From the IMG/VR virus record IMGVR_UViG_3300030380_006483: a DNA stretch of 64,000 nucleotides. One strand, 5' to 3'. This document shows positions 1-64,000 of this stretch, piece by piece (the first letter of the stretch is position 1; every line of letters begins with the position of its first letter). The DNA is from a virus. The notes beneath the pieces are model-generated. The model ran no database searches, had not been told where the DNA came from, and saw only the letters and a list, made by a program, of their open reading frames with translations. The translations under genes and the position numbers were made by a program.

Positions 1-2
1 GA

Positions 3-101
3 GAAGCGGATAATGTAGGTAGAGCGGGTACAGTAAGTAGAACTTCTGCGGGCAATAGAAATAGTGGAGATGGAAAAAATGTAGGTGGTAATAGACAATA
101 A
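3..101 (+). CDS. 3' end of a truncated upstream ORF (structural module)
   Basis: Frame 3 is open from the window edge to TAA at 99-101 (EADNVGRAGTVSRTSAGNRNSGDGKNVGGNRQ*). Confidence 0.4.
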   Translation, partial: EADNVGRAGTVSRTSAGNRNSGDGKNVGGNRQ

Positions 102-115
102 ACCAAAAATAAATA

Positions 116-1966
116 ATGTCTATAAGACAACTATATAATAACCCTGACAATTTTGTATTTAATTCTAAGGATAGCAAATATAGTAAAGATATTAGAGGTG
201 GTGGTTTTACAGGACAACCTTTTGTAAAAAGGTCAGCCCCTGAAACTATAAACCAATTAAATTCTTTAACTACAGAGGCTCTTAGTTTAGATTTTCCTAT
301 TCGTGGTGGTTCATACGAGGAACTTGCTGCTAGGGAAGATTTTGCTAGGATTGATAGATTCTTATTATCTTACCCCGAGGGTAAAGCCTTTTTAGACAAA
401 CAAAAAGGATTAATGTTCTCTAACCCTAAAATGGAAACAGGCCAGTCAGGTGGGTTTGCTAATACTAGGGCGTATAGTGATGGAAGGAATTTAATGACAC
501 AGATTGCTGAGGGAGGAACCGGTTTTCATCATCCAAACGCAGGATCAACTGTCAATGATTTAGAGTTTACACAAAACAAATATGAATATACTGTTGCCCA
601 TAAACCTACAAAGTTAAATAGATTAGTTAGCTTAACTACTTTTAAAATTAATAATACAGCGGTTGGTGATAGTAATTTTGATACTGCTATAGCAAGGGAG
701 CTAGGAATTAATACATTTAATGAGGGCGAATTGTTCTTCTACCCAGGTGGACCTAGTTCTGTTTATGGATTAGGACAAACAATAATTAAAAGAGCTACAG
801 ATAGTTTAGGTGCCCCCATTAATACACAAAATGCTCCAACATTTATAGGGCCTAATTTTACAAAAGATGTAAAAGGAAACATTATTCAAGCTAGACCTAT
901 AACAGAAATCAATTTCTCTAATTTATTAGGATTATCACCCACATTTAACATCACTGATAAGGATAACGCTATAGAAAATGGAGATATAGGTACTTTAGCT
1001 CAACAAGATTCGGGTGATTATATTAGAGCAAATAGAAACCCAAACGGAGATGTTGTATTATTTAATAATTTTATGGGTTATGATAGAATTAGGGAAAGAC
1101 AACAATTATTACCTGGAACTTTAGGAATTACTGATTTTAGAAATGATGTAATTAATTCAAGTGGTGTGGCTAAAAGTGATTATACTAGTAATAATATTAC
1201 TACTAGAGTTGGTGTAGGTGACCCTGGAGCTAGACCTGCTAACCTAAGAACAAAAATAAATGACCCATTTATCCCAGGTCAGGATTTTATTAATACTACT
1301 GATATTCAAACTAGAGATGATGCGGATGGTATTGGTGGTTTTCCTAAAGATTTAGTTAAATTTGCTTTTGAAACTATAAACAATGATAAAACTGATACTA
1401 CTACAGCAACATTTTTTAGAGCATTTTTAACAGGATATAGTGACAGTCATAATGCTGAATGGTCTCCAAGTCGTTATACAGGTAGAGGAGAAAATTTTTA
1501 CACATACCAAGGATTTGATAGAACAGTTAATTTCAATTTTAAAGTAGCTGCACAATCAAAACAAGAAATGAAATTTATATATAAAAAATTAAACTATCTA
1601 TTATCAACTTTACATCCAGATTATAATACGGCTGGATTTATGAGGGGTAATATTACTAAATTAACTATAGGAGATTTATTTGTTAGAACACCCGGTATAT
1701 TAGAATCGTTACAATTAAGTGTTGATGATCAATACGCTTGGGAAATAGCAATGGGTGATGAAAGTAAAGATATGTTAGAAACACCACAAATAATGGATGT
1801 AGGTGTTCAATTTAAACCAATACTTAATGTTTTACCAAGAACAGGTATAAGTTCACCTATATTAATAACAGATCCAAATAACAAATATCTTAATAATAGA
1901 GATAATTCAGGAACTTTAGTAGGATCAATAGGAGCAATAGGAAGAGCTTTTGCAACATTTAATTAA
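116..1966 (+). CDS. Baseplate/tail-tube initiator-like protein (gp48/gp54-like C-terminal domain)
   Basis: C-terminal FRAFLTGYSD..W...YTGRGENFYTYQGFDRTVNFNFKV..LNYL..TIGD segment typical of contractile-tail tube-initiator proteins; precedes LysM-like and hub genes. Confidence 0.6.
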   Translation: MSIRQLYNNPDNFVFNSKDSKYSKDIRGGGFTGQPFVKRSAPETINQLNSLTTEALSLDFPIRGGSYEELAAREDFARIDRFLLSYPEGKAFLDKQKGLMFSNPKMETGQSGGFANTRAYSDGRNLMTQIAEGGTGFHHPNAGSTVNDLEFTQNKYEYTVAHKPTKLNRLVSLTTFKINNTAVGDSNFDTAIARELGINTFNEGELFFYPGGPSSVYGLGQTIIKRATDSLGAPINTQNAPTFIGPNFTKDVKGNIIQARPITEINFSNLLGLSPTFNITDKDNAIENGDIGTLAQQDSGDYIRANRNPNGDVVLFNNFMGYDRIRERQQLLPGTLGITDFRNDVINSSGVAKSDYTSNNITTRVGVGDPGARPANLRTKINDPFIPGQDFINTTDIQTRDDADGIGGFPKDLVKFAFETINNDKTDTTTATFFRAFLTGYSDSHNAEWSPSRYTGRGENFYTYQGFDRTVNFNFKVAAQSKQEMKFIYKKLNYLLSTLHPDYNTAGFMRGNITKLTIGDLFVRTPGILESLQLSVDDQYAWEIAMGDESKDMLETPQIMDVGVQFKPILNVLPRTGISSPILITDPNNKYLNNRDNSGTLVGSIGAIGRAFATFN

Positions 1967-1967
1967 T

Positions 1968-2267
1968 ATGGCAAGAAGGTACGAAAATATAGGAACATAT
2001 ACTACAGATGATGGTAAAGTAATTTTTTTACCAACTAAATATCCTTCCGTTGAAACTTCAAATGATGATTTTTATATTATAACTCAAGCTACGGATAGAT
2101 TAGACTTAATAGCTTCTGATTTTTATGGTGATTCTACATTATGGTGGGTAATTGCTATGGCAAATGATTTACCCGGTGATTCATTATTTACAACACCTGG
2201 CTTTCAATTGAGAATACCTGGTAATTTAGATAATGCTATTCAAGAGTTTAACACTTTAAATTCTTAA
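1968..2267 (+). CDS. LysM/tail-X-like baseplate wedge protein
   Basis: DRLDLIASDFYGDSTLWWVIAMAN...PGFQLRIP motif; ATG 1968 follows the upstream stop (the track start at 1950 is probably too early). Confidence 0.75.
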   Translation: MARRYENIGTYTTDDGKVIFLPTKYPSVETSNDDFYIITQATDRLDLIASDFYGDSTLWWVIAMANDLPGDSLFTTPGFQLRIPGNLDNAIQEFNTLNS

Positions 2268-2273
2268 AATGTT

Positions 2274-4682
2274 ATGGCAAATTTTAAAAATATAATAGGT
2301 TCGGGTTTTCCAGAATACGTAAATAACCAATTAAAAAAAAGATCTGAAATATTAAATACTGCTAATCGTAGTAATAATATTCTTCAATATTTAACTAATC
2401 GTAATGTTTGGTTTAGGTTAAGTTCTAGTGTTGATGTAGGAGGTTCTAAGGAACTAGCTAGAAATAACGTTTTACAGGGAGGAACTTTAAATAAAAATGG
2501 GACTATAAAAAAAGGATTTAATGAAACCTATAAAAAAGGTACTGATGATGATTTAGGTTTTAAACCTATGCCTGGTATTACTAATATATCAATAGGTACA
2601 GGAGGTAAGTGGCAAACATTAATGCAGGCAGATATAGAGTTTGTTTGTTATGATTTAGAACAATTAGATATAATGACTAAACTTTATATGAGTTTAGGAT
2701 ATACTGTATTTTTAGAATGGGGCCATTCAAATTATTTTACAACTAATAATAGTGTTGAAAAATTTGAAGTAAATGCTTCTGCTATCTCTAATTTTTTTAA
2801 TTTAAATAATAAAGATGAATTATTAAAACGAGCAACCAAAGAAAGAGATAATAAAGATGGAAATTATGAATGTATGTTAGGTACAGTTAATAATTTTGAT
2901 TGGACGGCTAATAATGACGGTTCTTATAATTGCAAAATACAAGTAATGGGTGCGGGTGGTTTAGTTGAATCTTTAAAAATTAATACTTCTAGTGGTGTTA
3001 ATTTTAATAATTTAATAGATGATGAAGATACTAACGCAGATTTTGCTTCAGATTTAGAAAATATACTTACTACACTCAAAAAATTCTTTGAAGATAATTC
3101 AGGAATAGTACAAAAATCAACAACTTCATTTCAAGCTGGTACAGGAACAGTAACTGTTGATACAGTTGAAGGATTGTTTAAAGAAATTCCACTTAGTCAA
3201 GAAGGAACCATAATTGAAAATAATAGAGAAAGAATAATTACTTATAGTGCTCTTTTAAATCAAATATATGAATTTACTTCTTATCCTGGTCCACAATTTG
3301 GTAGAAGTATAGGTAGAACATCATCATCACTTGGAAATAATAATATTAATAAAGGAAATGCCCACCAAGTACTTTCGGGAATAGGTACTGCTTCTTCTAT
3401 TAAACCAAGCTTATACCATGGTTATATTTCTAATACAGTAATAGATAATGATAAAACTTATTTTCAAACTTATATTACATTAGGACATTTATTTACATTA
3501 ATTCAACATATAGGTATATTTACAGAAAATAGTGGAAATGTAGCAAAACCTGTAGTATATTTAGATTATAACCCTGATAATACTATAATAAAAGTAAATA
3601 AACTACAAGGAAGTATAGATCCTTCTAAATGTTTAATTCCTTTCAATCAAAAATTCGATGATTTTTTTAATCCAATTAAAGAAAATTTCCCATCAAAATT
3701 TAACCAAAGTTATTCTTTAAAAAAAGGTGTAATACCTAGCTTTGAAGGTAAATTATTTAATGTTTTAGTAAATTTAGATTTTATTATTGATTCTTTAAAA
3801 GGATTATCACAAGGTAGTGATGATAAAGAAGTAAATTTACTAGATTTTATAACTAAAATTTTAGATGGAATTAATGTTTCTTTAGGAAAAATAAATTCTT
3901 TTAGACCCTTTTATGATAAAGATAGTAATTGTTTAAGAATTATTGATGAACATGTTTTACCTGATTCTAAAGAAAATAAAATAATAACAATACCAAATCT
4001 GGGTACTAAATCTATAGTTTATGATTATAGTTTTAACACTAAAATTACTCCTAAATTTGCAAGCCAACTAATAATTGGAGCACAAGCTAGTGGAAAAGAT
4101 GTAAAAGAATTTTCAAGTGAGGTATTATCATATCAATACTTAAATATAGGTACAAAAGATAGATTTGCAACAATAAAAAAACCTAGCATAAATCCAAAAA
4201 TTGATCTTCCTGTTGAAAAAAGTGCATTAAAACCTTTCTTTAGATTATTTCAACTTCTTACAAGGATTTATAGTTTTGATAATGTAAGAAAAAGTAGTAT
4301 AGATAGTCTAACTACTTTATTTAATGATATTTTAAATAGAAATACAAAAATCCCAAAATATAACCCATATGATAATTTTGGTACTAGGACTAAACGTTTA
4401 TTACTAGGAATAACCCCTAGCCCGTTACTAAAAAATGAAAATGATGAAGCAACAGAAGATAAATTTGTAACTCCTACTTTAATATTACCTATAGAATATA
4501 GCATTAAAATAGACGGAATATCCGGTATTTTACCTTATAATTTATTTAGAATACCAGATAATAGATTACCTAAAAAATATAGGGGCAAAATTGATTTTGC
4601 AGTTTTTTCAATAAATCATGAAATAGAAAGTAATAAATGGTATACTATACTAAGAGGAATAGCAGTACCTAGAAATAAATAA
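2274..4682 (+). CDS. Baseplate hub protein (gp27/VgrG-like)
   Basis: N-terminal PMPGITNISI..LEWG..GTVNNFDW..DGSYNC and C-terminal IKIDGISGI..F..IFSINHEI..W.T pattern; position after the LysM-like gene. Confidence 0.6.
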   Translation: MANFKNIIGSGFPEYVNNQLKKRSEILNTANRSNNILQYLTNRNVWFRLSSSVDVGGSKELARNNVLQGGTLNKNGTIKKGFNETYKKGTDDDLGFKPMPGITNISIGTGGKWQTLMQADIEFVCYDLEQLDIMTKLYMSLGYTVFLEWGHSNYFTTNNSVEKFEVNASAISNFFNLNNKDELLKRATKERDNKDGNYECMLGTVNNFDWTANNDGSYNCKIQVMGAGGLVESLKINTSSGVNFNNLIDDEDTNADFASDLENILTTLKKFFEDNSGIVQKSTTSFQAGTGTVTVDTVEGLFKEIPLSQEGTIIENNRERIITYSALLNQIYEFTSYPGPQFGRSIGRTSSSLGNNNINKGNAHQVLSGIGTASSIKPSLYHGYISNTVIDNDKTYFQTYITLGHLFTLIQHIGIFTENSGNVAKPVVYLDYNPDNTIIKVNKLQGSIDPSKCLIPFNQKFDDFFNPIKENFPSKFNQSYSLKKGVIPSFEGKLFNVLVNLDFIIDSLKGLSQGSDDKEVNLLDFITKILDGINVSLGKINSFRPFYDKDSNCLRIIDEHVLPDSKENKIITIPNLGTKSIVYDYSFNTKITPKFASQLIIGAQASGKDVKEFSSEVLSYQYLNIGTKDRFATIKKPSINPKIDLPVEKSALKPFFRLFQLLTRIYSFDNVRKSSIDSLTTLFNDILNRNTKIPKYNPYDNFGTRTKRLLLGITPSPLLKNENDEATEDKFVTPTLILPIEYSIKIDGISGILPYNLFRIPDNRLPKKYRGKIDFAVFSINHEIESNKWYTILRGIAVPRNK

Positions 4683-5581
4683 TGGCTTATATACCTAAAT
4701 CTCTTACTAATAATAATTTATTCACTAATGGTGGGGAATTTATCGACTCTACTGGTAAACCATATAGTGGATTTTATCATTCACTATTTAATGGTCAAGT
4801 TTATAGTGGAAAAACACCACTAGATCCAACAAGACAACTTTTAAGTGTACCCCCTAAGGATGAATCTCCAAATCAAGTCCTAAATACATCTACTAATTTA
4901 GAATATTCTAATTTACGTCCTCAAAACCAAGAGTTATTTGAATATGGTAAAAATCCAACTTCTTTTATTCCACAACCTAAGGGTAAAGATTATCAAAGAG
5001 GACAAATTGAAAGATATTTTGCTAAAAAAAGAAATGAATCACCATCTCGTATATTAGAAATAAATCAATCAACCTATAATGATATAATTACACAGAGTGG
5101 AGAGTATAATTATGCTTTATGGCAGGTAGTAAAAATATTTTGGAAAATATCTGGCCCCCTTAATGATACAAGGAATCCAAATGGAGTAGTTACTGCAGGA
5201 ATTGTGGATACTAATGAAAGATTAGTTAACTTTACTAATAAAGAATTTAGAGGTATAAAAGAATATTTATCTAATTTAATTCAATTTGCAGTTAGACCAA
5301 ATTTAGAATTAATTTCTAACCAATATACTAGTGGAAATCAATTAACAGTTAGAAAAGATAATAGTAATTACATAGGTAATTACCACATAATGGCAGATGG
5401 AACAATAATGGATAAGGAAACACATGGAAAATCCAAAGGTACAATTCTTCTACCAGCTAATGTGGTTGTTCAAAAACAAATTAATACATTGATAAATGAA
5501 GCATTAGGAAATCTTGGTGCAACACCAAACCAATCTTTAGATACATTTAATATATCTAATTTAAGTTATGGTGCTACGTAA
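4682..5581 (+). CDS. Hypothetical protein, probably virion-associated
   Basis: 299 aa ORF coupled to the hub gene (TAATG overlap); repeated Y.G.YH motif; no recognised family. Confidence 0.55.
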   Translation: MAYIPKSLTNNNLFTNGGEFIDSTGKPYSGFYHSLFNGQVYSGKTPLDPTRQLLSVPPKDESPNQVLNTSTNLEYSNLRPQNQELFEYGKNPTSFIPQPKGKDYQRGQIERYFAKKRNESPSRILEINQSTYNDIITQSGEYNYALWQVVKIFWKISGPLNDTRNPNGVVTAGIVDTNERLVNFTNKEFRGIKEYLSNLIQFAVRPNLELISNQYTSGNQLTVRKDNSNYIGNYHIMADGTIMDKETHGKSKGTILLPANVVVQKQINTLINEALGNLGATPNQSLDTFNISNLSYGAT

Positions 5582-5599
5582 AGTTATGAATAAAAGGTT

Positions 5600-6898
5600 A
5601 TGTATTATATTGTTGAGACAGAGGAACAATTAAATAGATTATATTGTTCGGGTGATGAGTGTTATATAAAAATCATTCCTATGAATGATGAATATCACTC
5701 TGCTTTAACTTCACCATGTTTAATATATTTTAAAACTTTTAAAGGTAAAGGATATGTATTTCCAATTAATCATTCTGAAGCATTTAGATTAGATTTTAAT
5801 AAAGTAATAGAATGGATAGAAAGTAAATATGAAAAAATTTATATTACAAATAAAAAAGAATGTTTATATTTCTTTGATTCACCTAAATTAATAGACATAC
5901 CTTATGACAACAACAACTTGGATTATACTCCTATTAGGTCCCGTACTTATGATAAGTATGGACATTTACCGTTCTGTACTTCCTTGGTACCAATCTCAAA
6001 AATTTACGAGCAAGAAGAAAAAAACTTCGAAGAAATTAGAGAAAAAATCCCAACAAAAGTAAATAAATTTTATAATGATACTTTTCCAAAAGTATTTAAA
6101 TTAATAGAAGAACAAGGGTTAAGAATTCACCCGGATTATTTTGATAAACACTTTAAATATCATGAAAAAGAATGGTTTATTCATGGAGAAACAGTGTATA
6201 CTAAATATAACTTATACAACCTTACTACTCGTCCAACTAACTCCTTTAACGGTGTTAACTTCGCTGCTTTAAATAAAAATGATGGTTCAAGAACTGCATT
6301 TATCCCTAAAAATGATATGTTTTTTGAATTTGACTATGATGCTTACCATGTTAGAATATTAGCTAATTTAATAGGATTTAAACTGGATAAAAAATCAGTA
6401 CATAATCAGTTAGGTAAAATGTATTTTAATAAAGAAGAACTAACTGATAAAGAATATGCTAAATCTAAAGAATTAACCTTTAAACAATTATATGGGGGTG
6501 TATTTAAAGAATATAAAGAAATACCATTCTTTAAAGCAATGAATGAATATGTTGAAAAATTATGGGAATTATTTAATGCTACAGACAAATTAGAGTTAGT
6601 AGGAGGAAAAATACTAACTAAAGAACAAATACAAAACCCAACACCTAATAAAATATTGAATTACATGATACAATCAGCAGAAACACATAATAATGTTATT
6701 TCTGTAAGAAAAGTAATAGATTATTTGGATAATAAACAAAGTAAAGTTATATTATACACCTATGATTCATTCTTAGTTGATTATTCTTTAGTAGATGGTA
6801 AAGAGGTTTTAAAAGAAATTAAAAAATTATTAGAAAATAACAAATACGTTGTAAAAGTTGCATATGGTAATAATTACAATTCTCTAAAATATATATAA
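5600..6898 (+). CDS. Family A DNA polymerase-like protein with non-canonical motifs
   Basis: Motif A FDYDAYHVRIL, motif B KSKELTFKQLYG, motif C YTYDSFLVD; YNLYNLTTRPTN resembles the PolA T.TGRLSS region; only 432 aa. Confidence 0.75.
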   Translation: MYYIVETEEQLNRLYCSGDECYIKIIPMNDEYHSALTSPCLIYFKTFKGKGYVFPINHSEAFRLDFNKVIEWIESKYEKIYITNKKECLYFFDSPKLIDIPYDNNNLDYTPIRSRTYDKYGHLPFCTSLVPISKIYEQEEKNFEEIREKIPTKVNKFYNDTFPKVFKLIEEQGLRIHPDYFDKHFKYHEKEWFIHGETVYTKYNLYNLTTRPTNSFNGVNFAALNKNDGSRTAFIPKNDMFFEFDYDAYHVRILANLIGFKLDKKSVHNQLGKMYFNKEELTDKEYAKSKELTFKQLYGGVFKEYKEIPFFKAMNEYVEKLWELFNATDKLELVGGKILTKEQIQNPTPNKILNYMIQSAETHNNVISVRKVIDYLDNKQSKVILYTYDSFLVDYSLVDGKEVLKEIKKLLENNKYVVKVAYGNNYNSLKYI

Positions 6899-6906
6899 TA
6901 TTTATC

Positions 6907-7323
6907 ATGGATTACGAAATTAATTTTGAAGATTTGGCAAATAAACTATTTTGCACATTTACCACGGAGGAAAGCCTAGGATCAACTGTAGATACTATAA
7001 AAGACCAATATCAAATACTTTTTAATAAAATATTTGTATTATATGTAGAATCTACAAAAGAATATGTTTGTACATATAATGTTGATTCATTTAATATGTC
7101 TAGTAAAATACTAGATAATACAATTCTTTTACATAGAAAAAAAGAATCCAATACTTTATATACTATTAATGCACTTAATGATTTAATTCGTTCTTTAAAT
7201 AGTGGTGAATTAGATACTAATTATAGAGTAAATTGGCAAGACTACAGAAATTGCATCTTATTAACCACGGGTGGTGAGTTAAAAAAATTAGATACAAAAA
7301 TACATGAGATCCTTACATTTTAG
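6907..7323 (+). CDS. Hypothetical protein upstream of ssb
   Basis: 138 aa ORF with typical codon usage; family unknown. Confidence 0.7.
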   Translation: MDYEINFEDLANKLFCTFTTEESLGSTVDTIKDQYQILFNKIFVLYVESTKEYVCTYNVDSFNMSSKILDNTILLHRKKESNTLYTINALNDLIRSLNSGELDTNYRVNWQDYRNCILLTTGGELKKLDTKIHEILTF

Positions 7324-7355
7324 TTTGGATATCATAAATTAAGTTATTACATTAT
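7324..7355 (+). promoter_or_regulatory. Bacteroidota-type -33/-7 promoter for ssb-recA
   Basis: TTTG (7324-27), 20 nt spacer, TACATTAT (7348-55). Confidence 0.6.
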
Positions 7356-7385
7356 CAACCGTTTCAAATTAAAAAAAGTTATATT

Positions 7386-8165
7386 ATGGATTTAAAATTA
7401 ATCTCAAGCAAGTTAGAACAATTACAGACCAAACCTGGTCAAAACAACAATCAGAAATTTGACAGAAGTCAATATTTTTGGAAAGCACCTATGGGTAAAT
7501 CACAAGTTAGATTTGTCCCTTATAAGGAAAATAAAGAAAACCCATTTACTGAAGTTTTCTTTCATTATGGAATAGGAAGTAGAACAATGATCTCACCAAT
7601 TAATTATGGTGATAAAGATCCTATTGTAGAATTTTCTAAAGAATTAAGAAAAACATCTGAACCTGAAAATTGGAGGTTAGCTAAGAAATTAGAACCAAAA
7701 ATGAGGGTATTTGCTCCTGTAATAGTTAGAGGGGAAGAAAATAAAGGTGTTAGATTTTGGGAATTTGGAAAACAAGTATACCAAGAATTACTAAGTTATG
7801 CAGCAGACGAAGATTACGGTGATTTTACTGATGTAGTCTCTGGTTTAGATATGACAGTAGAAGTAGTTCAAGGTAATCCTTACCCACAAACTTCACTTAG
7901 AGTAAAACCAAAACAATCAGTTTTATCTGATGATAATGCTGAAGTTGAAAAATGGTTATCTGATCAACCTGAATTATTAAAATATTATAAAAGGGTTTCT
8001 TATGATGATATGAAAACAGCACTTCAGGATTGGTTAAACCCAGAAGATACTACTACAGATACTCCAACTACAACAACTACAGAAGGAGATACTGGTTATA
8101 CTTTGAATGTTAAACAAAAAGAATCGTTCAACGAGGACGAATTCGACGATTTATTTAAAGATTAA
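7386..8165 (+). CDS. Single-stranded DNA-binding protein, T4 gp32-like
   Basis: FWK..GKSQVRFVP..PF.EVFFHY..GVRFWEFGK core; acidic tail EDEFDDLFKD. Confidence 0.85.
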   Translation: MDLKLISSKLEQLQTKPGQNNNQKFDRSQYFWKAPMGKSQVRFVPYKENKENPFTEVFFHYGIGSRTMISPINYGDKDPIVEFSKELRKTSEPENWRLAKKLEPKMRVFAPVIVRGEENKGVRFWEFGKQVYQELLSYAADEDYGDFTDVVSGLDMTVEVVQGNPYPQTSLRVKPKQSVLSDDNAEVEKWLSDQPELLKYYKRVSYDDMKTALQDWLNPEDTTTDTPTTTTTEGDTGYTLNVKQKESFNEDEFDDLFKD

Positions 8166-8169
8166 TTAA

Positions 8170-9255
8170 ATGGCAAGAAAAAAAGTAAGCCTTGGGGGCG
8201 ATATCTCCAAGTCTGTTAAGGGAACGTTCTCCCTTGATAAATTTAAAGCAGCAAAAGGTTTAGGATCATCTAATAATACCTTTAAAGAACAATCATGGAT
8301 ACCTTTATCTCCAGCGTGGCAAGAAATGGTATCATTACCTGGTGTTCCTGCAGGTCATATTACTTTATTACGTGGACACTCTGATACTGGTAAAACTACC
8401 GCTTTATTAGAGGTAGCTGTTAATGCTCAAAAAATGGGAATATTACCTGTTTTTATAGTAACTGAGATGAAATGGTCTTGGGAACATGCTATGATGATGG
8501 GTCTAGAAGTAGATCTTGAAAAAGATGAAGATGGTAATACAATAGGAGTTGATGGTAATTTTATTTTTGCTGATAGAGGGCAATTACCAACAGTAGAAGC
8601 TGTAGCAGGTTTTATGGCTGATTTAATGAATGAACAGAAAAAAGGTAATTTACCTATGGATATGGTATTCTTATGGGATTCTATTGGGTCTGTTCCATGT
8701 CAAATGTCAGTTGAAAAAGCTAAAAATAATAATGAATGGAATGCTGGAGCAATGTCTACTCAATTTGGTAATTTTATAAACCAAGAAATCTTATTATCAA
8801 GAAAAGAATCTAGTCCTTACACTAATACATTAGTTGCTATTAATAAGATTTGGGTTGAAAAACCAATAGGTCCTATGCAACCACCAACTATGAAAAATAA
8901 GGGTGGTAACACAATGTTCTTTGATTCAACATTAATAGTAACATTTGGTAATATCTCTAATTCAGGTAATTTAAAAGTTAATGCAGTTAAAGATGGTAAA
9001 AAGGTAGAATGGGCTAAAAAGGTTAAAACCGCTGTTGAAAAAAACCATATTAATGGTGTTACAACTACGGGTAAAATCATAGTTACACCTCATGGCTTTA
9101 TATCTGATACTAAAAAAGATATAGACAATTATAAAAAAGCTCACCAATCAGAATGGGGTGCTATATTAGGTGAAGGTCCAATTGAAATAGTTTTAGAAGG
9201 ATCTGAAGATGAAGATTTTGCTAATGTAGAAGCGATGGATGAAAGAACTCTATAA
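8170..9255 (+). CDS. recA: RecA/UvsX-like recombinase
   Basis: Walker A GHSDTGKT, WDSIGS, KGG..MFFDS motifs. Confidence 0.85.
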   Translation: MARKKVSLGGDISKSVKGTFSLDKFKAAKGLGSSNNTFKEQSWIPLSPAWQEMVSLPGVPAGHITLLRGHSDTGKTTALLEVAVNAQKMGILPVFIVTEMKWSWEHAMMMGLEVDLEKDEDGNTIGVDGNFIFADRGQLPTVEAVAGFMADLMNEQKKGNLPMDMVFLWDSIGSVPCQMSVEKAKNNNEWNAGAMSTQFGNFINQEILLSRKESSPYTNTLVAINKIWVEKPIGPMQPPTMKNKGGNTMFFDSTLIVTFGNISNSGNLKVNAVKDGKKVEWAKKVKTAVEKNHINGVTTTGKIIVTPHGFISDTKKDIDNYKKAHQSEWGAILGEGPIEIVLEGSEDEDFANVEAMDERTL

Positions 9256-10267
9256 AGATATACTCAACAACTTGCATGAGGAGTCCAATTTAGAGCCCCT
9301 ACACTTAAACAGTAGGGTGCTCTTAATTGATTCTATGAACACGTTTTTGCGTTCATTTGCTATGATTCCCGCTATTAATCCACAAGGAAATCATGTTGGT
9401 GGTTTAGTTGGTTTTTTAAAATCATTAGGATATGTTATTAAACTAATTAGACCAACTAGAGTTATCTTAGTTTTTGATGGTCAAGGTAATATTACAAATC
9501 GTAGAAATACCTATTCTGAATATAAAGCAAATCGTCAAATAAAAAGAATTACAAATTTTAAAGTTTTCTCAACATTAGCAGAAGAATCTGATTCAATTGC
9601 AACACAAATGTTAAGATTATTAGATTATTTAAAATCATTGCCCGTTAATATATCAATAATTGATAAAATAGAGGCAGATGATACTATAGCTTACCTATCA
9701 CAAAAATTAAAAGATGATATTATTATCTATTCTGCTGATCAGGATTTTTTACAATTAGTAGATGATAGAATAACTGTATATTCACCTATTAAAAAGAAAT
9801 TTTATAAACCAAATGATGTTTATGAGCAATATGGTATGCATCCCTATAATTTTATTACAATGAAATGTTTAATGGGTGATAAATCTGATAATTTACCAGG
9901 TGTTAAGGGATTAGGTCCTAAAAAATTAATGAAATATTTTCCTGAAATAGCAGGTGAAAAAAGATTTACTTTACAAGAGGCATATCAAAAAGCAACTGAT
10001 AAAGTAGAAGAACATGGAATATATGGTAATGTTCATTTATTTAAAAGTCAATTAGAAATTAATTATGAACTAATGTCTTTAAAAAATATTGAATTATTAG
10101 ATAAAGATCAAAAAGAACTAGATGAATTAATAGATTCTCCTCCTTATGATTTTAATAAAAAAAGATTTTTAGAGATGTATGAAAAAGATTTATTAGGTAG
10201 AGGAATTCCTAATACAGAATTTTGGTTAGCAGAAGTTTTTTCGTATCTTCAAAAATATAAAAAATGA
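9239..10267 (+). CDS. 5'-3' exonuclease/flap endonuclease (T4 RNase H / PolI N-terminal type)
   Basis: LLIDSMN, VFDG, YKANR, EADD, SADQDFLQL, GDKSDNLPGVKGLGPK. Confidence 0.9.
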   Translation: MKELYKDILNNLHEESNLEPLHLNSRVLLIDSMNTFLRSFAMIPAINPQGNHVGGLVGFLKSLGYVIKLIRPTRVILVFDGQGNITNRRNTYSEYKANRQIKRITNFKVFSTLAEESDSIATQMLRLLDYLKSLPVNISIIDKIEADDTIAYLSQKLKDDIIIYSADQDFLQLVDDRITVYSPIKKKFYKPNDVYEQYGMHPYNFITMKCLMGDKSDNLPGVKGLGPKKLMKYFPEIAGEKRFTLQEAYQKATDKVEEHGIYGNVHLFKSQLEINYELMSLKNIELLDKDQKELDELIDSPPYDFNKKRFLEMYEKDLLGRGIPNTEFWLAEVFSYLQKYKK

Positions 10268-10836
10268 ATATAAAAAATATTTTTCCTACTGGTATTATTA
10301 CCCATCAGGTATCACCTCAAATAGCAGATTATGTAGAGGATTTAGTAGTACCTAGGTTAAAGCATTTAGATTTTAATAATGAAAATTATTCTGATTTTTT
10401 TAATAAAGAAGAAATATTAAATATTAACGAAGTCCCTTTACTAAAGAAAGAAATTGAAAAGTGTATAAATTTTTTCGAAAAAACTTATTCAATTCCAAAT
10501 AAAACTAAAATAAATTCATATTGGGTTCAAGATTATAAATTTAATAATTTTCATGGTATTCATAATCATGGTAGGAATGAAATATCTATAGTATATTGGA
10601 TAAGAGCCAATGAAGATGCCGGTATGTTTTGTCTGAGTAACCCTTCTCCATTTACTAATCTTTGGTATTCACCATATGCATTTTATGATAATTCAAATAA
10701 CCCTTATATTAAAGATAAATATGTTATCCAACCAACTAAAGGTTCTCTTATAGCATTTCCAAGTTTTTTAAATCATGAGGTCCTCCCAGGGGGAAAAAAT
10801 TGTATAAGAACTACTTTAGCTTTAAATTCTCTATAA
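10264..10836 (+). CDS. 2OG-Fe(II) oxygenase-like protein (TIGR02466-like)
   Basis: WVQDY..HGIHNH..SIVYW..FPSFLNHEV..R pattern; overlaps both neighbours. Confidence 0.75.
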   Translation: MNIKNIFPTGIITHQVSPQIADYVEDLVVPRLKHLDFNNENYSDFFNKEEILNINEVPLLKKEIEKCINFFEKTYSIPNKTKINSYWVQDYKFNNFHGIHNHGRNEISIVYWIRANEDAGMFCLSNPSPFTNLWYSPYAFYDNSNNPYIKDKYVIQPTKGSLIAFPSFLNHEVLPGGKNCIRTTLALNSL

Positions 10837-12215
10837 TGACACTAAAAAGTTTATCTCAATATGGTCCCCATTTTCAAGTAAAAGTATTACATTCTTTACT
10901 TAAAAATAAGAAATTTACTCTTAATATTAGAGATGTTATTATGCCTTCTTATTTTGAAAATGAAGCACATAAATGGATTGTTAGAGAAGCATTACAATAT
11001 TTTGATAAATTTCATGCTAATCCAACTTTAGATTTTTTAAAAATTGAAGTTAAAAAGTTAGATAATGAAGTATTAAAAATTGCTATTGTAGAGCAATTAA
11101 AAGAAATATATAAATTAACCAATGATGATCAGGAATATGTTGAAGGTGAGTTTTCTAGTTTTTGTAAAAACCAATCATTAAAAGATGCATTACTTAAATC
11201 AGTAGATTTACTTGCTGGTGGAATGTTTGATGATATTAGATTTACAATTGATAATGCATTAAAAGCAGGACAAGACAAAGATATAGGACATGAGTATCTA
11301 AAAGATATGGAAGCCCGTTACAAAGAAGAAGATCGTCAAGTAATACCAACTCCTTGGGCTGTTATAAATGAAAGATTAATGGGTGGTTTAGGTGGAGGAG
11401 ATTTTGGTTTAATATTTGGTTCCCCAGGTGGTGGTAAATCTTGGAGTTTAGTTGCTTTAGGGGCACATGCTATAAAATTAGGATTAAATGTTATACATTA
11501 CACTCTAGAATTATCAGAAGGATATGTTGGAAAAAGATATGATGCACACTTTGTTAACCAACCAGTAAATACTATCCATTTACATAAAGAAAAAATAGAT
11601 GAATATGTTAAAGGTTTAAAAGGAACTTTAACAATTAAAGAATATTCACCAGGACAAGCGTCTATGTCTACAATAGAAGCACACATCTCAAAAGTCACAG
11701 ATTTAGGTTATGCTCCTGATTTAGTAATTATTGATTATGTAGATTTATTAAAAAGTACTAGTGGATCTAAAGATGAAAAAGAAAAATTAGATAACACTTA
11801 TATATCTACTAAAGCACTAGCCAGAACTTTAAATATTCCTATTTGGTCTGTATCACAAGTTAATAGAGCAGGTGCAAGAGATGAAACCATTGAAGGGGAT
11901 AAGGCGGCAGGATCATATAATAAAATGATGATTACTGATTTTTGTATGTCTTTATCAAGATTACCTCAAGATAAGGTTAATGGTACTGGTAGATTTTTTA
12001 TAATGAAAAATAGATATGGATTTGATGGTGTAACTTATCATGCTGACATAGATGCATCAACAGGCCACATAAAAATGGATGAAGAACCAAGAATTTTTAC
12101 TGAAAATGAGCCGGTTTCAACATCTAACAATTTTAACGAACCAACGAAGAATGATAAATTTGTATTAAATCAACTTTTTCAAGATTCTTCTTTAATTAAT
12201 GATAAGGATTCATAG
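10836..12215 (+). CDS. Replicative DNA helicase, DnaB/gp41-like
   Basis: Walker A GSPGGGKS, LELSE, VIIDYVDLL, SVSQVNR, MKNRYG; ATG 10836 in a TAATG overlap. Confidence 0.9.
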   Translation: MTLKSLSQYGPHFQVKVLHSLLKNKKFTLNIRDVIMPSYFENEAHKWIVREALQYFDKFHANPTLDFLKIEVKKLDNEVLKIAIVEQLKEIYKLTNDDQEYVEGEFSSFCKNQSLKDALLKSVDLLAGGMFDDIRFTIDNALKAGQDKDIGHEYLKDMEARYKEEDRQVIPTPWAVINERLMGGLGGGDFGLIFGSPGGGKSWSLVALGAHAIKLGLNVIHYTLELSEGYVGKRYDAHFVNQPVNTIHLHKEKIDEYVKGLKGTLTIKEYSPGQASMSTIEAHISKVTDLGYAPDLVIIDYVDLLKSTSGSKDEKEKLDNTYISTKALARTLNIPIWSVSQVNRAGARDETIEGDKAAGSYNKMMITDFCMSLSRLPQDKVNGTGRFFIMKNRYGFDGVTYHADIDASTGHIKMDEEPRIFTENEPVSTSNNFNEPTKNDKFVLNQLFQDSSLINDKDS

Positions 12216-12259
12216 TATATATTGTATTTATGACCCCAAAATTTTAAAAAATAATTTAT

Positions 12260-13240
12260 ATGAGAGACATAACCCAAGAAAGAATAGTATATAAGCCATT
12301 TGAATATCCAGAAGCACATGATTATTGGATGAAACAACAACAAGCACATTGGTTACACACTGAAGTACCTATGATGTCAGATGTTAATGATTGGAAACAA
12401 AATTTAAATGAAAATGAAAAAAATATAATTGGTACTATTTTAAAGGGGTTTGCCCAAACAGAAACAGTAGTAAATGATTATTGGACTAACTTAGTAACAT
12501 CTTGGTTTAGAAAACCGGAAATTATCAAAATGGGTGTTACATTTGGTGCATTTGAAACTATTCATGCTGAGGCATATTCGTTATTAAATGAAGAATTAGG
12601 ATTAGATGATTTTAGTGAATTTTTAGAGGATGAAACTACAATGGCTAAAATTGAAACATTAATGGAGGTTAGAGATTCTCATGATGGTACTCCCGATTGG
12701 AGTGCTAGAGCAAAATCATTAGCTGTTTTTTCTGCTTTTACAGAAGGGGTTAACTTATTTTCATCATTTGCTATTTTATTATCTTTTAAATTAAGAAATT
12801 TACTAAAAGGTGTAGGACAAATAGTAGAATGGAGTATTAGAGATGAATCATTACATTCAAACGCAGGATGTTGGTTATTTAGACAATTAATGGAAGAAAA
12901 ACCAGAATTAAATACTCCTGAATTAAGAGAATCTATTAAAGAAGCAGCTTTATTATCTTTAAAGCTAGAGTTAGATTTTATAGATAAAGTTTATGAAATG
13001 GGAGATTTGGAAGGTTGTTCTAAATATGATTTAGTTTCATTTATTAAACATAGAGTTAATACTAAAATGGGTGATTTAGGATTAGAGCCCGTAGTTAATG
13101 GTATAGATAAGGAAGCAGTACAAAGAATGAAATGGTTTGATTCTTTATCTGCTGGAAAACAACATACAGATTTCTTTGCAAATCGAGTTACAAATTATTC
13201 AAAAGGAGCCCAAAAGTGGGACGCAAACGACTTATTTTAA
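12260..13240 (+). CDS. nrdB: Ribonucleotide reductase class I beta subunit
   Basis: KPFEYP, AQTE, ETIHAEAY, EGVNLFSSF, RDESLH metal-ligand motifs. Confidence 0.92.
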   Translation: MRDITQERIVYKPFEYPEAHDYWMKQQQAHWLHTEVPMMSDVNDWKQNLNENEKNIIGTILKGFAQTETVVNDYWTNLVTSWFRKPEIIKMGVTFGAFETIHAEAYSLLNEELGLDDFSEFLEDETTMAKIETLMEVRDSHDGTPDWSARAKSLAVFSAFTEGVNLFSSFAILLSFKLRNLLKGVGQIVEWSIRDESLHSNAGCWLFRQLMEEKPELNTPELRESIKEAALLSLKLELDFIDKVYEMGDLEGCSKYDLVSFIKHRVNTKMGDLGLEPVVNGIDKEAVQRMKWFDSLSAGKQHTDFFANRVTNYSKGAQKWDANDLF

Positions 13241-13241
13241 A

Positions 13242-14954
13242 ATGGACGGAAATATTAGTGTAGATACTTCAAATTGGGAAGTAGGAAAAGATTACCCTAC
13301 TTGGATGGATGAAATTTCTTTGGCAACTGTGTCTAAAGGTTATTTAATCCCTGGAGAAACCCCAAAAACAGCATATAAAAGAGTTGCAAGAGCTGCGGCT
13401 ATGAGATTAAGAAAACCTGAATTAGAAAATAAGTTCTATAAACTAATGTGGAATGGATGGTTAGGTCTTGCCTCACCAGTATTTTCTAATATGGGAACAG
13501 ATAGAGGTTTACCAATTTCATGTTTTGGTGTTGATACACCTGATTCAATTAGAGGAATTGGGTTAACAAATGCAGAAGTTATGAAATTAACTTCACAAGG
13601 TGGGGGTGTAGGAATTTCCGTTTCTAGAATTAGATCTAGAGGAACATCTATCACAGGTAATGGCAAATCAGAAGGAGTAGTTCCTTGGTGTAAAATCTAT
13701 GATTCTACTATTATTGCTACTAATCAAGGCAATGTTAGAAGAGGTGCTGCATCAGTAAATTTAGATATTAACCATCCTGATATTGAAGAATACTTACAAA
13801 TTAGAAGACCAAAAGGTGATCCAAATAGACAATGTTTAAATCTTCACCAATGTGTTGTTGTAGATGATGTGTTTATGAGAAAATTAGAATCAAGGGATCA
13901 AGAGGCAATGGCGTTATGGGCAGAGATTTTAAAATCAAGAATGGAAACTGGTGAACCTTATATAATGTATAAGGATAATGTAAATAAAAATAACCCTATT
14001 GCTTATATGATGAATAATTTAGATGTAAGTATGACAAATATCTGTACTGAAATCACCTTATTTACTGATGAAGAACATTCATTTATTTGTTGTTTATCTT
14101 CTTTAAATTTAGCTAAATATGATGAATGGAAAGATACAGATACTGTAGAAGTTGCTACTTGGTTCTTAGATGGTGTAATGCAAGAATTTATAGATAAATC
14201 AAATGGTAAAGATTCATTAAAAAGAACTCATGCCCATGCTAAAAAAGGTAGAGCATTAGGATTAGGGGTAATGGGATGGCATACTTATTTACAACAAAAA
14301 GAATTACCATTTAATTCAATTGCTTCAACTGCTCATACACACAATATTTTTTCAGATATTAAAAATAAAGCTGAAAGAGCATCAAGAGACTTAGCACAAG
14401 AATATGGAGAACCACTTTGGTGTAAGGGTACTGGTATGAGAAATACGCATTTACTTGCGATAGCTCCTACTGTATCGAATAGTGTAATTACTGGTGGTAT
14501 TTCCGCTGGTATTGAGCCGTTACCTGCTAATATTTACACATTTAATGGCGCTAAAGGTACATTTATTCGTAAAAATAAAGTATTAGAAATTTTACTAGAA
14601 TCTAAAAAAGAAAATAAAAATAAATGGTGGGATCAAATGCTAGCTGATGGAGGATCTGTTCAAAATTTACCTGATACTGTTTTATCTCCTGATGAAAAAG
14701 AATTATTCTTAACATTTCCAGAAATTAATCAATTAGAATTAGTTAGACAGGCTGCTATTAGACAAAGATATTTAGATCAAACTCAATCATTAAATTTAAG
14801 TTTTGATCCTAATGATTCTCCTAAATGGATAAATCAATGTCATATTGAGGCTTGGAAATTAGGAATTAAAACCCTTTATTATCTAAGAACAGATTCAGTA
14901 ATTAAAGGTGATTTAGGATCACGTATGGCTGATTGTGTTTCTTGTGAAGGATAA
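13242..14954 (+). CDS. nrdA: Ribonucleotide reductase class I alpha subunit, no ATP cone
   Basis: PISCF, GGGVG, TNICTEI, LAIAPT, KTLYY, C-terminal CVSCEG; ATG at 13242. Confidence 0.92.
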   Translation: MDGNISVDTSNWEVGKDYPTWMDEISLATVSKGYLIPGETPKTAYKRVARAAAMRLRKPELENKFYKLMWNGWLGLASPVFSNMGTDRGLPISCFGVDTPDSIRGIGLTNAEVMKLTSQGGGVGISVSRIRSRGTSITGNGKSEGVVPWCKIYDSTIIATNQGNVRRGAASVNLDINHPDIEEYLQIRRPKGDPNRQCLNLHQCVVVDDVFMRKLESRDQEAMALWAEILKSRMETGEPYIMYKDNVNKNNPIAYMMNNLDVSMTNICTEITLFTDEEHSFICCLSSLNLAKYDEWKDTDTVEVATWFLDGVMQEFIDKSNGKDSLKRTHAHAKKGRALGLGVMGWHTYLQQKELPFNSIASTAHTHNIFSDIKNKAERASRDLAQEYGEPLWCKGTGMRNTHLLAIAPTVSNSVITGGISAGIEPLPANIYTFNGAKGTFIRKNKVLEILLESKKENKNKWWDQMLADGGSVQNLPDTVLSPDEKELFLTFPEINQLELVRQAAIRQRYLDQTQSLNLSFDPNDSPKWINQCHIEAWKLGIKTLYYLRTDSVIKGDLGSRMADCVSCEG

Positions 14955-14970
14955 ATTAATTATTTAAAAA

Positions 14971-15774
14971 ATGGATATTAGAAAAAAAGATGCTGAAATA
15001 AAAAATGAATTAAAAGATTTAGATAAGTCTATAACAAATTATTTACATACATCAAAAATTAAAAGAAAACAAAAATTTGAAAAAAAATGGTTTCGTTTAA
15101 TTAAAAAATATTTTTTACCTAATTTAAATAAAACTTTTATATTAGAACAAAGAAATCTAAAAATAATAATTAAAAATACCCAACAAAATATAATAGACAT
15201 TTCATTAGAAACTAAAAGAGAAATTAAAAATGAAAAAAGTTTTTTTACTAATATCTTAAGTACAAATTGTACTCATGGGAAAGAAAGTTTAGTATATAAA
15301 AGCTTTTCTTTATTAGGTAAAATTTCTGAATTGTTGTTAAAAAATGAAAATATATTTTTAAAAGAATTAAATATAATTTATAACCAAATTGAAGAAGAAT
15401 ATATAAATAAAGTCCAACCTAAGTATAAAAAACAAGTTAAAGTATGGATGGAAAAATATGAAAAATATATAGAATGGCATTATTCTCTTTTTTTAAAAGA
15501 ATTACAAGAAAATAATTTGTTAGAATTTGATGAACCTGAAGATTTTTCCCACAGGGGTTTTAATATTGATAAAAAATGTATAAATTCTATTAGTTTTTCT
15601 AATGTTAACCTTAAAAAAGATTATGGTGAAGTTAAATTACATACTATAGATAATAAGGTTTATCATTTAAAATATGATGATTTTAAACTCTCTATGTTAA
15701 ATGTTTTTATAACAGAAGGTAAAATACTTCGTTTTAAAAAATTTAAAGATCTTGATAAGTTTTGGTATAAATAA
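14971..15774 (+). CDS. Hypothetical Lys-rich protein
   Basis: 267 aa, extremely AT-rich ORF with no recognised motif. Confidence 0.55.
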   Translation: MDIRKKDAEIKNELKDLDKSITNYLHTSKIKRKQKFEKKWFRLIKKYFLPNLNKTFILEQRNLKIIIKNTQQNIIDISLETKREIKNEKSFFTNILSTNCTHGKESLVYKSFSLLGKISELLLKNENIFLKELNIIYNQIEEEYINKVQPKYKKQVKVWMEKYEKYIEWHYSLFLKELQENNLLEFDEPEDFSHRGFNIDKKCINSISFSNVNLKKDYGEVKLHTIDNKVYHLKYDDFKLSMLNVFITEGKILRFKKFKDLDKFWYK

Positions 15775-15775
15775 A

Positions 15776-15807
15776 TTTGATTACCTGAAAAATTTTTCGT
15801 ACATTTA
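15776..15807 (+). promoter_or_regulatory. Bacteroidota-type promoter
   Basis: TTTG-N20-TACATTTA followed by CGG; near copy at 16584. Confidence 0.7.
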
Positions 15808-15829
15808 CGGCCAATTTAAAATATAAAAT

Positions 15830-16234
15830 ATGGAAAAGGTTATAGTAGAATATGATAATGATGTTGTTTCAACTTACGATATCGTTACTTTTAGATCATA
15901 TAAAAAAGGTAAAAAAGAAGTATTATTTAATCACGTAGATGATTTAATTAATCACCCCTCTGTGAGATCTCATAAATTTGTAAATCCCACAAAAAAGAGA
16001 AGTGTAGGAGAAGGTACTACTTCAACTTACATACCAAAAAATAAAAAAGAAAATATTTCAATGCCTATAGAAATAGCTGATGAAATAGTCATGTTTGCTA
16101 AGGGTGATGGAGCTGGTTTTACTAAAGAAATAGTAGACAAATGGAATCAATATCTTGACTTTAATTTACATACTAAATTTGAAAGGTATGGTTTTACTGG
16201 TTCTTCAAGATTAAATACTATTTTTAAAATATAA
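15830..16234 (+). CDS. Hypothetical protein
   Basis: 134 aa ORF directly after a promoter. Confidence 0.65.
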   Translation: MEKVIVEYDNDVVSTYDIVTFRSYKKGKKEVLFNHVDDLINHPSVRSHKFVNPTKKRSVGEGTTSTYIPKNKKENISMPIEIADEIVMFAKGDGAGFTKEIVDKWNQYLDFNLHTKFERYGFTGSSRLNTIFKI

Positions 16235-16582
16235 ATGGATCCAAAATTAATATTTTTAGGTTTTTTATACTTTATAATTGGTCAAGTAATTATTTGGTTC
16301 CAATCACATTTACAATTTTTTAATAATTGGTCTAAAGATAATCCTTTTATAATATCAATAGCTGGTATATTAGTATCATATGTTTCAATTTTAGCTACAA
16401 AACACTTAGCAGATGCCTTTGATGGTTTGGTTTGGCCTTCAAGACTTATAGGATTTGGAATAGGAATAGTTATATTTTCAGGTTTAACTTGGTGGTTATT
16501 AGGTGAAAAACTAGATATGAAATCAGCTATATGTGTTGTACTAGCATTTTGTATACTTCTAATTCAACTTTACTGGAAATAA
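16235..16582 (+). CDS. Small four-helix membrane protein (DMT/EamA-like)
   Basis: Four hydrophobic segments; WLLGEKL resembles the SMR/EamA loop motif. Confidence 0.55.
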   Translation: MDPKLIFLGFLYFIIGQVIIWFQSHLQFFNNWSKDNPFIISIAGILVSYVSILATKHLADAFDGLVWPSRLIGFGIGIVIFSGLTWWLLGEKLDMKSAICVVLAFCILLIQLYWK

Positions 16583-16583
16583 A

Positions 16584-16615
16584 TTTGGCTACCTGAAATA
16601 GGGTTCGTATATTTA
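16584..16615 (+). promoter_or_regulatory. Bacteroidota-type promoter
   Basis: TTTG-N20-TATATTTA followed by CG; shares TACCTGAAA and TTCG with the 15776 promoter. Confidence 0.7.
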
Positions 16616-16643
16616 CGTGTTCAATTAAAAAGTTAAAGGTTAT

Positions 16644-16781
16644 ATGGATACATTAGTTTATATATTTGCAGGCATTGGAGTACTAGCTACTGTAATAGCC
16701 TTATATTATTTCATAAAAGATCAGTATGCGATCTGGGAGATGAATACTTACGAGAGATTAAAAAAGAAATTTGATTGGTAA
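16644..16781 (+). CDS. 45 aa single-TM protein (not in ORF track)
   Basis: MDTLVYIFAGIGVLATVIALYYFIKDQ...KFDW*; follows the promoter and overlaps the next ATG (TAATG). Confidence 0.6.
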   Translation: MDTLVYIFAGIGVLATVIALYYFIKDQYAIWEMNTYERLKKKFDW

Positions 16782-16963
16782 TGAGTACTCATCCTATTGT
16801 TCAGGAATTTATAGAATTTAAGAATAGACAACTATTAAAATTAGTTAATAGGGAGATTAAATTTAAAGATTTTATTCATCTTGTAGATGAAACTAAACAA
16901 GAAGCTATTAAAGAAAGTGGCTTATCTAAAAAAGAATTTTCAAAACAAGTAATAAATGGCTAA
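16781..16963 (+). CDS. Small hypothetical protein
   Basis: ATG 16781 coupled to the upstream stop. Confidence 0.55.
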   Translation: MSTHPIVQEFIEFKNRQLLKLVNREIKFKDFIHLVDETKQEAIKESGLSKKEFSKQVING

Positions 16964-17096
16964 ATCACCAAAATGGATATTATATAATGGCAAAAAGAAA
17001 AAATGTTTTGGCATTCACACTAATGATAATTATATTGTAAAAATGAACGGAACATTAGTTCAAATACCTAAAGAAAAAGTTGAAATATATGGCTAG
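16956..17096 (+). CDS. 46 aa hypothetical protein (not in ORF track)
   Basis: MAKSPKWILYNGKKKKCFGIHTNDNYIVKMNGTLVQIPKEKVEIYG*; fills the gap and overlaps both neighbours. Confidence 0.55.
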   Translation: MAKSPKWILYNGKKKKCFGIHTNDNYIVKMNGTLVQIPKEKVEIYG

Positions 17097-17319
17097 AGGA
17101 AGAACTTCAGAGTACGCTAAATTACCAATTAGTATTGTATTTGCTACTTCAAAAAGATCAAATGCAAAAATTAAAATTAAAACTATTAAAAATAGAAATA
17201 TTGATCAATTACTTGACTGTAATTTTAATATTCCTGGTATTCCTAAAATAGCAGTTATATTAGAGGTTGGAGTAGGTAAAGCTTTTCACGACATTTATAA
17301 GAAGAAATATGGTCTATAA
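17089..17319 (+). CDS. Small basic hypothetical protein
   Basis: MARGRTSEYAK start at 17089; coupled to neighbours. Confidence 0.55.
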   Translation: MARGRTSEYAKLPISIVFATSKRSNAKIKIKTIKNRNIDQLLDCNFNIPGIPKIAVILEVGVGKAFHDIYKKKYGL

Positions 17320-17839
17320 ACCTGCATTTACTAGAGAAGAATTAAAAGAAAAATTCTCACATTTACAAAAACTAAATTATAATCAATTTAGATGGTGGAG
17401 AATGTATGATGTAAAAAAGAAACCATTAGCGGCATATTGTTCATTACGTGATCGTATAGCAAATGGTGATTATGATTTTTCCCATTATTGGTATCAGGCA
17501 GCGTGGGTAGAACATGATATAAATGACTTAGCAATTGAATGTAAAGATGATGCTGGATTATTCTCAGAAAAGGTTCAAGTGCTGAGTGCGCGCCGTAAAC
17601 GTTTATATGAGGATTATGAAAAAGATGAAAAATGGAAGTTAGATGATTTAGTTAAAGAATTTTCTCGTAATTTTTATATAACAAAAGATGAAGCTATGTT
17701 GGAGATGGAAGAATTTGGTGGTACATTACTTGAGTTACATGATTATATTTCAACACATTCAAAATATAAATTAAAAGCAAATAAATCCCCCAGGGTAACA
17801 TTTAAAAAAAGAGGTAGACCTAAAAAAATAGTAGCATGA
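17309..17839 (+). CDS. Hypothetical protein
   Basis: 176 aa; basic tail KKRGRPKK. Confidence 0.65.
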   Translation: MVYKPAFTREELKEKFSHLQKLNYNQFRWWRMYDVKKKPLAAYCSLRDRIANGDYDFSHYWYQAAWVEHDINDLAIECKDDAGLFSEKVQVLSARRKRLYEDYEKDEKWKLDDLVKEFSRNFYITKDEAMLEMEEFGGTLLELHDYISTHSKYKLKANKSPRVTFKKRGRPKKIVA

Positions 17840-18000
17840 AAATAAATAAACACCCCGATCCAAAAAAACATTTAATAGCATCACTTATAAAATCAGTAGT
17901 TAGACTACTTGGATATTTTGCTCTTTGGTATGATATTAGTATAGCAGCTACTTTACTAATTTTATCTGAAATGATAGGTATAGGTGAAGAACTAGTTTAA
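17836..18000 (+). CDS. 54 aa membrane protein (not in ORF track)
   Basis: MKINKHPDPKKHLIASLIKSVVRLLGYFALWYDISIAATLLILSEMIGIGEELV*; ATGA overlap upstream and abuts the next ATG. Confidence 0.65.
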   Translation: MKINKHPDPKKHLIASLIKSVVRLLGYFALWYDISIAATLLILSEMIGIGEELV

Positions 18001-18564
18001 ATGAATAAGATCATACATCCTTTTCAATTTCCTATATATAGTAAAAAATTATCAAGTTCTAATTTTTTAAAAATAAAAAATGATGTAGATATATTTCTTC
18101 AAAATAATACTTTAACAACACCTATTAATTGGGATTGCAATACTTTAAGTAGTATAAATATCCCCCCAGATAAAAATATTAATAGCCCTACTTTAATAAA
18201 TGAAATTCATAAATCATCATTAGAGTATTATAAAACATGGGAATTTGAAAATAATTTTAATTTAACCCTTTATCATATGTGGGTTAATATAGCCTCCCCA
18301 GGAGATTATCAAGAAGTTCATCACCATATTCCTTCACTATTTAGTGGTGTTTTATATATAGATTGTTCTGAAAAAAGTGGAAATATTTCTTTTAGAAATC
18401 CTTTAAAATCTGAATTTGGTTTAATGGGAATTGAAAAAAATATTACAATTACCCCTGAAATGGGATTATTAATTTTATTTCCTTCTTGGTTAGAACATTC
18501 TGTATTTGAAAATAAATCAAATAAAAATAGAATATCAGTTAGTTTTAATATAAATAAAAAATGA
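18001..18564 (+). CDS. 2OG-Fe(II) oxygenase-like protein (TIGR02466-like)
   Basis: MWVN..PGDYQEVHHH..SGVLY..FPSWLEHSV..RISVSFN. Confidence 0.8.
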   Translation: MNKIIHPFQFPIYSKKLSSSNFLKIKNDVDIFLQNNTLTTPINWDCNTLSSINIPPDKNINSPTLINEIHKSSLEYYKTWEFENNFNLTLYHMWVNIASPGDYQEVHHHIPSLFSGVLYIDCSEKSGNISFRNPLKSEFGLMGIEKNITITPEMGLLILFPSWLEHSVFENKSNKNRISVSFNINKK

Positions 18565-18806
18565 AAAAAATACTTTATTTTACAGCAGCATGGTGTGGTC
18601 CATGCCAAGCATTAGGTCCTATAATGGATTCATTACAAGGACAAATCAACTTTGATAAAATCGATGTTGATTCAAACACTGAACTATCAGCTCAATATGG
18701 AGTTAGAGGAGTTCCTTCATTAATTCTTTTAGAAAATGAAAAAGAAATTAATAGATTAGTAGGTGTACAATCAAAAGAGAATATACTTAAATTTTATAAT
18801 GGGTAA
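18561..18806 (+). CDS. trxA: Thioredoxin
   Basis: WCGPC active site, VRGVP cis-Pro motif. Confidence 0.92.
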   Translation: MKKILYFTAAWCGPCQALGPIMDSLQGQINFDKIDVDSNTELSAQYGVRGVPSLILLENEKEINRLVGVQSKENILKFYNG

Positions 18807-19467
18807 TTTAGATAAAATTTTTAAAAGTATTTATGTTGAAAAAAAATGGGGTTATAAAGATAATGATGTTTTTTACTCTGGTATGGGGTCACATTATAAA
18901 GATCTAGTAAACCCATATATAAATTCTATTAAAAATTTTACTGAAAATTTTAAAGAAAAACTTAACGTAATTGATATAGGTTGTGGTGATTTTAATGTAG
19001 GTAAACAACTATTACCTTATTTTAATAATTATACTGCTGTAGACGTTGTAGATTCTTTAATTAAATATAATAAAAATAAATTTAAAAACTTAAATGTTAA
19101 TTTTCAAACCCTAAATATAACTAATCAAACTATTCCCTTTACTGATGTAATTATATTAAAACAAGTTTTGCAACATCTATCAAATCAAGATATTTTTAAT
19201 ATTCTAAAAAATATATATTTAAAAAGCAAATACATAATTCTTACAGAAAGTATACCTTATGATTCTTTTACTCCAAATTTAGACATTAAATCTGGAGTTA
19301 AAACAAGAGTTGCAGAAAATAATAGTGGAGTAGATATACTTTCTTTACCATTTAATTTCCCTATTCAAGAAAAATTTATTACATTAACATTAGAAGAAAT
19401 GATTGAATCAGGAGAGGATAAATTAAAATATTTAACACAAACAATAATATATAAGCAATATGAGTAA
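18799..19467 (+). CDS. Class I SAM-dependent methyltransferase
   Basis: SGMGS, VIDIGCGDFN, D..ILKQVLQHLSN motifs; likely ATG at 18799. Confidence 0.8.
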   Translation: MGNLDKIFKSIYVEKKWGYKDNDVFYSGMGSHYKDLVNPYINSIKNFTENFKEKLNVIDIGCGDFNVGKQLLPYFNNYTAVDVVDSLIKYNKNKFKNLNVNFQTLNITNQTIPFTDVIILKQVLQHLSNQDIFNILKNIYLKSKYIILTESIPYDSFTPNLDIKSGVKTRVAENNSGVDILSLPFNFPIQEKFITLTLEEMIESGEDKLKYLTQTIIYKQYE

Positions 19468-19924
19468 ATTTATATCAACAAAAATTTTTGATGGTTTTAG
19501 TTGTGTCTTTAGACAATGGAAAGCTGAAACTACACACTGTAGATACCTTCATGGTTATGGGGTATCATTTAAATTATGGTTCGAAGGTGAACTAGATGAA
19601 AGAAATTGGGTATGGGATTTCGGAGGAATGAAAAGAGCAAAAGGTCAAATAGATGGAATGTCTCCTAAAGCATGGATGGATAATATGTTTGATCATACCT
19701 TCTTAGTAGCAGAAGATGATCCCTTTAAGGAATCATTTATAAGAATGGATGAAGCAGGAGTAGCTCAAGTCAGAATAGTACCAGCTACTGGGGCAGAGAA
19801 GTTTGCCGAATTTATCTTTAATAAATTAAACCCATTTATCCAGGAAGAAACAGATGGTAGAGTAAAAGTAATAAAAGTAGAATTTAGAGAGCACGGAAAA
19901 AATAGTGCAATATATGAAGATTAG
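19460..19924 (+). CDS. queD: 6-carboxy-5,6,7,8-tetrahydropterin synthase (QueD-like variant)
   Basis: HCRYLHGY, DFGG, FDHT, EKFAE..V..EHGKNSA T-fold motifs; sits among que genes. Confidence 0.8.
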   Translation: MSKFISTKIFDGFSCVFRQWKAETTHCRYLHGYGVSFKLWFEGELDERNWVWDFGGMKRAKGQIDGMSPKAWMDNMFDHTFLVAEDDPFKESFIRMDEAGVAQVRIVPATGAEKFAEFIFNKLNPFIQEETDGRVKVIKVEFREHGKNSAIYED

Positions 19925-20678
19925 TCACGAGGTACCTAAGGTTTTATTAAATAATAGTCGAGAATGGAATGATTATGATTATTGTTTACCTCATCTTTTA
20001 GATGAAGATGAACAATATAAAAATTTTTTCTATGAATCTAAAAAACAAGGTCGTTATATTATTATGGATAATTCACTTCATGAATTAGGTAAAGCATATA
20101 ATCACGAAAGATTATTACACTGGATAACAGAATTACAACCAAATGAATTTATAGTACCTGATGTTTGGATGAAACAAGCCCAAACTTGTGCTCAGGCAAA
20201 ATATTGGTTACAATTTAAATATCCTAAAAATACTAAAATAGTAGCTGTAGTACAAGGTGAAGATAAAGTTAAAGCACATTTATGTGCTAGTTTAATTAGA
20301 GATTTAGGATATAATAAACTTTGTATATCTTATGGTGCGGGTTGGTATGGTGATAATCCTTTAAATAAAGCCCTAGGTAGAATAAATTTTGTTAAAGAGT
20401 TGTTAGAAGATAAAAGATATAAAGATACTAAATTTCATTTATTAGGTTGTGCTGTACCTCAAGAGTTTGGTTGGTATAGAAATGAATCTCAAATAGAATC
20501 AATTGATACCTCAAACCCAATAATGGCAGCTTTAGAAGGAATTTCGTACACAAAAAGTGGTTTAATAGAAAAACCAAAAGCAAATATGAATACTCATTTT
20601 GATATTGAACCTGAAAAAATTGATTATAATAAAATATTAAAAAACGTAAAAAGATTTAGAACAATAAATGGTTTATAA
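19914..20678 (+). CDS. Divergent TGT-fold protein, candidate DpdA-type 7-deazaguanine transglycosylase
   Basis: IMDNS (cf. TGT DSG), IVPD, VVQG, FHLLG and SIDTSNP occur in TGT order; lies between queD and queC. Confidence 0.6.
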   Translation: MKISHEVPKVLLNNSREWNDYDYCLPHLLDEDEQYKNFFYESKKQGRYIIMDNSLHELGKAYNHERLLHWITELQPNEFIVPDVWMKQAQTCAQAKYWLQFKYPKNTKIVAVVQGEDKVKAHLCASLIRDLGYNKLCISYGAGWYGDNPLNKALGRINFVKELLEDKRYKDTKFHLLGCAVPQEFGWYRNESQIESIDTSNPIMAALEGISYTKSGLIEKPKANMNTHFDIEPEKIDYNKILKNVKRFRTINGL

Positions 20679-20866
20679 TGGCAGAAATAATTAGACATAT
20701 TAGTGGAATGTGTGGTGAACATTTTCACCCAAACATTTGGCACCTTTTATTAGGTGGGGTTGGAATAACAACTATTTTATCGTATATTAGTTTATACTTA
20801 AAATGTAAATTTAAAGCGTTTGCCTATACGCTTAATAATACCTGGCAAAAATTTAAATTAAAATAG
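20678..20866 (+). CDS. Small hypothetical membrane protein
   Basis: 62 aa, one hydrophobic segment, CGEHFHP motif. Confidence 0.55.
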   Translation: MAEIIRHISGMCGEHFHPNIWHLLLGGVGITTILSYISLYLKCKFKAFAYTLNNTWQKFKLK

Positions 20867-20868
20867 AA

Positions 20869-21663
20869 ATGGCAAAAAATGTCGTAGTATCCTTATCTGG
20901 AGGGATGGATTCCTCAACTTTATTACTTAGATGTTTATCTGAGTATGATAACGTAACTGCTTTATCTTTTGATTATGGTCAAAAACATAGAGTAGAATTA
21001 GAAAGGGCTCAATCATTAATTAACTATGTTAATGAAAATGGGCAAAATGTAAATTACCAAGTTATTAAATTAGATGGTTTAGTTAATTTATTAGAATCAA
21101 ATTTAGTAGATGGGGGTGATGATGTACCTGAAGGACATTATGAAGAAGAAAATATGGTTGCAACTGTAGTACCTAATAGAAATAAAATATTTGCTTCTAT
21201 TACCCAAGCAGTAGCATTATCTATAGCAAATAAAACAGAAGAATCTTGTGATATTGCTTTAGGTATTCATGCTGGCGACCACGCAATTTATCCTGATTGT
21301 AGACAAGAATTTAGAGATGCTGATGATGCAGCATTTAGAGTTGGTAATTGGAACTCAGAAACTGTGGGTTACTTTACACCGTATTTAGAAACAGATAAAT
21401 TTGGAATACTACAAGATGGACAAATCCTTGTTAAGAACCTTGGAATTGATTTTAATGAAGTATATAGACGTACTAATACTTCTTATAAACCTTTCCCTAG
21501 CGGTAATAGCGATTATAAATCAGCGAGTTCAGTGGAAAGGATTGAAGCATTCATTAAATTGGGTGTCAGTGACCCTGTACAATATGAGGACGAAACTGGG
21601 CCGGTAGATTATGAAGTTGCGAGAAAACATGTTGAAAAGTTATTAGCAGAATATTCGGAATAA
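20869..21663 (+). CDS. queC: 7-cyano-7-deazaguanine synthase (QueC), Zn-cysteines absent
   Basis: SGGMDS, FDYGQKH, VPNRN, HAGDHAIYPDCR, VERIEAF. Confidence 0.9.
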   Translation: MAKNVVVSLSGGMDSSTLLLRCLSEYDNVTALSFDYGQKHRVELERAQSLINYVNENGQNVNYQVIKLDGLVNLLESNLVDGGDDVPEGHYEEENMVATVVPNRNKIFASITQAVALSIANKTEESCDIALGIHAGDHAIYPDCRQEFRDADDAAFRVGNWNSETVGYFTPYLETDKFGILQDGQILVKNLGIDFNEVYRRTNTSYKPFPSGNSDYKSASSVERIEAFIKLGVSDPVQYEDETGPVDYEVARKHVEKLLAEYSE

Positions 21664-21699
21664 TAATATTTATGGGTTATAAAATTAGAAAGTAAAAAA

Positions 21700-21843
21700 A
21701 TGCCAAAAATAAGTAAAGAAACAGGTAACCCACAAGTTAATACAGCTCGTGATAGTTTTAATAATAATGTACAAAAATTAAGTTTATTAGGGAAAACTAA
21801 AAAGGTGCAATGGGGTGATATGAGAAGATATCGCACCATTTAA
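21700..21843 (+). CDS. 47 aa hypothetical protein (not in ORF track)
   Basis: MPKISKETGNPQVNTARDSF...RRYRTI*; A-rich leader; fills the gap before the tRNA. Confidence 0.5.
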   Translation: MPKISKETGNPQVNTARDSFNNNVQKLSLLGKTKKVQWGDMRRYRTI

Positions 21844-21847
21844 AAAT

Positions 21848-21920
21848 TGCGGGGTGGAGCAGAAGGTAGCTCGCTGGGCTCATAACCCAGAGGTCAGAGG
21901 TTCGAATCCTCTCCCCGCCA
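21848..21920 (+). tRNA. tRNA-Met(CAT), initiator type
   Basis: Full cloverleaf; anticodon stem CTGGG/CCCAG with three G-C pairs; T1:C72 mismatch; T-loop TTCGAAT; CCA not encoded (CTA follows). Confidence 0.93.
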
Positions 21921-21927
21921 CTATTTT

Positions 21928-22446
21928 ATGGAAACAATAAATTTATTTCCCCAAATTTTAAAATCATTTAAGTATTCTAATAATACTAATTTTCTTTTAG
22001 AAGAAATAAATAAAATTAAAGCTTTATATCCAAATAAAGCTCCTTCTTTATTTAAAGATGCAATTTATACTTCTCCAAATTTTCTTTTTCAAAGTTATAA
22101 AAATTTTAAATTTTTAGAAAATGATATAAAATCATTAGTTTTAAAAAATTATAATAAAAATTGTAAAATTACTGATTCTTGGATTAATATATATTATAAA
22201 CATGGGTATAATGATTTCCATAACCATTTTAAAAATGATCTAGCAGGGGTATTATATTTAAAGGTTCCAAAATCTCATCCTGGGATTAATTTTCATAATA
22301 AACATAACCCTATTCAAATATTTAATTATAAACCTCCCTCTAATACAATAATCTTCTTTGATGGTGATCAATATCACAGTTCTTTTCCTAACCCTGAAAA
22401 TACTGAAAAAATAATTATAGCGTTTAATATATCTTTTAAAGATTAA
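21928..22446 (+). CDS. 2OG-Fe(II) oxygenase-like protein (TIGR02466-like)
   Basis: SWINIY..DFHNH..AGVLY..FFDG.QYH..IAFN. Confidence 0.75.
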   Translation: METINLFPQILKSFKYSNNTNFLLEEINKIKALYPNKAPSLFKDAIYTSPNFLFQSYKNFKFLENDIKSLVLKNYNKNCKITDSWINIYYKHGYNDFHNHFKNDLAGVLYLKVPKSHPGINFHNKHNPIQIFNYKPPSNTIIFFDGDQYHSSFPNPENTEKIIIAFNISFKD

Positions 22447-22454
22447 TATATTTA
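22423..22454 (+). promoter_or_regulatory. Possible promoter for the tail fibre gene
   Basis: TTTA-N20-TATATTTA (imperfect -33). Confidence 0.35.
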
Positions 22455-22498
22455 AACAAAAAGTTTACAATATTTATAGATATAAATTTATATATTAG

Positions 22499-24334
22499 AT
22501 GGCTACATTAACCAATAGGACTATAAGATCGACTTACGATCAACTTTTACAACTAGAAGATAATTTAATTCAAGACGGTTTTGGAACTCATTCTTTAAGT
22601 GGTTCCTATAATCTTACTGGAAGTCAATTTATATCTGGTAATCTTCATATTAATGGTACAGCTTCTATTGATTATTTAGTTTCTTCTTATGAATCATCAT
22701 CTATTATTTTTAGTTCAGGTTCAACAAAATTCGGAGATGACACTTCAGATACCCATGAATTTACGGGAAGTGTTCTAATAAGTGGTTCCGCTTTTAGTAC
22801 AAATTGGAGTGGATCCTTTACTGGTTCATTTATTGGTTTAGCAGATTCTTCATCTAATGCGACAAGAGCAGTTACTGCTTCACAAGCTGATAGAGCTACA
22901 ACATCTTCCCTTGCTAATAAGGCCTCTAATCTACAAATAGTTGGAGAAGATTCAAGTGCAGCCACTCATTATGTTCTTTTTGGCCCTAACTCATCAGGAG
23001 AATCTGATGTTAATGCAGATGGTAATTTAAATTATGTACCCAATACTGAAACTTTAACAGTTACTAAAGTAATAGGTAATTTAGAAGGAACAGCATCAAA
23101 TGCTGATACAGCATCTGTATTATTAGGTTCTGTAATTTCGGCTTCTCATTGTGAGACCGCTTCACTAGCAATTTCAACATCAGTAGTTAATGTTACTTCA
23201 ACTTCATTTGCAAACAGTGGTGATGGTCCATTTACTGGTTCATTTTCATCCAGTTTACCTTCATTATTATCCGGTTCATTTACAGGTTCCTTTACTGGCT
23301 CATTAGTTGGTAATACATCAGTTAGTAACATACTACAAACTGGTACTACTCAAACAACGGGATCTAATACTATTTCTGGGTCATTAACAATAACAGGAAG
23401 TTCAACTTTAGCAGTAAGAATAACTGGTAGTACAGCTTTAACAGGAAGTCTATTACAAAGTGGCAGTATTGTATCAACTGGAAGTTTATTACAAAAAGGT
23501 AGTACACAAATTTCAGGTTCTACTCTTTTATCAGGTTCATTACTTTTAACAGGTAGTAGTACCCTGGCATTAAGAGTTAGCGGTAGTACAGCTTTAACGG
23601 GTAGCTTACTACATAGTGGTAGTACAGCCCTAACGGGGAGTTTATTACAAAGTGGTAGTATTGCATTAACTGGAAGTTTATTACAGATTGGTACTACACA
23701 AACTACTGGATCTAATATTATATCTGGATCATTATTAATAACAGGTAGTTCTGCAATAGGACTTAGAATGTCTGGAAGTACGGCATTAACGGGTAGTGTT
23801 TTCCAAACAGGATCACTTAATGTAACTGGTAGTACTAATTTATCTGGATCTTTAGTAATAGTAGGAAATATTAATACGGGACAGGGTGTTACAGAAGTAT
23901 ATTTACAAAACCAAAATTTAAGAACAGCTGATTCAGTACAATTTAATGGACTAGGAGTTGGAACAGCACCATCAGGAGTAGCAGGAGCTATTTTAGCTAC
24001 TAATGATGTTGTAGCATTTGCTTCTTCAGATGAAAGATTAAAGGAAAATCTAGAACCAATTGGAAGTGCTACAGAAAAAATAGGACAATTAACTGGTTAT
24101 ACATTTGATTGGATTCCAATGGAAGGAATTCATGTACATTCAGGACATGATGTTGGAATTATTGCTCAAGAAGTAGAAAAGGTACTTCCTGAAGTTGTAG
24201 AAACAAGAAAAAATGGTTATAAAGCTGTTAAATATGAAAAACTTACAGCATTACTTATACAAGCCCTTAACGAACAACAAAAAGAAATTGATAACCTTAA
24301 AAGTAAGGTTGGATCGTTAGAAAATCGTTTGTAA
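22499..24334 (+). CDS. Tail fibre/spike-like protein with GS repeats and a C-terminal intramolecular chaperone (peptidase S74-like)
   Basis: SSDERLKEN..GYTFDW..DVGIIAQEVEKVLPEVV..YKAVKYEKL..LIQA plus terminal coiled coil; central GSxxx[ST] repeats. Confidence 0.85.
   Translation: MATLTNRTIRSTYDQLLQLEDNLIQDGFGTHSLSGSYNLTGSQFISGNLHINGTASIDYLVSSYESSSIIFSSGSTKFGDDTSDTHEFTGSVLISGSAFSTNWSGSFTGSFIGLADSSSNATRAVTASQADRATTSSLANKASNLQIVGEDSSAATHYVLFGPNSSGESDVNADGNLNYVPNTETLTVTKVIGNLEGTASNADTASVLLGSVISASHCETASLAISTSVVNVTSTSFANSGDGPFTGSFSSSLPSLLSGSFTGSFTGSLVGNTSVSNILQTGTTQTTGSNTISGSLTITGSSTLAVRITGSTALTGSLLQSGSIVSTGSLLQKGSTQISGSTLLSGSLLLTGSSTLALRVSGSTALTGSLLHSGSTALTGSLLQSGSIALTGSLLQIGTTQTTGSNIISGSLLITGSSAIGLRMSGSTALTGSVFQTGSLNVTGSTNLSGSLVIVGNINTGQGVTEVYLQNQNLRTADSVQFNGLGVGTAPSGVAGAILATNDVVAFASSDERLKENLEPIGSATEKIGQLTGYTFDWIPMEGIHVHSGHDVGIIAQEVEKVLPEVVETRKNGYKAVKYEKLTALLIQALNEQQKEIDNLKSKVGSLENRL
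23342..23866 (+). repeat. Intragenic 6/12-residue GS repeat array
   Basis: Repeated GSTALTGSLLQS-type units; DNA near-repeats such as ggtagtacagc(t/c)(t/c)taac. Confidence 0.85.
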
Positions 24335-24344
24335 ATTACCTTTA

Positions 24345-25454
24345 ATGAGTTATAATATTTTAGGAATTAACAGCAGTCATAATGGCTCAGTTTGTGTTTT
24401 ATGTGATGGGGAAATTGATTTTTTTGTAGAAGAAGAAAGATTTTCTAGAAATAAACATGAAGATACACCTGTAGAAATTTTAAAATATGTTGCTTCTAAA
24501 TATAAAATTGATGAAATTGCTATTGGTGGTTTAGAAATTCTTTTTGAAGCAAATGCTTCAAAAATTTATCAAAATTATTTAAAACTTTTATTCAAAAATA
24601 CTCCACTTACTAATTTATTAGGATCCCATCATCTTTGCCATGCTTTTTCTAGCTTTAGCAGTTCAGGTTTTAATAAAGCTTTATGTGTAGTTATAGATGG
24701 GTCTGGAAGTTTATTATATAGAAAAGAGGATGAAAAATTAATAGGAGTAGAAACTGAAAGTATTTTTACTTTTAAATATCCTACAAATATAAGCACTATA
24801 TATAAATCTTATAAAACTTTTAATCCTAATGATGATAAAAGTACAGATAGTAAATTAATGAATTTTAATATTACTTTAGGAAAATTATATGAAAGTATTA
24901 CTACTAAATTATTTGGACATTGGGTGTATGCCGGTAAGACTATGGGTTTATCTTCTTATGGAAAATATGACAAAAATATTCCTTCATTAATAATAAACCA
25001 AAGAGCTAATCCTAAATTTTTAGCAGGAAAAACTACAACTAATATTAAAATGGATCTTAATGATGTTGAAGGTACCATAAATACAAAGTATGATTATTTA
25101 TTTAAAGAAGAATTAAAGTCTAATATATGTTATCATTTACAAAATGAGATACAAGAAGTTGTAGGAGATATAATAGAAAAATATGTAAAAAAAACAGGAT
25201 TAAAAAAAGTTTGTGGCTCCGGAGGTTATTTTTTAAACTGTGTATCAAACTATTATTTAAAAAAAAGATTTCCTGATATAGATTTTTATTTTGACCCAAT
25301 ATCAAATGATGCAGGTATAGCATTAGGTGCTGCTAAATTATTGTGGCATATGAGAAAAAATGATACAACCATAAGACCTCAAAAAACATTATATAATGGG
25401 CCAAAATATACTAATAAAGAAATTTATAAAAAAATTCAAGAATATTTGGATTAG
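24345..25454 (+). CDS. Carbamoyltransferase (CmcH/NodU/TobZ family), N-terminal Kae1-like domain only (paralogue A)
   Basis: GINSSHNGS, EEERF.R.K, HHLCHA, VIDGSG, GKTMGLSSYG, GGYFLNC, DAG; ends after LYNGPKY with no YrdC-like domain. Confidence 0.85.
   Translation: MSYNILGINSSHNGSVCVLCDGEIDFFVEEERFSRNKHEDTPVEILKYVASKYKIDEIAIGGLEILFEANASKIYQNYLKLLFKNTPLTNLLGSHHLCHAFSSFSSSGFNKALCVVIDGSGSLLYRKEDEKLIGVETESIFTFKYPTNISTIYKSYKTFNPNDDKSTDSKLMNFNITLGKLYESITTKLFGHWVYAGKTMGLSSYGKYDKNIPSLIINQRANPKFLAGKTTTNIKMDLNDVEGTINTKYDYLFKEELKSNICYHLQNEIQEVVGDIIEKYVKKTGLKKVCGSGGYFLNCVSNYYLKKRFPDIDFYFDPISNDAGIALGAAKLLWHMRKNDTTIRPQKTLYNGPKYTNKEIYKKIQEYLD
25221..25303 (+). repeat. 83 nt near-identical repeat shared by paralogues A and B
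   Basis: 25221-25303 vs 28377-28459: 82/83 identical by manual alignment; partial copy around 31703-31781. Confidence 0.9.
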
Positions 25455-25476
25455 TTATATAGTTATATTATATTGG
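25445..25476 (+). promoter_or_regulatory. Bacteroidota-type promoter for queE-folE-PRTase
   Basis: TTTG-N20-TATATTGG; the -33 box lies in the last codons of paralogue A. Confidence 0.6.
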
Positions 25477-25491
25477 GACTAATATTAGTCC
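25476..25491. promoter_or_regulatory. Perfect 16 bp palindrome at the predicted TSS (operator or 5' hairpin)
   Basis: GGACTAATATTAGTCC equals its own reverse complement. Confidence 0.6.
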
Positions 25492-25525
25492 AAGTGACAG
25501 TAAAACCACTATAAAAAATTAACAT

Positions 25526-26299
25526 ATGCTTAAAAGAATAGACGATTATTCTAAACGTCTCCCAGTATTAGAATTATACACAGCAGTACAATCGGAGGGA
25601 TCCAGACAAGGATATCCTACTATTGTAGTTAGAACAACAGGCTGTACACACAGATGTTATTTTGGAGAAGGTGGATGGTGTGATAGCTGGTATACATCAA
25701 TACATCCTGAAAAAGGAAAATATAATTTTCAAGATATTATTGATATGTACGATAAACATCCCCATATAAAGGAGATGATGTTAACAGGAGGATCACCAAC
25801 AATGCATCCTGCTTTAGTAAATGAATTAACACACCTAGCAAATGAAAGAAATATTTTCATTACCATCGAAACTGAGGGATCTCATTTCCTTCCCACTGAC
25901 TTTCCTATTGGTCTCCTTAGTATTAGCCCTAAATTCAGTAATTCAGTTCCTACTCTCGGTGCTACAACTCCTCAAGGACATACTGTGGAGCAGAAGATGA
26001 TTGATAGACATAACAAGTATAGATTAAATAAAGAAGCTATAAAAAAGTCTATTGAATATCATAATGATTACCATATTAAACCCGTATTAGATAAAGATTT
26101 AACTATGGTAGGTGAAGTAGAAGAATTCATTAAAGAACTAGACATTCCAGATCATAAAATTTGGGCAATGCCAGCAGGTGATGATAGGGAATCATTATTT
26201 GAAAGTTATGGTCCTGTAATGAACTTTGTAAGGGATAGAGGTTGGAGATATACCGGTAGATCCCATATAATGGCCTTTGATACAGAAAGAGAGGTTTAA
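25526..26299 (+). CDS. queE: 7-carboxy-7-deazaguanine synthase (radical SAM)
   Basis: VQSEG..G..VRTTGC; CX3CX7C cluster motif; LTGGSP, ETEG, SISPK. Confidence 0.88.
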   Translation: MLKRIDDYSKRLPVLELYTAVQSEGSRQGYPTIVVRTTGCTHRCYFGEGGWCDSWYTSIHPEKGKYNFQDIIDMYDKHPHIKEMMLTGGSPTMHPALVNELTHLANERNIFITIETEGSHFLPTDFPIGLLSISPKFSNSVPTLGATTPQGHTVEQKMIDRHNKYRLNKEAIKKSIEYHNDYHIKPVLDKDLTMVGEVEEFIKELDIPDHKIWAMPAGDDRESLFESYGPVMNFVRDRGWRYTGRSHIMAFDTEREV

Positions 26300-26434
26300 A
26301 TGGATAAGGAAGAAGCACTCCAAATTTTAGAAGAAATAAAAGAAAATGTAAATGTCTGCTGTGCCGTTACTATGGAACCAGAAGATGTATTAGAATTAAT
26401 AGATAAATTAGAAAGTTATATAAATGAACAATAG
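26300..26434 (+). CDS. 44 aa acidic protein (not in ORF track)
   Basis: MDKEEALQILEEIKENVNVCCAVTMEPEDVLELIDKLESYINEQ*; coupled to queE and folE. Confidence 0.55.
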   Translation: MDKEEALQILEEIKENVNVCCAVTMEPEDVLELIDKLESYINEQ

Positions 26435-27116
26435 AAAACAACAACACACAGATTTAGAATCTGTACCAGTAGGTTACGCAAATGGTGTAGCACCTGGATT
26501 TCCTTTAACAGATAAGGAAAAACAAAAAATGATAGATCGTGCTGCAAAAGCATATGGTAAATTCTTAACTGAATTAAAATGTGATTGGGAAAATGATCCT
26601 AATTCGGCTGATACACCAAGACGTGTAGCTAAAGCCTATGTAAATGATTTATGGGAAGGTAGATATACTGCTATGAGTGAAGTAACATCTTTCCCAAGTG
26701 ATGGTTATGATGGTATAGTAATAGAAAGAAATATACCAATTACATCAATGTGTTCTCACCACCACCAAACTATAAAAGGTTTAGTACATATAGGTTATAT
26801 CGCAGATGAAGATGGTAGAGTAGTTGGATTATCTAAATTAAATAGGATAGTAGAATTATTTGGTAGAAGAGGAGCAATACAAGAACAATTAACATCAGCG
26901 ATTCACAATGCTGTAAACACTATTTGTACGAATAATAAAGGTGTTATTGTTACAGTAGTAGCTACACATAATTGTGTTAGTTGTAGAGGAGTAAAACATC
27001 ATGGAGCTTCAATGGTTACAACAAAAGCATCTGGTGTATTTATGCAAAATGAAAACTTAGCTAGAAAGGAGTTTTTTGATTCAATTAAAGTTAATAATGG
27101 AAATCATCCTGTATAA
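26424..27116 (+). CDS. folE: GTP cyclohydrolase I
   Basis: DTPRRVAK, SMCSHH, GLSKLNR, IQEQLT, HNCVSCRGV. Confidence 0.93.
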   Translation: MNNRKQQHTDLESVPVGYANGVAPGFPLTDKEKQKMIDRAAKAYGKFLTELKCDWENDPNSADTPRRVAKAYVNDLWEGRYTAMSEVTSFPSDGYDGIVIERNIPITSMCSHHHQTIKGLVHIGYIADEDGRVVGLSKLNRIVELFGRRGAIQEQLTSAIHNAVNTICTNNKGVIVTVVATHNCVSCRGVKHHGASMVTTKASGVFMQNENLARKEFFDSIKVNNGNHPV

Positions 27117-27553
27117 TGGTAATAGAATTAAATGATAAAGCATTCCTATCATGGGATGACATAGAAAAACAAGTTGATAAACTTGTAGAACAAATAAATA
27201 AAATGGATAAAAAACCATTTTACATTTATGGTGTGCCTCGTGGAGGAGCCATTCCAGCTGTATGGTTATCTCATAAAACTGGTATAAAATATCAACAAAT
27301 TAATTCATCCCAAATATCAAAATCAGCAGATTTATCTCATGTATTGATAGTAGATGATATTTGTGATTCAGGAGAAACAATACAAAAACTTAAAGAAGAT
27401 TTCCCTAAGTGTTTAACTGCAACTTTATATCATAAAGAATCAGCAATTGATAAACCAGATATTTATGGAGAAATATCCACGTATAATTGGTTATATTTTC
27501 CTTGGGAAAACCAACAATCCTCAGAAGTAAGAGATAACACATATGGGTTATAA
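27116..27553 (+). CDS. Type I phosphoribosyltransferase (Gpt/XGPRT-like)
   Basis: GVPRGG, PRPP loop LIVDDICDSGET, W.YFPWE. Confidence 0.88.
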   Translation: MVIELNDKAFLSWDDIEKQVDKLVEQINKMDKKPFYIYGVPRGGAIPAVWLSHKTGIKYQQINSSQISKSADLSHVLIVDDICDSGETIQKLKEDFPKCLTATLYHKESAIDKPDIYGEISTYNWLYFPWENQQSSEVRDNTYGL

Positions 27554-28607
27554 TATTCTAGGAGTTACTCCTGGTCATAATGGTTCTATAGCTTTAGTTT
27601 CAAACGGAAAATTAGTTTTTTATTTAGAAGAAGAAAGATTATCTAAGGTAAAAAAAGATGCTAATCCATTAAAGACACTTTATTTTTCATTACAAAAATA
27701 TAAGATAGATGAAGTAGTATTATGTGGTGCCGGACGTCAATCACCAAACTTAGTCCGTAAAGGAGAGGATTTATATTATTCTATATCTAGAAAATTTTAT
27801 CCTAAAGTAAAATTCACTAGTTATGAAGATCATCATCATCTAACACATGCAGCTTCTTCATTTTATACTTCTGGTTTTCAAAAATCTTTAGGAGTAGTAA
27901 TTGATGCCCAAGGATCCAATTTTAATTATAAAGGAGAAAAAATATTTGAAAATGATTCTTTATTTTATTGTGAATATCCTAATAATATTAATCCAATCCA
28001 TAAAATATATCTTTCTGATTCTATTAGTCATTCAACTAAACAAGAAAAAATTACACCCTTTTTTTCAACAGCAAAGGTTTATGAAGCAGTAAGTGAATAT
28101 TTAAATTTTCATGAAGAAGAGGGTAAAACTATGGGTTTATCTTCTTATGGTAAGTCTAATTCTTTTATTTTAGATTTTTTAAAGGATGGAATAATAAACC
28201 CTAAATATTATACACATGAAAAAACTTATGGTTCTATATACCCAAAAATGAAGTTCCCTAAAAATATCCCTCCTAAAGATATAGCATGGGAAATTCAAAA
28301 TAAATCCCAACAAATAGTAGGTGATTATATAGAAAAAGGAATTAAAGAAACAGGATTAAAACAAGTTTGTTGCGCTGGAGGTTATTTTTTAAACTGTGTA
28401 TCAAACTATTATTTAAAAAAAAGATTTCCTGATATAGATTTCTATTTTGACCCAATATCCCATGATGGTGGAACCTCAATTGGAGCAGCTTTATATAGAT
28501 GGTACAACCACTCTCAGGATAAGAGTATAAGACCTAGAAAAAATTTGTATAATGGTTTTAAATATTCTAAAAAAGAATTAAAAAAAATAATTAAAAAATA
28601 TTTATAA
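27543..28607 (+). CDS. Carbamoyltransferase, N-terminal domain only (paralogue B)
   Basis: GVTPGHNGS, EEERLSK.K, HHLTHA, GKTMGLSSYG, GGYFLNC, DGG; ends after LYNGFKY. Confidence 0.85.
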   Translation: MGYNILGVTPGHNGSIALVSNGKLVFYLEEERLSKVKKDANPLKTLYFSLQKYKIDEVVLCGAGRQSPNLVRKGEDLYYSISRKFYPKVKFTSYEDHHHLTHAASSFYTSGFQKSLGVVIDAQGSNFNYKGEKIFENDSLFYCEYPNNINPIHKIYLSDSISHSTKQEKITPFFSTAKVYEAVSEYLNFHEEEGKTMGLSSYGKSNSFILDFLKDGIINPKYYTHEKTYGSIYPKMKFPKNIPPKDIAWEIQNKSQQIVGDYIEKGIKETGLKQVCCAGGYFLNCVSNYYLKKRFPDIDFYFDPISHDGGTSIGAALYRWYNHSQDKSIRPRKNLYNGFKYSKKELKKIIKKYL

Positions 28608-28609
28608 TT

Positions 28610-28996
28610 ATGAAAGACTTTAATTCAAAAGATAAATCTAAAGGGTTAGGAGATACAATAGCAAAAATTACTAATGCTACTGGTTTAGATAAAATAGCCG
28701 ATGCTGTAGCTAAAGCAGCAGGCGCCGAAGATTGTGGTTGTAATAAAAGGAGAAAAACATTAAATGAACTTTTTCCTTACACTAAAAAAACAGAAATTAA
28801 AAAACCACATATTAATACTAAACCTTTAGATAAAATTACTGGAAAATATGAGGTTATTCAAAAAATTCATTGTACCTTACCAGAATTAGGAAGGATAACT
28901 TTTAATAAAGGTTCTGTTTTATTAATAGATAAAAAACACCCTTTATATAAAGATATTTCTTTTTACTATAAAAAAAATATTATTAAAAAAATATAA
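28610..28996 (+). CDS. Hypothetical protein with GLGD..DCGC motif
   Basis: KGLGDTIAKIT..DCGCNKRR..LN.LFPY, a pattern I recall from phage ORFs; function unknown. Confidence 0.65.
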   Translation: MKDFNSKDKSKGLGDTIAKITNATGLDKIADAVAKAAGAEDCGCNKRRKTLNELFPYTKKTEIKKPHINTKPLDKITGKYEVIQKIHCTLPELGRITFNKGSVLLIDKKHPLYKDISFYYKKNIIKKI

Positions 28997-30736
28997 ATGG
29001 CATATAATATTCTAGGAATTAATCCTGGCCATAATGGTTCTGCCGCCGTAATTTCAGATGGTAAGTTAGTTTATTATTTAGAAGAAGAAAGATTAACAAA
29101 AGAAAAAAGAGATGGAAATCCTTTTAAAACTATAATCGATATTTGTTCTAAGTTTTCTATTAACGAACTAATAATAGGGGGAACAAACACCCCAGCTGAA
29201 AGGTCAACTTTATCTTATACTAAAGAAAATCCCTATTTTTCTCTTGTAAGAAAATTAAATTTAGGAATAGAAGACTATACAAATTTATCCAGCAGCCACC
29301 ATTTATTGCATGCTTTTAGTAGCTTACATAATTCCCCATTTCAATCTGCTGCTGTTATAGTAGTAGATGGATGTGGGTCTTGGCTACACTATAATGATAT
29401 TGCTCCTTTTTCTTCACTTGCAATAGAAGAAGGTAAAAATAATAATGTTCATGAAGCTGAAAGTATATATGAGATAAATACAAATAAATTTCCAATTGAA
29501 GAGGGGATAGAAAAACATTATGTTAATTATATTAGTAATAATATTAATGTTGAAACTAAATTTATTAATAGAAATCCTGGAATAGTTAAAGTATATGAAG
29601 GTATAACCGATTATTTAGGTTTTCATCCTTTAGATGCAGGAAAAGTAATGGGTTTATCTTCTTATGGTAAGTCAAATCCAAACATTCCTCCTTTATTTGT
29701 AAATCATAAAGGTAATTTAGATATATTTAAACCATCATACCCAGCAAAATGTGAATTATTAACTAACAACACCCCAGTACTACATGGTAATCAAAAAACC
29801 AAAGACTTTCATCATGATAAATCAAAACTTAATATGGTTTATGCTGATTTAGCTTATGAAGTACAAACCCAAACAGAAAAAGAAATACATCACTTAATTG
29901 AAAAAGCTATAAATTTAACAGGTAATAATAATATTTGTATTACTGGAGGGTATGGGTTAAATTGTGTAGCTAATTATAACATGAAAAAAAAATTCCCTAA
30001 GATAAACTTTTTTCATGATCCTGTATCTTTTGATGGGGGAATATCAATAGGTGCAGCATACTTAGGATGGTTAATAAAAAAAGAGAAAAACGATAAATCA
30101 AAATCATTTTCACTTTATTTAGGCCCTAAATATTCTTTAAAAAAATATAAAAAACAAATTAAAAATTATTCAAAAATGTTTAACACTTATAAAGTAAATT
30201 ATAAAGATGTAGCTAAAATAATTTCAGAAAGAAATATAGTTACAATATTCCAAGGCAGATCAGAGGCTGGTCCTCGTGCTTTAGGAAATAGGTCCATTTT
30301 ATACGATCCAACAGACCCTAATGGTAAGGATTTTGTAAATAAAGTTAAAAAAAGAGAATGGTTTAGACCATTTGCTGGTACTGTTTTATTAGAAAAAGCT
30401 AATGAATATTTTGATATGGCTGGTTTAAAAGAATCTCCGTTTATGATGTATGCAATGGATGTTTGGCCTGATAAACAAGATAAAATTCCTTGTATTACCC
30501 ACGTAGATGGTACTTGTAGAATCCAAACATTAACCGAAGAACAAAATCCACATTATTATAAATTAATTCAAGAATTTGAAAAAATAACAGGTGTACCTAT
30601 TTTATTTAATACTTCATTTAATTTAGCAGGTGATCCACTTGTAGAGACAATTGAAGATGCATTAGAAACAATGCTTAAAAGTGAAATGAAATATATGTAT
30701 GTTCCTGAATTAGAAATGCTTTTAGAGAAAAAATAA
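28997..30736 (+). CDS. Full-length carbamoyltransferase (Kae1-like plus YrdC-like domains; paralogue C)
   Basis: N-domain motifs plus GRSEAGPRALGNRSIL, KKREWFRPFA, SPFM, HVDGTCRIQT, LFNTSFN. Confidence 0.92.
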   Translation: MAYNILGINPGHNGSAAVISDGKLVYYLEEERLTKEKRDGNPFKTIIDICSKFSINELIIGGTNTPAERSTLSYTKENPYFSLVRKLNLGIEDYTNLSSSHHLLHAFSSLHNSPFQSAAVIVVDGCGSWLHYNDIAPFSSLAIEEGKNNNVHEAESIYEINTNKFPIEEGIEKHYVNYISNNINVETKFINRNPGIVKVYEGITDYLGFHPLDAGKVMGLSSYGKSNPNIPPLFVNHKGNLDIFKPSYPAKCELLTNNTPVLHGNQKTKDFHHDKSKLNMVYADLAYEVQTQTEKEIHHLIEKAINLTGNNNICITGGYGLNCVANYNMKKKFPKINFFHDPVSFDGGISIGAAYLGWLIKKEKNDKSKSFSLYLGPKYSLKKYKKQIKNYSKMFNTYKVNYKDVAKIISERNIVTIFQGRSEAGPRALGNRSILYDPTDPNGKDFVNKVKKREWFRPFAGTVLLEKANEYFDMAGLKESPFMMYAMDVWPDKQDKIPCITHVDGTCRIQTLTEEQNPHYYKLIQEFEKITGVPILFNTSFNLAGDPLVETIEDALETMLKSEMKYMYVPELEMLLEKK

Positions 30737-30740
30737 AATT

Positions 30741-31937
30741 ATGAAAATATTAGGATTTAATCCTTCTCATCATAGCTCTACTTGTATAGTAAATAATGGT
30801 GAAATAGAATACTTCATCCAAGAAGAAAGAATAAATAAAATGAAATATGTTTCTTTCCCAATGGAATCTTTTATAGAACTCCTAAAAAACAGAACCCCAG
30901 ATGTAGTATGTTTCGCTGGTGCTAGTATATCTTTTCCACTTTGTGGCCAATCAGATGACAACCTTTGGCATGTAATAACTGATATTTACTTAAAAGAAAA
31001 TTATGAATTTTTTGATTTTTCTTTTAGTTATGATCAAAAGAATAAACCTAATGATGGAGGATTCCATCATATTGCACATGCTTCTAGTGCTTTTTACAAT
31101 TCAGGCTTTAAAGAAGCTTTATGTTTAGTAGCAGATGGATTAGGATCTATTATTTTAAATAGTGGTACTGAAACTGAAACTCTTTTTAAATTTTCATATC
31201 CATCTTTTTTTGAAATACTACATAAAAAACTATATATGGACAACTTTCCTAAACATGTATCAGAATCTCTCCCAGATAATATGACAATAACAACAAAAGT
31301 AAACCTAAGTAGAGTTTATGAAACTGTAACAATGTGGTTAGGGTTTAGTAGGAATGATGCTGGTAAAACTATGGGTTTATCTTCTTATGGAAAATATAAT
31401 AAAAATATTCCTAATTTTTTAGATAAAGAAGGAGATGGAGACCCCAATGTAATTATTGTTGACCGTGATAGAAAAGGAGAATATGAAATTGAAAAAGGAT
31501 ATCAGTGTACTTTTATAGATAAAGAAAAGAATCCTTATTTAAAAAACCAAGATGCAACAAAATGGCACCATAATAAATCAAATATAACAGACTTAGAAAA
31601 AGACGTAGCTTGGAAAGTTCAAGATGAAACACAAAAAAGAATAGGTGATATAATAGAAAAAGGAATTAAAGAAACAGGATTAAAACAAGTTTGTTGTAGT
31701 GGGGGTTATTTTTTAAATTGTGTTGCAAACTATTATCTTGTAAAAAGATTTCCTGATATAGATTTTTATTTTGACCCAATAGCTAATGATGCTGGTACAG
31801 CTATGGGAATAGCTCAATTAGTTTATCATCACAAAACTAGAGATACTACTATAAGACCTTTAAAATCTTTATATTTAGGTCCAAAATATCCAAAAGAAGA
31901 ACTATTAAAAGAAATTAAAAAATATGTGGATAACTAA
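30741..31937 (+). CDS. Carbamoyltransferase, N-terminal domain only (paralogue D)
   Basis: GFNPSHHSS, QEERI, HHIAHA, GKTMGLSSYG, GGYFLNC, DAG; ends after LYLGPKY. Confidence 0.85.
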   Translation: MKILGFNPSHHSSTCIVNNGEIEYFIQEERINKMKYVSFPMESFIELLKNRTPDVVCFAGASISFPLCGQSDDNLWHVITDIYLKENYEFFDFSFSYDQKNKPNDGGFHHIAHASSAFYNSGFKEALCLVADGLGSIILNSGTETETLFKFSYPSFFEILHKKLYMDNFPKHVSESLPDNMTITTKVNLSRVYETVTMWLGFSRNDAGKTMGLSSYGKYNKNIPNFLDKEGDGDPNVIIVDRDRKGEYEIEKGYQCTFIDKEKNPYLKNQDATKWHHNKSNITDLEKDVAWKVQDETQKRIGDIIEKGIKETGLKQVCCSGGYFLNCVANYYLVKRFPDIDFYFDPIANDAGTAMGIAQLVYHHKTRDTTIRPLKSLYLGPKYPKEELLKEIKKYVDN

Positions 31938-31956
31938 TTTAAAAATATTATATTAT
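31925..31956 (+). promoter_or_regulatory. Possible promoter for the MazG-like gene
   Basis: TGTG-N20-TATATTAT inside the end of paralogue D, same register as the 25445 promoter. Confidence 0.45.
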
Positions 31957-31960
31957 CAAT

Positions 31961-32464
31961 ATGAAAAAATCAAACGTACCTTTTGTAAATGAAGTAGAAG
32001 ATTTTAATAATTTAATGTCTAAACCAAATAATTATACACCTACTATTCCTGAAAAAAAAGAATGGCAATTTGTATATGACTTTGTTTTAGAAGAATTAGA
32101 AGAATATAAAGAAGCATGTGAAAAGGGAGACATTGTAGAAATATTAGATGCTTTATGTGATATAGCTTATGTATCTTTAGGAAATGGTACTATGCTTCAT
32201 GGCCTAAAAGATAAAATATGGCCAGCTTATCAGGAAGTTCAGGCATCAAATATGTCAAAGGCATGTAAAACTGTAAACGAAGCTATTGAAACTACTCTTA
32301 AAAGATCTGAGGAACAAGGGGAACCTTGTCATTGGGAACAAGTAGGCGATATGTATATTGTGTATAGAACACGTGATCGTAAAGTAATGAAATCACTTAC
32401 TTACTTTAGACCCGATCTAAAACAATTCTTTACCGATGAAGAAATTACTAACAGTACTAAGTAA
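31961..32464 (+). CDS. MazG-like all-alpha NTP pyrophosphohydrolase (PRA-PH-like)
   Basis: LEELEEY..EILDALCDIAYV..EVQASNMSK..KVMK. Confidence 0.82.
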   Translation: MKKSNVPFVNEVEDFNNLMSKPNNYTPTIPEKKEWQFVYDFVLEELEEYKEACEKGDIVEILDALCDIAYVSLGNGTMLHGLKDKIWPAYQEVQASNMSKACKTVNEAIETTLKRSEEQGEPCHWEQVGDMYIVYRTRDRKVMKSLTYFRPDLKQFFTDEEITNSTK

Positions 32465-33746
32465 AGGAACCCTCCCCTTTATTATTGCATTCTCTGCCCT
32501 GTCAGTTAGTGCTTCAGCCGCTTTCTATTCAGTTAGCGGTTTAAGTAAACTATTTGCTGGGGCTTCATTTGAAGTAATTATTATGGCTGGTTCATTAGAA
32601 GTAGCTAAATTAGTTACTGCCTCATTATTATATCAATATTGGGACAAGATAAATAAAATTCTTAGAACCTATTTAATTATAGCAACTATTATACTTGTAT
32701 TAGTAACTAGTATGGGTATTTATGGTTTTTTAAGTGCTGCTTATCAGGAGACATACCAAAAATTATCTATTAATGAAAATAGAATAGAATTTTTAGACCA
32801 AAAAAGAGAATTTTACCAACAAGATGTAACTAGATATGATGATGAGTTAGCAAGAATATCTGGAAATATCTCAACTCTATCTAATGCTAGAGCAACCTCA
32901 ATCCAAGTTAGAGATACTACTTCATCTACAGGGGTTAGAAATACTATTTCAACTGCCGAGCTAAGATTAGCTCAAAGTAGAATAGAAGTTGAAGAAAAAA
33001 ATAGAAATGATGTTCAAGCTAGAAGAGAAATAGCAGCTGATAGTTTGCAAAAATATCAACTTGAAATATTAGACCTAGAAAATGATACCGAAATAACAGG
33101 TGAGTTAGGTCCATTACAATATCTATCAGGTTTAACTGGTACCCCAATGGATAAAATAATTAACTGGTTATTATTAGTAATTATTTTTGTATTTGACCCA
33201 TTAGCTATATCTTTAGTAGTTGCTGCTAACTTTGCGTTTGCTCAGGCTTTTCCTAAAAAAGAAGAAGATTTAATTTTAGATTTACCTGATTTTGATCCTT
33301 TTCCTAGTGATTCGGAAGCAGAACTTTATCCCGAAGAAGAAGAAGAAAAAAAAGTAAATATAAATGATTGGGATATAGAAGAAGCAGAAAAAAGAATGGA
33401 TATTATAGGTCAAAATGGTAATGAAGGATTACATTATGATGATACGGAAATAAAAGAATATATTGCAACTGCAGAAGATAAAATTATGGCTGCTACTAAA
33501 TCTATTATTGAAAAACAAAAAATAGAAGATAATAAATTAAAAGATAAATTGGATGCTGCTAATAAAGAAATAAATGAATTAGATAGATCTAGTTTAAAAA
33601 TAATTGATTCTATAAAACATATTAATGATTATTTAAAAATTCATGCACCTTATTATGATAATCAAGGAATAGCTCTTGATAATATAAAACTTGGCTTTGC
33701 CGAAGAGGATGATTATATTGACGATGATAATAGTAAAATATATTAA
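32436..33746 (+). CDS. Membrane protein with coiled coil and acidic tail
   Basis: Three N-terminal TM segments (SVSGL..GSLEVAK..GIYGFLS), coiled coil, TM with FVFDPLA. Confidence 0.65.
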   Translation: MKKLLTVLSKGTLPFIIAFSALSVSASAAFYSVSGLSKLFAGASFEVIIMAGSLEVAKLVTASLLYQYWDKINKILRTYLIIATIILVLVTSMGIYGFLSAAYQETYQKLSINENRIEFLDQKREFYQQDVTRYDDELARISGNISTLSNARATSIQVRDTTSSTGVRNTISTAELRLAQSRIEVEEKNRNDVQARREIAADSLQKYQLEILDLENDTEITGELGPLQYLSGLTGTPMDKIINWLLLVIIFVFDPLAISLVVAANFAFAQAFPKKEEDLILDLPDFDPFPSDSEAELYPEEEEEKKVNINDWDIEEAEKRMDIIGQNGNEGLHYDDTEIKEYIATAEDKIMAATKSIIEKQKIEDNKLKDKLDAANKEINELDRSSLKIIDSIKHINDYLKIHAPYYDNQGIALDNIKLGFAEEDDYIDDDNSKIY

Positions 33747-33748
33747 AA

Positions 33749-34339
33749 ATGATTGGTTTTCCTGAGTTTCAATTTACAAAACCTACATATATTCATCAAG
33801 AAGAAAATTTTTTTACTGGTGAAGAAGTAGATAAAATATTAAATGATTTAAAAGATGTATCTTATGAAAGGGGTGCAACAGGTGATTTTAATTCAAATAA
33901 AGATTCTTTATCACTTCAGATACGAAAAAGTAATATAAAGTGGATTCCACATGAAGAAAAATTTCATTGGTTATATGATAAACTATCAGCCCAAATTCAT
34001 TTAATAAATTCTTTTACTTGGAAATTTAATCTTAATAATAGTTTTGAACACATTCAATACACTGAATATGATTCAAAAGAAAAAGGACAATATAATTGGC
34101 ATGTAGATGTAGGAGAAGGAATGTCTTGTTTTAGAAAAATTTCAATTTCAATTCAACTTTCAAATGCTAGTGAATATGATGGGGGAGAATTTAGAATTTT
34201 TAACCAAAAAGGTCCAAGTCCTAAATCTAGAGGAACTGCAATTATTTTTCCTTCTTTTATTCCCCATAAAGTTACACCCGTAACTAGAGGAAATAGGAAA
34301 TCTTTAGTATTGTGGGTTGGTGGTAGTCCTTATAAATAA
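33749..34339 (+). CDS. 2OG-Fe(II) oxygenase (PKHD/prolyl-hydroxylase-like)
   Basis: IQYTEY..WHVD..RKISISIQL..YDGGE..FPSFIPHKVTPVTRGNRKSLVLW. Confidence 0.88.
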   Translation: MIGFPEFQFTKPTYIHQEENFFTGEEVDKILNDLKDVSYERGATGDFNSNKDSLSLQIRKSNIKWIPHEEKFHWLYDKLSAQIHLINSFTWKFNLNNSFEHIQYTEYDSKEKGQYNWHVDVGEGMSCFRKISISIQLSNASEYDGGEFRIFNQKGPSPKSRGTAIIFPSFIPHKVTPVTRGNRKSLVLWVGGSPYK

Positions 34340-34342
34340 TTT

Positions 34343-36094
34343 ATGTATAAAAAAATATACGAGCAAGGTAGAGGAGAAAATAAACATTTAATACATCTTT
34401 GGACAGACGAGGGTTACGAAAAGATTGAATGGAACAACTATGCTTATAAAGAATGTTCGCCTAATGATGCAGAATTTAAAGGTTTGAAAGGTGAACCACT
34501 TCGTAAAACACACACTTGGGATAGAAAAACCCCTAAACTCCACTTTAGTGATATCTCAGCTCACCAAAAATTCCTTATAGAAAAATATGGTATTGACGAT
34601 GAACCTTCTACTTCACATAAGGAGGTTTTTTTTGATATCGAGTGTGAGATGGGAGGAGCATTGACAGAAGAATATATTTCTAATGCACCTAAGCCAATTA
34701 CTTCTATTGCTTGGTATGATAAACAAGCAGATTGGTGGTCAATCGTTATTTTAGATAAAAAAGGTCAATTAAAACATACTAAAACTAAAAATAAAGAAAT
34801 TATACCTTTACCACATGAGGCAGATCTATTAGATACATTTTTAAATAAAATGGAAGAAATTCAACCAGATATGTTAATTGGGTATAATAGTGACTATTTT
34901 GATATTCCTTATTTATACTATAGAATGTGTAATGTGTTGGGAGAAACAGATGCAAAAAGATTATCCCCTATAGGAATAGTTAAATACAAAAAGAATAATC
35001 AATATTGGTATAAAAAAGACCAATTTGTAGATATAGCAGGTGTTGAATCTCTTGATTATATGAGATTACATAAAAAATATAGTTGGGAGGATGAACCAAG
35101 TTGGAAGTTAGATTCTATTGGAGAAAAATATGCTGGTATAAATAAAATTGAATATGATGGTTCTTTAGATAGATTATTTGAAGAGGATATACATAAATTT
35201 ATTCAATATAACTTTGTTGATGTTGAAATATTAGTTGAATTAGATAAAAAATTACAATATATAGCTTTAACAAAAAATTTAGCCCATAAAGGTAAAGTAA
35301 AATATAGTGAAGTGTATGCTTCATCTAAAATCCATGATGGTGCTATCTCAGCTTACCTATTATCTCAGGGAATAATACCCCCAGGACGCCCTAAGGGGGA
35401 AAGTAAATTAAATTATGCTGGTGGTTACTTATTTTGCCCTAAAGCAGGGTTATACAAATATATGTTTGATGAAGATTTAACATCACTATATCCTTCTATT
35501 ATAATGACTTTAAATATAGGTAGAGAAACTATTATAGGAAAAATAATTACAGATACATTACCCGAAAAATTAGAAGATTTTGGTCCTTATGGTGGTAAAT
35601 CTGATCGAAATAACTATCTAGGTTTAGGTGATTTAAAAGAAATGGATCCAGATGATGAAATTAGAGTTATGGATCCTAATGAAAATATTCAAAACACAAC
35701 TGTAGGTAAAGTAATTGAAGTAATAGAAAAGAATAATTTTTCAATAGCGGCAAATGGAACCTTTTTTAGAACTGATAAACAATCAGTATTATCTACTATT
35801 TTAAATAAATGGTTTGATGAAAGGGTCATTTATAAAAATAGAATGAAGCACTGTTACCAAAAGGGTGATAATGAAGGTGGTGCTAAAAATCATTTACTAC
35901 AATATACAATGAAAATTTTACTGAATTCTTTATATGGAGCTACTGCCTTACCATCATTTAGATATGGTTTACCAAAATCTATACTAAGTGAAGCAATTAC
36001 ATTATCAGGGTGGAGAATCATACAAGAATCTGCATTAGTTGCTAATACACATATGAATAAAGTTTTAAGGAATGAAATAAAGTTAGCATTATAA
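34343..36094 (+). CDS. Family B DNA polymerase, N-terminal part (exonuclease, motifs A and B)
   Basis: FFDIEC, GYNSDYFDIPY, YNFVDV, DLTSLYPSII, KILLNSLYG; no DTDS. Confidence 0.9.
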   Translation: MYKKIYEQGRGENKHLIHLWTDEGYEKIEWNNYAYKECSPNDAEFKGLKGEPLRKTHTWDRKTPKLHFSDISAHQKFLIEKYGIDDEPSTSHKEVFFDIECEMGGALTEEYISNAPKPITSIAWYDKQADWWSIVILDKKGQLKHTKTKNKEIIPLPHEADLLDTFLNKMEEIQPDMLIGYNSDYFDIPYLYYRMCNVLGETDAKRLSPIGIVKYKKNNQYWYKKDQFVDIAGVESLDYMRLHKKYSWEDEPSWKLDSIGEKYAGINKIEYDGSLDRLFEEDIHKFIQYNFVDVEILVELDKKLQYIALTKNLAHKGKVKYSEVYASSKIHDGAISAYLLSQGIIPPGRPKGESKLNYAGGYLFCPKAGLYKYMFDEDLTSLYPSIIMTLNIGRETIIGKIITDTLPEKLEDFGPYGGKSDRNNYLGLGDLKEMDPDDEIRVMDPNENIQNTTVGKVIEVIEKNNFSIAANGTFFRTDKQSVLSTILNKWFDERVIYKNRMKHCYQKGDNEGGAKNHLLQYTMKILLNSLYGATALPSFRYGLPKSILSEAITLSGWRIIQESALVANTHMNKVLRNEIKLAL

Positions 36095-36122
36095 TATTTA
36101 CAATCACAATAATTTTAAAAAT

Positions 36123-37652
36123 ATGAATATATCAATTATAGGAGGAGGTACAGCAGGTTGGTTATCTGCTCTTCATCTAAATAAAATAAATCCAACAGCT
36201 GATATTTCTTTAATTGAATCTAAAGATATAGGAATAGTAGGAGTTGGTGAAGGAGCAGTTCCTCTTTTTGGGGATATGTTATTAGATCTTAATATAGACA
36301 TTATTGATTTTGTTAATAGTGTTGACGGTACTTTTAAATTAGGGATTTCTTTTGAAGGTTGGAAAAATTTAGATCATAAATTTTTATATGGGTTTCCTAA
36401 TTTTAATAGTAATGATGTAGCTAATTTTGAAAAAACTAAATTTGGTTCACAGAAATATGATATATATCCTATTTTTGCAAATATGATAGCTAATTCTCAA
36501 GATTGTAATATAATGCAAAATTCAATTTTAAGTTACTTAAATAAAGTTCCTTTTACTTTTGATGAAGAATCTAAAAATGGTATCACCCAAGATGGAATTT
36601 CTCACGTATCTTTCCATTTTGATGCCTACAAAGCAGCTCAGTATTTTAGAAAAATTTCAGAATCTAGAGGTATAAAAAGAATTGAAGGAAAAGTTATTGA
36701 TTTTAAATCTTCTAAAGACCAAAATATAAAAAGTATTATTACTGAAGATAAAAAAGAACATAAATGTGATTTTGTTTTTGATTGTACAGGGTTTGCTAAA
36801 TTAATTATAGGTAAGCACTTTAAATCAAAATGGACTAGCTATAAAAGCCACTTAACTACTAATGAAGTTATAAGTTTTAGATTAAAGTATAAAGAAAATG
36901 AAGAAGTATTTCCTTATACTAAGTCGATTACAATGAAAAATGGTTGGATGTGGCAGATTCCATTACAAAGTAGAATTGGGGCTGGGTATGTTTATGATAA
37001 TAGATACATTACTGAATCTCAAGCTAAAGAAGAAGTTGAAGAATTTTTAGGTGAAGAGATAGAAATATTAAAAAAAATTAATTTTGAACCTGGAATTTTT
37101 GAAGAGGGATGGATTAAAAATTGTGTATCAATAGGTCTTTCTAGTGCCTTTGTAGAACCTTTAGAATCTACTTCTATAATGTTTACTATTTTGCAATTAA
37201 GATTTTTTAAAAGTAAAGATTTATTAGAACCAAATGAATTACTTCAAAAAAGATATAATAAATATCAAACAAAATCATTTAAATCAATAATTGATTTAAT
37301 TCAATTACATTATTTGTGTGATAGAAATGATACTAAATTTTGGAAAGATAGAAAAAAATTACCTATAACAACTCCTTTACAAAAACGTTTAAATGATTTT
37401 AAAAAATATCCTCTATCAGATTCAACATTTTTTGATGGTGTATGGGGGGCTTTAGGGTTTTTTGTAGTAGGATATGAAAGTAGTGTTAAAAATTTTCCTA
37501 AAAAACTCTACCAATTTTATAATAAAAAGCATAATTTTGATGGATTATTAAAAAATTGGATTAAAGATTATAAACAATATTTTGATAATAAACTACCTAA
37601 ATACTTTAAACATAAAGATTTATTAGATTATTTTAAAACAATAAAACCATGA
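36123..37652 (+). CDS. Flavin-dependent (tryptophan-type) halogenase
   Basis: GGGTAGW, GVGEG, TFKLGI (catalytic Lys position), DCTGF, WMWQIP signature, EPLEST. Confidence 0.85.
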   Translation: MNISIIGGGTAGWLSALHLNKINPTADISLIESKDIGIVGVGEGAVPLFGDMLLDLNIDIIDFVNSVDGTFKLGISFEGWKNLDHKFLYGFPNFNSNDVANFEKTKFGSQKYDIYPIFANMIANSQDCNIMQNSILSYLNKVPFTFDEESKNGITQDGISHVSFHFDAYKAAQYFRKISESRGIKRIEGKVIDFKSSKDQNIKSIITEDKKEHKCDFVFDCTGFAKLIIGKHFKSKWTSYKSHLTTNEVISFRLKYKENEEVFPYTKSITMKNGWMWQIPLQSRIGAGYVYDNRYITESQAKEEVEEFLGEEIEILKKINFEPGIFEEGWIKNCVSIGLSSAFVEPLESTSIMFTILQLRFFKSKDLLEPNELLQKRYNKYQTKSFKSIIDLIQLHYLCDRNDTKFWKDRKKLPITTPLQKRLNDFKKYPLSDSTFFDGVWGALGFFVVGYESSVKNFPKKLYQFYNKKHNFDGLLKNWIKDYKQYFDNKLPKYFKHKDLLDYFKTIKP

Positions 37653-37996
37653 AATACGAAGCAGAAAGTAGACCTTGGGGAATGTATGAAGTTTTATTAG
37701 ATTCAGATGAATGTAAAGTAAAAAGAATTACAGTTGCTCCAGATTCAAAACTATCATATCAATATCACCATAAAAGACAAGAACAATGGACGGTAATTAA
37801 AGGAAATTTAACTATCATTTTAGATGATGAAAAAGTTTTTAGATCACCTGGAGAATCAATAAAAATTCCATTAGGAGCTAGACATAGAGCTTGGAATGAA
37901 ACAGATGAATTAGTACAATTTATAGAAGTTCAAACCGGAACCTATTTTGGTGAGGATGATATAGTAAGAATAGAAGACGATTATAATAGAAAATAA
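37649..37996 (+). CDS. Cupin, mannose-6-phosphate isomerase type II C-terminal-like
   Basis: RPWG.YEVL..VKRITV..LSYQYHHKRQEQW..EVQTG.YFGEDDIVR.EDDY.R. Confidence 0.88.
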   Translation: MKYEAESRPWGMYEVLLDSDECKVKRITVAPDSKLSYQYHHKRQEQWTVIKGNLTIILDDEKVFRSPGESIKIPLGARHRAWNETDELVQFIEVQTGTYFGEDDIVRIEDDYNRK

Positions 37997-37998
37997 AT

Positions 37999-38262
37999 AT
38001 GGCATTAAAAAAACAATCAATAAGACAAGGAGTTTATGTTTTAATAGATGGAGTTAACGCTTCTAAAGAAGAACTTATTACATTAAGCGAAACATGGACC
38101 GAAAAAAAAGAAGTATTTTTTAGAAAAATGCTTCAACAAGGAGGTAATTTTAGAATGGATGGAAAAGATTTTATAGTTAAAATTAGAGAAAATCTTCAAC
38201 TTAGATCAGATGGAACTAAAGATGGGGGAGTAGTTACAATCCCAGGAGGAAGAAGTTTTTAA
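37999..38262 (+). CDS. Hypothetical protein inside the PolB split
   Basis: 87 aa; TAATG overlap with PolB C-part. Confidence 0.65.
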   Translation: MALKKQSIRQGVYVLIDGVNASKEELITLSETWTEKKEVFFRKMLQQGGNFRMDGKDFIVKIRENLQLRSDGTKDGGVVTIPGGRSF

Positions 38263-39185
38263 TGAAACACTTAGAGAACACCCCTTGGTATATTTGTAAT
38301 GAAAATGATGAGAATCTATGTGCTTATGTAGATACTGATTCAAATTATTTTAATGCAGAACCATTACTTAATCATTTGTATCCTAACTTTGAAGAATTAT
38401 CTGATGAAGAAAAAGATTTAAAATTAGAACAAATTGCTTTAAAATACCAGGATATCATTACTGATCATTATAATTTATTAGCTAAAGAATGTTTTAATGT
38501 TGATAAACATAGATTAGAAATGAAAACCGAGTGTGTTATTCGTTCAGCTTATTTTAGAGCCAATAGACGTTATGCCCAATGGATTACAAAACAAGAAGGT
38601 ATAACTAAAGAAACATTAGATGTTAAGGGTTTAGAATATAAAAAATCTAATTTTCCAAAATTATTTGGTACATTTTTTAAAAATATATTAGAAGATGTTT
38701 TAAAGGGTACTGAGCAGGATGAAATTGATACCCGTATTTTAAATTTTAAGAAAAAGATATTAACAGAAATACCTATTGAACAATTAGGTAATCCAACAGG
38801 TGTAAAAACATTAAATAAATACACCGAACGTAAACCAGTTGGGGGAGAGGCATTTACTGTTATAAAAAAAGGTGCACCCGCTGCTGTTAGAGCAACAATT
38901 AAGTATAATGATTTACTTAGATATTGGAAATTAGATAGTAAACATTCACCAATTGTTCAAGGTGATAAAGTTAAATGGATCTATTTAAAGAAAAATCCAT
39001 ACAATATTGAGGCATTAGCTTATCTTGATTTTGATATGCCTGATAAAATTAAAGAATTTTTAGATAAATTCGCAGACAAAGAAAAAGTTTTTGATACTAT
39101 ATTATTAAATAAATTAGAAGGATTTTATGATGATTTAGGTTGGAGCTTAAATACAAACCCTTATGTAAACCAATTTTTTATATGA
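38262..39185 (+). CDS. Family B DNA polymerase, C-terminal part (motif C, thumb)
   Basis: YVDTDS, RRYA, DVKGLE, GDKVKWIY. Confidence 0.9.
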   Translation: MKHLENTPWYICNENDENLCAYVDTDSNYFNAEPLLNHLYPNFEELSDEEKDLKLEQIALKYQDIITDHYNLLAKECFNVDKHRLEMKTECVIRSAYFRANRRYAQWITKQEGITKETLDVKGLEYKKSNFPKLFGTFFKNILEDVLKGTEQDEIDTRILNFKKKILTEIPIEQLGNPTGVKTLNKYTERKPVGGEAFTVIKKGAPAAVRATIKYNDLLRYWKLDSKHSPIVQGDKVKWIYLKKNPYNIEALAYLDFDMPDKIKEFLDKFADKEKVFDTILLNKLEGFYDDLGWSLNTNPYVNQFFI

Positions 39186-39904
39186 TTTATATTTTTGATA
39201 TAGATGGGACACTAACCCCCAGTAGAAACAAAATGGATAAAAATTTCCATGATTTTTTTATGGACTTTGTTAAGATCCATAGAGTATGGCTAATCTCAGG
39301 TAGTGACCATACTAAAACAATAGAACAAATAGGTGTTGACTTATGGACAAATGTAGAAAAAGCTTATCAATGTTCTGGTAATCAACTTTTTCAAAGAGGT
39401 TCTTTAATTAGAACTAGTGATTGGGAATTACCTATAGCAACTAAATGGTGTTTAGAAAAATTCTTAGAACAGTCTAAATACCCACATAGATATGGAAACC
39501 ATATCGAAACTAGACCAGGTATGGTTAATTTCTCCATTGTGGGAAGACAATGTACTCAAGAACAAAGAGAAGAATACTTTAAATGGGATAATGAACATAA
39601 AGAAAGAGTTGAATTTACTAAAGAATTAAAAGAAAGATATCTTGGTTTAGATGCTGTAGTAGGTGGTGAAATTAGTATTGACATTTATCCAAGAGGTAAA
39701 GATAAAGGACAAATCGTAGAAGAATTAGATGATAATTTTATGTTTTTTGGAGATAAATTATCACTAGGTGGCAATGATTATCCTATTAAACATGCTTCAC
39801 AACTTAAACAACTAGAAGGAAATGAATTTTTCCATGTTAGAGGTTGGAAAGACACAAGAAATATATTAACTTCCATAATACAAACAAACGCAGGAGTAGT
39901 ATGA
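39182..39904 (+). CDS. HAD-family phosphomannomutase (eukaryote-type PMM)
   Basis: FDIDGTLT, ISGSD, IETRPGMVNFSIVGR, GGEISIDI, FFGDK..GGNDY; likely ATG at 39182. Confidence 0.85.
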   Translation: MIYIFDIDGTLTPSRNKMDKNFHDFFMDFVKIHRVWLISGSDHTKTIEQIGVDLWTNVEKAYQCSGNQLFQRGSLIRTSDWELPIATKWCLEKFLEQSKYPHRYGNHIETRPGMVNFSIVGRQCTQEQREEYFKWDNEHKERVEFTKELKERYLGLDAVVGGEISIDIYPRGKDKGQIVEELDDNFMFFGDKLSLGGNDYPIKHASQLKQLEGNEFFHVRGWKDTRNILTSIIQTNAGVV

Positions 39905-40620
39905 AAAAAAGTCATATAGTAAGTAATATACAAAAATATTTTTTAGGTGGTTTATCTAAAGGAGTTATTTGGAAAATACAAAATAACCAAGCAGTTATTG
40001 AATTTACTACAGAAACAAAAGATACTGTAGGAAAATTATTTTTTAATATAGATCTAGATGAGTGTGAAATTGGTATAAATAATACTGATGCTTTATTACG
40101 TTTACTAAGTATAACAGATGAAGAGTTACAATTAGAATTAGATACCAAAGAAACAGGATTACCTACTAAATTAAGAATTCAAGATAAAAAATATGATTTA
40201 GATTATAATTTAAGTGATCCTAAGATTATTGAAAAAGTACCTAATGTACAAGAAATAGATTATGATTTTACTTTTAAACTAAATGATGAATTTATTAGTA
40301 GCTTTTTAAAAGCACACAATGCATTAGAAAAAACAAATGAATTCACTTTAAATACAGCTACTACTCCACAAGGGGAAAATGTTGTAGAACTAGTAATAGG
40401 AGAGAGAGAAAGACACGCTAATAAGATTAAATTCACTGAACCTGCTGAATTTGAAACAGCAAGTGATTTATTACCATTTTCAGCAATTGTAATTAGAGAA
40501 ATACTTTCAGCTAATAAGGGTAGTGAAGGTTCGGCATCTGTAAGTAATAAAGGATTATTAAAAATTTCATTTAATACAGATGAAAGTTTAGTAGAATATT
40601 TTGTTGTAAGACAGCAATGA
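39901..40620 (+). CDS. DNA sliding clamp (gp45/PCNA-like)
   Basis: About 240 aa, two-domain alternating pattern, ends SNKGLLKISF..EYFVV; clamp-loader genes nearby. Confidence 0.7.
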   Translation: MKKSHIVSNIQKYFLGGLSKGVIWKIQNNQAVIEFTTETKDTVGKLFFNIDLDECEIGINNTDALLRLLSITDEELQLELDTKETGLPTKLRIQDKKYDLDYNLSDPKIIEKVPNVQEIDYDFTFKLNDEFISSFLKAHNALEKTNEFTLNTATTPQGENVVELVIGERERHANKIKFTEPAEFETASDLLPFSAIVIREILSANKGSEGSASVSNKGLLKISFNTDESLVEYFVVRQQ

Positions 40621-41174
40621 TAGAAAAACGTATAAAAGTTTATGATAATTTATTTTCTAGTCAATTAGAAGATATTATTGAAAAATTATGTTTAACTCAA
40701 CTTCCTTATTATTATACCCCTAATATTGCTACTGAACAACACACTATATTATCTCCTGGTTTTTCCCATTTTTTTATTAATTCCTTATCAAAACCCCATT
40801 CTGAAAAATATACTCCCTTTTTTAATAATATATTATATACTTTATCAAATAAATTATCTATTGTAGTAGAACAAATAATAGCAGGTAGAGTATTCATGCA
40901 TTTACCTTCTCCTAATCCCGGAGCTGATACTATTCATACAGATTTAGACACTCCTCATTGGGTAGCACTTTATTATATCAATGATAGTGATGGTGATACT
41001 ATATTTTTTGATAATAATGAAAATGAAATTAAAAGAGTATCTCCTAAAAAAGGTAGAATTGCTTTTTTTGATGGCTCCATCCCACATTGTAGTTCTAGAC
41101 CTTCTAAAAGTACACGAGTTATAGTTAATTTTGATTTTAATGGTACATTTTTTGGAGAGGAAAAAAAGAATTAG
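40617..41174 (+). CDS. 2OG-Fe(II) oxygenase-like protein
   Basis: IHTD..WVALYYINDSDGDT..PKKGRIAFFDG.IPH..R. Confidence 0.78.
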   Translation: MIEKRIKVYDNLFSSQLEDIIEKLCLTQLPYYYTPNIATEQHTILSPGFSHFFINSLSKPHSEKYTPFFNNILYTLSNKLSIVVEQIIAGRVFMHLPSPNPGADTIHTDLDTPHWVALYYINDSDGDTIFFDNNENEIKRVSPKKGRIAFFDGSIPHCSSRPSKSTRVIVNFDFNGTFFGEEKKN

Positions 41175-41182
41175 TATATTTA
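41151..41182 (+). promoter_or_regulatory. Bacteroidota-type promoter for hsp20
   Basis: TTTG (41151-54)-N20-TATATTTA (41175-82), embedded in the last codons of the oxygenase. Confidence 0.7.
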
Positions 41183-41188
41183 TGATAA

Positions 41189-41250
41189 ATAACTGAGACT
41201 CTAGGGCGAGCAGTTATAGTTTTATGTTTAACCGAGTAGCTAAGGCACTC
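41189..41250 (+). ncRNA. Structured hsp20 5' leader (two hairpins)
   Basis: ATAACTG(41189-95)/CAGTTAT(41211-17) with inner CTC/GAG; GAGT-a-GC-taag-GC-ACTC (41234-50). Confidence 0.55.
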
Positions 41251-41264
41251 ACAAATTTAATGAT

Positions 41265-41678
41265 ATGAATACATTTATTTATGAACGTACACCGTTCGAC
41301 ATTTTAATTAGAAATTTTTTCCAAGACGCAAGCACATATTCTCCGCTTGCAGAAACCAAAGTTCCACATCCAGTAGATATTTACACTTCAGATAAAGGAT
41401 TATCCTTTGATATCGCTTGTACGGGAATTAGTAAAAAAGATATTGAATTAAACATTCAAGACAATCTTTTAAAAATCAATTATAATAAACCAGAAGAAGA
41501 TAAAGATGATAAAGACTATATCCATAGGGGTATTGCTAAAAGATCATTTAATCTAGGATGGAAAATTGATAATAAATTTGATTTATCTAAAGCTACAGCT
41601 AGCTATAATGATGGGTTATTATCAATTATTATACCATTCTCAAAGGGATCAGAATTAAAAACTCTGCAAATTAAGTAA
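41265..41678 (+). CDS. hsp20: Small heat-shock protein (Hsp20/alpha-crystallin)
   Basis: HPVDI, IACTGISKKDI, YIHRGIAKRSF, A.YNDGLL.I.IP, C-terminal LQI motif. Confidence 0.92.
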   Translation: MNTFIYERTPFDILIRNFFQDASTYSPLAETKVPHPVDIYTSDKGLSFDIACTGISKKDIELNIQDNLLKINYNKPEEDKDDKDYIHRGIAKRSFNLGWKIDNKFDLSKATASYNDGLLSIIIPFSKGSELKTLQIK

Positions 41679-41683
41679 AAAAA

Positions 41684-41696
41684 GTTCGCCCTAGAG
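41684..41696. repeat. Inverted repeat of the hsp20 leader, just after the stop codon
   Basis: TCGCCCTAGAG (41686-96) is the exact reverse complement of CTCTAGGGCGA (41199-209). Confidence 0.85.
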
Positions 41697-41728
41697 CTTG
41701 GTTTTTACGTGTATTTTTCGTATATTTA
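41697..41728 (+). promoter_or_regulatory. Bacteroidota-type promoter for the groES-groEL unit
   Basis: CTTG-N20-TATATTTA followed by CGG; shares TTTTCGTAyATTTACGG with the 15776 promoter. Confidence 0.7.
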
Positions 41729-41756
41729 CGGCAATAATCAGTTATAAAACACACAT

Positions 41757-42038
41757 ATGGCAAATCCAAATTTTAAAGGTAGACCTGTTGGATCAGGTAA
41801 AAATACATTTATAGAAGACCCATTATTAGGGGATTTTAAAATAGTAATTGATGAATACAGTTATAATGTATTTGATATTACTAAAAATAAAACTATAGGT
41901 TTTTATTCAACATTAGAACAATCAGTTTTAGCAATTGCTAGTAAACAAATGTTAGAAGATAGAACTTATAGTTTAACAGAATTCGCTAAAGAATTTAAAG
42001 AAACACATTTAAAACTTAAAGAAGCAATTTTAAAATAA
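41757..42038 (+). CDS. Hypothetical protein
   Basis: 93 aa; N-terminal KGRP; coupled to groES. Confidence 0.65.
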   Translation: MANPNFKGRPVGSGKNTFIEDPLLGDFKIVIDEYSYNVFDITKNKTIGFYSTLEQSVLAIASKQMLEDRTYSLTEFAKEFKETHLKLKEAILK

Positions 42039-42328
42039 TGAGTAAATTAAGACCAGTTAATGGAAACGTTATCCTTAGACCTATAGAGGAAGAGGAGCAA
42101 ATGGCGGGAAATATTATTATTCCTGACATGGGTAAAGAAAGACCCGAAATGGGAGAAATTATAGCAATTTCAAATGTTTATAATTTTAATAAAGGTGAAT
42201 ATGCACCTTCAACATTAGAAGTTGGAATGAAAGTCTTAATCCCAAAAATGGGTGCACAGGCTATAACCATTGAAGGAGAAGAATATTATATAACAGCACA
42301 AAATTCAGTGCTATCAATCGTAGAATAA
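42038..42328 (+). CDS. groES: Co-chaperonin GroES
   Basis: LRPVNGNVILRP..AGNIIIPD..GEIIAI..VGMKVL. Confidence 0.9.
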   Translation: MSKLRPVNGNVILRPIEEEEQMAGNIIIPDMGKERPEMGEIIAISNVYNFNKGEYAPSTLEVGMKVLIPKMGAQAITIEGEEYYITAQNSVLSIVE

Positions 42329-43968
42329 TGACAGAAACAAGTTTCGGAACAGATTTAAAAAATAAGCTTTTAGAGGGAGTTCAAAAGTTAAATAATAGTG
42401 TAGCGTCAACATTAGGACCTGCAGGTAGAACAGTATTAATTAAAGAAGATACTGGTGAAATTAAAGTAACTAAAGATGGTGTTACTGTAGCTAAAGCATT
42501 TAAGGAATTAGAAGATCAAACTGAATCTATAGGTGCAGAATTAGCTAAAAAAGTCTCTACTAAATGTGCTAATGAGGTAGGAGATGGTACAACAACTTCA
42601 ACAGTATTAGCTACTGCTATTTTAGAAGAGGGAATTAGACAAATTAATGATGGTTCTAATCCTGTTAATATTAAAAAAGGTATAGATGAAGCTGTCACAA
42701 CAGTAGTAAATAGACTAAAAGAAATGTCCACTGAAATTACTGAAGATACCCAAATTAAAGAAGTAGCAACTATATCAGGTAATAATGATGTTGAAATAGG
42801 TAATTTAATTTCTACTGCTTTAGATAAAGTTGGTAGAGATGGAATTGTTACTATTGAAGAATCTAAAACAGGTGAAACTTCATTAGAGATAGTTGAAGGT
42901 ATGCAATTTGATAGAGGTTTTAAATCTCCTTATTTTGTCACGGATAATAATACAATGCAAGCTGTATTAGATGATCCTTATGTATTAATTTTTGATGGAA
43001 GAATTACACAAGCATCAGAATTAATTAATGTATTAAATAAAGCAAGTGGTGAATCTAAACCTATTTTAATTGTAGCCGAAGATATTGATGGTGAGGCATT
43101 AGCAACATTAATTGTTAATAAAATGAGAGGTACTGTTAAAGCAGTAGCTGTTAAAGCACCAGAATTTGGAGACAGAAGAACTATGGCTTTAGAAGATTTA
43201 GCTACAGTTACAGGTGGACAAGTTTTATCTAAAAATAAAGGACATAAACTTGATAAAATGTCTCCTGTTCAATTTAATGAACTATTAGGTACAGCTAGAA
43301 AAGTAACAGTAGAAAAAGAAACTACTACTATTATAGACGGTAAAGGTGGAGAAGAAGCTATTACTTCTAGAGCTGAAGAAATTAAAACACAACTTGATAA
43401 TGCTAATTCTGCATTTGAAAAAGAAAAACTACAAGAAAGATTAGGTAAGCTAATTGGTGGTGTAGCAATTATTAATGTTGGTGGCAATTCAGAAATTGAA
43501 ATTAGAGAAAAAAAAGATAGAGTAGAGGACGCATTATTTGCTACTAAAGCTGCTTTAGATGAAGGTATTATAATAGGTGGAGGTACTGCTTTATTATATG
43601 CTGCAAATACTATTAATGTAATTTCTGAAAACAAAGATATAGCCATTGGTAGAAGAATTGTTAAATCAGCTATACAAGAGCCATTTTTAAAGATTTTAAA
43701 TAATGCTGGTCATGAAACAAATGATGTTAGATTTGCATCTTACGGATTAAGTAGTGCCGATCCTAATTTTTGGTTAGGATTAGATTATAAAAATCTAGAA
43801 ATGGTTAATTTTAAAGAATTAGGTATAATTGACCCTAAAAAAGTAACTAGAATTGCATTAGAAAATGCTGCCTCAATAGCGGGTACTATTCTTACTACTG
43901 AATCTGTTGTTTATGAAAAAAGAACAGATAAAGAAGAAGAACCTAACCCAATGATGGGAATGATGTAA
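42328..43968 (+). CDS. groEL: Chaperonin GroEL
   Basis: STLGPAG, TKDGVTVAK, GDGTTT, GMQFDRG, ERLGKL.GG, C-terminal MMGMM. Confidence 0.96.
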   Translation: MTETSFGTDLKNKLLEGVQKLNNSVASTLGPAGRTVLIKEDTGEIKVTKDGVTVAKAFKELEDQTESIGAELAKKVSTKCANEVGDGTTTSTVLATAILEEGIRQINDGSNPVNIKKGIDEAVTTVVNRLKEMSTEITEDTQIKEVATISGNNDVEIGNLISTALDKVGRDGIVTIEESKTGETSLEIVEGMQFDRGFKSPYFVTDNNTMQAVLDDPYVLIFDGRITQASELINVLNKASGESKPILIVAEDIDGEALATLIVNKMRGTVKAVAVKAPEFGDRRTMALEDLATVTGGQVLSKNKGHKLDKMSPVQFNELLGTARKVTVEKETTTIIDGKGGEEAITSRAEEIKTQLDNANSAFEKEKLQERLGKLIGGVAIINVGGNSEIEIREKKDRVEDALFATKAALDEGIIIGGGTALLYAANTINVISENKDIAIGRRIVKSAIQEPFLKILNNAGHETNDVRFASYGLSSADPNFWLGLDYKNLEMVNFKELGIIDPKKVTRIALENAASIAGTILTTESVVYEKRTDKEEEPNPMMGMM

Positions 43969-43986
43969 TAATATTTATCAGTAATT

Positions 43987-44898
43987 ATGAATAAATTAAT
44001 TTATGTAATATCGTTTATGCTCATAGGAATGAGTGTAAGCTGTGAGAAACAAGATTGGTTCTCACCTGAAGATGTTGACGCGATAAAGGCACAACACCAA
44101 GCTCAATTAAATGAGTTAACGTTTGCTAATAACACATTAACAACTTCAGCTGCGGATCTTACTACTCAAGTAGCGACTTTAACTACCACAGTTGAAACGT
44201 TACAAGCAGAAGTAACATCTTTGACAACATCAAACACTACATTATCTACTGAGAATACAGCGTTAACAGCTACTAATACAGCTAATACAACGACTATTGC
44301 AGGTTTAAATGATGATGTAACTGCTTTGACTGCACAAGTAGATAGTTTAACAACTAATATTGCTACTTTGGATGCACAGATTGTAACTTTAAACACTACA
44401 ATAACAAACTCTGGGGCTACTAATACAGATCTAACAGCTCAAATAACAACACTAACAACTAGTGTTACTACTTTGACTGCTCAAGTTACTACATTAGAAG
44501 CTGCGGCAGATGTTTTAGAGGCTGATATATTAGCGCTTAAAAACTTTAAATCAATTAGAGATAAATTAGATGTTATGGTTGCTGCAACTATTGCAGATAC
44601 TAACCTTAATAAAGCTATTGATTCTTTATCTATTGGTTTAACTTCTACAAGCATTACCCCATCAGTATTAAAAGGATTAGTTACTACAGAAGCTAATTGG
44701 TTATTTAATAACGCAATTACAACTGGTACTGTATCTATGACAACTTCAGCTACTACTTTTTATAACACATCTACAGATACAAATGTAGTTAATTATAAAA
44801 CACTAGTTACTGAATTGACAGCTGCATGGAATGCTGCTAAAGAACCTACTTTACTTTTATGGTTTATTGAATTCGTTAAAGAATACGAAAATCTATAA
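43987..44898 (+). CDS. Predicted lipoprotein with Thr-rich heptad coiled coil
   Basis: Signal MNKLIYVISFMLIGMSVS-C; long run of LTTQVAT-type heptads. Confidence 0.7.
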   Translation: MNKLIYVISFMLIGMSVSCEKQDWFSPEDVDAIKAQHQAQLNELTFANNTLTTSAADLTTQVATLTTTVETLQAEVTSLTTSNTTLSTENTALTATNTANTTTIAGLNDDVTALTAQVDSLTTNIATLDAQIVTLNTTITNSGATNTDLTAQITTLTTSVTTLTAQVTTLEAAADVLEADILALKNFKSIRDKLDVMVAATIADTNLNKAIDSLSIGLTSTSITPSVLKGLVTTEANWLFNNAITTGTVSMTTSATTFYNTSTDTNVVNYKTLVTELTAAWNAAKEPTLLLWFIEFVKEYENL

Positions 44899-44907
44899 AA
44901 ATATATT

Positions 44908-44940
44908 ATAGGGGGGCTTTGCTCCCCTATTTTATTTTAT
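44908..44940 (+). terminator. Rho-independent terminator
   Basis: ATAGGGGGGC-TTT-GCTCCCCTAT stem (one G-T pair) followed by TTTATTTT. Confidence 0.8.
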
Positions 44941-44948
44941 TATATTAA
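44918..44948 (+). promoter_or_regulatory. Possible promoter for the clamp-loader unit, overlapping the terminator
   Basis: TTTG (44918-21)-N19-TATATTAA (44941-48). Confidence 0.45.
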
Positions 44949-44955
44949 TGGTTAT

Positions 44956-45876
44956 ATGATTAAAGATCACACTTTATTTACTGAAAAATTTCGACCAACT
45001 AATCCTAAAGATTATATTGGAAACGAAGTATTTAAATCAAGTTTAAACCAATGGATAGAACAACAAGATATTCCACATATCTTATTGTATGGTCCCGCAG
45101 GTACAGGTAAAACTACAGCAGCTAAATTAATTATAACTAACCTAGATTGTGATTCAATTTATATCAATTGTTCAGATGAAAATGGTATAGATACAATTAG
45201 AGAAAAAGTTAAATCATTTGCTTCTGCTGCAACATTCCGCGAATTAAAAGTGGTTATAATGGATGAAGCAGATTTCTTAACGATTAACGCACAAGCAGCA
45301 TTACGTAATGTTATTGAAACATATTCTAAAACAACACGTTTTGTATTTACTTGTAATTATATTGAACGTATAATTGATCCTATACAATCTAGAACATCAG
45401 TATTTGAAGTATTACCTCCTTCTAAATTAGAAGTGGCTAAACGTTGTGCTACTATTTTAGATGCAGAAGGCTGTAACCGTGCAACTGATGATATTGTAGA
45501 AATTGTAAATAAAACTTACCCTGATATTAGAAAAACATTAAACTTATTACAATCGTGTATAGTTTATGATGTTGCAGGAACATTTTTACAATTAAATAAA
45601 GATATTGTTAATCAAAAACAATATACAGATCAAATTATTGATTTAATTAAATTAAAAGATGCTAAGGCATTTAATCAAATTAGACAAATTGTAGCTGATT
45701 CAAATATAAGAGACTACAATGAATTATATAGAGCCTTATTCGAAAACCTAGATTCATTCCACAACCCAGTGTTAGGTACAATTATTATTGCCGAATCACA
45801 ATATCAGTCTGTTATGGCTCCTGATAAAGAAATCACTTTCATGGGATGTATCGCAAATTTATTAAAAAATGGATAG
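44956..45876 (+). CDS. Clamp loader AAA+ subunit (RFC small/gp44-like)
   Basis: TEKFRP, GPAGTGKT, INCSDENGID, MDEAD, IQSR. Confidence 0.92.
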   Translation: MIKDHTLFTEKFRPTNPKDYIGNEVFKSSLNQWIEQQDIPHILLYGPAGTGKTTAAKLIITNLDCDSIYINCSDENGIDTIREKVKSFASAATFRELKVVIMDEADFLTINAQAALRNVIETYSKTTRFVFTCNYIERIIDPIQSRTSVFEVLPPSKLEVAKRCATILDAEGCNRATDDIVEIVNKTYPDIRKTLNLLQSCIVYDVAGTFLQLNKDIVNQKQYTDQIIDLIKLKDAKAFNQIRQIVADSNIRDYNELYRALFENLDSFHNPVLGTIIIAESQYQSVMAPDKEITFMGCIANLLKNG

Positions 45877-46129
45877 TACACAACAACCACAGATGAATCT
45901 AGATTTATCTAAAACAACCCCTATTGATACACCTTCAGGTGGAAAAATATGGCACACAGGGATGGTACTTAGAAAAGTATCTAAGTTCATAACTGGAACT
46001 CAAGAAGATGCTATTGTACCAATTACAATATTTTATGATCCTGAAACTAATGAAATATTAGAAGATACTTTACCTCAAGATTTAAGAGAAGAGTATGCAG
46101 GCACAAAATATAGAAAGATGCAAGATTAA
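45869..46129 (+). CDS. Hypothetical protein
   Basis: 86 aa, coupled to neighbours. Confidence 0.65.
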   Translation: MDSTQQPQMNLDLSKTTPIDTPSGGKIWHTGMVLRKVSKFITGTQEDAIVPITIFYDPETNEILEDTLPQDLREEYAGTKYRKMQD

Positions 46130-46536
46130 TGACAATATTTGATTGGCTTAATGAAATAAGTTATAATAAAAGACCATGGTCTTCATTTAATAATGAGGAT
46201 CGTGAATCTTTTAATTCATATATGATCAATCGATTTATATCAATGAAAAAGGATTATATTGATTTTGTTAATACAATTCAAAAATATCCTATTAATAAAG
46301 AAACACTTTATAATTTTTATTGTAAAATAGTACCAAAAAGAAAAACATTTTTTAGATATATTAAACCTAAAAAAAGTACTTTAAATTCAAATTTAATTAC
46401 TATTTTAGCTAAACATTTTGAATTAAGTGAAAGAGAGATAAAGGATAATTATCAATTAATAGGAAAAGACTTATCAAAAATTATACTTCAAAATATAGGT
46501 ATAGATGATAAACAAATTAAAAAATTATTAAAATGA
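46129..46536 (+). CDS. Clamp loader small subunit (gp62-like)
   Basis: FDWLNEI..FNSYMINRFIS..FFRYIK; position after the gp44-like gene. Confidence 0.7.
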   Translation: MTIFDWLNEISYNKRPWSSFNNEDRESFNSYMINRFISMKKDYIDFVNTIQKYPINKETLYNFYCKIVPKRKTFFRYIKPKKSTLNSNLITILAKHFELSEREIKDNYQLIGKDLSKIILQNIGIDDKQIKKLLK

Positions 46537-46754
46537 AACAAGAACTTTACGAAATGCTAAAAGCAGAAGCTATAGCAGATAAAAATAAAGCTTTATTAAG
46601 CTTAAATCTACTTACTAATCACCCCGCTGGAATTGGAGATCATTCTACAAAAGACTATTGGGATAATGCTACAGAATCACTTAAATTATTGGCTTCAGCA
46701 GAAGAAAGATTAGAAACGTTAGAAAAATATTTCGATACTAAGGAAATTATATAG
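46533..46754 (+). CDS. Hypothetical protein
   Basis: 73 aa; HPAGIGDHS motif. Confidence 0.65.
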   Translation: MKQELYEMLKAEAIADKNKALLSLNLLTNHPAGIGDHSTKDYWDNATESLKLLASAEERLETLEKYFDTKEII

Positions 46755-47380
46755 TGAAAGAAATTTACAGGGATTTTATTGGTATTTATGAAAATGCTTT
46801 TTCAAAAGAATATTGTCAATATTTAATAAATCTTGGTAAAAAAAACATATCAAATGCAAAAAGTAGAGCTAAGTCTCCTGACAATTTACCTCTTTTAATT
46901 TTTGATGATTTATCTTTTAATCTATCAGAGTATATTGATCAAAATACTAAAGAACATTTTTATAATACAGTTTCAAATCTTATAAAAACTTATATAGAAA
47001 AATATAAATGTCTTGAATATATTACTAGTTCGGGATATAATATAACAGATTTCAAATATCAAATAACTAAACCATCACAAGGATATCATACTTGGCATTG
47101 TGAATATGATGCTTCAATCCCTAAAACGAATTTAAGATGGGGTGTATGGACTTTTTATTTAAATGATGTTGAAGAAGGGGGTGAAACTGAATTTTTATAT
47201 CAAAGTTATAGATTAAAACCTAAAACTGGAACTTTTAGTATATTTCCTGCATATTATACCCACACACATAGAGGAAACCCCCCTATATCTAATACTAAAC
47301 ATATTATAACCGGGTGGATTGAATACCCACCAGAATTTGTTAATAAAAATGAAAAAAATGACAGCAAAAGAAATACTTAA
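46754..47380 (+). CDS. 2OG-Fe(II) oxygenase
   Basis: YQITKP.QGYHTWHCE..FYLNDVEEGGETEF..FPAYYTHTHRG..K.IITGW; GTG start overlapping TAG. Confidence 0.88.
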   Translation: MKEIYRDFIGIYENAFSKEYCQYLINLGKKNISNAKSRAKSPDNLPLLIFDDLSFNLSEYIDQNTKEHFYNTVSNLIKTYIEKYKCLEYITSSGYNITDFKYQITKPSQGYHTWHCEYDASIPKTNLRWGVWTFYLNDVEEGGETEFLYQSYRLKPKTGTFSIFPAYYTHTHRGNPPISNTKHIITGWIEYPPEFVNKNEKNDSKRNT

Positions 47381-47687
47381 AAAAGAATATCCATTAATCT
47401 ATAAAACTTACGTAGAAGTAATGGATGAGCAATTTGAATTATTTGCTAAAAAACATCTTGATTATGGAATGGGTAATGTATCAGCAGGTACACAACTCGC
47501 TAATGATGAAGAAAAAGATTTTGCTATGACTGGTTTATGGTATAGACTATCTGATAAAATAAACAGATGGAAAAATATGATATTAACAGATAGAAAATGC
47601 CAAAACGAGACATTAATAGATACATTCCAGGATATAACCAATTATGGTATTATTTGCCAAATGGTTTCTAAGGATAAATGGAAATAA
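47349..47687 (+). CDS. DUF1599 / nucleotide-modification-associated domain protein
   Basis: FAKKHLDYG..R.SDK.NR..ETLIDTFQDITNYGII. Confidence 0.7.
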   Translation: MKKMTAKEILKKEYPLIYKTYVEVMDEQFELFAKKHLDYGMGNVSAGTQLANDEEKDFAMTGLWYRLSDKINRWKNMILTDRKCQNETLIDTFQDITNYGIICQMVSKDKWK

Positions 47688-48616
47688 ATTACGCTACAGA
47701 TAAAGTTGTATCATTTTCACAATATTCTACTTATAAATCTTGCCCCCATAAATGGTATTTAGAATATGTAAAAGGTCATAGGGATACAAAACCTAACATG
47801 TATTTTGTGTTTGGGACCGCTATACATGAAGCATTACAACATTATCTTCAAACTATGTTTGATACATCAGCTAAAAAAGCTGATGATTTTAATTTAAATT
47901 TATTCTTCAAAGAAAAAATGATTGAAGAGTATACTAAATATAAGAAAAAACATGGTCATTTCGCTACACCAGAATTATTAAATGAATTTTATTCAGATGG
48001 TGTAGGAATATTAGATTGGTTTAAAAAACATAAGCGTGGTCGAAGAAATTATTTTTCACCTCGTAAACATGAATTAAAAGGTATAGAGGTTCCTTTAATA
48101 ACTAATCCAATTAAAGAAAGACCAAATATTAAGTATATGGGTTATATAGATTTAGTAATCTATAATAAAAAACTAGATGAATATACTATATTTGATATTA
48201 AAACATCTACTAAAGGATGGAGTAAATGGGAAAAAGGAGATAAAACAAAACATAACCAACTTTATCTTTACAAACAATATTATTCTGAATTATTTAAAGT
48301 ACCATTAAGTAAAATAAATGTAGAATTTTATATTGTTAAACGTAAAGTATTAGATTTTGATGATGAAAATTTAAAATCACCCCATCAAGCATACCGTGTC
48401 CAAAATTTTAAACCAGTTGATAATAAAAAACGTTTAAAAGATGCAAAAGAAGATTTTATTTCCTTTATAAAAGAATGTTATACTGATACTGGTAATCCTA
48501 TAGATAAAGAATTTGAAAAGAAAATTGATAAACCTTGTGATTGGTGTGACTTTGGAAAAAACAAAGATTTATGCGGAGCTTCACTAACTCCCGATGAAAA
48601 GTTTTTTAGTTTTTAA
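47678..48616 (+). CDS. PD-(D/E)XK exonuclease (RecB/Cas4-like)
   Basis: SFSQY..CP..FGTAIHE..MGYIDLV..FDIKT..QL.LY..C.WC.F..C. Confidence 0.85.
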   Translation: MEINYATDKVVSFSQYSTYKSCPHKWYLEYVKGHRDTKPNMYFVFGTAIHEALQHYLQTMFDTSAKKADDFNLNLFFKEKMIEEYTKYKKKHGHFATPELLNEFYSDGVGILDWFKKHKRGRRNYFSPRKHELKGIEVPLITNPIKERPNIKYMGYIDLVIYNKKLDEYTIFDIKTSTKGWSKWEKGDKTKHNQLYLYKQYYSELFKVPLSKINVEFYIVKRKVLDFDDENLKSPHQAYRVQNFKPVDNKKRLKDAKEDFISFIKECYTDTGNPIDKEFEKKIDKPCDWCDFGKNKDLCGASLTPDEKFFSF

Positions 48617-48649
48617 GAATCCATATATTTATATATATAAAAATAGATT

Positions 48650-48841
48650 ATGACAAAAAAAGAGTTACAACTAACAAGTGTTAAAGTTCATAAACACTTA
48701 TTCGAAGAGTTTAAAATAGAGTGCGTTAAAACAAAATTTTCATTCCAAAAGCTTGCAGACCGGGCTATTTGTTTGTATCTTACAGACGAAGATTTTAGAA
48801 AAGAAATTCATAATAAAACAAACTTAACACTAGACAATTAA
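48650..48841 (+). CDS. Small ribbon-helix-helix-like regulator
   Basis: LTSVKV beta-strand, then helices LFEEFKIEC and FQKLADRAICLYL. Confidence 0.55.
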   Translation: MTKKELQLTSVKVHKHLFEEFKIECVKTKFSFQKLADRAICLYLTDEDFRKEIHNKTNLTLDN

Positions 48842-48847
48842 AATTTT

Positions 48848-50284
48848 ATGAGAGAGGGTTATTTACCAAAAGATCAAAGGAAAAAAATCCTGTTCCTTTG
48901 TGATGATATTCGTATGCATTCAGGTGTTGCTACAATGGCAAGAGAAATTGTAATAGGAACCTGCCACAGGTATAATTGGGTTAACGTAGGAGCCGCAATT
49001 AATCATCCGGAAGTAGGAAAAAAATTAGATTTAAGCCAGGATACTGGTAATAGAGCAGGCGTTGAAGATGCTTCAGTATTTCTATATCCACAAAATGGGT
49101 ATGGTGATACTACAATATTAAGACATTTTTTAGACCTTGAAAAACCAGATGCTGTATTTATTTTTACTGATCCAAGATATTGGGAATGGTTATTCCAAAT
49201 TGAAAATGAAGTTAGAGCAAAATGTCCATTAGCTTATTTAAATATTTGGGATGATCTACCCGCACCTTTATATAATGAATCCTATTATGATTCATGTGAT
49301 ATGTTGTTAGGTATTTCAAAACAAACAGAAAATATTAATAGGCTAGTTTTAGGAGATAAAGCAAAAGATAAAATTATATCTTATGTACCTCATGGTATAA
49401 ATGAAGAACAATTTTATCCAATTGATGAAAATCACGAAAAATGGAATGATCTTCAAACAGCTAAAAAACAACTATTTGGAGATGAAGAATATAAACATGT
49501 ATTTTTCTTTAATTCAAGAAATATTAGAAGAAAAATGCCTTCTGATTTATTAGCTGCTTATAAAATATTTAAAGAAAATTTACCCGAAGAAGAAAAAGAT
49601 GATGTATGTTTAGTATTACATACCGCTCCAATAGATGGTAATGGTACTGATTTATATGCTGTTAGAGATTTATTATTAGGTCATGATAATAGTGTTAAAT
49701 TCTCTACATCTAAATTATCTACAGAAGGTATGAATTATCTTTATAATTTAGCAGATGTAACAGTCTTACCTTCTTCAAATGAAGGTTGGGGATTATCATT
49801 AACTGAATCAATGATGGCAGGAACTATGATAATTGCTAATGTTACAGGTGGAATGCAAGATCAAATGAGATTTGAAGATGAAAATGGAGATTGGATTAAA
49901 TTTGATGAAAATTTTCCTTCTAACCACTTTGGAACTTATAAAAAATGTGGAAAATGGGCTTTACCTATATTCCCATCCAACACAGCAATGGTAGGTTCAC
50001 CTAAAACACCATACATTTGGGATGACAGATTAGATTTTAGAGAACTAGCAGATACATTAATGCAGTCTTATAAAATGTCTAAAAAAGAAATTAAAGAAAG
50101 AGGATTAGCAGGAAGAGAATGGGTTACATCAGATGAATCTATGGCTTCAGCTAAAAATATGAATAAAAATATTGTTAGTAATTTTGATAAATTATTTAAA
50201 ACATGGAAACCACGTCCTAATTTTCACTTTAGTAAAATAGATGAATTACCAATAAAAACATTAACACATAAATTAGTATATTAG
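48848..50284 (+). CDS. GT-B glycosyltransferase (GT4-like)
   Basis: SGVATMAR, NSRNIRRK, EGWGLSLTE. Confidence 0.85.
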   Translation: MREGYLPKDQRKKILFLCDDIRMHSGVATMAREIVIGTCHRYNWVNVGAAINHPEVGKKLDLSQDTGNRAGVEDASVFLYPQNGYGDTTILRHFLDLEKPDAVFIFTDPRYWEWLFQIENEVRAKCPLAYLNIWDDLPAPLYNESYYDSCDMLLGISKQTENINRLVLGDKAKDKIISYVPHGINEEQFYPIDENHEKWNDLQTAKKQLFGDEEYKHVFFFNSRNIRRKMPSDLLAAYKIFKENLPEEEKDDVCLVLHTAPIDGNGTDLYAVRDLLLGHDNSVKFSTSKLSTEGMNYLYNLADVTVLPSSNEGWGLSLTESMMAGTMIIANVTGGMQDQMRFEDENGDWIKFDENFPSNHFGTYKKCGKWALPIFPSNTAMVGSPKTPYIWDDRLDFRELADTLMQSYKMSKKEIKERGLAGREWVTSDESMASAKNMNKNIVSNFDKLFKTWKPRPNFHFSKIDELPIKTLTHKLVY

Positions 50285-50286
50285 TT

Positions 50287-51582
50287 ATGAGTAAACCTTA
50301 TATAGTAGTAAGTTGTCCAATTGATACTTATTCTGGTTATGGATCAAGAGCCAGAGATGTAGTCAGAGCATTAATGAGATCTGACAAATATGATGTAAAA
50401 ATTTTATCACAAAGATGGGGTAACACACCTTATGGATTTTTAAATGAAGATAATCCTGAGGAGAAAAAAATGAAGGATGCTATCATCCCCCCTCAACTTC
50501 AAAGGCAACCTGATGTTTGGATCCAAATAACAGTTCCAGATGAATTTCAAAAATTAGGTAAATTTAATATTGGTATTACAGCCGGTATTGAAACTGATTT
50601 ATGTGATGTAAGATTTATACAGGGAGCTAATAAGATGGATTTAATATTGGGTTCTTCAAATCATAGTTTATATGCATTAAAAAACTCGCAGTATGAACAA
50701 AAGGATAAGGCAGGCCAAGTAGTAGGTATAATTAAATTAGAAGCACCTACAGATATTTTATTTGAAGGGGTTGATTTAGAAAAATATTTTCCTATTGAAC
50801 CAAAAGATCTACCTAAAACAGAATTGGTAAAATCTTTAGATACAGTTGAAGAAGATTTTAGTTTTTTATATGTAGGACATTGGTTAAGAGGTGCTATCGG
50901 TGAAGATAGAAAAAATACTGGTTTACTAGTTAAAACTTTTCTTGAAACATTTAAAAATAGAAAAAAAGCACCTGCATTAATTATGAAAACTATGACAGGT
51001 CCTGCTTCTATTATGGATAGAGATGCAATATTAAAGAAGATTGATGCTATTAGAAAAAGTGTAGAAGGTAGATTACCTAATATATACCTTATCCATGGAG
51101 ATATAGAAGATTCAGATGTAAATCATTTATATAACCATCCTAAAGTTAAAGCAATGATTAATTTAACAAAAGGTGAAGGATTTGGTAGACCATTACTTGA
51201 ATTTACCAGAAGTAAAAAACCAGTAATAGCATCAAACTGGAGTGGACATTTAGATTTTTTAAATGCTGAATTTGCAAGTTTAGTCCCTGGTGAAATAAAA
51301 CCAGTTCATGAATCAGTAGTTCAAGATAGGTTAATACTAAAAGAATCCAAATGGTTCGCACCGGATGCAAGTTTTGCATCTTTATTGATGAAAGATTATG
51401 TTAATAGCTATAAAGGGTATGAAATTAAAGGTAAACGTTTAGCCCATTATTGTAAAGAAAACTTTTCATTTGAAAAAATGCAAGAAAAATTAGAGGAAAT
51501 TATGGATAAAAATGCTCCTAAAAAAGTAGAAATTAAACTACCAAATATTAAGAAAATTTCATTACCTAAAAAAGATGACTAA
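50287..51582 (+). CDS. GT-B glycosyltransferase
   Basis: SGYGSRAR, DRKN, GEGFGRPLLE. Confidence 0.82.
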   Translation: MSKPYIVVSCPIDTYSGYGSRARDVVRALMRSDKYDVKILSQRWGNTPYGFLNEDNPEEKKMKDAIIPPQLQRQPDVWIQITVPDEFQKLGKFNIGITAGIETDLCDVRFIQGANKMDLILGSSNHSLYALKNSQYEQKDKAGQVVGIIKLEAPTDILFEGVDLEKYFPIEPKDLPKTELVKSLDTVEEDFSFLYVGHWLRGAIGEDRKNTGLLVKTFLETFKNRKKAPALIMKTMTGPASIMDRDAILKKIDAIRKSVEGRLPNIYLIHGDIEDSDVNHLYNHPKVKAMINLTKGEGFGRPLLEFTRSKKPVIASNWSGHLDFLNAEFASLVPGEIKPVHESVVQDRLILKESKWFAPDASFASLLMKDYVNSYKGYEIKGKRLAHYCKENFSFEKMQEKLEEIMDKNAPKKVEIKLPNIKKISLPKKDD

Positions 51583-52033
51583 AGATAATTTAACAATATG
51601 TCCTAAATGTGGTGGTGACGCATGTTATGTAACACCCCTGAACGCTGAAAAAAATAACTATTTTTGTTTTGGTTGTGGTTTTCAAACTAACGATTTAATG
51701 GTTATGGGTGAATTCGATTTTGAACAATACGAAGAAACACTACCAGAGCTTTATAAGGATATTAAAGTAAATGATTCATCAGATAGGGTATGGTATCCCA
51801 TTACAGTTAATATAGAAAATAAAGGTACTGTATTTGCTAAAGGTACAAGTTTATTAAATTGGCAGTGGGCTGGTGTTAAAGTGAAAGAAGTTAGTAAAAA
51901 AGAACAGGATAAATTTAAAATACCTGGAACAAATAAATCATACAAATATAAAACTGATATGAAAACTATGAAAGAATTTCCAAAAGGAGGTTTTATGGAT
52001 TCATTAGAATATATTGGTTTTTTTAAAGGATAA
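51575..52033 (+). CDS. Zn-ribbon protein
   Basis: CPKC..CFGC motif. Confidence 0.65.
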   Translation: MTKDNLTICPKCGGDACYVTPLNAEKNNYFCFGCGFQTNDLMVMGEFDFEQYEETLPELYKDIKVNDSSDRVWYPITVNIENKGTVFAKGTSLLNWQWAGVKVKEVSKKEQDKFKIPGTNKSYKYKTDMKTMKEFPKGGFMDSLEYIGFFKG

Positions 52034-52036
52034 ATT

Positions 52037-52672
52037 ATGGGAATAAGTTTTTTAGTTACAGCATATAACGAATACGAAGATTTAAAAAAATTACTAGCTC
52101 AACTTTTACAAGTTATAAAATCAACAGATGAATTAGTAATCCAATTAGATAATAAAGCAACAATTGAAGTTATTCAATTAGTAGATAATTTTATAAAACA
52201 AAACAAAGATACAATTGAAATTAAAAAATGTCATTTTGATTTAAATAAAGACTTTTCATCATTTAAAAATAATGCTAAGGGCTATTGTACTAAAGATTGG
52301 GTATTTCAAATAGATGCTGATGAGACTTTAAGTGAAACATTTTGTAGAATATTACACGAAGTATTAGAGACAAATGAAGAAATTGATTTAATAGCTGTAC
52401 CAAGAGTTAATATAGTAAATGGTTTAACACAAGAAGATGTTACACAATGGGGGTGGCAATTAAATAATCAAGGTTGGGTTAATTGGCCAGATAGCCAACA
52501 TAGAATTTTTAGAAACAAACCAGAAATTAAATGGGTAAATAAAGTACATGAAAAAATAGTAGGATGGAGAACATATGCTGAACTACCATCTGAAGATGAT
52601 TCATATGCTTTATATCATATAAAAGATATAGATAGACAAAGGGCACAAAACAAATTTTATTCAACAATATGA
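52037..52672 (+). CDS. GT-A glycosyltransferase (GT2-like)
   Basis: TAYNE, DFSSFKN, IDADE, WPD.Q.RIF..VHE. Confidence 0.85.
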   Translation: MGISFLVTAYNEYEDLKKLLAQLLQVIKSTDELVIQLDNKATIEVIQLVDNFIKQNKDTIEIKKCHFDLNKDFSSFKNNAKGYCTKDWVFQIDADETLSETFCRILHEVLETNEEIDLIAVPRVNIVNGLTQEDVTQWGWQLNNQGWVNWPDSQHRIFRNKPEIKWVNKVHEKIVGWRTYAELPSEDDSYALYHIKDIDRQRAQNKFYSTI

Positions 52673-53574
52673 AAAAGGTATTAATTACGGGGGGTTATGG
52701 TATGGTAGGTTCCGCTATGGAATCTCAAATTAAATTATCAAGGGAAACTTGTGATTTAACAAATTCCAAACAAACACATAAATTATTCCAATTAATTAAA
52801 CCAGATGGTGTAATACATTGTGCTGGTAAAGTTGGAGGTATAGGGGGAAATTCAAATTATAAAGGTGAATACTTTTATGATAATTTAATGATTAATACTA
52901 ATGTAATTGAATCTGCAAGAAAATCAGGTGTAAAAAATTTAGTAGCATTTTTATCAACATGTGTATTTCCTGATAAAGTAAAATATCCACTTACAGTTGA
53001 TCAAATACAATTAGGTGAACCACATGAATCAAATTATCCATATGCTTATGCTAAAAGAATGGCGGATGTTCAAATTAGAGCTTATAGAGAACAATATGGT
53101 ATAAATTATACATCAATAATTCCATCTAACATTTATGGTCCTAATGATAACTTTTCATTAGAGCATGGCCATGTAATGCCCATGTTGATTCATAAATTAT
53201 ATTTAGCTAAGAAAAATAAAACAGACTTTACTGTATGGGGAAGTGGGAAACCATTAAGAGAGTTCATATATTCCAAGGATATAGCTAAAATAGCAGAATG
53301 GGCTTTATTTAACTATGAGGGTACAGATCCTTTAATTATAAGTGGTGATGAAGAAATATCAATTAAAGATTTAGTTGGTTTATTAGTTGATGAGTTTAAA
53401 TTTAAAGGTAAAGTTATATTTGATAAAACAAAACCAGATGGACAATTAAGAAAACCATCAGATAACTCTAAAATAAAAGAACTGATGCCTGATTTTGAAT
53501 ATACTCCATTTGAACAAGGTATAAAAGAAACAGTTAATTGGTTTATAGAAAACTATGATGAGGCAAGAAAATAA
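52669..53574 (+). CDS. fcl: GDP-L-fucose synthase (epimerase/reductase)
   Basis: TGGYGMVG, KVGGI, STCVFP, YAYAK, NIYGP.DNF, HVMP, REFI. Confidence 0.9.
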   Translation: MKKVLITGGYGMVGSAMESQIKLSRETCDLTNSKQTHKLFQLIKPDGVIHCAGKVGGIGGNSNYKGEYFYDNLMINTNVIESARKSGVKNLVAFLSTCVFPDKVKYPLTVDQIQLGEPHESNYPYAYAKRMADVQIRAYREQYGINYTSIIPSNIYGPNDNFSLEHGHVMPMLIHKLYLAKKNKTDFTVWGSGKPLREFIYSKDIAKIAEWALFNYEGTDPLIISGDEEISIKDLVGLLVDEFKFKGKVIFDKTKPDGQLRKPSDNSKIKELMPDFEYTPFEQGIKETVNWFIENYDEARK

Positions 53575-54112
53575 TAATTATACTTATCATTCTATATTAA
53601 ATTTAGGTTATTGGAGTAATATTTTAGAAGATGTAAATGTTAATTACTGGGTTGATAAATGTTACCAAATAAAAAATCATATCCCTTCTAGTAAAAAAAG
53701 TAATATAGAAGGGTATCAATCTCCTAATATTTTTACTCACCCTGATTTTTTTGATCTAATTTCTGTTCTTTCAAAACATATAAAAAAGTTTAAAAAAACT
53801 CCAAATTTAATAATACAATCAATGTGGGTAAATATATCTTCTTATGGTCATGCTAATTCTTTACATGTCCATAACAAATATAAAGATGAAGATGGAGTTA
53901 AAGTAGAATCTGGAGTGTTTTATCTAAAAACAAATAGTAAAAGTGGACAACTTAGATTTTATAATCCTATAGATCTAAGTATCCAATATGGTTTATCTCC
54001 TAAACCTTCCCAAATAGTACTATTTAACTCAGACATTTTACATAGTGTGGATCCTAATTTATCAAAAGAAGATAGAATATCAATAGCTTTTAATTACAAA
54101 ATATATGGTTAA
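53555..54112 (+). CDS. 2OG-Fe(II) oxygenase-like protein (TIGR02466-like)
   Basis: SMWVN..HANSLHVH..SGVFY..LFNSDILHSV..RISIAFN. Confidence 0.78.
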   Translation: MMRQENNNYTYHSILNLGYWSNILEDVNVNYWVDKCYQIKNHIPSSKKSNIEGYQSPNIFTHPDFFDLISVLSKHIKKFKKTPNLIIQSMWVNISSYGHANSLHVHNKYKDEDGVKVESGVFYLKTNSKSGQLRFYNPIDLSIQYGLSPKPSQIVLFNSDILHSVDPNLSKEDRISIAFNYKIYG

Positions 54113-55079
54113 AAAAACAGCACTTATAACCGGTATAAATGGTCAAGATGGATCATATTTAGCCGAATTTTTATTAAAAAAAGGATATGAAGTATGGGGT
54201 ACAATTAAACGTAATTCTGTAGCTGAAAATCAAACATCTAGACTAGATAAAATTTACCCTCAATTATTAGGTAAATTACAATATGCTGATCTAACCGATC
54301 TAGCATCATTGATTTCAATAATACAACAATGTCAACCCGATGAAATTTATAATTTAGCTGCGCAAAGCCACGTTAGAATTTCATTTGACCAACCTATATA
54401 CACAGCACAAGCTACAGGTATAGGAACATTAAATTTATTAGAGGCAATTAGATTAACTAAACCTGATGTTAAAATGTATCAAGCATCAAGTAGTGAAATG
54501 TTTGGTAATAATATAGATAAAGATGGTTTTCAAAGAGAAACTACCCCTTTATCCCCAGTATCTCCCTATGGTTGTGCTAAAGTATATTCTTATAATATTT
54601 GTAACAATTATAAAAATTCATATAATTTATTTATTTCAAATGGTATTTTATTTAATCATGAATCACCAAGAAGAGGAACTAATTTTGTAACTAATAAAGT
54701 AGTTAAAACAGCGGTTGAAATTAAAAAAGGATTACGCAATGAATTAGTATTAGGTAACTTACAAGCTACTAGAGATTGGGGACATGCAAAAGATTATGTT
54801 AAAGCAATGTGGTTAATGTTACAACAAGATAAACCAGATAATTTTGTATGTGCAACAGGCATTTCCCATTCAGTGCAAGATTTAGTAGAGTATACTTTTA
54901 ATAAATTAGATTTAGATTGGAATCAATATGTTAAAACAGATGCTAAATACTTACGTCCTGAAGAATTAAAAGATTTAAAAGGTGATTCAACAAAATTAAG
55001 AGAATTAGGTTGGACAGCTGATTATACATTTGAAACAATGATAGATGAAATGATTAATTATTGGATGGAAAAATTATGA
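54105..55079 (+). CDS. gmd: GDP-mannose 4,6-dehydratase
   Basis: ALITGINGQDGSYLAE, NLAAQSHV, QASSSEMFG, YGCAK, LFNHESPRRG.NFVT.K. Confidence 0.96.
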   Translation: MVKKTALITGINGQDGSYLAEFLLKKGYEVWGTIKRNSVAENQTSRLDKIYPQLLGKLQYADLTDLASLISIIQQCQPDEIYNLAAQSHVRISFDQPIYTAQATGIGTLNLLEAIRLTKPDVKMYQASSSEMFGNNIDKDGFQRETTPLSPVSPYGCAKVYSYNICNNYKNSYNLFISNGILFNHESPRRGTNFVTNKVVKTAVEIKKGLRNELVLGNLQATRDWGHAKDYVKAMWLMLQQDKPDNFVCATGISHSVQDLVEYTFNKLDLDWNQYVKTDAKYLRPEELKDLKGDSTKLRELGWTADYTFETMIDEMINYWMEKL

Positions 55080-55888
55080 GATTAAAAATAAAACATTTTG
55101 ATAAAAAAGTATTTGAATCTAAAATGCAACATCTTAAAGATATTGATTTTACACTATTTGTAGATGATATACCACAGTCCGAAAGTGAATTAACTGATTT
55201 AAATTTTTTAGTACTACAAGAACCAAATGAATATTTTGGTTTACATGATTGGGCAATCAAAAACGAACATTTATTCTCAGCAATATTAACTTGGGATAAT
55301 AAAGTAATTAGTAGCTGTGAGCAAGCTGTATTATTGCCTTTTGGACATACTTGGATGACACCACACTTTTGGAATAAATCTTATGATAAAAAATTTCAAG
55401 TGTCTCACTTAGCAGGTAAATTAAATAAAACATATGGTCATAGTTTAAGACATGAACTATTAGCTAGGAAAAATGAAATTAATATAGATAAAATATTTCA
55501 CCACACTTATGGTAATAGACATGATATAGAAAATGCTAGGGCAGGTAAAGTAGAAATATTCGGTAATAGTCAATATGGTGTTGCAATTGAAAATACATCA
55601 CATAGAGGATATTTTACAGAAAAAATATTAGATTTATTGTTATTAAAAACAATTCCCGTATATTGGGGTTGTTCAAATATAGAAAAATATTTTAATACAA
55701 AAGGAATTATACGTGTTGAAAATGTAGATGATATAATATACCAGGTTAATGATTTAAATCCTATATTATATGATTCTATGTCAGATGTAATAGAAGAAAA
55801 CTTTCAAACAGCATTAAAATATGTTGATTATGAACAAAGAATAGTAGATTATATAACTAAAGTTTTTAAAGAAAATAATATAATATGA
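55076..55888 (+). CDS. GT10-like (alpha-1,3-fucosyl)transferase
   Basis: YGVAIEN..GYFTEKI.D..IPVYWG; likely ATG at 55076. Confidence 0.75.
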   Translation: MRLKIKHFDKKVFESKMQHLKDIDFTLFVDDIPQSESELTDLNFLVLQEPNEYFGLHDWAIKNEHLFSAILTWDNKVISSCEQAVLLPFGHTWMTPHFWNKSYDKKFQVSHLAGKLNKTYGHSLRHELLARKNEINIDKIFHHTYGNRHDIENARAGKVEIFGNSQYGVAIENTSHRGYFTEKILDLLLLKTIPVYWGCSNIEKYFNTKGIIRVENVDDIIYQVNDLNPILYDSMSDVIEENFQTALKYVDYEQRIVDYITKVFKENNII

Positions 55889-57036
55889 GAAGAAAAGTTT
55901 GGTATGCCCCCCATAGACACGAATCATTTGGAGAAGCAGAAATTAAAGCAGTTGAAGAATCACTTAGAGATGGGTGGTTAGCAGGTTTTGGTCCTAAATC
56001 TGTTGAATTTGAACAAAAAATTGCCAAAGAATTTGGTAAAAAATATGGTGTTTTTGTAAATTCGGGCTCATCAGCATGTTTATTAGCAATAGCAGCATTA
56101 GATTTAGAACCCGGAAGTGAAATTATTACTCCTGCTCTTACATTTTCAACTACATTAGCTCCTATTTTACAATTAGGATATAAACCTAAATTTATAGATT
56201 CACAATTAAATACTTATGTTCCAAGTGTAGAACAAATACTTGAAGCAGTTACTAATAAAACAAAAGCTATCATGGTGCCTAATTTAATTGGTAATAAACC
56301 AAATTGGTCTATGTTACGAACTCAATTAAATAGAATAGATAGAAACGATATTATTATAATTGAAGATTCAGCTGATACAGTTACTGAAACATTACAATCA
56401 GATGTATCAACAACAAGTTTTTATGCCTCACACGTTATTACAGCCGGTGGAATGGGTGGTATGGTAATGTTTAATGATGAAAAATATGTTAAACGTGCTT
56501 TAATGTATAGAGATTGGGGTAGAATTGGTGATAATAGTGAAAATATGGATGAACGATTTGCACATAATGTAGATGGAATACCTTATGATTATAAATTCTT
56601 ATATGGTGTTTTAGGTTATAATATGAAATGTACTGAACATTCAGCAGCATTTGGCCTAGTTCAATTAGATAAATTCCAAACATATAAAGATATAAGACGT
56701 AAAAACATAGAACGTTATTTAGATAATTTATATAATGTTAGAGAAATACTACTACCTGATGATAGTATTAAACCAAATTGGTTAGCAATACCACTTCAAA
56801 CAGAACGTAGATTAGAATTATTAACATTTTTAGAAGAACAAAATATACAAACAAGAGTTACATTTGCTGGTAACGTTACTAGACACCCAGCATATAGAGA
56901 ATATTTACAAGATTTCCCCGTTGCTGATGAAGTAATGAAGAATGGATTCTTATTAGGTGCTCATCATGGTATGAATACTGATGATGTAGATTATGTTTGT
57001 GATAAAATAAAAGAATTTTTTGGATATGATAAATAA
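55885..57036 (+). CDS. PLP/PMP-dependent NDP-4-keto-6-deoxyhexose 3-dehydrase (RfbH/AscC/ColD-like, DegT fold)
   Basis: NSGSSA, IEDSAD, SFYASHVIT (His at the Schiff-base Lys position), RDWGR, YDYKF..GYNMK. Confidence 0.82.
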   Translation: MRRKVWYAPHRHESFGEAEIKAVEESLRDGWLAGFGPKSVEFEQKIAKEFGKKYGVFVNSGSSACLLAIAALDLEPGSEIITPALTFSTTLAPILQLGYKPKFIDSQLNTYVPSVEQILEAVTNKTKAIMVPNLIGNKPNWSMLRTQLNRIDRNDIIIIEDSADTVTETLQSDVSTTSFYASHVITAGGMGGMVMFNDEKYVKRALMYRDWGRIGDNSENMDERFAHNVDGIPYDYKFLYGVLGYNMKCTEHSAAFGLVQLDKFQTYKDIRRKNIERYLDNLYNVREILLPDDSIKPNWLAIPLQTERRLELLTFLEEQNIQTRVTFAGNVTRHPAYREYLQDFPVADEVMKNGFLLGAHHGMNTDDVDYVCDKIKEFFGYDK

Positions 57037-58030
57037 AACAGTTTATATAACAGGTTGTTTAGGTTTTATAGGTAGTTATGTAACTAGAGCTTGTTTAAAA
57101 AAAGGTTGGTACGTAAGAGGTATTGATAAAATAACTTATGCTGCTAATGAAAATTTATTACATGAATTTAGTAAATATGATAATTTCTTTTTTGAAAAAA
57201 AAGATATTAATGATATAGATTTTTTATATGAATGTGATTATATAATTAATACTGCTGCTGAAACACATGTAGGTAATTCTATAGTTAAAAGTGAAGATTT
57301 TGTACATTCAAATATAGATGGAGTACATAATTTACTTGAATTAATTAGAAATTATAGAGCAGAAGGTAAAGCTAAACCTACGTTATTACATTTTTCAACT
57401 GATGAAGTATACGGTGATATTACAGAAGGTGAACATATTGAAACAGATTGTTTAAAACCATCTAATCCTTACTCTGCAACTAAATCAGCTGCAGATCAAT
57501 TAATAATAGGTTGGGGTCGTACTTATGATTTACCTTATATAATATTAAGACCAACTAATAATTATGGAATTGGTCAATATGTAGAAAAATTAATCCCTAA
57601 ATCTACTAAATATCTTTCTTTAGGTAAAAAAATACCATTACATAATGGTGGAACTCCTATTAGAAACTGGTTACATGCTAAAGATACAGCCGAGGCCGTT
57701 ATAGTATTAATTGAAAATAATGCCCAAGATATAATAGACGATAATAATATTTACAATATTTGTGGTGGTTATGAACAAACTAATTTGGATACAGTAAATA
57801 AAATTATTAGATTATATTATCCTCAAGATACAGCTCTTGAAAGAGATTTTCCAATGTATGATAGCAACATAAATGAATATTTAGATTTATCTTATTCTAG
57901 ACAAGGCCAAGATGTTAGATATGCTTTAAATGATGATAAATTAAGAGCTTTAGGATGGGAACCAAAAACTAAATTTGATGAAGAGTTACCTGCTATAGTT
58001 GGGTATTATAAAAATAATTTTATATGGTAA
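57026..58030 (+). CDS. NDP-glucose 4,6-dehydratase (RmlB-like)
   Basis: TGCLGFIG, AAETHV, STDEVYG, YSATK, RPTNNYG, R.GQD.RY. Confidence 0.88.
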   Translation: MINKTVYITGCLGFIGSYVTRACLKKGWYVRGIDKITYAANENLLHEFSKYDNFFFEKKDINDIDFLYECDYIINTAAETHVGNSIVKSEDFVHSNIDGVHNLLELIRNYRAEGKAKPTLLHFSTDEVYGDITEGEHIETDCLKPSNPYSATKSAADQLIIGWGRTYDLPYIILRPTNNYGIGQYVEKLIPKSTKYLSLGKKIPLHNGGTPIRNWLHAKDTAEAVIVLIENNAQDIIDDNNIYNICGGYEQTNLDTVNKIIRLYYPQDTALERDFPMYDSNINEYLDLSYSRQGQDVRYALNDDKLRALGWEPKTKFDEELPAIVGYYKNNFIW

Positions 58031-59817
58031 AGAAAAAGGTTTTAGAACATTTAGTAGATTATTTAGTAGATAACCATTTTGATACATTTTTTCTAGTTAC
58101 AGGGGGGGCAATTGTACCCACTGTAGATTACATAGGTAGAAAAAAAGGAGCTACATACTACTGTTTTCAACATGAACAATCGGCCGCCATGGCAGCTGAA
58201 AGTTTTTATAGAACATCGGGAAAAATGGGTGTAGTATTAACTACAAGCGGCCCAGGTGCCCAAAATCTACTAAATGGTATTTGTGGGTGCTGGTATGAAT
58301 CAGTTCCTTGTCTTTTTATCACAGGTCAAGTTAGTACTTATGAATCACTTGATTCAATTCAAACTAAACCCAGACAAGTAGGTTTTCAGGAAATGCCCGT
58401 AGCCGAATCATTTAAACATTTTACTAAATATTCTACTAAAGTTACTAAAGCTGAACTATTTAATAATATACTTAAGGAAGCTATAACATCTAGTTTAACA
58501 GGTAGGCCTGGCCCTTCTTTAATTGATTTACCAGTTGATATTCAAAATTCAACTATAGACAATTATTCAACGGATAAATTACTTTGGTGGAAGAAAAATC
58601 CAAAAAATTACATGTATCCTCATGAATATAGAGATATTGTAGATAAAATTAAACAAAGTAAAAGACCACTTTTATTATTAGGTCAAGGAGTAAAATTAGC
58701 TGGGGGGCAAAAGGAAGCTAAAGATTTAATTGATTCATTACAAATACCTTTTGTAGTATCTTGGGGTGGTTTTGATACTATATCCCATGATCATCCTTTA
58801 TTTATAGGTGACATAGGAGTATATGGTAGTAGAGGTGGAAATTATGCTATACAAAATTGTGATTTACTACTATCAATAGGATCCAGATTAGATACTAGAC
58901 AAACTGGGGGACAATTAGAATTATTTTCTAGAGATTCATATAAAATAATGGTTGATATAGATGCTAATGAAGTTTATAAAGATAGAGGTATTAAAATTGA
59001 TCTTCCAATTATTAAGGATGCCCAAGAATTTTTGGAAAGCATGCTTAGTTTTACTGAAAAAATAGAATTGGATAAAGAATGGTTAGGATATATCACTCAA
59101 TGGAAAAATTTAAAAGAAAAACGTAAAACACAAGATAATATTTTAACATCCTATGAGTTTTTAGAAGAATTAGATAATCATTTACCCGGTAATAGTATTA
59201 TTATACCTGATGAGGGAGGTAATTTAGTTTGGACTATGCAGTCCATTAAAATAAAAGATAAACAAAAATTATATTCTAATTTTGGAAATTCATCTATGGG
59301 ATATGGTTTACCCTCAGCTATAGGAGCTTGTATGGCAAATGAGGGACCTGTAGTGTGTATTGATGGTGATGGTGGTTTTCAAATGAATATACAAGAATTA
59401 CAAACAGTTAAACATTATAATTTACCTTTAAAGATTTTTATAATGAATAATAATTGTTATGGAATTATAAAACAATTCCAAGATTCATATTTTGATAAAA
59501 GATATATAGCAACTGAATCTCAGGATTATACTGCACCCGATTTTGTAAAGGTAGCTGAAGCTTACGGTATCAAAGCATTACGAGCTACTAAAGAAAATTA
59601 TAAGGAAGTAATTAATTTGGCAATGCATGAAGAGGGTAGTATATTAGTAGATGTTATTATAGATAAGGAACAAAAACTTATTCCAAAATTAGAATATGGA
59701 AATCCATTAGAAGATATGTCACCATATCAAACTGATGATGAAATTAAAAATAATATGATAATAGAAATGGTCCCTAGAAGAGATAATACACAGGGATGGG
59801 TAACTTTAAATAAATAA
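58024..59817 (+). CDS. ThDP-dependent acetolactate-synthase-family enzyme (YerE-like)
   Basis: HEQSAAMAAE, TSGPG..N, GQV, GRPGP, GDGGFQMNIQEL..NNNCYGII ThDP motif. Confidence 0.88.
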   Translation: MVKKKVLEHLVDYLVDNHFDTFFLVTGGAIVPTVDYIGRKKGATYYCFQHEQSAAMAAESFYRTSGKMGVVLTTSGPGAQNLLNGICGCWYESVPCLFITGQVSTYESLDSIQTKPRQVGFQEMPVAESFKHFTKYSTKVTKAELFNNILKEAITSSLTGRPGPSLIDLPVDIQNSTIDNYSTDKLLWWKKNPKNYMYPHEYRDIVDKIKQSKRPLLLLGQGVKLAGGQKEAKDLIDSLQIPFVVSWGGFDTISHDHPLFIGDIGVYGSRGGNYAIQNCDLLLSIGSRLDTRQTGGQLELFSRDSYKIMVDIDANEVYKDRGIKIDLPIIKDAQEFLESMLSFTEKIELDKEWLGYITQWKNLKEKRKTQDNILTSYEFLEELDNHLPGNSIIIPDEGGNLVWTMQSIKIKDKQKLYSNFGNSSMGYGLPSAIGACMANEGPVVCIDGDGGFQMNIQELQTVKHYNLPLKIFIMNNNCYGIIKQFQDSYFDKRYIATESQDYTAPDFVKVAEAYGIKALRATKENYKEVINLAMHEEGSILVDVIIDKEQKLIPKLEYGNPLEDMSPYQTDDEIKNNMIIEMVPRRDNTQGWVTLNK

Positions 59818-59820
59818 AAA

Positions 59821-60756
59821 ATGGCAGCAGATAGTAAAACTAAAAAAACAATTTTAACATTAAATAAAAATAAGCAGGATGGTAACACATCAGTTATGGT
59901 TACTGCTTATGATTATCCACAATCTAGGATAGCAGATGGATCTGGAGTAGATTGTATATTAGTAGGTGATTCTTTAGGGATGACTACTTTAGGACATAAA
60001 ACAACAATTCCTGTTACAATGGATGATATGATTAGATCATGTGAAGCAGTAAGTAGAGGAGCAGACGACGCATTATTAATTGGAGATATGCCATATATGT
60101 CTTATCAACCTTCAAATCAAGTAGCAGTTGAAAATGCCGGAAGATTTATTAGATCAGGTATGGATATGGTTAAAGTAGAAGGTGCAATGACTGATAGAAT
60201 TAAAGCAATTTGCGATTCAGGTATATTAGTAATGAGCCATTTAGGTTTAACTCCACATACGAGAGCTAAATTAGGTGGTTATAAAGTACAAGGTAAAACT
60301 GCAGAACAAGCTGAAGTAGTGTTAAAACAAGCTTTACAATTACAAGAAGCAGGTTGTTCAGCATTATTGTTAGAGGCAATGCCTAAAGAACCAGCAGGTA
60401 TGATTGCTAGAGAATTAGACATTCCAGTATTTGGTATTGGGGCTGGTGATCAAGTAGATGGACAACTAGTTATATACCATGATTTAATGGGATTATTTTG
60501 GGAATTTAAATCTAAATTTGTAAAAAGATATTGTGAAGCAGGGCAGATAATGTCTGATGCATTAAAAGATTATGTTAGAGAAGTAAAAGAAGGAATATTT
60601 CCTGCTCAAGAAAATTTTTATGAAATTAAAGATGAGGAATTAGAAAAGTTATTAGGTGATAAAAAATGGAAATATGAATTAGATAACGATTACTATAATA
60701 ATCGTAATCATAGTGCAACACCAATTACTCAGAAAAAGACAGTGATTAAAAGATGA
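59821..60756 (+). CDS. panB: Ketopantoate hydroxymethyltransferase family protein
   Basis: TAYD, ILVGDSLG, DMPYMSY, VKVEG, HLGLTP, GIGAG..DGQ. Confidence 0.9.
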   Translation: MAADSKTKKTILTLNKNKQDGNTSVMVTAYDYPQSRIADGSGVDCILVGDSLGMTTLGHKTTIPVTMDDMIRSCEAVSRGADDALLIGDMPYMSYQPSNQVAVENAGRFIRSGMDMVKVEGAMTDRIKAICDSGILVMSHLGLTPHTRAKLGGYKVQGKTAEQAEVVLKQALQLQEAGCSALLLEAMPKEPAGMIARELDIPVFGIGAGDQVDGQLVIYHDLMGLFWEFKSKFVKRYCEAGQIMSDALKDYVREVKEGIFPAQENFYEIKDEELEKLLGDKKWKYELDNDYYNNRNHSATPITQKKTVIKR

Positions 60757-61577
60757 AAATCCTTATTACAGGTGGGAGTGGTTTTGTAGGAAGAAACATT
60801 TCAAAATTTTTGGGCCCTGACTATGACATATATACTCCTACCTCATCACAATTAGATTTTACTGATAGTAAAGAAGTAGAAAAATATTTTCAAAATAAAT
60901 TTTTTGATGTAGTAATACATTGTGCTATTACAGGTGGAAGAAGAAATGAACAAGATTCAGCCTTTACCCTTCATGAAAATCTAAAAATGTTTTTTAATTT
61001 AATGAATAATAGAGATAGATTTGATAGATTCATTAATTTTTCTTCTGGTGCTGATTTTGATAAAACTAAACATATAAACATTAATAATCATAATTTAGAA
61101 AAAAGTTATCCAATTCGACCTTATGATATGTCTAAAAATATAATTAGTAGAGTACTTAAAAATAGTCCTCGTTGTTATAATTTTAGAATTTATGGTGTAT
61201 TTGGTATAGATGAAGCTGAGGATAGATTTGTAACTTCAAATATTAAAAGATATAAAGAACATAATCCTATAGAAATACATCAAAATAGATATTGGGACTT
61301 TTTTTATATAAAAGATCTTGTAAATATAATTAAATATTATATTGATAATCCTAAATATGATTTAGATAATGAGATGGATCTAGTGTATCAAGATCTTTTA
61401 TCTTTAAAAGATGTAGCTAATTTAATTAATGATTTAGACTATAATAAAGTTGAAATAAAAATAGATAATAATACTAGGGATTTAGATTATTTAGGTAATA
61501 AAAGTTATGGGGTTAATTTACCTATTGAATTAATAGGATTAAAAAAAGGATTAGAAGAGATATATAATGCATTATAA
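60753..61577 (+). CDS. NAD-dependent epimerase/reductase (extended SDR)
   Basis: TGGSGFVG, YDMSK. Confidence 0.82.
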   Translation: MKILITGGSGFVGRNISKFLGPDYDIYTPTSSQLDFTDSKEVEKYFQNKFFDVVIHCAITGGRRNEQDSAFTLHENLKMFFNLMNNRDRFDRFINFSSGADFDKTKHININNHNLEKSYPIRPYDMSKNIISRVLKNSPRCYNFRIYGVFGIDEAEDRFVTSNIKRYKEHNPIEIHQNRYWDFFYIKDLVNIIKYYIDNPKYDLDNEMDLVYQDLLSLKDVANLINDLDYNKVEIKIDNNTRDLDYLGNKSYGVNLPIELIGLKKGLEEIYNAL

Positions 61578-62481
61578 AATTACATATCCATGTATGCCAT
61601 GGGAGCTTGACTATGCTCTCCTTTCTTTTACCCAATTTAAAAAATCTAAATATTATTTAGATGAGAAGGATACTATAGAAATAAACCCATCATTAAATTT
61701 ATCTTCATATATAGTTAATTGGGAAAAAAGTAAAATATCTAAAGATTTACTAATAAGTAGATTTAATCAATATTTAAAATTATTAGAAGGTTATAAGGTA
61801 ACTCCTATTATCTATGAAGGAGATGAATTATATGGACATTTAGACCACCAAAGGGATGCTATGTCTTCTGAAGTAGACTTTTATATTAGTGTTTGCCCAG
61901 ACATGTATTTTAGTGAACATTTATTACCTTTACTAATTAATAGTTCGAAACAAATAGATACTAAATATTTTGTATTAACTCCTGAAATATATAAAATGTG
62001 GGATAATACCTGGGATGAAATCACAAATCAGGATTATTTAGGTGTACCTTATGAGGAATGGAATAAGGGAGATATTTTTGATATAAGATCTAATATGAAA
62101 AATTCAGAAAAAGGTGTTACATTAGAAACTACTATGAGAAGTAAGTGGGCGGGTTGGTTTGATTTATTTAATAAAGAAATGTATGAAAATTTAGTACCCA
62201 TACAAAAGGATTGGAATGGATATGGTCCTTGGGATTGGTATTCCTTAATGATAACTGAAGCTTGTAAAAAGAACGGAGTTGATTTTCAACAGTATATTTT
62301 AAGAGGACAAACCATATTTGAATATCCTATTGGTCCTTTATTAGATGGTGGTTATACTAAAATGTATAAGGACTTACTATATTTAAATGAAATACCAGAT
62401 CAAAGAAAAACATTTGAATTTAATATGCCACAATATGTTAGTGATGGGGTTAAAAGATTAAAAGAAAAAGGAATATTATGA
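61567..62481 (+). CDS. Putative glycosyltransferase (GT-A-like)
   Basis: CPDMYF DXD-like motif, W..YGPWD; lies inside the sugar locus. Confidence 0.5.
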   Translation: MHYKITYPCMPWELDYALLSFTQFKKSKYYLDEKDTIEINPSLNLSSYIVNWEKSKISKDLLISRFNQYLKLLEGYKVTPIIYEGDELYGHLDHQRDAMSSEVDFYISVCPDMYFSEHLLPLLINSSKQIDTKYFVLTPEIYKMWDNTWDEITNQDYLGVPYEEWNKGDIFDIRSNMKNSEKGVTLETTMRSKWAGWFDLFNKEMYENLVPIQKDWNGYGPWDWYSLMITEACKKNGVDFQQYILRGQTIFEYPIGPLLDGGYTKMYKDLLYLNEIPDQRKTFEFNMPQYVSDGVKRLKEKGIL

Positions 62482-63296
62482 AACACCTAGTTTTAGGTTC
62501 TAGCGGTCAAATAGGAGCTCACCTTGTTAATTATTTACAAAGTAAAGGAGAACAAGTATATGAATTTGATTTAGTAAATAAAGACTATCAAGATTTAAGA
62601 GTAATTTCTAATGCTCATTTAGACTATATTATGGATACTTGTGATATAGTTCATTTTTTAGCCTTTGATGTTGGGGGGGCTAAATATTTAGAAAAATATC
62701 AAGATACTTATAGTTTTATTTTTAACAACATGATGATATTAACTAATACATTTGAAAAAATTAAATCATTTAAAAAACCTTTTATATTTGCTTCATCTCA
62801 AATGGCAGAAATGGGCTATTCAAGTTACGGGATGTTAAAATCATTAGGTGAAAAAATGACCCATGATATGGGAGGAATTGTAGCTAGATTTTGGAATGTT
62901 TATGGCTATGAAACAAACCCAGAAAAATCTCATGTAATAACTGATTTTATTAAAATGGCTAAAAATGACGGGGTTATTAAAATGAGAACAGATGGTACTG
63001 AATCAAGACAATTTTTATATGCTGATGATGCTTCTGAGGCATTATTAACATTGGCTAAAAACTATGATAAAATTAATAAGAATAAAAATTATAGTATTAC
63101 TAGTTTTGAATGGACTAAAATTTATGAGATAGCTAATATATTAGATGTACTATCTAGTTGTAAAGTATTTCCTGGAGATAAAAAGGATCAAACTCAACTT
63201 AATGCTATGAATAAACCCAATGATAATATTAAAAAATATTGGCAACCTAAAACTAGTTTAGAAGAAGGAATAATGAAATTATATAATTTATATTAA
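62478..63296 (+). CDS. NAD-dependent epimerase/reductase (extended SDR)
   Basis: LGSSGQIG, FASSQ, YGMLK, RFWNVYG, RQFLYADD. Confidence 0.82.
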   Translation: MKHLVLGSSGQIGAHLVNYLQSKGEQVYEFDLVNKDYQDLRVISNAHLDYIMDTCDIVHFLAFDVGGAKYLEKYQDTYSFIFNNMMILTNTFEKIKSFKKPFIFASSQMAEMGYSSYGMLKSLGEKMTHDMGGIVARFWNVYGYETNPEKSHVITDFIKMAKNDGVIKMRTDGTESRQFLYADDASEALLTLAKNYDKINKNKNYSITSFEWTKIYEIANILDVLSSCKVFPGDKKDQTQLNAMNKPNDNIKKYWQPKTSLEEGIMKLYNLY

Positions 63297-63982
63297 TGAA
63301 ACAAGGTATTATTATACAAGGGCCAACTGAGTATTATAAAGAATTAGCAGATTATTATTCACAATTTAATAATGTTGTATGGGCTACATGGAATGATGAA
63401 TCCATTGTTAGATTAGATTATATTCGTAACAAAGGTATAGAAGTTGTACTTGTAGAAAAACCAGAAGTATTTGGTTATATGAATGTTAATATGCAAGTTA
63501 AATCATCATTTGAAGGTGCAAATTACTTGGAAGGTAAAGTTGATGAAGCATTAAAAGTTAGAAGTGATACTATAGTAACTAATTTAGATAAATTATTACC
63601 TAGATTAGAAAATAGACAATTAGCATTTATGGCTACTTGTAAAACTGGTGTTAGAAAAGATTTAGGATATGAATTGGTTTACTACCATAATAGTCATGAT
63701 TACCCAGCTGATAATGTTATATATGGAAAAATTTATGATTTAAAATTAATGTTTGATTTTCAAATACATGAATTAATACCTATACCACCTGAGGCACTTA
63801 TAGCTTGGAATTATATGACTAATAAAGGAATAAAGTTTAAATTAGATTATCAATCTATGGTGGATGGTGGAATTGGTTTCTTTTTACAAGAATGTTTAGA
63901 TGAAGGAGTTGAAGTAAATTGGTTAAAACGAGAAGCAAATTTAGTAGATTGGTATAAAGATAAAACAGTATATGACTGGTAA
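63296..63982 (+). CDS. WavE-like polysaccharide synthesis protein
   Basis: IIIQGP..W..NVNMQVKSS..G..ALKVRSD resembles the WavE pattern. Confidence 0.55.
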   Translation: MKQGIIIQGPTEYYKELADYYSQFNNVVWATWNDESIVRLDYIRNKGIEVVLVEKPEVFGYMNVNMQVKSSFEGANYLEGKVDEALKVRSDTIVTNLDKLLPRLENRQLAFMATCKTGVRKDLGYELVYYHNSHDYPADNVIYGKIYDLKLMFDFQIHELIPIPPEALIAWNYMTNKGIKFKLDYQSMVDGGIGFFLQECLDEGVEVNWLKREANLVDWYKDKTVYDW

Positions 63983-64000
63983 AAAAATAAAAGTAGCTTT
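63972..64000 (+). CDS. 5' end of the next ORF (truncated by the window)
   Basis: ATG 63972 overlapping the upstream gene end: MTGKKIKVA... Confidence 0.4.

Follow-up and report, generated by a model that had tools for sequence, protein, structure and literature searches.

Complete replacement of guanine has been described for three phages with a transglycosylase of the DpdA3 subfamily, CP220, phiST and Flavobacterium phage immuto, and attempts to show an action of DpdA3 on DNA in E. coli failed (PMC10516641). The dADG system of CP220 and the dDG system of phiST (PMC10516641) resemble the locus described here in that each genome encodes a DpdA3 homologue and a small Gpt-like 6-oxopurine phosphoribosyltransferase (PRTase). 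However, this PRTase is located ∼110 kb (CP220) and ∼17 kb (phiST) from dpdA3, with no folE in its listed neighbourhood. Next to dpdA3 these phages have kinases and a hydrolase of HD or dUTPase-like type, and their pathways end at CDG, ADG or DG. In the Queuovirinae the insertion requires DpdA and the modification is partial (PMC6884629); all modification was lost in a dpdA mutant of CAjan, and plasmids were modified in trans by the DpdA of 9g. The tubercidin and toyocamycin clusters are similar in gene content, combining a PRTase (TubE, ToyH) with FolE, QueD, QueE (and QueC) and a nucleotide hydrolase, but they contain no nucleic-acid transglycosylase and their products are free nucleosides (PMC6112128).

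The stretch of 64,000 nucleotides analysed here (the window) belongs, judging from its genes, to an uncultured marine phage which is kin of immuto. The upstream genes for RecA, an exonuclease, DnaB and ribonucleotide reductase (RNR) as well as the downstream GroES/GroEL and glycosyltransferase genes are syntenic with immuto. With RNR on one side and the DNA polymerase on the other, the que/dpdA3 cluster belongs to the part of the genome devoted to replication and nucleotide metabolism; the phage encodes its own RNR and polymerases. Both phages share the genome architecture, DpdA3 and a Gpt-like PRTase adjoining folE. The Que enzymes are 64–71% identical to those of immuto and the product of the MazG-like gene 74%, whereas DpdA3 (34%) and the PRTase (38%) are far more diverged. 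The clusters also differ in content: that of immuto includes QueF, the formyltransferase DpdN and an AAA_28 kinase, all three missing from the window, which in turn carries additional methyltransferase, carbamoyltransferase and oxygenase insertions.

The earlier note on this DNA had named queD, a divergent gene with a TGT fold, queC, queE, folE, a PRTase and a MazG-like gene; all seven are present where it had placed them, on the + strand, as are all other features given below. The first is queD (6-carboxy-tetrahydropterin synthase, 19460–19924; Pfam PTPS 5.7e-16, PHROG QueD-like 1.3e-40, 70% identity to immuto QueD). It is followed by queC of the preQ0 synthase type (20869–21663; Pfam QueC 3.6e-37, 69% identity to immuto QueC), the radical-SAM CDG synthase gene queE (25526–26299; PHROG QueE-like 2.2e-47, NCBIfam QueE 7.7e-14, 71% identity to immuto QueE) and folE for GTP cyclohydrolase I (26424–27116; Pfam 7e-43). 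From their family membership, FolE, QueD, QueE and QueC would convert GTP to preQ0, the pathway which the note had combined with a DpdA-type enzyme. In immuto the product of QueC must feed QueF. The window contains no QueF homologue, also in line with the note, and no window ORF of at least 50 amino acids matches the QueF/DpdN/kinase stretch of immuto; moreover, the cluster in the window holds no formyltransferase or decarboxylase. Since these enzymes are missing, preQ0 itself or something closely derived from it is the most likely inserted base, and since DpdN and the AAA_28 kinase are missing together with QueF, the pathway should end at preQ0 or yield a derivative different from that of immuto.

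The TGT-like gene (19905–20678) starts probably at ∼19914, because its homologues have 254 amino acids. By tblastn its product is 38% identical to gp056 of CP220, 34% to the annotated DpdA of immuto and 21% to the phiST protein. With the AlphaFold (AF2) model (pLDDT 92.9) Foldseek returned 236 matches at E ≤ 0.001, and the best among the matches listed are tRNA-guanine transglycosylases (∼3e-8). The residues D55, D86, Q117, H178–G181 and D201 are invariant across 30 homologues. By sequence and model the protein is thus a DpdA3 member, which gives the suspected TGT-fold gene a subfamily. To our knowledge, all characterised TGT and DpdA enzymes act on polynucleotides. The predicted DpdA3 would swap guanine for a preQ0-type base, probably in DNA, and by analogy with the three studied DpdA3 phages the exchange is probably complete.

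The earlier note had not mentioned that other, unrelated genes lie scattered through the interval: a tRNA gene, an oxygenase gene, a tail-fibre-like gene, four carbamoyltransferase-like genes and two small conserved genes. A SAM-dependent methyltransferase gene (18763–19467; Pfam Methyltransf_12/25 ∼4e-8) overlaps the start of queD; in the relatives L011 and L008, which lack it, the gene ahead of queD codes for thioredoxin or PC4. The methyltransferase appears to be a lineage-specific insertion and possibly a tailoring enzyme. Between dpdA3 and queC a small hydrophobic protein of 62 amino acids is encoded (20678–20866), which has no family match in Pfam or PHROG and is found at the same position in L011 and L019–L025. 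Further downstream follow a tRNA-Met (CAT) gene (21848–21921; ARAGORN, Rfam tRNA 63 bits) and, by Pfam, genes for a 2OG-Fe(II) oxygenase (21928–22446), a tail-fibre-like protein with an S74 chaperone domain (22499–24334) and a paralogue of the carbamoyltransferase N-domain (24345–25454). Three more carbamoyltransferase-like genes (Pfam) are found at 27543–28607, 28997–30736 (full length) and 30741–31937. The window has four such copies versus none in L011, two in L008 and one detected in L020, where the contig limits the count. The tail-fibre-like gene is conserved at this place in relatives, and the oxygenase and carbamoyltransferase content varies. By this comparison the carbamoyltransferases, oxygenases, methyltransferase and tail-fibre-like gene are variable insertions and not parts of the pathway. 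The region between the PRTase and the MazG-like gene also encodes a protein of 128 amino acids (28610–28996) without a Pfam match, which is found in nine related loci; in L011 the order is PRTase, 128-amino-acid protein and MazG-like protein, without the insertions. The MazG-like gene is followed by a gene for a membrane/coiled-coil protein of 437 amino acids (32436–33746), conserved in relatives, for which Pfam and PHROG gave no match and the tests run no enzyme signature.

The PRTase gene (27116–27553; Pfam Pribosyltran 7.4e-10) codes for a protein whose best solved relatives are PDB 1vdm (1.7e-11), Sulfolobus GpT and the XGPRT of E. coli and Yersinia (∼1e-9); with 61 bits it scores under the 138-bit equivalog cut-off of the NCBIfam XPRT model. 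With the cellular Gpt/XGPRT-type and archaeal enzymes (1vdm, 4z1o, 1a95, 6kqc) it shares the type I PRT fold, the PRGG loop, the DDxxDxGxT PRPP loop and a Lys and a Trp aligned with the base-binding positions of XGPRT. The cellular enzymes differ in that the identity is only ∼30–40%, the loop after the second strand is shortened in the phage protein, and coupling or fusion to FolE is seen for the phage PRTase but not for its cellular homologues. The cellular kin (25–45% identity) are stand-alone, ordinary salvage enzymes: of 80 cellular loci that encode them, 76 lack que genes in the vicinity. Among the phages, 18 of the 26 IMG/VR DpdA3 loci reaching folE contain the PRTase. The PRTases of contigs without QueF are 46–55% identical to that of the QueF-bearing immuto, so by sequence the kinship of the PRTases does not follow the base type.

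Within the phages the PRTase goes with folE, whose product uses GTP at the entry of the pathway, and not with queC or dpdA3. In the window the folE stop and the PRTase start codon overlap as TAATG, which points to translational coupling, as the note had proposed; among the 18 related viral contigs with a PRTase, 17 have it within 50 nt of folE, and in most of these stop and start overlap. The adjacency is also found in immuto and in Brevundimonas phage MaInes, whose 266-aa neighbour of queE is DpdA3-like (hhalign 97%), and the stop–start coupling is kept over DpdA3 identities of 38–77%, including unrelated phage morphotypes. FolE of Vibrio phage VpKK5, a member of the Queuovirinae, even carries an N-terminal mini-PRT domain, which matches the phage PRT HMM built here (3.9e-14) and retains the motifs PRGG, DDIIDSG and FPWE. 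In L033 and L042 a canonical Hpt-type HGPRT (E. coli Hpt, 1e-24) lies beside folE in place of the Gpt-type enzyme, which indicates that the function of this slot is 6-oxopurine salvage and that either type can fill it. The PRTase is absent from two of the five complete related genomes and, by Pfam, from BSP7 and MA9V-3, and is dispensable in some relatives.

The MazG-like gene (31961–32464; Pfam PRA-PH 2.3e-10, 74% identity to immuto gp208) codes for an all-alpha NTP pyrophosphohydrolase, in which E44, E45, E48, D63 and D67 are invariant. The earlier note had proposed that it removes dGTP. MazZ of cyanophage S-2L acts on dGTP. In comparison to the AF2 model (pLDDT 96.1), however, MazZ is a weaker match (VIA Z 6.7) than the top structural match, DR2231 of Deinococcus radiodurans (Foldseek 3.6e-4; VIA Z 9.9, 127 aligned). 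The DR2231 fold matches best over the whole length and the acidic metal-binding motif is conserved, but identity is only 15–18% at a TM of ∼0.6, and such fold similarity does not fix the substrate. According to the title of a 2016 FEBS J article, DR2231 is exclusively active on dUTP (cited in PMC10014863). All five complete genomes have exactly one dUTPase-type gene in this slot: immuto has the MazG-like type, G001 a canonical dUTPase and G003–G005 a DCD-like (dCTP-deaminase-like) protein, and the three types never co-occur. By position the MazG-like enzyme would be the phage's pyrimidine dNTP pyrophosphatase of the dUTPase type; on both fold and position it is probably not a dGTP-exclusion enzyme, contrary to the note.

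Taken together, we suggest, with somewhat better than even confidence, that the locus is a DpdA3-type 7-deazaguanine DNA-modification module in which the PRTase recycles the expelled guanine and the MazG-like enzyme occupies the dUTPase-type slot. That the PRTase salvages guanine set free by DpdA had been the alternative in the earlier note; this reading is favoured by the linkage and fusion to FolE, the Hpt in the slot, the dispensability of the PRTase and its salvage-type cellular kin. GMP needs two further kinase steps before FolE, and for this reason adjacency or fusion to FolE is a link and not evidence of consecutive steps. Some observations run counter to this reading. A post-replicative model leaves the kinases and NTP hydrolases beside dpdA3 of other lineages unexplained, and the joint divergence of the PRTase and DpdA3 from immuto is as expected under a shared substrate shift.

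It is unlikely, in our view, that the PRTase and the MazG-like enzyme only serve the general nucleotide pool of this large, AT-rich marine phage without being linked specifically to deazaguanine. Such a role would suit the position of the cluster between RNR and polymerase, the ordinary salvage function of the cellular relatives and the dispensability of the PRTase; PRTase relatives also occur in PA5oct-like jumbo phages, for which no deazaguanine link was found. However, of the 47 phage records with a PRTase relative 25 are DpdA3(-like) phages and seven more have it as a FolE domain, the stop–start coupling persists across diverged DpdA3 lineages and unrelated morphotypes, and the PRT–FolE fusion argues for a specific functional link.

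Slightly less probable is the route preferred by the earlier note, in which the PRTase adds ribose-5-phosphate to preQ0 (or CDG), kinases, RNR and polymerase install the base, the MazG-like enzyme destroys dGTP and DpdA3 patches residual G. Total base replacement is typical of pre-replicative routes, and the PRTase is present in all three phages with 100% replacement. The phage has its own RNR and polymerases, and its PRTase and DpdA3 diverge together from immuto. There is also precedent: TubE, which shares its cluster with FolE, QueD and QueE, has been demonstrated to be a CDG:PRPP transferase, and ToyH has been proposed to act likewise on preQ0 (PMC6112128). Moreover, a modified-dGTP route was formerly proposed for Campylobacter phages (PMC6884629), and an ADG nucleoside was reported from infected cells (PMC10516641). 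Against this route, the PRTase is coupled to folE and not queC, is missing from two of five complete DpdA3 genomes as well as BSP7 and MA9V-3, and is replaced by a canonical Hpt in some contigs, and the kinship among PRTases is independent of the final base. VpKK5, where the PRTase is fused to FolE, belongs to the Queuovirinae, in which insertion depends on DpdA. A canonical dUTPase is found in the MazG-like slot of relatives, the base would also enter RNA if the route ran via ribonucleotides, and DpdA3 is universal with its catalytic motifs kept.

Because dpdA3 of other lineages has small kinases and NTP hydrolases as neighbours, we regard some nucleotide-level route as doubtful rather than negligible. 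In CP220 dpdA3 is flanked by an HD-phosphohydrolase/P-loop fusion and an AAA_28 kinase, of which immuto has a homologue (32% identity, 5e-19) two genes from dpdA3; P-loop kinases lie directly upstream of dpdA3 in Bacillus phage BSP7 and Chryseobacterium phage MA9V-3, and a dNMP-kinase-like gene lies beside PRT or folE in phiST and MaInes. About as improbable as the route of the note is a swap by DpdA3 on free dGMP or deoxyguanosine from an NTP hydrolase, with kinases rebuilding the triphosphate, a polymerase incorporating it and the PRTase only recycling guanine: the minimal 254-aa barrel, the failed E. coli tests and the linked 100% replacement would suit it, but no such kinase is found in the window cluster, the AAA_28 homologue is far from the cluster in complete relatives, kinases belong to the usual content of replication modules, the hydrolase slot looks dUTPase-like, and the characterised TGT/DpdA enzymes act on polynucleotides.

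Thus the gene calls, the pathway logic and the salvage alternative of the earlier note stand, and the ribosylation of preQ0 and the removal of dGTP are not supported. The gene set in the window for exchanging guanine in DNA for a 7-deazaguanine is the already-known one, to which the PRTase is added as an unexplained but testable helper. With guanine salvage, the PRTase would convert expelled guanine and PRPP to GMP, as comparative genomics suggests; this step would remove the product of the exchange and regenerate the GTP used by FolE, so that one guanine would be recycled per deazaguanine made.

Searches against Pfam, PHROG and NCBIfam confirmed all seven genes that the earlier note had named, each at its position: queD (19460-19924), the TGT-like gene (19905-20678), queC (20869-21663), queE (25526-26299), folE (26424-27116), the PRTase gene (27116-27553), the start of which overlaps the folE stop as TAATG, and the MazG-like gene (31961-32464). 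These and all other genes of the window, which has a G+C content of ∼28%, lie on the + strand. Interspersed among the que cluster are genes that the note had not mentioned: a tRNA-Met, a 2OG oxygenase, a tail-fibre-like gene, four carbamoyltransferase-like genes and two small unknown genes.

A near-identity DNA search returned a single match, 421 bases of queC to phages of the Flavobacterium phage immuto type, and thus the phage is uncultured. The encoded proteins show synteny of the window with immuto, at identities from ∼40% to 72%. The shared order includes RecA, a 5′–3′ exonuclease, DnaB and the RNR subunits upstream of the cluster and GroES/GroEL together with a glycosyltransferase block downstream. 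The phage is known from metagenomes only. Hundreds of metagenomic proteins, many of them marine and some from contigs as long as 174 kb, are 60-100% identical to its PRTase and its TGT-like protein, which indicates that the phage represents an abundant uncultured clade.

The TGT-like protein is related by tblastn to gp056 of Campylobacter phage CP220 (38% identity, 8e-43), to the annotated DpdA of immuto (34%, 4e-39) and to a protein of Cellulophaga phage phiST (21%, 6e-6), and it is matched by PHROG 19058 at 6.7e-44. The CP220, immuto and phiST groups are those whose enzyme has been named DpdA3, and in all three G is completely replaced (PMC10516641). The AlphaFold (AF2) model of the window protein has a pLDDT of 92.9 and gave 236 Foldseek matches at E≤0.001, the top ones listed being all tRNA-guanine transglycosylases. 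Across 30 homologues D55, D86, Q117, the motif HLLG and D201 are invariant. These motifs follow the same order as the catalytic motifs of TGT, and from this order the acidic positions would take the roles of TGT Asp102 and Asp280. FolE, QueD, QueE and QueC are encoded together with this enzyme, and the module of the window is a further member of the known DpdA3 kind. Activity tests of DpdA3 in Escherichia coli failed, and no DpdA3 has been reported to act on DNA (PMC10516641). The isoelectric point proved to be uninformative as a proxy for DNA binding, since the family median is 6.05 and the Queuovirinae DpdA of Vibrio phage VpKK5 is likewise acidic.

A DpdA3 profile also detects MAINES_00850 of Brevundimonas phage MaInes (L016:13862-14662; hmmsearch 3e-13, hhalign 97% probability), a protein of 266 aa encoded beside queE which is annotated as hypothetical and is missed by the Pfam TGT model and by BLAST with the window protein. 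The range of DpdA3-like enzymes thereby comes to include a siphophage that infects Alphaproteobacteria, and folE and a PRT gene adjoin each other in the same phage. In addition, DpdA3, FolE, PRT and QueE co-occur on two contigs assigned to MAGs (L067, and L070, which is binned as Candidatus Woesearchaeota); these contigs are probably viral and mis-binned, or belong to a virus of the organism.

Which base is made can be read in part from the genes that are missing. No ORF of the window matches QueF, DpdN or the kinase genes of immuto, and no QueF was found above the family cut-off in five complete related genomes, so that the absence of QueF and of the kinases refers to the window and to these more distant complete relatives. 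The QueC of the window is 69% identical to immuto QueC, which must feed preQ0 to immuto QueF. Thus the inserted base is likely to be preQ0 or a near derivative, as judged from the sequences. A methyltransferase gene that overlaps the start of queD is missing from close relatives and could at most be a lineage-specific candidate for a tailoring enzyme. A preQ1 riboswitch 5′ of queE was considered and rejected, as the Rfam matches at E≤1 over 17000-35000 comprise a tRNA and chance-level matches only.

Comparison with close relatives separates the core of the cluster from insertions. In a 164-kb relative (L011) the order is queD, dpdA3, a 62-aa gene and queC and, farther on, queE, folE, two oxygenases, PRT, a 128-aa gene, the MazG-like gene, a 437-aa gene and PolB. 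This relative has no carbamoyltransferase gene; two further relatives have two (L008) and one (L020, where the contig limits the count), and the window has four on the + strand (24345-25454, 27543-28607, 28997-30736 and 30741-31937), one full and three N-terminal-domain-only paralogues. As the content differs among close relatives, carbamoyltransferase and oxygenase genes alike form variable cassettes. The carbamoyltransferase genes are mobile and lie outside the deazaguanine core; a role as core parts in base tailoring is rejected by the range of 0 to 4 copies beside the same que core. Four 2OG-Fe(II) oxygenase genes are dispersed in the replication module (10264-10836, 18001-18564, 21928-22446 and 33749-34339), and relatives differ in how many they have and where. 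The tail-fibre-like protein (22499-24334), which has a C-terminal S74 intramolecular-chaperone domain, occupies the gap between queC and queE and is found at the same place in relatives. Farther downstream the family-B DNA polymerase is split into a part with the exonuclease and the N-terminal polymerase region (34343-36094) and a C-terminal part (38262-39185, divDNApol match). The split is filled by a homologue of flavin-dependent tryptophan halogenases (36123-37652; Pfam 3.9e-97), a cupin and an 87-aa gene; the gene is split likewise in L008 and L011, with different genes in between, and the halogenase is not at that place in either of them.

The PRTase contains a type I PRT domain (PF00156, 7.4e-10) and matches PDB 1vdm, the Sulfolobus GpT and XGPRT at 1e-7 to 1e-11. 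Its PRPP loop DDICDSGET is conserved, with D80, D81, D84, G86 and T88 invariant, and it retains the PRGG loop. When aligned to 6kqc and 1vdm, a Lys and a Trp (the invariant W125) fall on the base-binding positions of XGPRT, which we take to be those of base binding and stacking in the XGPRT structures. Its sequence therefore places the PRTase as Gpt-like. It scores 61.2 bits against NCBIfam NF006613 (xanthine PRTase; cut-off 138) and thus is a divergent relative rather than an equivalog of the xanthine PRTase. We found no mention of the PRTase of phage deazaguanine clusters in the searchable literature.

Relatives of the PRTase are rare in phages (47 of 50,697 records). More than half of them, 25, are in phages with DpdA3 or a DpdA3-like enzyme (Firehammervirus 14, phiST group 5, immuto 4, Brevundimonas 2), 11 are in PA5oct-like jumbo phages, and seven are, by tblastn, part of the FolE gene in Vibrio, Pseudomonas and Stenotrophomonas phages. 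The FolE of VpKK5 (L006:6917-7819), the case that we checked in detail, has an N-terminal mini-PRTase domain of 115 aa with intact motifs (phage PRT HMM, 3.9e-14). A search for fused PRTases among longer proteins returned a single unrelated fusion of a PRT with a nucleoside phosphorylase. In IMG/VR a scan with DpdA3 gave 41 loci at 38-94% identity, 26 of which include folE and at least 1.5 kb past it. PRT is present in 18 of these 26 and lies at most 50 nt from folE in 17 of the 18, usually with overlapping stop and start codons. In two of these, contigs of the immuto type (L033:11438-11947 and L042:16215-16721), a canonical Hpt-type HGPRT adjoins folE in place of the Gpt-like enzyme (E. coli Hpt, 1e-24). 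Among the five complete related genomes PRT is found in three and is missing from two, and Pfam detects none in Bacillus phage BSP7 or Chryseobacterium phage MA9V-3, both of which have distant DpdA3-like genes. In GTDB genomes PRT relatives of 25-45% identity occur at 80 loci, for the most part in Ca. Actinomarina, DPANN archaea and Patescibacteria. Que genes lie nearby in no more than four of these loci, which probably stem from phage contigs that were binned into MAGs.

These observations lead us to favour guanine recycling as the role of the PRTase. The gene is linked to the GTP-consuming FolE and is fused to it in VpKK5, a member of the Queuovirinae, its slot is filled by either of two 6-oxopurine PRT families, it can be lost, and its kinship does not track the final base. 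The activity shared by the two families is the conversion of guanine to GMP. Loss of the gene would be expected if a host Gpt or Hpt can substitute. Among the Queuovirinae a dpdA mutant of CAjan is without any modification, and the DpdA of 9g acts in trans on plasmids (PMC6884629). Each base exchange would release one guanine and each new base would cost one GTP, so that the PRTase would close the loop and remove the product of the exchange. The salvage of guanine freed by DpdA, which the earlier note had offered as its alternative, hence becomes the favoured reading.

Alternatively, the modified base might enter at the level of nucleotides, which would explain the 100% replacement in DpdA3 phages. 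In one version DpdA3 would exchange the base on dGMP or deoxyguanosine that an NTP hydrolase provides; in the other the PRTase would form a deazaguanine ribotide. The DNA would then be built by small kinases of the phage together with its polymerase. In several lineages such genes are indeed close at hand. The dpdA3 gene of CP220 (L017:5874-8367) has as its neighbours an HD-phosphohydrolase/P-loop fusion and an AAA_28 kinase homologous to that of the immuto cluster (32% identity, 5e-19), P-loop kinases lie beside dpdA3 in BSP7 and MA9V-3, and dNMP-kinase-like genes adjoin PRT or folE in phiST and MaInes. However, pre-replicative whole-base systems (T4 hmC and the S-2L Z type) have a dedicated kinase for the modified nucleotide in the module, whereas the window contains no small P-loop kinase, and in its clade the AAA_28 homologue is located elsewhere in the genome. 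We consider this route improbable; it retains some weight because action of DpdA3 on DNA is undemonstrated and because kinases and NTP hydrolases do accompany dpdA3 in these lineages.

A use of a deazaguanine base by the PRTase itself, as the earlier note had preferred with preQ0 ribotide feeding the polymerase, is not supported. Two points do speak against guanine recycling: CDG can serve as the substrate of a PRT encoded in a cluster of this type, as TubE of the tubercidin cluster demonstrates (PMC6112128), and PRT and DpdA3 have both drifted much farther from their immuto counterparts than have the Que enzymes. The window PRTase lies, like TubE and ToyH (toyocamycin), within a FolE/QueD/QueE cluster. 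In contrast to the secondary-metabolite clusters, which as a rule are without one (bioRxiv 10.64898/2026.04.15.718813), the cluster of the window contains a nucleic-acid transglycosylase, DpdA3. The same five observations that argue for guanine recycling, including the VpKK5 fusion and the Hpt in the slot, leave the preQ0 reading unsupported.

For the MazG-like enzyme the earlier note had inferred a removal of dGTP. The protein is 74% identical to immuto gp208 and has no match among PDB sequences, and therefore a fold comparison was needed. Its AF2 model (pLDDT 96.1) has a four-helix all-alpha core matching DR2231, HisE and MazG, and it carries the metal-binding motif EExxE...D with E44, E45, E48, D63 and D67 invariant. 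The best match is DR2231, the MazG-like hydrolase of Deinococcus radiodurans (Foldseek 3.6e-4; VIA Z 9.9 over 127 residues), against Z 7-8.5 for HisE and other MazG proteins and 6.7 for MazZ of cyanophage S-2L, which acts on dGTP. For DR2231 the title of a 2016 FEBS J paper, as given in the reference list of PMC10014863, states exclusive dUTP activity. In each of five complete genomes a single dUTPase-type gene occupies the slot that follows folE and PRT. It is MazG-like in immuto, from which both a trimeric dUTPase and a DCD-like gene are missing, and in G001 it is a canonical dUTPase (3e-17). In G003, G004 and G005 the slot is taken by a DCD-like protein, and these three genomes are without a MazG-like gene. 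The simplest common function of the slot would be hydrolysis of dUTP or dCTP rather than removal of dGTP. The idea that non-homologous NTP hydrolases share the slot for dGTP exclusion was dropped, given the canonical dUTPase and the DR2231 match.

The post-replicative model which the field holds for the complete replacement of G in three phage groups has the presence of DpdA3 as its sole basis. To the DpdA3 kind the window adds an abundant marine clade that appears to lack QueF. It also sharpens the picture of a helper, a 6-oxopurine PRTase tied to FolE, which comes from two families, is fused to FolE in a third phage group and can be lost. A guanine-recycling loop would explain how a phage affords one GTP for each G that it replaces and what could pull a reversible exchange to completion.

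Follow-up and report, generated by a model that had tools for sequence, protein, structure and literature searches.

The window analysed here, a 64-kb stretch of DNA with a GC content of 28% from an uncultured marine T4-like phage, encodes four carbamoyltransferase paralogues, of which one (C) is full-length and three (A, B and D) consist of the Kae1-like transfer domain only (N-only). In the class III enzymes TobZ, CmcH and NodU, a C-terminal YrdC-like domain makes carbamoyl-AMP and an N-terminal Kae1-like domain transfers it. Comparison of these genes with their relatives favors an unbundled class III (TobZ/NodU-type) system, in which the YrdC-like domain of C would supply carbamoyl-AMP to its own transfer domain in cis and to A, B and D in trans, each acting on a different acceptor. 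The genes and domains are as follows.

24345-25454, + strand: A, 369 aa, N-only (Kae1-like), A-type subfamily; PF02543 at 87.5 bits, without PF16861
27543-28607, + strand: B, 354 aa, N-only (Kae1-like), B-type subfamily; PF02543 at 81.4 bits
28997-30736, + strand: C, whole, 579 aa, the only full-length enzyme; PF02543 (83.1 bits) and PF16861
28997-30175, + strand: C, N-terminal Kae1-like domain and linker (residues 1-393); PF02543 at 83 bits
30176-30736, + strand: C, YrdC-like carbamoyl-AMP-forming domain, from Met394; PF16861 at 208 bits
30741-31937, + strand: D, 398 aa, N-only (Kae1-like), D-type subfamily; PF02543 at 77.7 bits

Domain architecture and gene neighborhood

Open reading frames and Pfam agree with the original prediction of one two-domain enzyme and three N-only paralogues. 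All four proteins pass the 24-bit gathering cut-off of Carbam_trans_N (PF02543), and among them Carbam_trans_C (PF16861) is matched in C alone, at residues 406-571. A tblastn search of the C-domain of C against six frames of the 64-kb window found no match besides C itself, and thus no C-domain reading frame or remnant lies downstream of A, B or D, as had been claimed. Because PF16861 is missing both from these proteins and from the DNA that follows them, A, B and D are half-members of the class III family that correspond to its transfer module. Chance does not account for open frames as long as theirs (354-398 codons), since approximately 8% of random codons would be stops at this GC content. 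Pairwise identity is 40-42% among A, B and D and 31-38% between each of them and C, while in the C-terminal third the three N-only proteins share 64-66% of their residues with one another as compared to 42-46% with C. A megablast search of the carbamoyltransferase region against phage records gave no match.

A and B are located within a QueD/QueC/QueE/FolE/PRTase cluster. An S74 fiber gene ends 10 nt before the start of A, which is followed by a gene for a QueE-like radical SAM protein, and B is flanked by the PRTase gene and, downstream, a 128-aa open reading frame. D starts 5 nt past C and is followed by a PRA-PH/MazG-like gene. The same tandem order, a full-length gene and then an N-only gene, is also found at related loci L101, L105, L107, L121, L128, L130 and L133. 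Within the 7-deazaguanine cluster, these carbamoyltransferase genes are accessory inserts, the cluster occurring without them in 19 related records, and gene context is therefore uninformative as to the acceptor. The 128-aa open reading frame before C was considered as a component of the system and rejected, as it is part of the 7-deazaguanine module and is present without any carbamoyltransferase gene.

Catalytic residues and predicted folds

All of the Kae1-like motifs quoted in the original prediction were located in the four sequences. In the order A, B, C and D, the HHxxHA motif reads HHLCHA, HHLTHA, HHIAHA and HHLLHA, the VxD motif VIDG, VIDA, VADG and VVDG, and the DxG-type motif NDAG, HDGG, NDAG and FDGG; GK(T/V)MGLSSYG and GGY(F/G)LNC are present in each paralogue. 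None of the four paralogues has lost the histidine base or any of the four metal ligands. In an alignment of 25 N-only sequences, H12, H95, H99 and D118 (A numbering) do not vary and D322 reaches at least 90% conservation, and the 52 invariant columns of this alignment reach the last residues of the proteins. H12, H95, H99 and D118 of A align with H14, H114, H118 and D137 of TobZ, and the histidine and metal-binding residues of the N-only proteins correspond to the base (H27) and Fe ligands (H133, H137, D156 and D333) of GdmN (PMC9633730).

An AlphaFold model of A (pLDDT 86) has TobZ, GdmN, VtdB and NovN as its best PDB matches, with Kae1/TsaD structures ranked lower (TM 0.52-0.58) and TsaD-TsaB structures also among the fold matches. 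When modeled alone, the YrdC-like domain of C (pLDDT 88) matches those of VtdB, GdmN and TobZ with a TM of 0.92 and an rmsd of 1.7-1.8 Å. The catalytic motif of this domain is KxR...SxN (PMC9654439), and its residues K56, R58, S145 and N147 are invariant in C and in 22 stand-alone YrdC-like (C-only) proteins. Pfam and NCBIfam searches returned no match to the TsaD family; the matches were to NodU and HypF, that to HypF (TIGR00143) being weak.

The N-only family

The N-only proteins belong to a large family from marine metagenomes. A has more than 1300 relatives, and among the 120 listed, 117 are N-only, with lengths of 345-399 aa. The near-identical end point noted in the window, where A, B and D stop 14, 13 and 15 residues past LYxGxKY, recurs throughout the family, as all 116 N-only relatives bearing the LYxGxxY motif end 13-17 residues past it. 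The original prediction took this shared end point as the sign of a selected architecture. That argument needs correction, because in a tree of 40 N-only and 40 full-length rows the two architectures separate with one change, indicating that the end point was inherited and is not convergent; the evidence of selection is instead the retention of the N-only form in more than 1000 sequences. On this tree, A, B and D descend, as three old subfamilies, from a single truncated lineage and do not represent three independent truncations. B groups with L088b, L001b and L003b, and D with L086x and P0085.

No N-only pairs of 75-98% identity were present among the fetched loci, and extra sequences were added for the dN/dS calculations. 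Values were 0.26 and 0.41 for A and 0.25-0.55 for other N-only pairs, well below the ratio near 1 that would have spoken against the original prediction, and ∼0.1 for the YrdC-like C-domain. Selection on the N-only genes is purifying, with a constraint that is only moderate (dN/dS 0.3-0.5). The C-domain is 86-100% identical among relatives (median 89%), and the median identity between the N-domain of C and those of the full-length enzymes closest to it is only ∼46%. Some copies in relatives are broken, with one N-only gene of locus L002 lying in two pieces.

Stand-alone YrdC-like genes in relatives

The 64-kb window holds no stand-alone C-domain. Stand-alone C-domain genes do exist in the genomes of relatives, where they sit beside N-only genes. 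Short C-domain matches numbered 2986, many of them exactly 186 aa long, and the C-only genes encode proteins of 186-189 aa in which KxR...SxN is invariant. These proteins begin at the residue following the N-only end point, and Met394 of C lines up with the initiation codon of the relatives' C-only genes. The context upstream of Met394 is as A-rich as that of real starts, the genes here being without Shine-Dalgarno sites, and conservation of the Met itself is no higher than that of the surrounding domain.

Whether N-only genes always accompany a full-length copy was a check proposed at the outset, and this is not always so. Locus L088 carries an A-type and a B-type N-only gene plus a C-only gene that occupies the slot of C, and genome G001 (166 kb, 100% complete by CheckV, IMG/VR) has one PF02543 match, which is N-only, one PF16861 match, which is C-only, and no full-length enzyme. 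Genome G028 likewise pairs the two kinds of half, its two N-only genes being accompanied by one C-only gene. A C-domain was found in each whole or large record checked (G001, G028, the L088 contig and a contig of 157,933 bp), and a C-domain protein is apparently present on 7 of 14 contigs longer than 20 kb with N-only genes, on the basis of contig-length matches and as directly confirmed for 2. At six further loci (L001, L003, L090, L098, L108 and L142), there are two to four N-only genes but no C-domain lies within ∼10 kb.

Donor sharing and alternative explanations

In the favored scheme, the YrdC-like domain of C would convert carbamoyl phosphate and ATP to carbamoyl-AMP, which its own Kae1-like domain would use in cis. 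A, B and D, in which the catalytic base, metal site and adenylate pocket are retained, would take carbamoyl-AMP in trans, each for a different hydroxyl or amine acceptor. The idea of a donor acting in trans gains support at the level of comparative genomics, as C-only genes exist, sit in the slot of C and start where the N-only proteins end, and G001 does without a full-length enzyme; these observations suggest that the activated carbamoyl group probably passes between polypeptides. Carbamoyl-AMP could reach them by free diffusion, as TC-AMP does in t6A synthesis, or through docking to a C-domain. Against this scheme, the two domains of TobZ and HypF together channel the labile adenylate (PMC9654439), which speaks for the importance of tethering. 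The docking face of the C-domain in C is presumably taken up by its own N-domain.

Should A, B and D instead act independently of the phage YrdC-like domain, they might draw on another donor (host TC-AMP, some other acyl-adenylate, or a QueC-type adenylate from the adjoining 7-deazaguanine pathway) or have another ASKHA-type ATP-dependent activity. The six loci without a nearby C-domain would fit this explanation, as would the position of A and B inside the QueD/QueC/QueE/FolE/PRTase cluster and the C-terminal third that A, B and D share with one another but not with C, which could mean an altered nucleotide pocket. We nevertheless regard it as unlikely, because every whole or large record checked has a C-domain, C-only genes would be without obvious use unless N-only partners exist, the residues that serve carbamoyl transfer (base and metal ligands) are unaltered, and the 7-deazaguanine module runs without a carbamoyltransferase gene in the 19 related records. 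Kae1-family proteins often function as heterodimers with a paralogue, and A, B and D could thus be non-catalytic partners that tune the specificity or stability of C, by analogy with TsaB/YeaZ and TsaD. While the fold matches include TsaD-TsaB structures and the full-length-then-N-only pair is recurrent in relatives, this role is quite improbable: TsaB is not known to keep the catalytic and metal residues, whereas the N-only proteins have the catalytic histidine and four metal ligands intact, and A, B and D show no such TsaB/YeaZ-type loss. In addition, L088, G001 and G028 have a C-only gene and no full-length N-domain to pair with, and TobZ is reported to be monomeric (PMC9633730).

That A, B and D are decaying, functionless remnants of duplicated full-length genes is scarcely credible. 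Although the N-only dN/dS of 0.26-0.5 exceeds that of the C-domain and the gene in two pieces in L002 would suit such decay, the ratios remain well below 1, the reading frames are intact at 28% GC, and the family, more than 1000 members strong, has a fixed end point (116 of 116 scored), 52 invariant columns and a single origin, its old subfamilies being kept as orthologues in syntenic positions.

If donor sharing is accepted, the acceptors can be guessed at. Our best guess is the hydroxyl groups of sugars in glycans made by the phage, such as glycans of the Ser/Thr-rich fiber, and our second is 7-deazaguanine nucleotides or DNA. A bolder version, which we put forward tentatively and with some doubt, is a plug-and-play kit in which a near-invariant 186-aa donor module, either alone or possibly freed from C by internal initiation at Met394, would serve fast-diversifying Kae1-like acceptor modules (A-, B-, D- and c-types), with the N-only-specific C-terminal third as a possible docking face. 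Such a kit might allow combinatorial carbamoylation of virion glycans, of 7-deazaguanine-modified DNA, or of both.

Relation to known systems

C is a canonical class III enzyme, and the phage proteins have the same two folds and catalytic residues as TobZ, GdmN, NovN, VtdB, NodU/NolO and CmcH (PDB 3VEN, 7VYJ, 9S2T and 7XB6). All characterized class III members carry both domains on one chain (PMC9633730), whereas here the YrdC-like domain is missing from three of four paralogues and exists in relatives as a protein of its own (186 aa). The original prediction knew of no described system like this one, overlooking t6A synthesis, in which TsaC/Sua5 forms TC-AMP without the involvement of TsaD/Kae1 and this labile adenylate moves from one protein to the other (PMC9654439). 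The C-only proteins resemble TsaC/YrdC in size (186 aa) and by fold match. However, the donor in t6A synthesis is threonylcarbamoyl-AMP, the acceptor is A37 of tRNA and one donor enzyme works with one acceptor enzyme, while in the phage several acceptor modules would share a donor. The phage proteins match carbamoyltransferase families and not TsaD, pointing toward a similar way of working as opposed to membership. In HypF, YrdC-like and Kae1-like domains also cooperate in carbamoyl transfer, but it forms a separate family (with weak TIGR00143 matches here), has HypE as its acceptor and displays no paralogue expansion.

By this analogy, t6A synthesis is already a mechanistic precedent for splitting the adenylate-forming and transfer steps. 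The class III domain fusion is thought to channel the labile adenylate (PMC9633730). If donor sharing is correct, with the halves encoded apart in a large and conserved phage lineage and several transfer halves per donor, such channeling would be dispensable, engineers of carbamoylation would gain a modular system from nature, and abundant ocean phages would be expected to make so far unrecognized carbamoylated products, such as glycans or modified DNA.

Among phages, the 5-hydroxymethylcytosine carbamoyltransferase (Yang et al. 2021, eLife) is a class III enzyme whose activity depends on carbamoyl phosphate and ATP; it is a full-length, 63-kDa protein whose gene adjoins that of dCMP hydroxymethylase, a thymidylate synthase homologue (PMC8670742). 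A PRA-PH/MazG-like gene is a usual neighbor of that enzyme, as in the window, but the neighbors here are 7-deazaguanine genes, and a Pfam scan of ∼60 window open reading frames found no thymidylate synthase homologue. In cultured phages there was no close N-only relative, the best matches being ∼35% identical and in full-length genes, and when IMG/VR was scanned with the N-only alignment, nearly all of the matches were ordinary full-length enzymes. A search for the N-only motif FPDIxFYF(D/E)P, written as a DNA pattern, retrieved 10 records, mostly full-length, plus G028. Seemingly split genes in cyanophages of the S-CAM8 type were rejected as cases of the N-only form, since the split is an annotation overlap and the gene is full-length. 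The carbamoyltransferase gene of HTVC008M is also full-length and is located in a sugar cluster.

Architecture of the carbamoyltransferase locus

The gene content of the window suggests an uncultured marine T4-like phage. Its core genes include gp32, a DnaB-like helicase and ribonucleotide reductase, accompanied by a clamp loader, GroEL-like (42328-43968) and Hsp20 (41265-41678) genes, and single 2OG-Fe(II) oxygenase genes, at least seven in all, are dispersed among them. GC content is 28%, all genes lie on the + strand, and gene starts have A/T-rich leaders without Shine-Dalgarno sequences. A DNA-level search of the region against phage records returned no match. Four carbamoyltransferase paralogues, A to D, sit as inserts in a 7-deazaguanine cluster (19460-32464).

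Features of the window, with Pfam results for the four paralogues
19460-19924, +, QueD
19905-20678, +, weakly DpdA-like ORF, 257 aa (NF041059, E=0.0016; DUF6610)
20869-21663, +, QueC
24345-25454, +, A, Carbam_trans_N passed, without Carbam_trans_C
25526-26299, +, QueE-like
26424-27116, +, FolE
27116-27553, +, XPRT-like PRTase
27543-28607, +, B, Carbam_trans_N passed, without Carbam_trans_C
28610-28996, +, 128-aa ORF with an invariant GDTIAK...DCGC..R motif in its alignment
28997-30736, +, C, Carbam_trans_N and Carbam_trans_C
30741-31937, +, D, Carbam_trans_N passed, without Carbam_trans_C
31961-32464, +, PRA-PH/MazG-like
34343-36094 and 38262-39185, +, family B DNA polymerase in two ORFs
39140-39904, +, phosphomannomutase, outside the main glycan region
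48848-63982, +, glycan region: sugar-nucleotide and glycosyltransferase genes (two GT1, one GT2, GDP-mannose 4,6-dehydratase, epimerases, GT10-like fucosyltransferase, DegT-type enzyme, ThDP enzyme, PanB)

The two polymerase ORFs are separated by genes for a tryptophan-halogenase-like flavoenzyme (36123-37652) and a cupin/mannose-6-P-isomerase-like protein (37649-37996).

As originally predicted, C alone among the four carries both the Kae1-like transfer domain (PF02543) and the YrdC-like, carbamoyl-AMP-forming domain (PF16861), and tblastn of the latter against the whole window found no copy besides C itself. A, B and D consist of the transfer domain only (N-only); the predicted Kae1-like motifs are present, and the proteins end 14, 13 and 15 residues past LYxGxKY, respectively. 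Their mutual identity is 40-42%, as compared to 31-38% for each with C.

The half-size proteins are predicted enzymes of common descent

A, B and D are predicted to be real enzymes on the basis of profile matches, a structural model and retained active-site residues. Searched against the PDB, a profile of 25 aligned N-only proteins hits TobZ, GdmN, NovN and VtdB, and the same four proteins, followed by Kae1/TsaD/Qri7, are the top structural matches of an AlphaFold model of A (pLDDT 86, pTM 0.86). H12, H95, H99 and D118 (A numbering) never vary in the 25-sequence alignment, and D322 reaches at least 90% conservation; in the profile match all five line up with TobZ's His base and metal ligands. 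Their GdmN counterparts are the general base H27 and the iron ligands H133, H137, D156 and D333 (PMC9633730).

Relatives of A number more than 1300 proteins; among the best 120, drawn from Tara, JGI, ENA and Logan marine data, 117 are N-only (345-399 aa). All 116 N-only proteins with the motif among the best matches listed end 13-17 residues past LYxGxxY, 73 of them exactly 14. For 40 N-only rows and 40 full-length ones compared over the Kae1-like region, the maximum-likelihood tree requires one architecture change (SH-aLRT 73 for the N-only/full-length split) and places 37 N-only rows in one clade (support 95). A, B and D are three separate subfamilies whose orthologues keep syntenic positions in relatives. 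Together, the single change and this synteny trace the common end point to a single truncated ancestor. The suggestion that the end point marks a selected architecture thus stands in part: selection is evidenced by its retention, but the end point itself reflects common descent. Nor is dN/dS near 1, the value that would have counted against the original interpretation: it is 0.26 for A against a 95%-identical relative, 0.41 against an 85% relative, and 0.25-0.55 for remoter N-only pairs, where dS is near saturation. Single copies can decay, as in one contig (L002, 14675-15629) where a c-type N-only gene is split into two ORFs, intact (373 aa) in the near-identical L003.

Source of the carbamoyl-AMP donor

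The original prediction proposed that C supplies carbamoyl-AMP to A, B and D, and raised the question whether N-only genes always accompany a full-length copy. Its observation of one full enzyme and three N-only proteins was confirmed; its interpretation is upheld only in part. The order full-length then N-only recurs in the window and in seven relatives (L101, L105, L107, L121, L128, L130 and L133), and a 157,933-bp contig has N-only genes in its deazaguanine locus with a full-length gene and another N-only gene elsewhere. At least 7 of 14 contigs >20 kb with N-only genes also encode a C-domain protein, a lower bound obtained by pairing contigs of equal length among the best 120 rows of each of three protein searches. 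Against trans supply, the local loci L001, L003, L090, L098, L108 and L142 have N-only genes without a C-domain within reach.

Stand-alone YrdC-like (C-only) genes, for which a search had been proposed, are present in relatives, with none in the window. In G001 (locus L025; IMG/VR, 166 kb, CheckV 100%), C's slot is filled by a 189-aa C-only ORF, directly followed by an N-only gene (L025 7046-8686) fused in frame to a PRA-PH/MazG-like protein (546 aa); the whole record holds one PF02543 and one PF16861 match. The 116-kb contig L088 reads fibre, N (A-type), QueE, FolE, PRTase, N (B-type), 129-aa ORF, C-only (186 aa), PRA-PH, and record G028 combines two N-only genes with a single C-only gene. 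The 189-aa protein has 2986 short relatives, many of exactly 186 aa among the matches listed. The K-x-R and S-x-N residues, the catalytic motif of the YrdC-like domain (PMC9654439), are invariant in the 22 C-only proteins aligned. C's own YrdC-like domain, modelled by itself (pLDDT 88), matches those of VtdB, GdmN and TobZ (TM 0.92, 1.7-1.8 A) and also stand-alone YrdC/TsaC.

TobZ and HypF channel carbamoyl-AMP between their fused domains (PMC9654439); the phage system shares this chemistry. Its two-protein organisation is that of t6A synthesis, where TsaC/Sua5 and TsaD/Kae1 act independently and the adenylate moves between proteins (PMC9654439), whereas the phage has several acceptor enzymes per donor. 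We lean towards carbamoyl-AMP being supplied in trans to the N-only enzymes, judging from sequence. A literature search found no paper on split class III carbamoyltransferases.

Candidate acceptors

The carbamoyltransferase genes are accessory inserts, like the adjoining oxygenases, since over a dozen related IMG/VR records have the 7-deazaguanine module without them at the local locus; their adjacency therefore does not point to the acceptor. Neither PF02543 nor PF16861 was found in 19 such records searched whole, 6 of them at least 90% complete. The window's 7-deazaguanine set is complete, and many IMG/VR phage contigs conserve this module in the absence of carbamoyltransferases. The 128-aa ORF, without a match in Pfam or NCBIfam, always has the PRTase on one side and the C slot or PRA-PH on the other; ORFs of hundreds of further IMG/VR phage contigs match its first ~60 residues.

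Class III carbamoyltransferases mostly use hydroxyl acceptors, often on sugars. Where relatives have an A-type gene, it lies directly 3' of a Ser/Thr-rich S74 fibre gene, and sugar genes surround the carbamoyltransferase genes of HTVC008M and L086. Given these acceptor habits and settings and the many glycan genes, glycans rank first as candidate acceptors and modified DNA or nucleotides second; one phage class III enzyme acts on 5hmC (PMC8670742).

Complementary halves and a conserved donor domain

In alignments, C-only proteins begin (MF..YK(I/V)TP) one residue past the N-only end. A Met lies exactly at this junction in 94 of 111 database matches that are full-length enzymes of C's clade and in 12/12 loci with C-domain identity of at least 80%, as compared to 3 of 71 more ordinary full-length enzymes. 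By their abutting ends and junction Met, N-only, C-only and C-like full-length genes make up one 'splittable' lineage. Among 116 full-length relatives, identity to C is 86-100% (median 89%) in the C-domain and a median 46% in the N-domain; dN/dS of C's YrdC-like domain is 0.09-0.14.

Over their last ~105 codons, A, B and D show 64-66% mutual identity, as compared to 35-37% elsewhere, an excess not shared by C. Such conservation at the 3' end could stem from a shared partner surface, from a constraint specific to N-only genes or from partial gene conversion. Over the last ~300 nt (A, 25140-25439; B, 28296-28595; D, 31620-31919), DNA identity is 75-76%, as compared to 61% with C, and synonymous divergence is about half that of the remaining gene.

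Follow-up and report, generated by a model that had tools for sequence, protein, structure and literature searches.

Recurrent short-tract gene conversion as the probable origin of identical DNA tracts in ancient carbamoyltransferase-like paralogues of a marine T4-like phage

Four paralogous genes of an uncultured marine T4-like phage share near-identical stretches of DNA within otherwise divergent coding sequences. These tracts are, very probably, the footprints of recurrent short-tract interlocus gene conversion between ancient, tandemly dispersed Kae1-like carbamoyl-transfer paralogues, with occasional crossovers, in the donor-binding core. The window, that is, the whole stretch of DNA analyzed, comprises 64,000 nt of IMG/VR virus record IMGVR_UViG_3300030380_006483, and our comparison set consisted of seven related contigs, all of them metagenomic. 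The genes considered here are the following.

8170..9255, + strand: UvsX-like recombinase gene (phrog_97, E=1.8e-15)
24345..25454, + strand: paralogue A, an ORF of 369 aa with the Kae1-like (Carbam_trans_N) domain only (Pfam PF02543, E=1.6e-24)
27543..28607, + strand: paralogue B, an ORF of 354 aa with the N domain only (Pfam PF02543)
28997..30736, + strand: paralogue C, full-length, 579 aa, Carbam_trans_N plus Carbam_trans_C (PF02543 and PF16861, E=9.5e-62)
30741..31937, + strand: paralogue D, an ORF of 398 aa with the N domain only (Pfam PF02543)

All four products match the Kae1-like N domain in Pfam (PF02543), and their HH..H, DG, and GG..LN..D motifs are invariant and alignable to TobZ; the two family signatures, HxxxH...D for the metal and GG..LN for the nucleotide, were found in each of them. 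A Pfam match to the YrdC-like C domain (PF16861), the maker of carbamoyl-adenylate, was obtained for C only; A, B, and D stop just past the N domain. Judging by sequence, A, B, and D are N-domain-only relatives of the NodU/CmcH/TobZ family, without the architecture of a complete enzyme. Pairwise identity across the four genes is 34 to 44% for protein and 53 to 61% for DNA. A fifth paralogue, E, is present in relatives and has been lost from the window. The junction left by this loss lies at homologous 3' ends, and the final ~12 nt of D, together with the downstream spacer, are of the type seen after E in the relatives.

Exact runs between genes were read from a codon alignment of A, B, C, and D. 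The 20-mer ATGGGTTTATCTTCTTATGG, which a preliminary description of this DNA had reported in all four genes, does occur in 4 exact copies, one per gene, at 24942, 28131, 29648, and 31371; in 100 shuffles, no match to it was found with up to three mismatches allowed. The pairwise tracts claimed in the same description (82/83 nt for A/B, 44 nt for B/D, and 40 nt for A/D) were confirmed as well. The shared tracts are as follows.

24939..24968, + strand: anchor 1 in A, GKTMGLSSYGK codons, with the exact 20-mer at 24942-24961; 30 nt shared with D and 23 nt with B
28122..28156, + strand: anchor 1 in B; exact runs of 29 nt with D, 26 nt with C, and 23 nt with A
29648..29673, + strand: anchor 1 in C; exact copy of the 20-mer, 26 nt shared with B (28131/29648)
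31362..31397, + strand: anchor 1 in D; exact copy of the 20-mer, 30 nt shared with A (24939/31368)
25221..25303, + strand: A=B tract, A copy; 82/83 nt identical to B, encoding GGYFLNCVSNYYLKKRFPDIDFYFDPI; 25262-25301 also identical to D
28377..28459, + strand: A=B tract, B copy; an A-type patch, absent from the B orthologue in the related contig L114
28329..28372, + strand: B=D tract, B copy; 44 nt, IEKGIKETGLKQVCC
31653..31696, + strand: B=D tract, D copy; 44 nt exact
31742..31781, + strand: A=D tract, D copy; 40 nt exact with A at 25262, KRFPDIDFYFDPI
27620..27641, + strand: N-terminal anchor; 22 nt exact between B and C, with the C copy at 29074-29095

The A/B tract is made up of 65 exact nt (25221/28377), one mismatch, and 17 exact nt (25287/28443), and B and D share a second exact run of 24 nt (28418/31742). 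C has only the 20- to 26-nt anchor and the 22-nt N-terminal run in common with the other genes. In this lineage, the exchanged tracts coincide with the conserved core, namely, GKTMGLSSYG and GGYFLNCV..RFPDIDFYFDP. The latter block aligned to TobZ over its nucleotide- and metal-binding motifs, the main converted block corresponding to TobZ 289-355, which extends from GG..LN to the conserved Asp. According to the alignments, short conserved motifs in these genes flank hypervariable coding segments.

We built a tree with the exchange blocks removed and with distant orthologues from other phages included. A, B, and D each clustered with their own orthologues, with support of 99, 91, and 100, respectively; one B-labelled row fell outside the B clade. 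Orthologues of A are 95%, 83%, and about 50% identical to it, and those of B are 95 to 88% and 59% identical; overall, A, B, and D show 50 to 59% identity to their distant orthologues versus 41 to 44% to one another. By these comparisons the paralogues A, B, and D are ancient, having duplicated before the compared genomes diverged. A protein tree from the block columns alone was unresolved, and AU tests on these columns did not reject orthologue monophyly (p=0.09 and 0.14). Two derived states mark the lineage: DIDFYFDP is found in A, B, and D, whose distant orthologues carry FYFEP in each case, and D reads MGLSSYG, where distant D orthologues have MGLAPYG, the SS form being specific to this lineage.

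The tracts themselves are younger than the genomes. Over the A=B tract, the A and B genes of the window differ at 1/83 nt, whereas B of the window differs from B of L114 at about 10 nt (alignment count). The patch in window B carries synonymous variants that are specific to the window A allele and missing from other A alleles, and nine consecutive sites of difference from the orthologue all match A (P=0.004). The same A-type patch is present in L119, a contig from an independent sample. Elsewhere, B of L114 is identical to D of the window and of L120 over 122 nt and, in the N-terminal anchor region, to E of L120 over 65 nt. A of L115 is identical over 58 nt to D of L114, which carries an A-type patch; L114 and L115 were treated as one population solely on their shared sample. 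Run-permutation tests for clustered paralogue-matching substitutions gave P values of 3e-5, <1e-5, 2e-5, and 0.004. The homogenized pair differs from genome to genome, and patches occur in at least five contigs from different samples. As predicted, mosaic alleles, hybrid genes, and inter-anchor deletions were found in related contigs, and the claim that the paralogues continue to recombine or convert one another is borne out. A 53-nt exact tract between the two paralogues of a more distant phage (IMG/VR 3300025769_016515) also speaks for exchange. No tracts longer than 18 nt were found in the multi-paralogue phage contigs G002 and G003; therefore, exchange is not universal in the family.

Two contigs carry hybrid genes. 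In L119, which is 99.8% identical, the 5' half of A is joined to the 3' half of B inside the 23-nt anchor; the hybrid frame is intact (357 aa), and the accompanying 3.2-kb deletion removes QueE, FolE, and PRTase. Since these genes are deleted, L119 may represent a dead-end molecule. P0059 encodes a D/A hybrid protein with its junction inside a 58-nt exact repeat. Either contig could be chimeric, P0059 especially, given the repeat in which its junction lies. It is tentatively conceivable that the core motifs double as recombination sites that continually yield hybrid transferases and copy-number variants; the array would then be an evolvable enzyme cassette system whose sites are maintained by gene conversion, comparable to the His-box shuffling of T-even tail fibres. 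Three variants are cited for this reading: the A/B fusion, in which the deazaguanine genes are deleted; the D/A fusion; and the absence of E from the window.

A related proposal seems unlikely: that the anchors are built-in recombination sites whose chief effect is to reassort the variable segments among the paralogues and so create new acceptor specificities, like the His boxes in T-even tail-fibre genes. Both hybrids speak in its favor, as do the variable copy number, with E present or absent, and the 53-nt exact tract of the more distant phage, which sits in a variable insert. Yet the variable segments are orthologous in all linked relatives (83 to 95% identity), and L119 may be a dead end and both hybrids artefacts. 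In addition, we split 282 homologues at the anchors and assigned each of the three segments to a paralogue. Confident assignments were concordant in 55/59 cases (DDD, 47; AAA, 4; BBB, 4), and P0059 was the sole confident cross-paralogue mosaic; three BCB/BEB cases depend on a short middle segment. Stable alleles with swapped variable segments appear to be essentially absent. The earlier suggestion that variable segments are shuffled into new acceptor specificities was not supported, as the exchanged parts are the conserved core, the variable segments stay orthologous, and the 282 homologues include only that one confident mosaic. As read from the sequences, the net effect is a homogenized core with its divergent islands preserved.

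An assembly or consensus artefact, in which collapsed or mis-joined repeats create false identity and hybrid contigs, is very improbable. All the data are metagenomic, and the joins of P0059 (58 nt, exact) and L119 do fall in repeats. However, an assembler would have to switch twice in about 100 nt to create a patch, which is not its normal behavior, and patches are spread over several samples, the window B patch recurring in L119 and the D block of the window in L120. Moreover, the L119 repeat spans only 23 nt, probably below the usual final assembly k-mers. Equally hard to credit is homologous recombination solely between alleles of co-infecting related phages, with paralogue-to-paralogue transfer rare or absent. 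Recombination at the population level is expected in T4-like phages, and the 122-nt tract in B of L114 matches D of the window and L120 rather than D on its own contig. Nevertheless, each patch resembles a different paralogue from the one that carries it (A-type in B and in D, D-type in B), so its origin calls for an ectopic event no matter which genome the donor came from.

Even less tenable is the absence of any exchange, with the runs arising from strong AT bias in codon use, catalytic motifs that do not vary, and synonymous sites not yet saturated. Codon bias is strong here: about 62% of identical residues would be expected to share a codon. The synonymous sites of C outside the shared runs are at the codon-bias expectation, as are the pairs that contain C, and a silent-site permutation within the window alone was significant for A/B (P=0.003) and not for A/D and B/D. 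For these reasons, the decisive evidence comes from the relatives, in which paralogue tracts are closer than orthologous alleles, patches vary between genomes, and the clustering of paralogue-matching changes is significant. Within the window, too, the runs exceed a null in which codons were redrawn from window usage with the proteins fixed (1000 draws): P was <0.001 both for the A/B run and for the four-way 20-mer, whose longest counterpart in the null was 13 nt, and 0.002 for the B/D run. Agreement of all four genes in the codons of G-L-S-S-Y has a P value of about 1e-5 under window usage. The expected frequency of ATGGGTTTATCTTCTTATGG under this usage is 3.7%, and it occurs in 1/95 unrelated viral genes encoding GK.MGLSSYGK, among which there are 56 different encodings. 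Codon preference does not explain the tracts. The preliminary description had named an anchor dS no lower than AT codon bias predicts, together with a lack of mosaic alleles in relatives, as findings that would speak against it; the runs exceeded the codon-usage null, and mosaic alleles were found in relatives.

Synonymous divergence between orthologues inside versus outside the blocks was 0.10-0.18 versus 0.04-0.11 for A, 0.14 versus 0.12 for B, and 0.12 versus 0.05 for D (window/L114). Being no lower in the blocks than elsewhere, it rules out constraint at the nucleotide level. Selection acting directly on the DNA or RNA of every copy, for instance through a folded RNA, a site for packaging or protein binding, or an internal start, is therefore the least credible account, even though the 20-mer begins with ATG and is common to every paralogue of the lineage, C and E included, since A of L115 has two synonymous changes within the ATGGGTTTATCTTCTTATGG site, the identical pair varies between genomes, and other phages encode the same motif in many ways.

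Under recurrent gene conversion, exchange would start where identity remains: at the N-terminal strand, at GKTMGLSSYG, and along the stretch that runs from the nucleotide motif GG..LN to the metal-binding Asp. A single event would copy 20 to 120 nt and halt where flanking DNA divergence (about 40 to 50%) blocks branch migration, and each copying event would renew the identity needed by the next one. Occasional resolution as a crossover would produce hybrid genes and the deletion or duplication of intervening DNA. Selection may in turn keep the divergent, presumably acceptor-binding, segments paralogue specific. We infer that transfer is non-reciprocal; a direction from A to B is suggested by the A-type state of all A alleles. 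The UvsX-like gene in the window makes the phage UvsX pathway a plausible candidate for the exchange enzyme. An exonuclease gene (9239-10267) follows the UvsX-like gene.

As a natural instance of ectopic gene conversion in a virulent-type phage, the array is exceptionally clear: its paralogues predate the phage lineage yet have been repeatedly patched, in pairs that differ by strain. Trees and dS values for the "carbamoyltransferase AMGs" common in marine phages would mislead if the blocks were included, and short exact repeats within the cluster can yield hybrid contigs, real or artefactual. The preserved divergent islands mark where the choice of acceptor is most likely set among the N-domain-only enzymes. 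Should the hybrids be real, the array would also show how phage enzyme repertoires gain and lose members.

In the tail-fibre adhesin genes of T-even phages, recombination at conserved motifs ("His boxes") reportedly swaps specificity segments, a description attributed to Tetart et al. in 1998. Common to both systems are a T4-type phage, short conserved motifs within divergent coding sequence that serve as recombination sites, and the possibility of hybrids. In tail fibres, however, variable host-range segments are exchanged between phages, while here conserved motifs are copied between enzyme paralogues, and swapped variable segments are seen only in the two possibly artefactual hybrids. Segmental conversion between related copies via short conserved stretches is also shared with Neisseria pilE/pilS and Borrelia vlsE. 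Unlike these, the phage array has no silent truncated donors or single expression site, its copies being all full-length and intact, and it shows no sign of programmed directionality.

Interlocus gene conversion and concerted evolution are already known from bacterial rRNA operons, tuf genes, and globin and other eukaryotic duplicates (PMC8022953; PMC3966223; PMC3728101), and the phage array is a further case. It shares with them short tracts, non-reciprocal as far as we can infer, between diverged copies, islands of identity in conserved parts with divergent islands between them, and tracts younger than the duplication. It differs in that the copies are very old (34 to 44% protein identity) and patched only in motif-sized pieces of 20 to 120 nt, and in being an enzyme array of a lytic-type T4-like phage documented in environmental populations. 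With the O-carbamoyltransferases TobZ, NodU, CmcH, and GdmN (PDB 3VEN and 7VYJ), the array has Carbam_trans_N in common in A to D and the YrdC-like C domain in C, whereas A, B, D, and E are without the adenylate-forming domain; this likeness concerns the gene products and not the recombination.

All four carbamoyltransferase paralogues of the window (A to D) contain a Kae1-like Carbam_trans_N domain, and the YrdC-like Carbam_trans_C domain was found in C only. The window is AT-rich, with a GC content of about 28%, and every gene examined is on the + strand. The genes relevant here are as follows.

8170-9255: UvsX-like gene
24345-31937: span of the four Carbam_trans_N genes
24345-25454, + strand: A, Carbam_trans_N domain
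25526-27553, in the A-B interval: QueE-like radical SAM gene, GTP cyclohydrolase I (FolE) gene and phosphoribosyltransferase gene
27543-28607, + strand: B, Carbam_trans_N domain
B-C interval: 128-aa ORF
28997-30736, + strand: C, Carbam_trans_N and YrdC-like Carbam_trans_C domains
30741-31937, + strand: D, Carbam_trans_N domain
3' of D: MazG-like gene

The paralogues are 34-44% identical in protein and 53-61% in DNA. Exact runs comprise a 20-mer common to all four (the anchor), 65 and 17 nt in A/B, 44 nt in B/D, and 40 and 30 nt in A/D. The tract coordinates of the preliminary description all hold on re-checking; absent from its list was a further exact run of 22 nt between B and C, near the N-terminus.

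Such tracts could be produced by codon bias, which is strong here: the same codon is expected at 62% of identical residue pairs. Pairs containing C are at expectation (same-codon rate of 0.62-0.65 observed versus 0.60), while A/B, A/D and B/D reach 0.76-0.77 overall, with 0.84-0.88 in the columns of the anchor and of the main block around GGYFLNCV versus 0.71 elsewhere. When codons were redrawn from window usage, the A/B run had P<0.001, the B/D run P=0.002 and the four-way 20-mer P<0.001; analytically, under the same usage, four-way identity at five degenerate codons has a P of about 1e-5. An unbiased draw from IMG/VR, obtained by scanning with a degenerate pattern for GK.MGLSSYGK, held 56 encodings among 95 instances, and this 20-mer was present in 1 of the 95. 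Codon bias alone was rejected as the cause of the tracts after this testing. Under a stricter permutation of silent sites within the window, the A/B tract was retained (P=0.003) and the A/D and B/D tracts received no support; since only A/B passes, the window taken alone is suggestive rather than conclusive.

We therefore turn to relatives. No close relatives were found in IMG/VR, where a query with protein B returned only 25-30% matches, and neither a query with protein P0005 nor a scan with a lineage-specific degenerate pattern gave a match. Scanning JGI metagenomes with the pattern KRFP[DN][IV][DN]FYFDP, degenerate at all synonymous positions, returned seven contigs (primes denote orthologues of window genes; E is a fifth paralogue).

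L114: collinear with window 27006-34583 at 90.6% identity; B', orf128', C', D', MazG'
L115, from the sample of L114: fibre gene, A' (83% aa identity), QueE'
L116: A'' (95% aa identity)
L117 and L120: C', D', E (N-domain only, 350 aa), MazG'
L117, 516-1568, - strand: E, between D and the MazG-like gene
L120, 2191-3243, + strand: E, between D and the MazG-like gene
L118: distant relative
L119, 1344 nt: window 24173-24964 (5' half of A) joined to 28122-28705 (3' half of B)

Orthologous alleles of the block encoding IEK..TGLK.VC..GGYFLNCV.NYYL.KRFPDIDFYFDP are distinguished by patches that copy another paralogue. Window B carries an A-type patch at 28377-28459 that is missing from L114 B; it includes synonymous variants shared with window A alone, with no counterpart in A of L115 or L116. 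L114 B equals D of both the window and L120 over 122 nt, L114 D instead has an A-type patch that matches L115 A, of the same sample, exactly over 58 nt, and D of L117 shows a third arrangement of the block. At the N-terminus, L114 B and L120 E share 65 exact nt. We took the sites at which orthologues differ, measured the longest run matching a given paralogue and permuted the site order; the B/D tracts yielded P=3e-5, <1e-5 and 2e-5, and the A/B tract of the preliminary description P=0.004. That description had read the tracts as ongoing exchange between paralogues, and the paralogue-type patches of the relatives, clustered at P 0.004 to <1e-5, bear this out. The independent contig L119 repeats the A-type patch in B; thus, the patch is no artefact of the window assembly. 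Quartet 2:2 site patterns (genome versus orthologue grouping) were uninformative, since conversion yields 3:1 patterns, and in a gene-wide ABBA/BABA-like asymmetry the signal of short tracts is too diluted.

A more distant phage (G001; IMG/VR 3300025769_016515) has two paralogues with 53% protein identity that share a 53-nt exact tract, 806-858 versus 2549-2601, in a normally variable insert, NPKEWHKDPSKITDLEK, and many silent differences in the conserved GGYFLNCV block. Conversion in the carbamoyltransferase family is therefore not limited to a single lineage or site. In two other multi-paralogue phage contigs, G002 and G003, tracts longer than 18 nt were not found.

Constraint on the nucleotide sequence itself would also keep silent sites identical, between orthologues as well as paralogues. 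As a measure of silent divergence between orthologues, we used the proportion of identical residues that are encoded by different codons. Anchor and block versus outside, it was 0.10-0.18 versus 0.04-0.11 for A, 0.14 versus 0.12 for B and 0.12 versus 0.05 for D (window/L114), and L115 A has two synonymous changes within the 20-mer. Constraint was rejected because orthologue silent divergence in anchors and blocks equals or exceeds that outside. The dS comparison proposed in the preliminary description thus gives low silent divergence between the paralogues of one genome, not between orthologues. Signs of concerted change extend to the protein: DIDFYFDP occurs in A, B and D of the window lineage and FYFEP in distant orthologues of all three groups, while D reads MGLSSYGKYNKNIP, as A does, and distant D orthologues have MGLAPYG. 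In a poorly resolved tree of the block alone (69 columns), A and D of the window lineage lie apart from their own distant orthologues; AU tests on these columns did not reject orthologue monophyly (p=0.09, 0.14).

Recent duplication, which would leave such tracts as remnants, was rejected from orthologue identities and the tree. A, B and D each have their own metagenome orthologues, close ones at 83-95% and distant ones at 50-59% identity, the latter exceeding the 41-44% between these paralogues. In a maximum-likelihood tree without anchor and block columns, they join own-type proteins from other phages, with clade support of 99 for A, 91 for B and 100 for D. By these sequence comparisons the duplications giving A, B and D are ancient, and the identical tracts cannot be remnants of a recent one. 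An ENA contig of 7176 nt links a B orthologue with a D orthologue (P0123 and P0189).

Hybrid genes were also recovered. At 99.7-99.9% identity to the window, L119 switches from A to B within a 23-mer common to both genes, ACTATGGGTTTATCTTCTTATGG, leaving an intact hybrid frame of 357 aa; the join deletes the 3' half of A, QueE, FolE, the phosphoribosyltransferase gene and the 5' half of B. A 23-nt repeat is shorter than usual final assembly k-mers, so assembler error is less likely than a true recombinant or a chimera formed in vitro; L119 itself may be chimeric or a naturally occurring deletion variant. The homologous protein P0059 follows L114 D nearly residue for residue up to GGYFLNCV, then L115 A exactly to the end. 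Because its junction lies in the 58-nt tract common to those two genes, chimeric assembly has to be taken seriously as an alternative. Paralogue E, 33-40% identical to A-D, is missing from the window and L114. In both, the last ~12 nt of D match the end of L120 E at 11/12 positions versus 6/12 for that of L120 D, and the 40 nt downstream match at 37/40 versus 11/40. Given these E-type ends of D, the loss of E most likely came about through recombination at homologous 3'-end positions of D and E.

Tracts measure 20-120 nt, donor and recipient pairs vary by strain, tract ends fall at conserved-motif boundaries, and both hybrids and deletions arise at identical sites. These sizes are within the minimal homology range for T4 and RecA recombination, reportedly established by Singer et al. 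in 1982 and by Shen and Huang in 1986. The window encodes, besides its UvsX-like recombinase, an exonuclease, a DnaB-like helicase, a ribonucleotide reductase and a GroEL-like chaperonin. The phage's own recombination system would exchange tracts during recombination-dependent replication, tract length probably being limited by flanking divergence; each event may renew the identity needed for the next, and events that overwrite variable segments would be removed by selection. Solidly supported as such, the process is interlocus gene conversion of the ordinary kind, known from rRNA operons and from many duplicated genes (PMC8022953, PMC3966223, PMC3728101). Our literature search turned up no earlier account of conversion among phage carbamoyltransferase paralogues. 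Among phage systems, the closest parallel is motif-mediated recombination in T-even tail-fibre genes; those genes swap variable parts, whereas the carbamoyltransferase paralogues exchange their shared core.

In alignment, the main block corresponds to TobZ 289-355, which runs from the GG..LN motif to the conserved Asp. On what is known of TobZ and Kae1, we regard it as the core that binds nucleotide and metal. Segments between anchors stay orthologous among relatives. After cutting 282 homologues at the anchors, we typed their three variable segments by best-matching paralogue. Confident types were DDD (47), AAA (4) and BBB (4); three BCB/BEB cases depend on the short middle segment, and P0059 is the sole clear cross-paralogue mosaic. 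With segments orthologous and mosaics nearly absent, the documented effect of conversion is that the core is homogenised and the divergent islands are preserved. The preliminary description had instead proposed that variable segments are reassorted to diversify acceptor specificity, an adaptive reading that we now consider unlikely.

Several neighbouring features were recorded. The QueE-like, GTP cyclohydrolase I and phosphoribosyltransferase genes are ~71-73% identical in DNA to deazaguanine-pathway genes of Flavobacterium phage immuto and Cellulophaga phage phiST, and the carbamoyltransferases may be linked to deazaguanine DNA modification. Several other viral contigs (L084-L102) have a split carbamoyltransferase, with N and C domains on two neighbouring ORFs (for example, L094:1516-3112 and L088:433-2029). 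Window 22499-24334 encodes a Ser/Thr/Gly-rich fibre-like protein of 611 aa, with internal direct repeats (23425-23604 versus 23617-23796, 77% identical). Its L116 orthologue has 61% identity and is 74 aa shorter, and the genes on either side are 94-95% identical; because it diverged between well-conserved flanking genes, the fibre-like gene is a local hypervariable gene. The DNA polymerase B ORF at 34343-36094 has 583 aa only and stops short of a halogenase-like gene; this phage may have a split or interrupted polymerase. Directly downstream of the fragment, a 509-aa ORF (36123-37652) matches the PHROG annotated "tryptophan halogenase" (E=1.8e-101).

Follow-up and report, generated by a model that had tools for sequence, protein, structure and literature searches.

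To our knowledge, few bacterial or phage mRNAs (hok and related toxins, hbs and icaR) have been documented to pair their 5′ end with their 3′ end, each in a narrow group. Leaders of small heat-shock protein (sHSP) genes, in turn, often contain RNA thermometers. In the hok mRNA of the hok/Sok system of plasmid R1, a helix between the 5′ and 3′ ends (tac/fbi) is accompanied by a metastable 5′ hairpin (PMC9841398). Closure of the hok message frees an anti-Shine-Dalgarno (anti-SD) box that blocks translation, trimming of the 3′ end activates the message, and an antisense RNA then acts. The hbs mRNA of B. subtilis is protected from RNase Y by a 14-bp pairing of its 5′ and 3′ UTRs (PMC5737220), which overlaps a mapped RNase Y site and acts together with a strong Shine-Dalgarno (SD) sequence. 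In icaR of S. aureus, the 3′ UTR covers the SD and represses translation (PMC3868564). The PeSL cassettes of T4-type phages carry a promoter-like box in direct repeat around a variable gene, with a local stem-loop beside the promoter (PMC2839356, PMC4122927).

The locus analysed here surrounds the hsp20 gene of an uncultured, marine, T4-like phage. The original prediction, which described a 5′ hairpin of the hsp20 message complementary to its own 3′ flank, held that no element of this form was known. This was too strong as a general statement, given that hok, hbs and icaR all pair their UTRs; for phage hsp20, our full-text literature search found no description of a paired-end element.

The window, i.e. 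the whole 64,000-nucleotide stretch that was analysed, is assigned to a distant T4-like myovirus by its tail-fibre and family-B DNA polymerase genes. The closest relative of its DNA polymerase was that of Microcystis phage Mel-JY01, with 34% identity. The polymerase ORF (34343–36091) covers only positions 17–569 of the 856-position PHROG profile, which is consistent with a split polB. The ORF at 41265–41678 (+ strand; ATG at 41265, TAA stop at 41676–41678) encodes a 137-residue protein of the HSP20/alpha-crystallin family (Pfam PF00011, E = 2.1e-11, 44.3 bits against a cutoff of 20.8), and this ORF carries the alpha-crystallin domain. Neither the hsp20 region nor the Hsp20 protein gave a match in blastn and tblastn searches of 50,697 cultured phage records. 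The gene sits within an array of phage genes that all lie on one strand; its 5′ neighbour is a 2OG-Fe(II) oxygenase-like gene, and on the 3′ side it is followed by a 93-residue ORF (from 41757), groES and groEL. The features of the locus, in window coordinates, are as follows.

41171–41186, + strand: promoter-like box that adjoins the 5′ arm on its 5′ side; TTAGTATATTTATGAT here, with TATNTATA(AT) as the family consensus.
41189–41217, + strand: local 5′ hairpin that can form as an alternative, from AUAACUG/CAGUUAU plus CUC/GAG; its loop contains the core of the 5′ arm, and its energy is −7.5 kcal/mol.
41191–41211, + strand: 5′ arm of the long-range helix, made of the outer AACUGAG, the bulged A41198 and the GC-rich core CUCUAGGGCGAGC; duplex −33.2 kcal/mol, covarying with the 3′ arm.
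41218–41233, + strand: U-rich spacer (AGUUUUAUGUUUAACC) with a conserved UUAACC at its end, from the leader alignment.
41234–41250, + strand: hairpin 2, in which a bulged A separates 4 bp from 2 bp below a UAAG loop, from RNAalifold.
41265–41678, + strand: hsp20 ORF, 137 codons for amino acids, Pfam PF00011, with more than 500 relatives in metagenome contigs.
41684–41703, + strand: 3′ arm of the long-range helix, GUUCGCCCUAGAG followed by CUUGGUU, beginning 5 nt after the stop codon.
41717–41730, + strand: second promoter-like box TTCGTATATTTACG, an exact match, preceding the gene at 41757 and groES/groEL.

The original prediction paired CTCTAGGGCGAGC (41199–41211) with GTTCGCCCTAGAG (41684–41696), and all of its coordinates proved exact. 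The 11 perfect base pairs that it described are formed by CTCTAGGGCGA at 41199–41209 and the reverse complement at 41686–41696, which are the only exact copies of these sequences in the window. The pairs G41210–U41685 and C41211–G41684 complete the core, giving the 13 pairs with one G-U that had been claimed, and the distance of the 3′ arm from the stop codon was likewise as stated. Beyond that prediction, the helix extends through AACUGAG (41191–41197) and CUUGGUU (41697–41703) to 20 bp, with A41198 bulged. The two arms lie ~470 nt apart with hsp20 between them, and 53 nt separate the end of the 5′ arm from the AUG. The 20-bp helix is present in the minimum-energy fold of 41175–41760 (z = −2.9), and its predicted probability at 37 °C is 0.98.

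The bare 11-mer inverted repeat is within chance, with about six exact ones of at least 11 nt, at least 4 G/C and at most 3 kb apart in the window. A generic listing of inverted repeats in the window was dominated by AT-rich noise, and duplexfold applied to all intergenic pairs was uninformative because long AT-rich windows yield large energies. What makes the helix significant is that both arms lie in non-coding DNA at the borders of the gene and that they covary in relatives.

Searches of IMG/VR and metagenome contigs with the Hsp20 protein and its profile yielded 173 loci; in the metagenome scan alone, 516 Hsp20 relatives were reported. After removal of duplicates, both flanks were present in 140 loci, and 103 of these had non-redundant arms. 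In nearly all loci, leader and 3′ flank formed their strongest duplex at the same place, with very different sequences. Plain MAFFT alignment of the 103 full loci followed by RNAalifold misaligned the divergent arms and therefore recovered hairpin 2 alone. We therefore used alignment-free tests of cognate against non-cognate flanks, together with independently anchored columns. The original prediction had proposed a comparison of hsp20 flanks among related phages, and in that comparison the pairing covaried: the cognate flanks paired with −30.2 kcal/mol and dissimilar non-cognate flanks with −16.0 kcal/mol. The cognate pair was better than every dissimilar partner in 80 of the 103 loci.

In the anchored test, AGRG was picked in the leader and CYCT in the 3′ flank, each side independently of the other. 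The triplets adjoining these anchors were complementary in 102 of 108 loci and fell into 14 classes, among them TCT/AGA, TCG/CGA, CCC/GGG, CTC/GAG, CCT/AGG and TTT/AAA. For the 57 distinct arm pairs, 89% of cells were paired, compared with 76% when partners were shuffled (maximum 80% in 1000 shuffles) and 38–52% in slid registers; at least two Watson-Crick types alternated at four helix positions. We also counted at least 40 changes of arm class on the Hsp20 tree, a quick tree of a short protein, and these changes may reflect either many independent events or much recombination. The helix had a median length of 19 bp in the relatives (IQR 18–22) and a mean predicted probability of 0.93 in 35 of them. 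The first paired base of the 3′ arm lay a median of 8 nt past the stop (IQR 6–9.5). Together, these comparisons support end-to-end pairing as a selected feature of the hsp20 sense RNA.

In two short metagenome contigs (L043 and L038), the 5′ and 3′ arms belong to different classes, and the helix is lost in both (−10 and −18 kcal/mol). These are either natural, tolerated recombinants or assembly chimeras.

The box upstream of the 5′ arm is one of four intergenic matches to TTCGTATATTTACG on the + strand of the window at up to two mismatches. Apart from the copy past the 3′ arm, the only other close + strand copies begin at 15796 and 16604, both of them intergenic. Among the 103 related loci, TATTTA was found in the upstream flank of 71 and TATATT in the 3′ flank of 87, and in the 63 loci with a box the helix started 2–6 nt after it. 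The box is probably a promoter from which transcription would start at the 5′ arm. Since one box lies 2–6 nt before the helix and a second one past the 3′ arm, hsp20 looks like a transcription unit of its own, with an RNA that begins at the 5′ arm. From this arrangement in the sequence, we infer the start and the ends of the transcript as well as the monocistronic expression of hsp20. The hexamer GTTATA was not enriched close to gene starts in the window, and SD sequences were absent from most of its genes.

Isolated mismatches inside the helix were G-T in 19 cases and A-C in 1. When the duplex energies of the two strands were compared, the + strand had the more stable duplex in 82 of 103 loci (p = 3e-12). 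A G-U wobble occupied one helix position in 34 of the 57 arm pairs. The G-U excess and the energy advantage of the sense strand point to selection acting on the sense mRNA, not on the DNA.

The same results bear on the alternative raised by the original prediction, a small mobile cassette with terminal repeats, which is rejected by the strand-asymmetric mismatches and by the boxes lying outside the arms. More broadly, the arms could bound a mobile hsp20 cassette as its terminal inverted repeats, or they could form a cruciform or a site for a recombinase, covarying through one protein bound at both ends. The neighbourhood of the cassette does differ from contig to contig (it follows a tRNA gene in L034 and L042 and other genes elsewhere), and the mixed arms of the two contigs described above would fit such an origin. 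Against it stand, besides the strand asymmetry and the conserved outer boxes, the many arm classes found while the protein remains 50–90% identical, which is unlike a protein-binding site, the lack of a visible target-site duplication in the window, and a cassette that holds neither transposase nor recombinase. We consider a DNA-level role extremely improbable. In L034 and L042, the 3′ end of the tRNA lies directly upstream of the hsp20 box; the window itself has a tRNA-Met (CAU) gene at 21848–21921.

The local 5′ hairpin exists as originally described, with ATAACTG (41189–41195) facing CAGTTAT (41211–41217) and an additional CTC/GAG. It uses the same 5′ strand as the long-range helix, so that the two are mutually exclusive, as had been proposed, and both covary among relatives. 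Across the 103 loci, the outer arm paired with the cognate following segment at −6.2 kcal/mol and with non-cognate segments at −4.2 kcal/mol (Wilcoxon p = 6e-14); versions from other clades include AAGATCG/CGATTTT, AAGATTG/CAATTTT and ACAAAAC/GTTTTGT. The hairpin is weak (−2 to −8 kcal/mol), with a predicted occupancy of 0.2–0.5 in RNA lacking the 3′ arm and 0.00 in full-length RNA.

The second hairpin ends 14 nt before the ATG, in line with the original description, and compensatory changes were found in relatives. RNAalifold predicted six pairs from 45 leaders, four of which showed compensatory double changes, and the loop region C-U(U/A)AG-G is nearly invariant across the family. AGRG is fixed within the 5′ core in 108 of 140 loci. 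Judged from the alignments, both AGRG in the 5′ core and CUUAGG in the loop of hairpin 2 are conserved beyond the needs of pairing. In eight distant relatives (L151, L163, L150, L173, L137, L149, L153 and L160), the CUUAGG/CUAAGG motif stands 4–10 nt before the ATG as an ordinary SD (e.g. CTTAGGAGGT), and in the clade of the window it is found in the hairpin loop, ~19 nt upstream of the ATG. Hairpin 2 may derive from an SD that has since been displaced. The leader also contains an upstream ORF of 14 codons (41225–41268; ATG at 41225, TGA overlapping the hsp20 ATG as ATGA), which was dropped as a candidate because it is not conserved, with an early stop in L003 and no ATG in L006.

The best explanation of these features is that hsp20 forms a self-contained unit, made of a box, the 5′ arm, a leader with a small conserved hairpin, the ORF, the 3′ arm and the next box. 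Within this unit, the helix may act as an end-to-end clamp that defines and protects both ends of the hsp20 message and would thereby stabilise it, a proposal to which we give roughly even chances. The first ~20 nt past the likely start site would pair with the ~20 nt that begin 5 nt after the stop, closing the translated region into a loop. As long as the 3′ arm is untranscribed, the 5′ arm would be held in the weak local hairpin with its GC-rich core displayed in the loop; the emerging 3′ arm would then nucleate on that loop and displace the local stem, since the long-range helix is ~25 kcal/mol more stable. The local hairpin would thus be a co-transcriptional placeholder, provided that folding proceeds in this order. 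Given the usual ribosome footprints, both arms would lie just outside the ribosome. Closure appears compatible with translation, because there are 53 nt between the 5′ arm and the AUG and a median of 8 nt between the stop and the 3′ arm, and the closed helix, just outside initiating and terminating ribosomes, could persist while the message is translated. A clamped message would offer no free 5′ end to end-dependent endonucleases and would block 3′ exonucleases, possibly after read-through transcripts have been trimmed.

Several observations fit the clamp less well. The predicted occupancy of the local hairpin in truncated RNA is low for a placeholder, two contigs have arms that do not pair, and end protection leaves the fixation of AGRG in the 5′ core unexplained. 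Moreover, should the −10 element be TATAAT and not TATNTA, transcription would start downstream of the first few outer pairs.

By analogy, the role proposed here is that of the hbs pairing, protection of the leader from an endonuclease. Both messages are short and have a long-range UTR-UTR helix (14 bp in hbs, ~20 bp in hsp20), and hbs is monocistronic, as hsp20 would be. The hbs pairing is tied to a mapped cleavage site and a strong SD, whereas most genes in the hsp20 window have no SD.

A helix of this size could also serve as a processing stem: long early or late transcripts would run through hsp20, and the host RNase III would cut the ~20-bp helix, freeing a message whose paired ends set its lifetime. 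Stems cut by RNase III are found around rRNA and at the early sites of T7, and the usual minimum for the enzyme is about two helix turns. The hsp20 helix, at 18–22 bp, spans about two turns, and no U-tract follows the 3′ arm. Read-through is likely, as no terminator separates the upstream gene, hsp20 and the next genes before 44908–44930, and the 5′–3′ duplex of icaR is an RNase III substrate (PMC3868564). However, a conserved promoter-like box immediately precedes the 5′ arm, and a site that served for processing alone would have no use for one. We regard such processing as possible but unlikely; it is compatible with the clamp and overlaps it, in that a processed clamp would still protect the ends.

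The site at 44908–44930 is the only strong canonical intrinsic terminator in 38000–46000 (10-bp GC-rich stem plus a T-run) and comes after the ORF that follows groEL. Because it is the sole strong one, hsp20, the 93-residue ORF, groES and groEL may be co-transcribed up to 44930.

Alternatively, the nascent 3′ arm could pair with the 5′ arm into a terminator-like stem that ends hsp20 transcription, and in an attenuator variant, transcription would continue into groES/groEL when the local hairpin retains the 5′ arm. In the window, UUUUA follows the 3′ arm and A-rich sequence precedes the 5′ arm, as such a model would have it. Across the 63 loci, however, 2.9 of the 8 nt past the 3′ arm are T, where flank composition predicts 2.75, so that there is no U-tract. 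A promoter-like box follows at once, so that the downstream genes would be independent of read-through. Termination across a 480-nt loop is, in addition, kinetically unfavourable. We therefore judge a long-range terminator or attenuator very unlikely.

The original prediction further suggested that the two pairings form a switch that couples temperature or full-length transcription to translation or stability; of these, an effect on stability is plausible. Temperature sensing was not borne out, as the predicted probability of the helix falls only from 0.99 at 10 °C to 0.93 at 65 °C. Like the sHSP thermometers (ROSE, fourU and cyanobacterial hsp17), hsp20 has a structured leader before an sHSP gene; unlike them, its long-range helix does not melt in the physiological range, and hairpin 2 ends before the AUG and leaves it uncovered. 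An Rfam scan of 40500–42500 with E up to 10 returned only noise. An RNA thermometer was rejected on these three grounds, namely the helix at 0.93 or above from 10 to 65 °C, the position of hairpin 2 and the lack of an Rfam family match. The suggested control of translation fared no better: in 35 loci, the predicted accessibility of the ribosome site was 0.54 with the 3′ arm and 0.55 without it.

An anti-SD of the icaR type was likewise rejected, since the 3′ flank paired with the cognate ribosome site at −13.0 kcal/mol and with non-cognate sites at −13.2 kcal/mol (z ~0, p = 0.33). The hsp20 3′ flank thus differs from that of icaR, except in a distant clade (L163, L150 and L173), where the 3′ arm (UCUCCUAAG) is perfectly complementary to the 5′ arm and also, over 9 nt, to the SD hairpin (CUUAGGAGA). 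The 5′ arm of these three relatives resembles an SD decoy, and icaR-like repression is possible there.

The layout of hok invites a further reading, in which full-length mRNA is stored in its closed, stable form with little translation, and opening flips the 5′ arm into the local hairpin and alters translation. As in hok, the 5′ end pairs with the 3′ UTR in full-length RNA and, earlier, a 5′ element pairs with the segment immediately downstream; both pairings of the same 5′ strand are kept by covariation, and the closed form is the stable one (PMC9841398). The conservation of AGRG and CUUAGG beyond pairing and the 9-nt SD complement of the distant clade also favour a gate of this kind, and in E. 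coli, IbpA acts through the 5′ UTR of its own mRNA to repress translation (PMC10474464). Opening could be triggered by 3′ trimming, by heat, by a terminating ribosome 5–8 nt from the helix, or by Hsp20 itself, either through binding of hairpin 2 or when Hsp20 is titrated away by aggregated proteins; it would expose the AGRG core and the CUUAGG hairpin as putative binding sites. The unchanged accessibility of the ribosome site, the lack of cognate-specific complementarity between this site and the 3′ flank, and a helix predicted to be stable to 65 °C all speak against the gate. Furthermore, the strand released when the helix closes (X′) changes with the arm; the ribosome site does not, which rules out pairing between them. 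We consider a hok-like timer distinctly unlikely, and hold the same view of the idea that the two pairings form a programmed folding pathway that gates Hsp20 synthesis from a stable, closed store. If true, it would mean that phages recruited a hok-style RNA switch for a chaperone gene, possibly as one case of a general packaging of portable genes with their own RNA-level control.

The hsp20 element matches the tac/fbi arrangement of hok in two defining features and fails in the third, SD sequestration, for which the comparison rests on prediction; it is partly hok-like and not a member of that group. The hok product is a toxin, whereas hsp20 encodes a chaperone and has no ORF for a small toxic peptide; on the minus strand, no promoter or terminator signal for an antisense partner stands out.

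Returning to the end-to-end clamp, hundreds of uncultured marine phages appear to keep a paired-end design on a gene that encodes no toxin, and its natural compensatory variation offers a ready-made mutational series. The clamp provides a testable model of how phages may fix the lifetime and the ends of one message inside long transcription units, and of how a gene that is shuffled from genome to genome may bring along its own control at the RNA level. For annotators, it is a warning not to take every inverted repeat that flanks a phage moron for a DNA element.

Among 185,579 species genomes, the only matches (L174 and L175) were short contigs of 4.4 and 2.2 kb in Flavobacteriaceae MAGs, which may be either a weak hint at the host or mis-binned phage fragments. 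L174 holds a complete cassette with a further arm class, CTCCAGGGCG/CGCCCTGGAG.

The hsp20 cassette resembles the PeSL cassettes in its directly repeated promoter-like box around a variable gene and in its differing neighbourhoods. It differs from them in that neither box has a local stem beside it, and the pairing strands lie 470 nt apart around the gene. Elsewhere in the window, the intergenic regions 15775–15829 and 16583–16620 share ATTTGRYTACCTGAAA followed by the box TTCGTAYATTTACG, as around hsp20, and bracket two small ORFs (15830–16234 and 16235–16582). Judging from their sequence, these two regions look like PeSL-style promoter cassettes.
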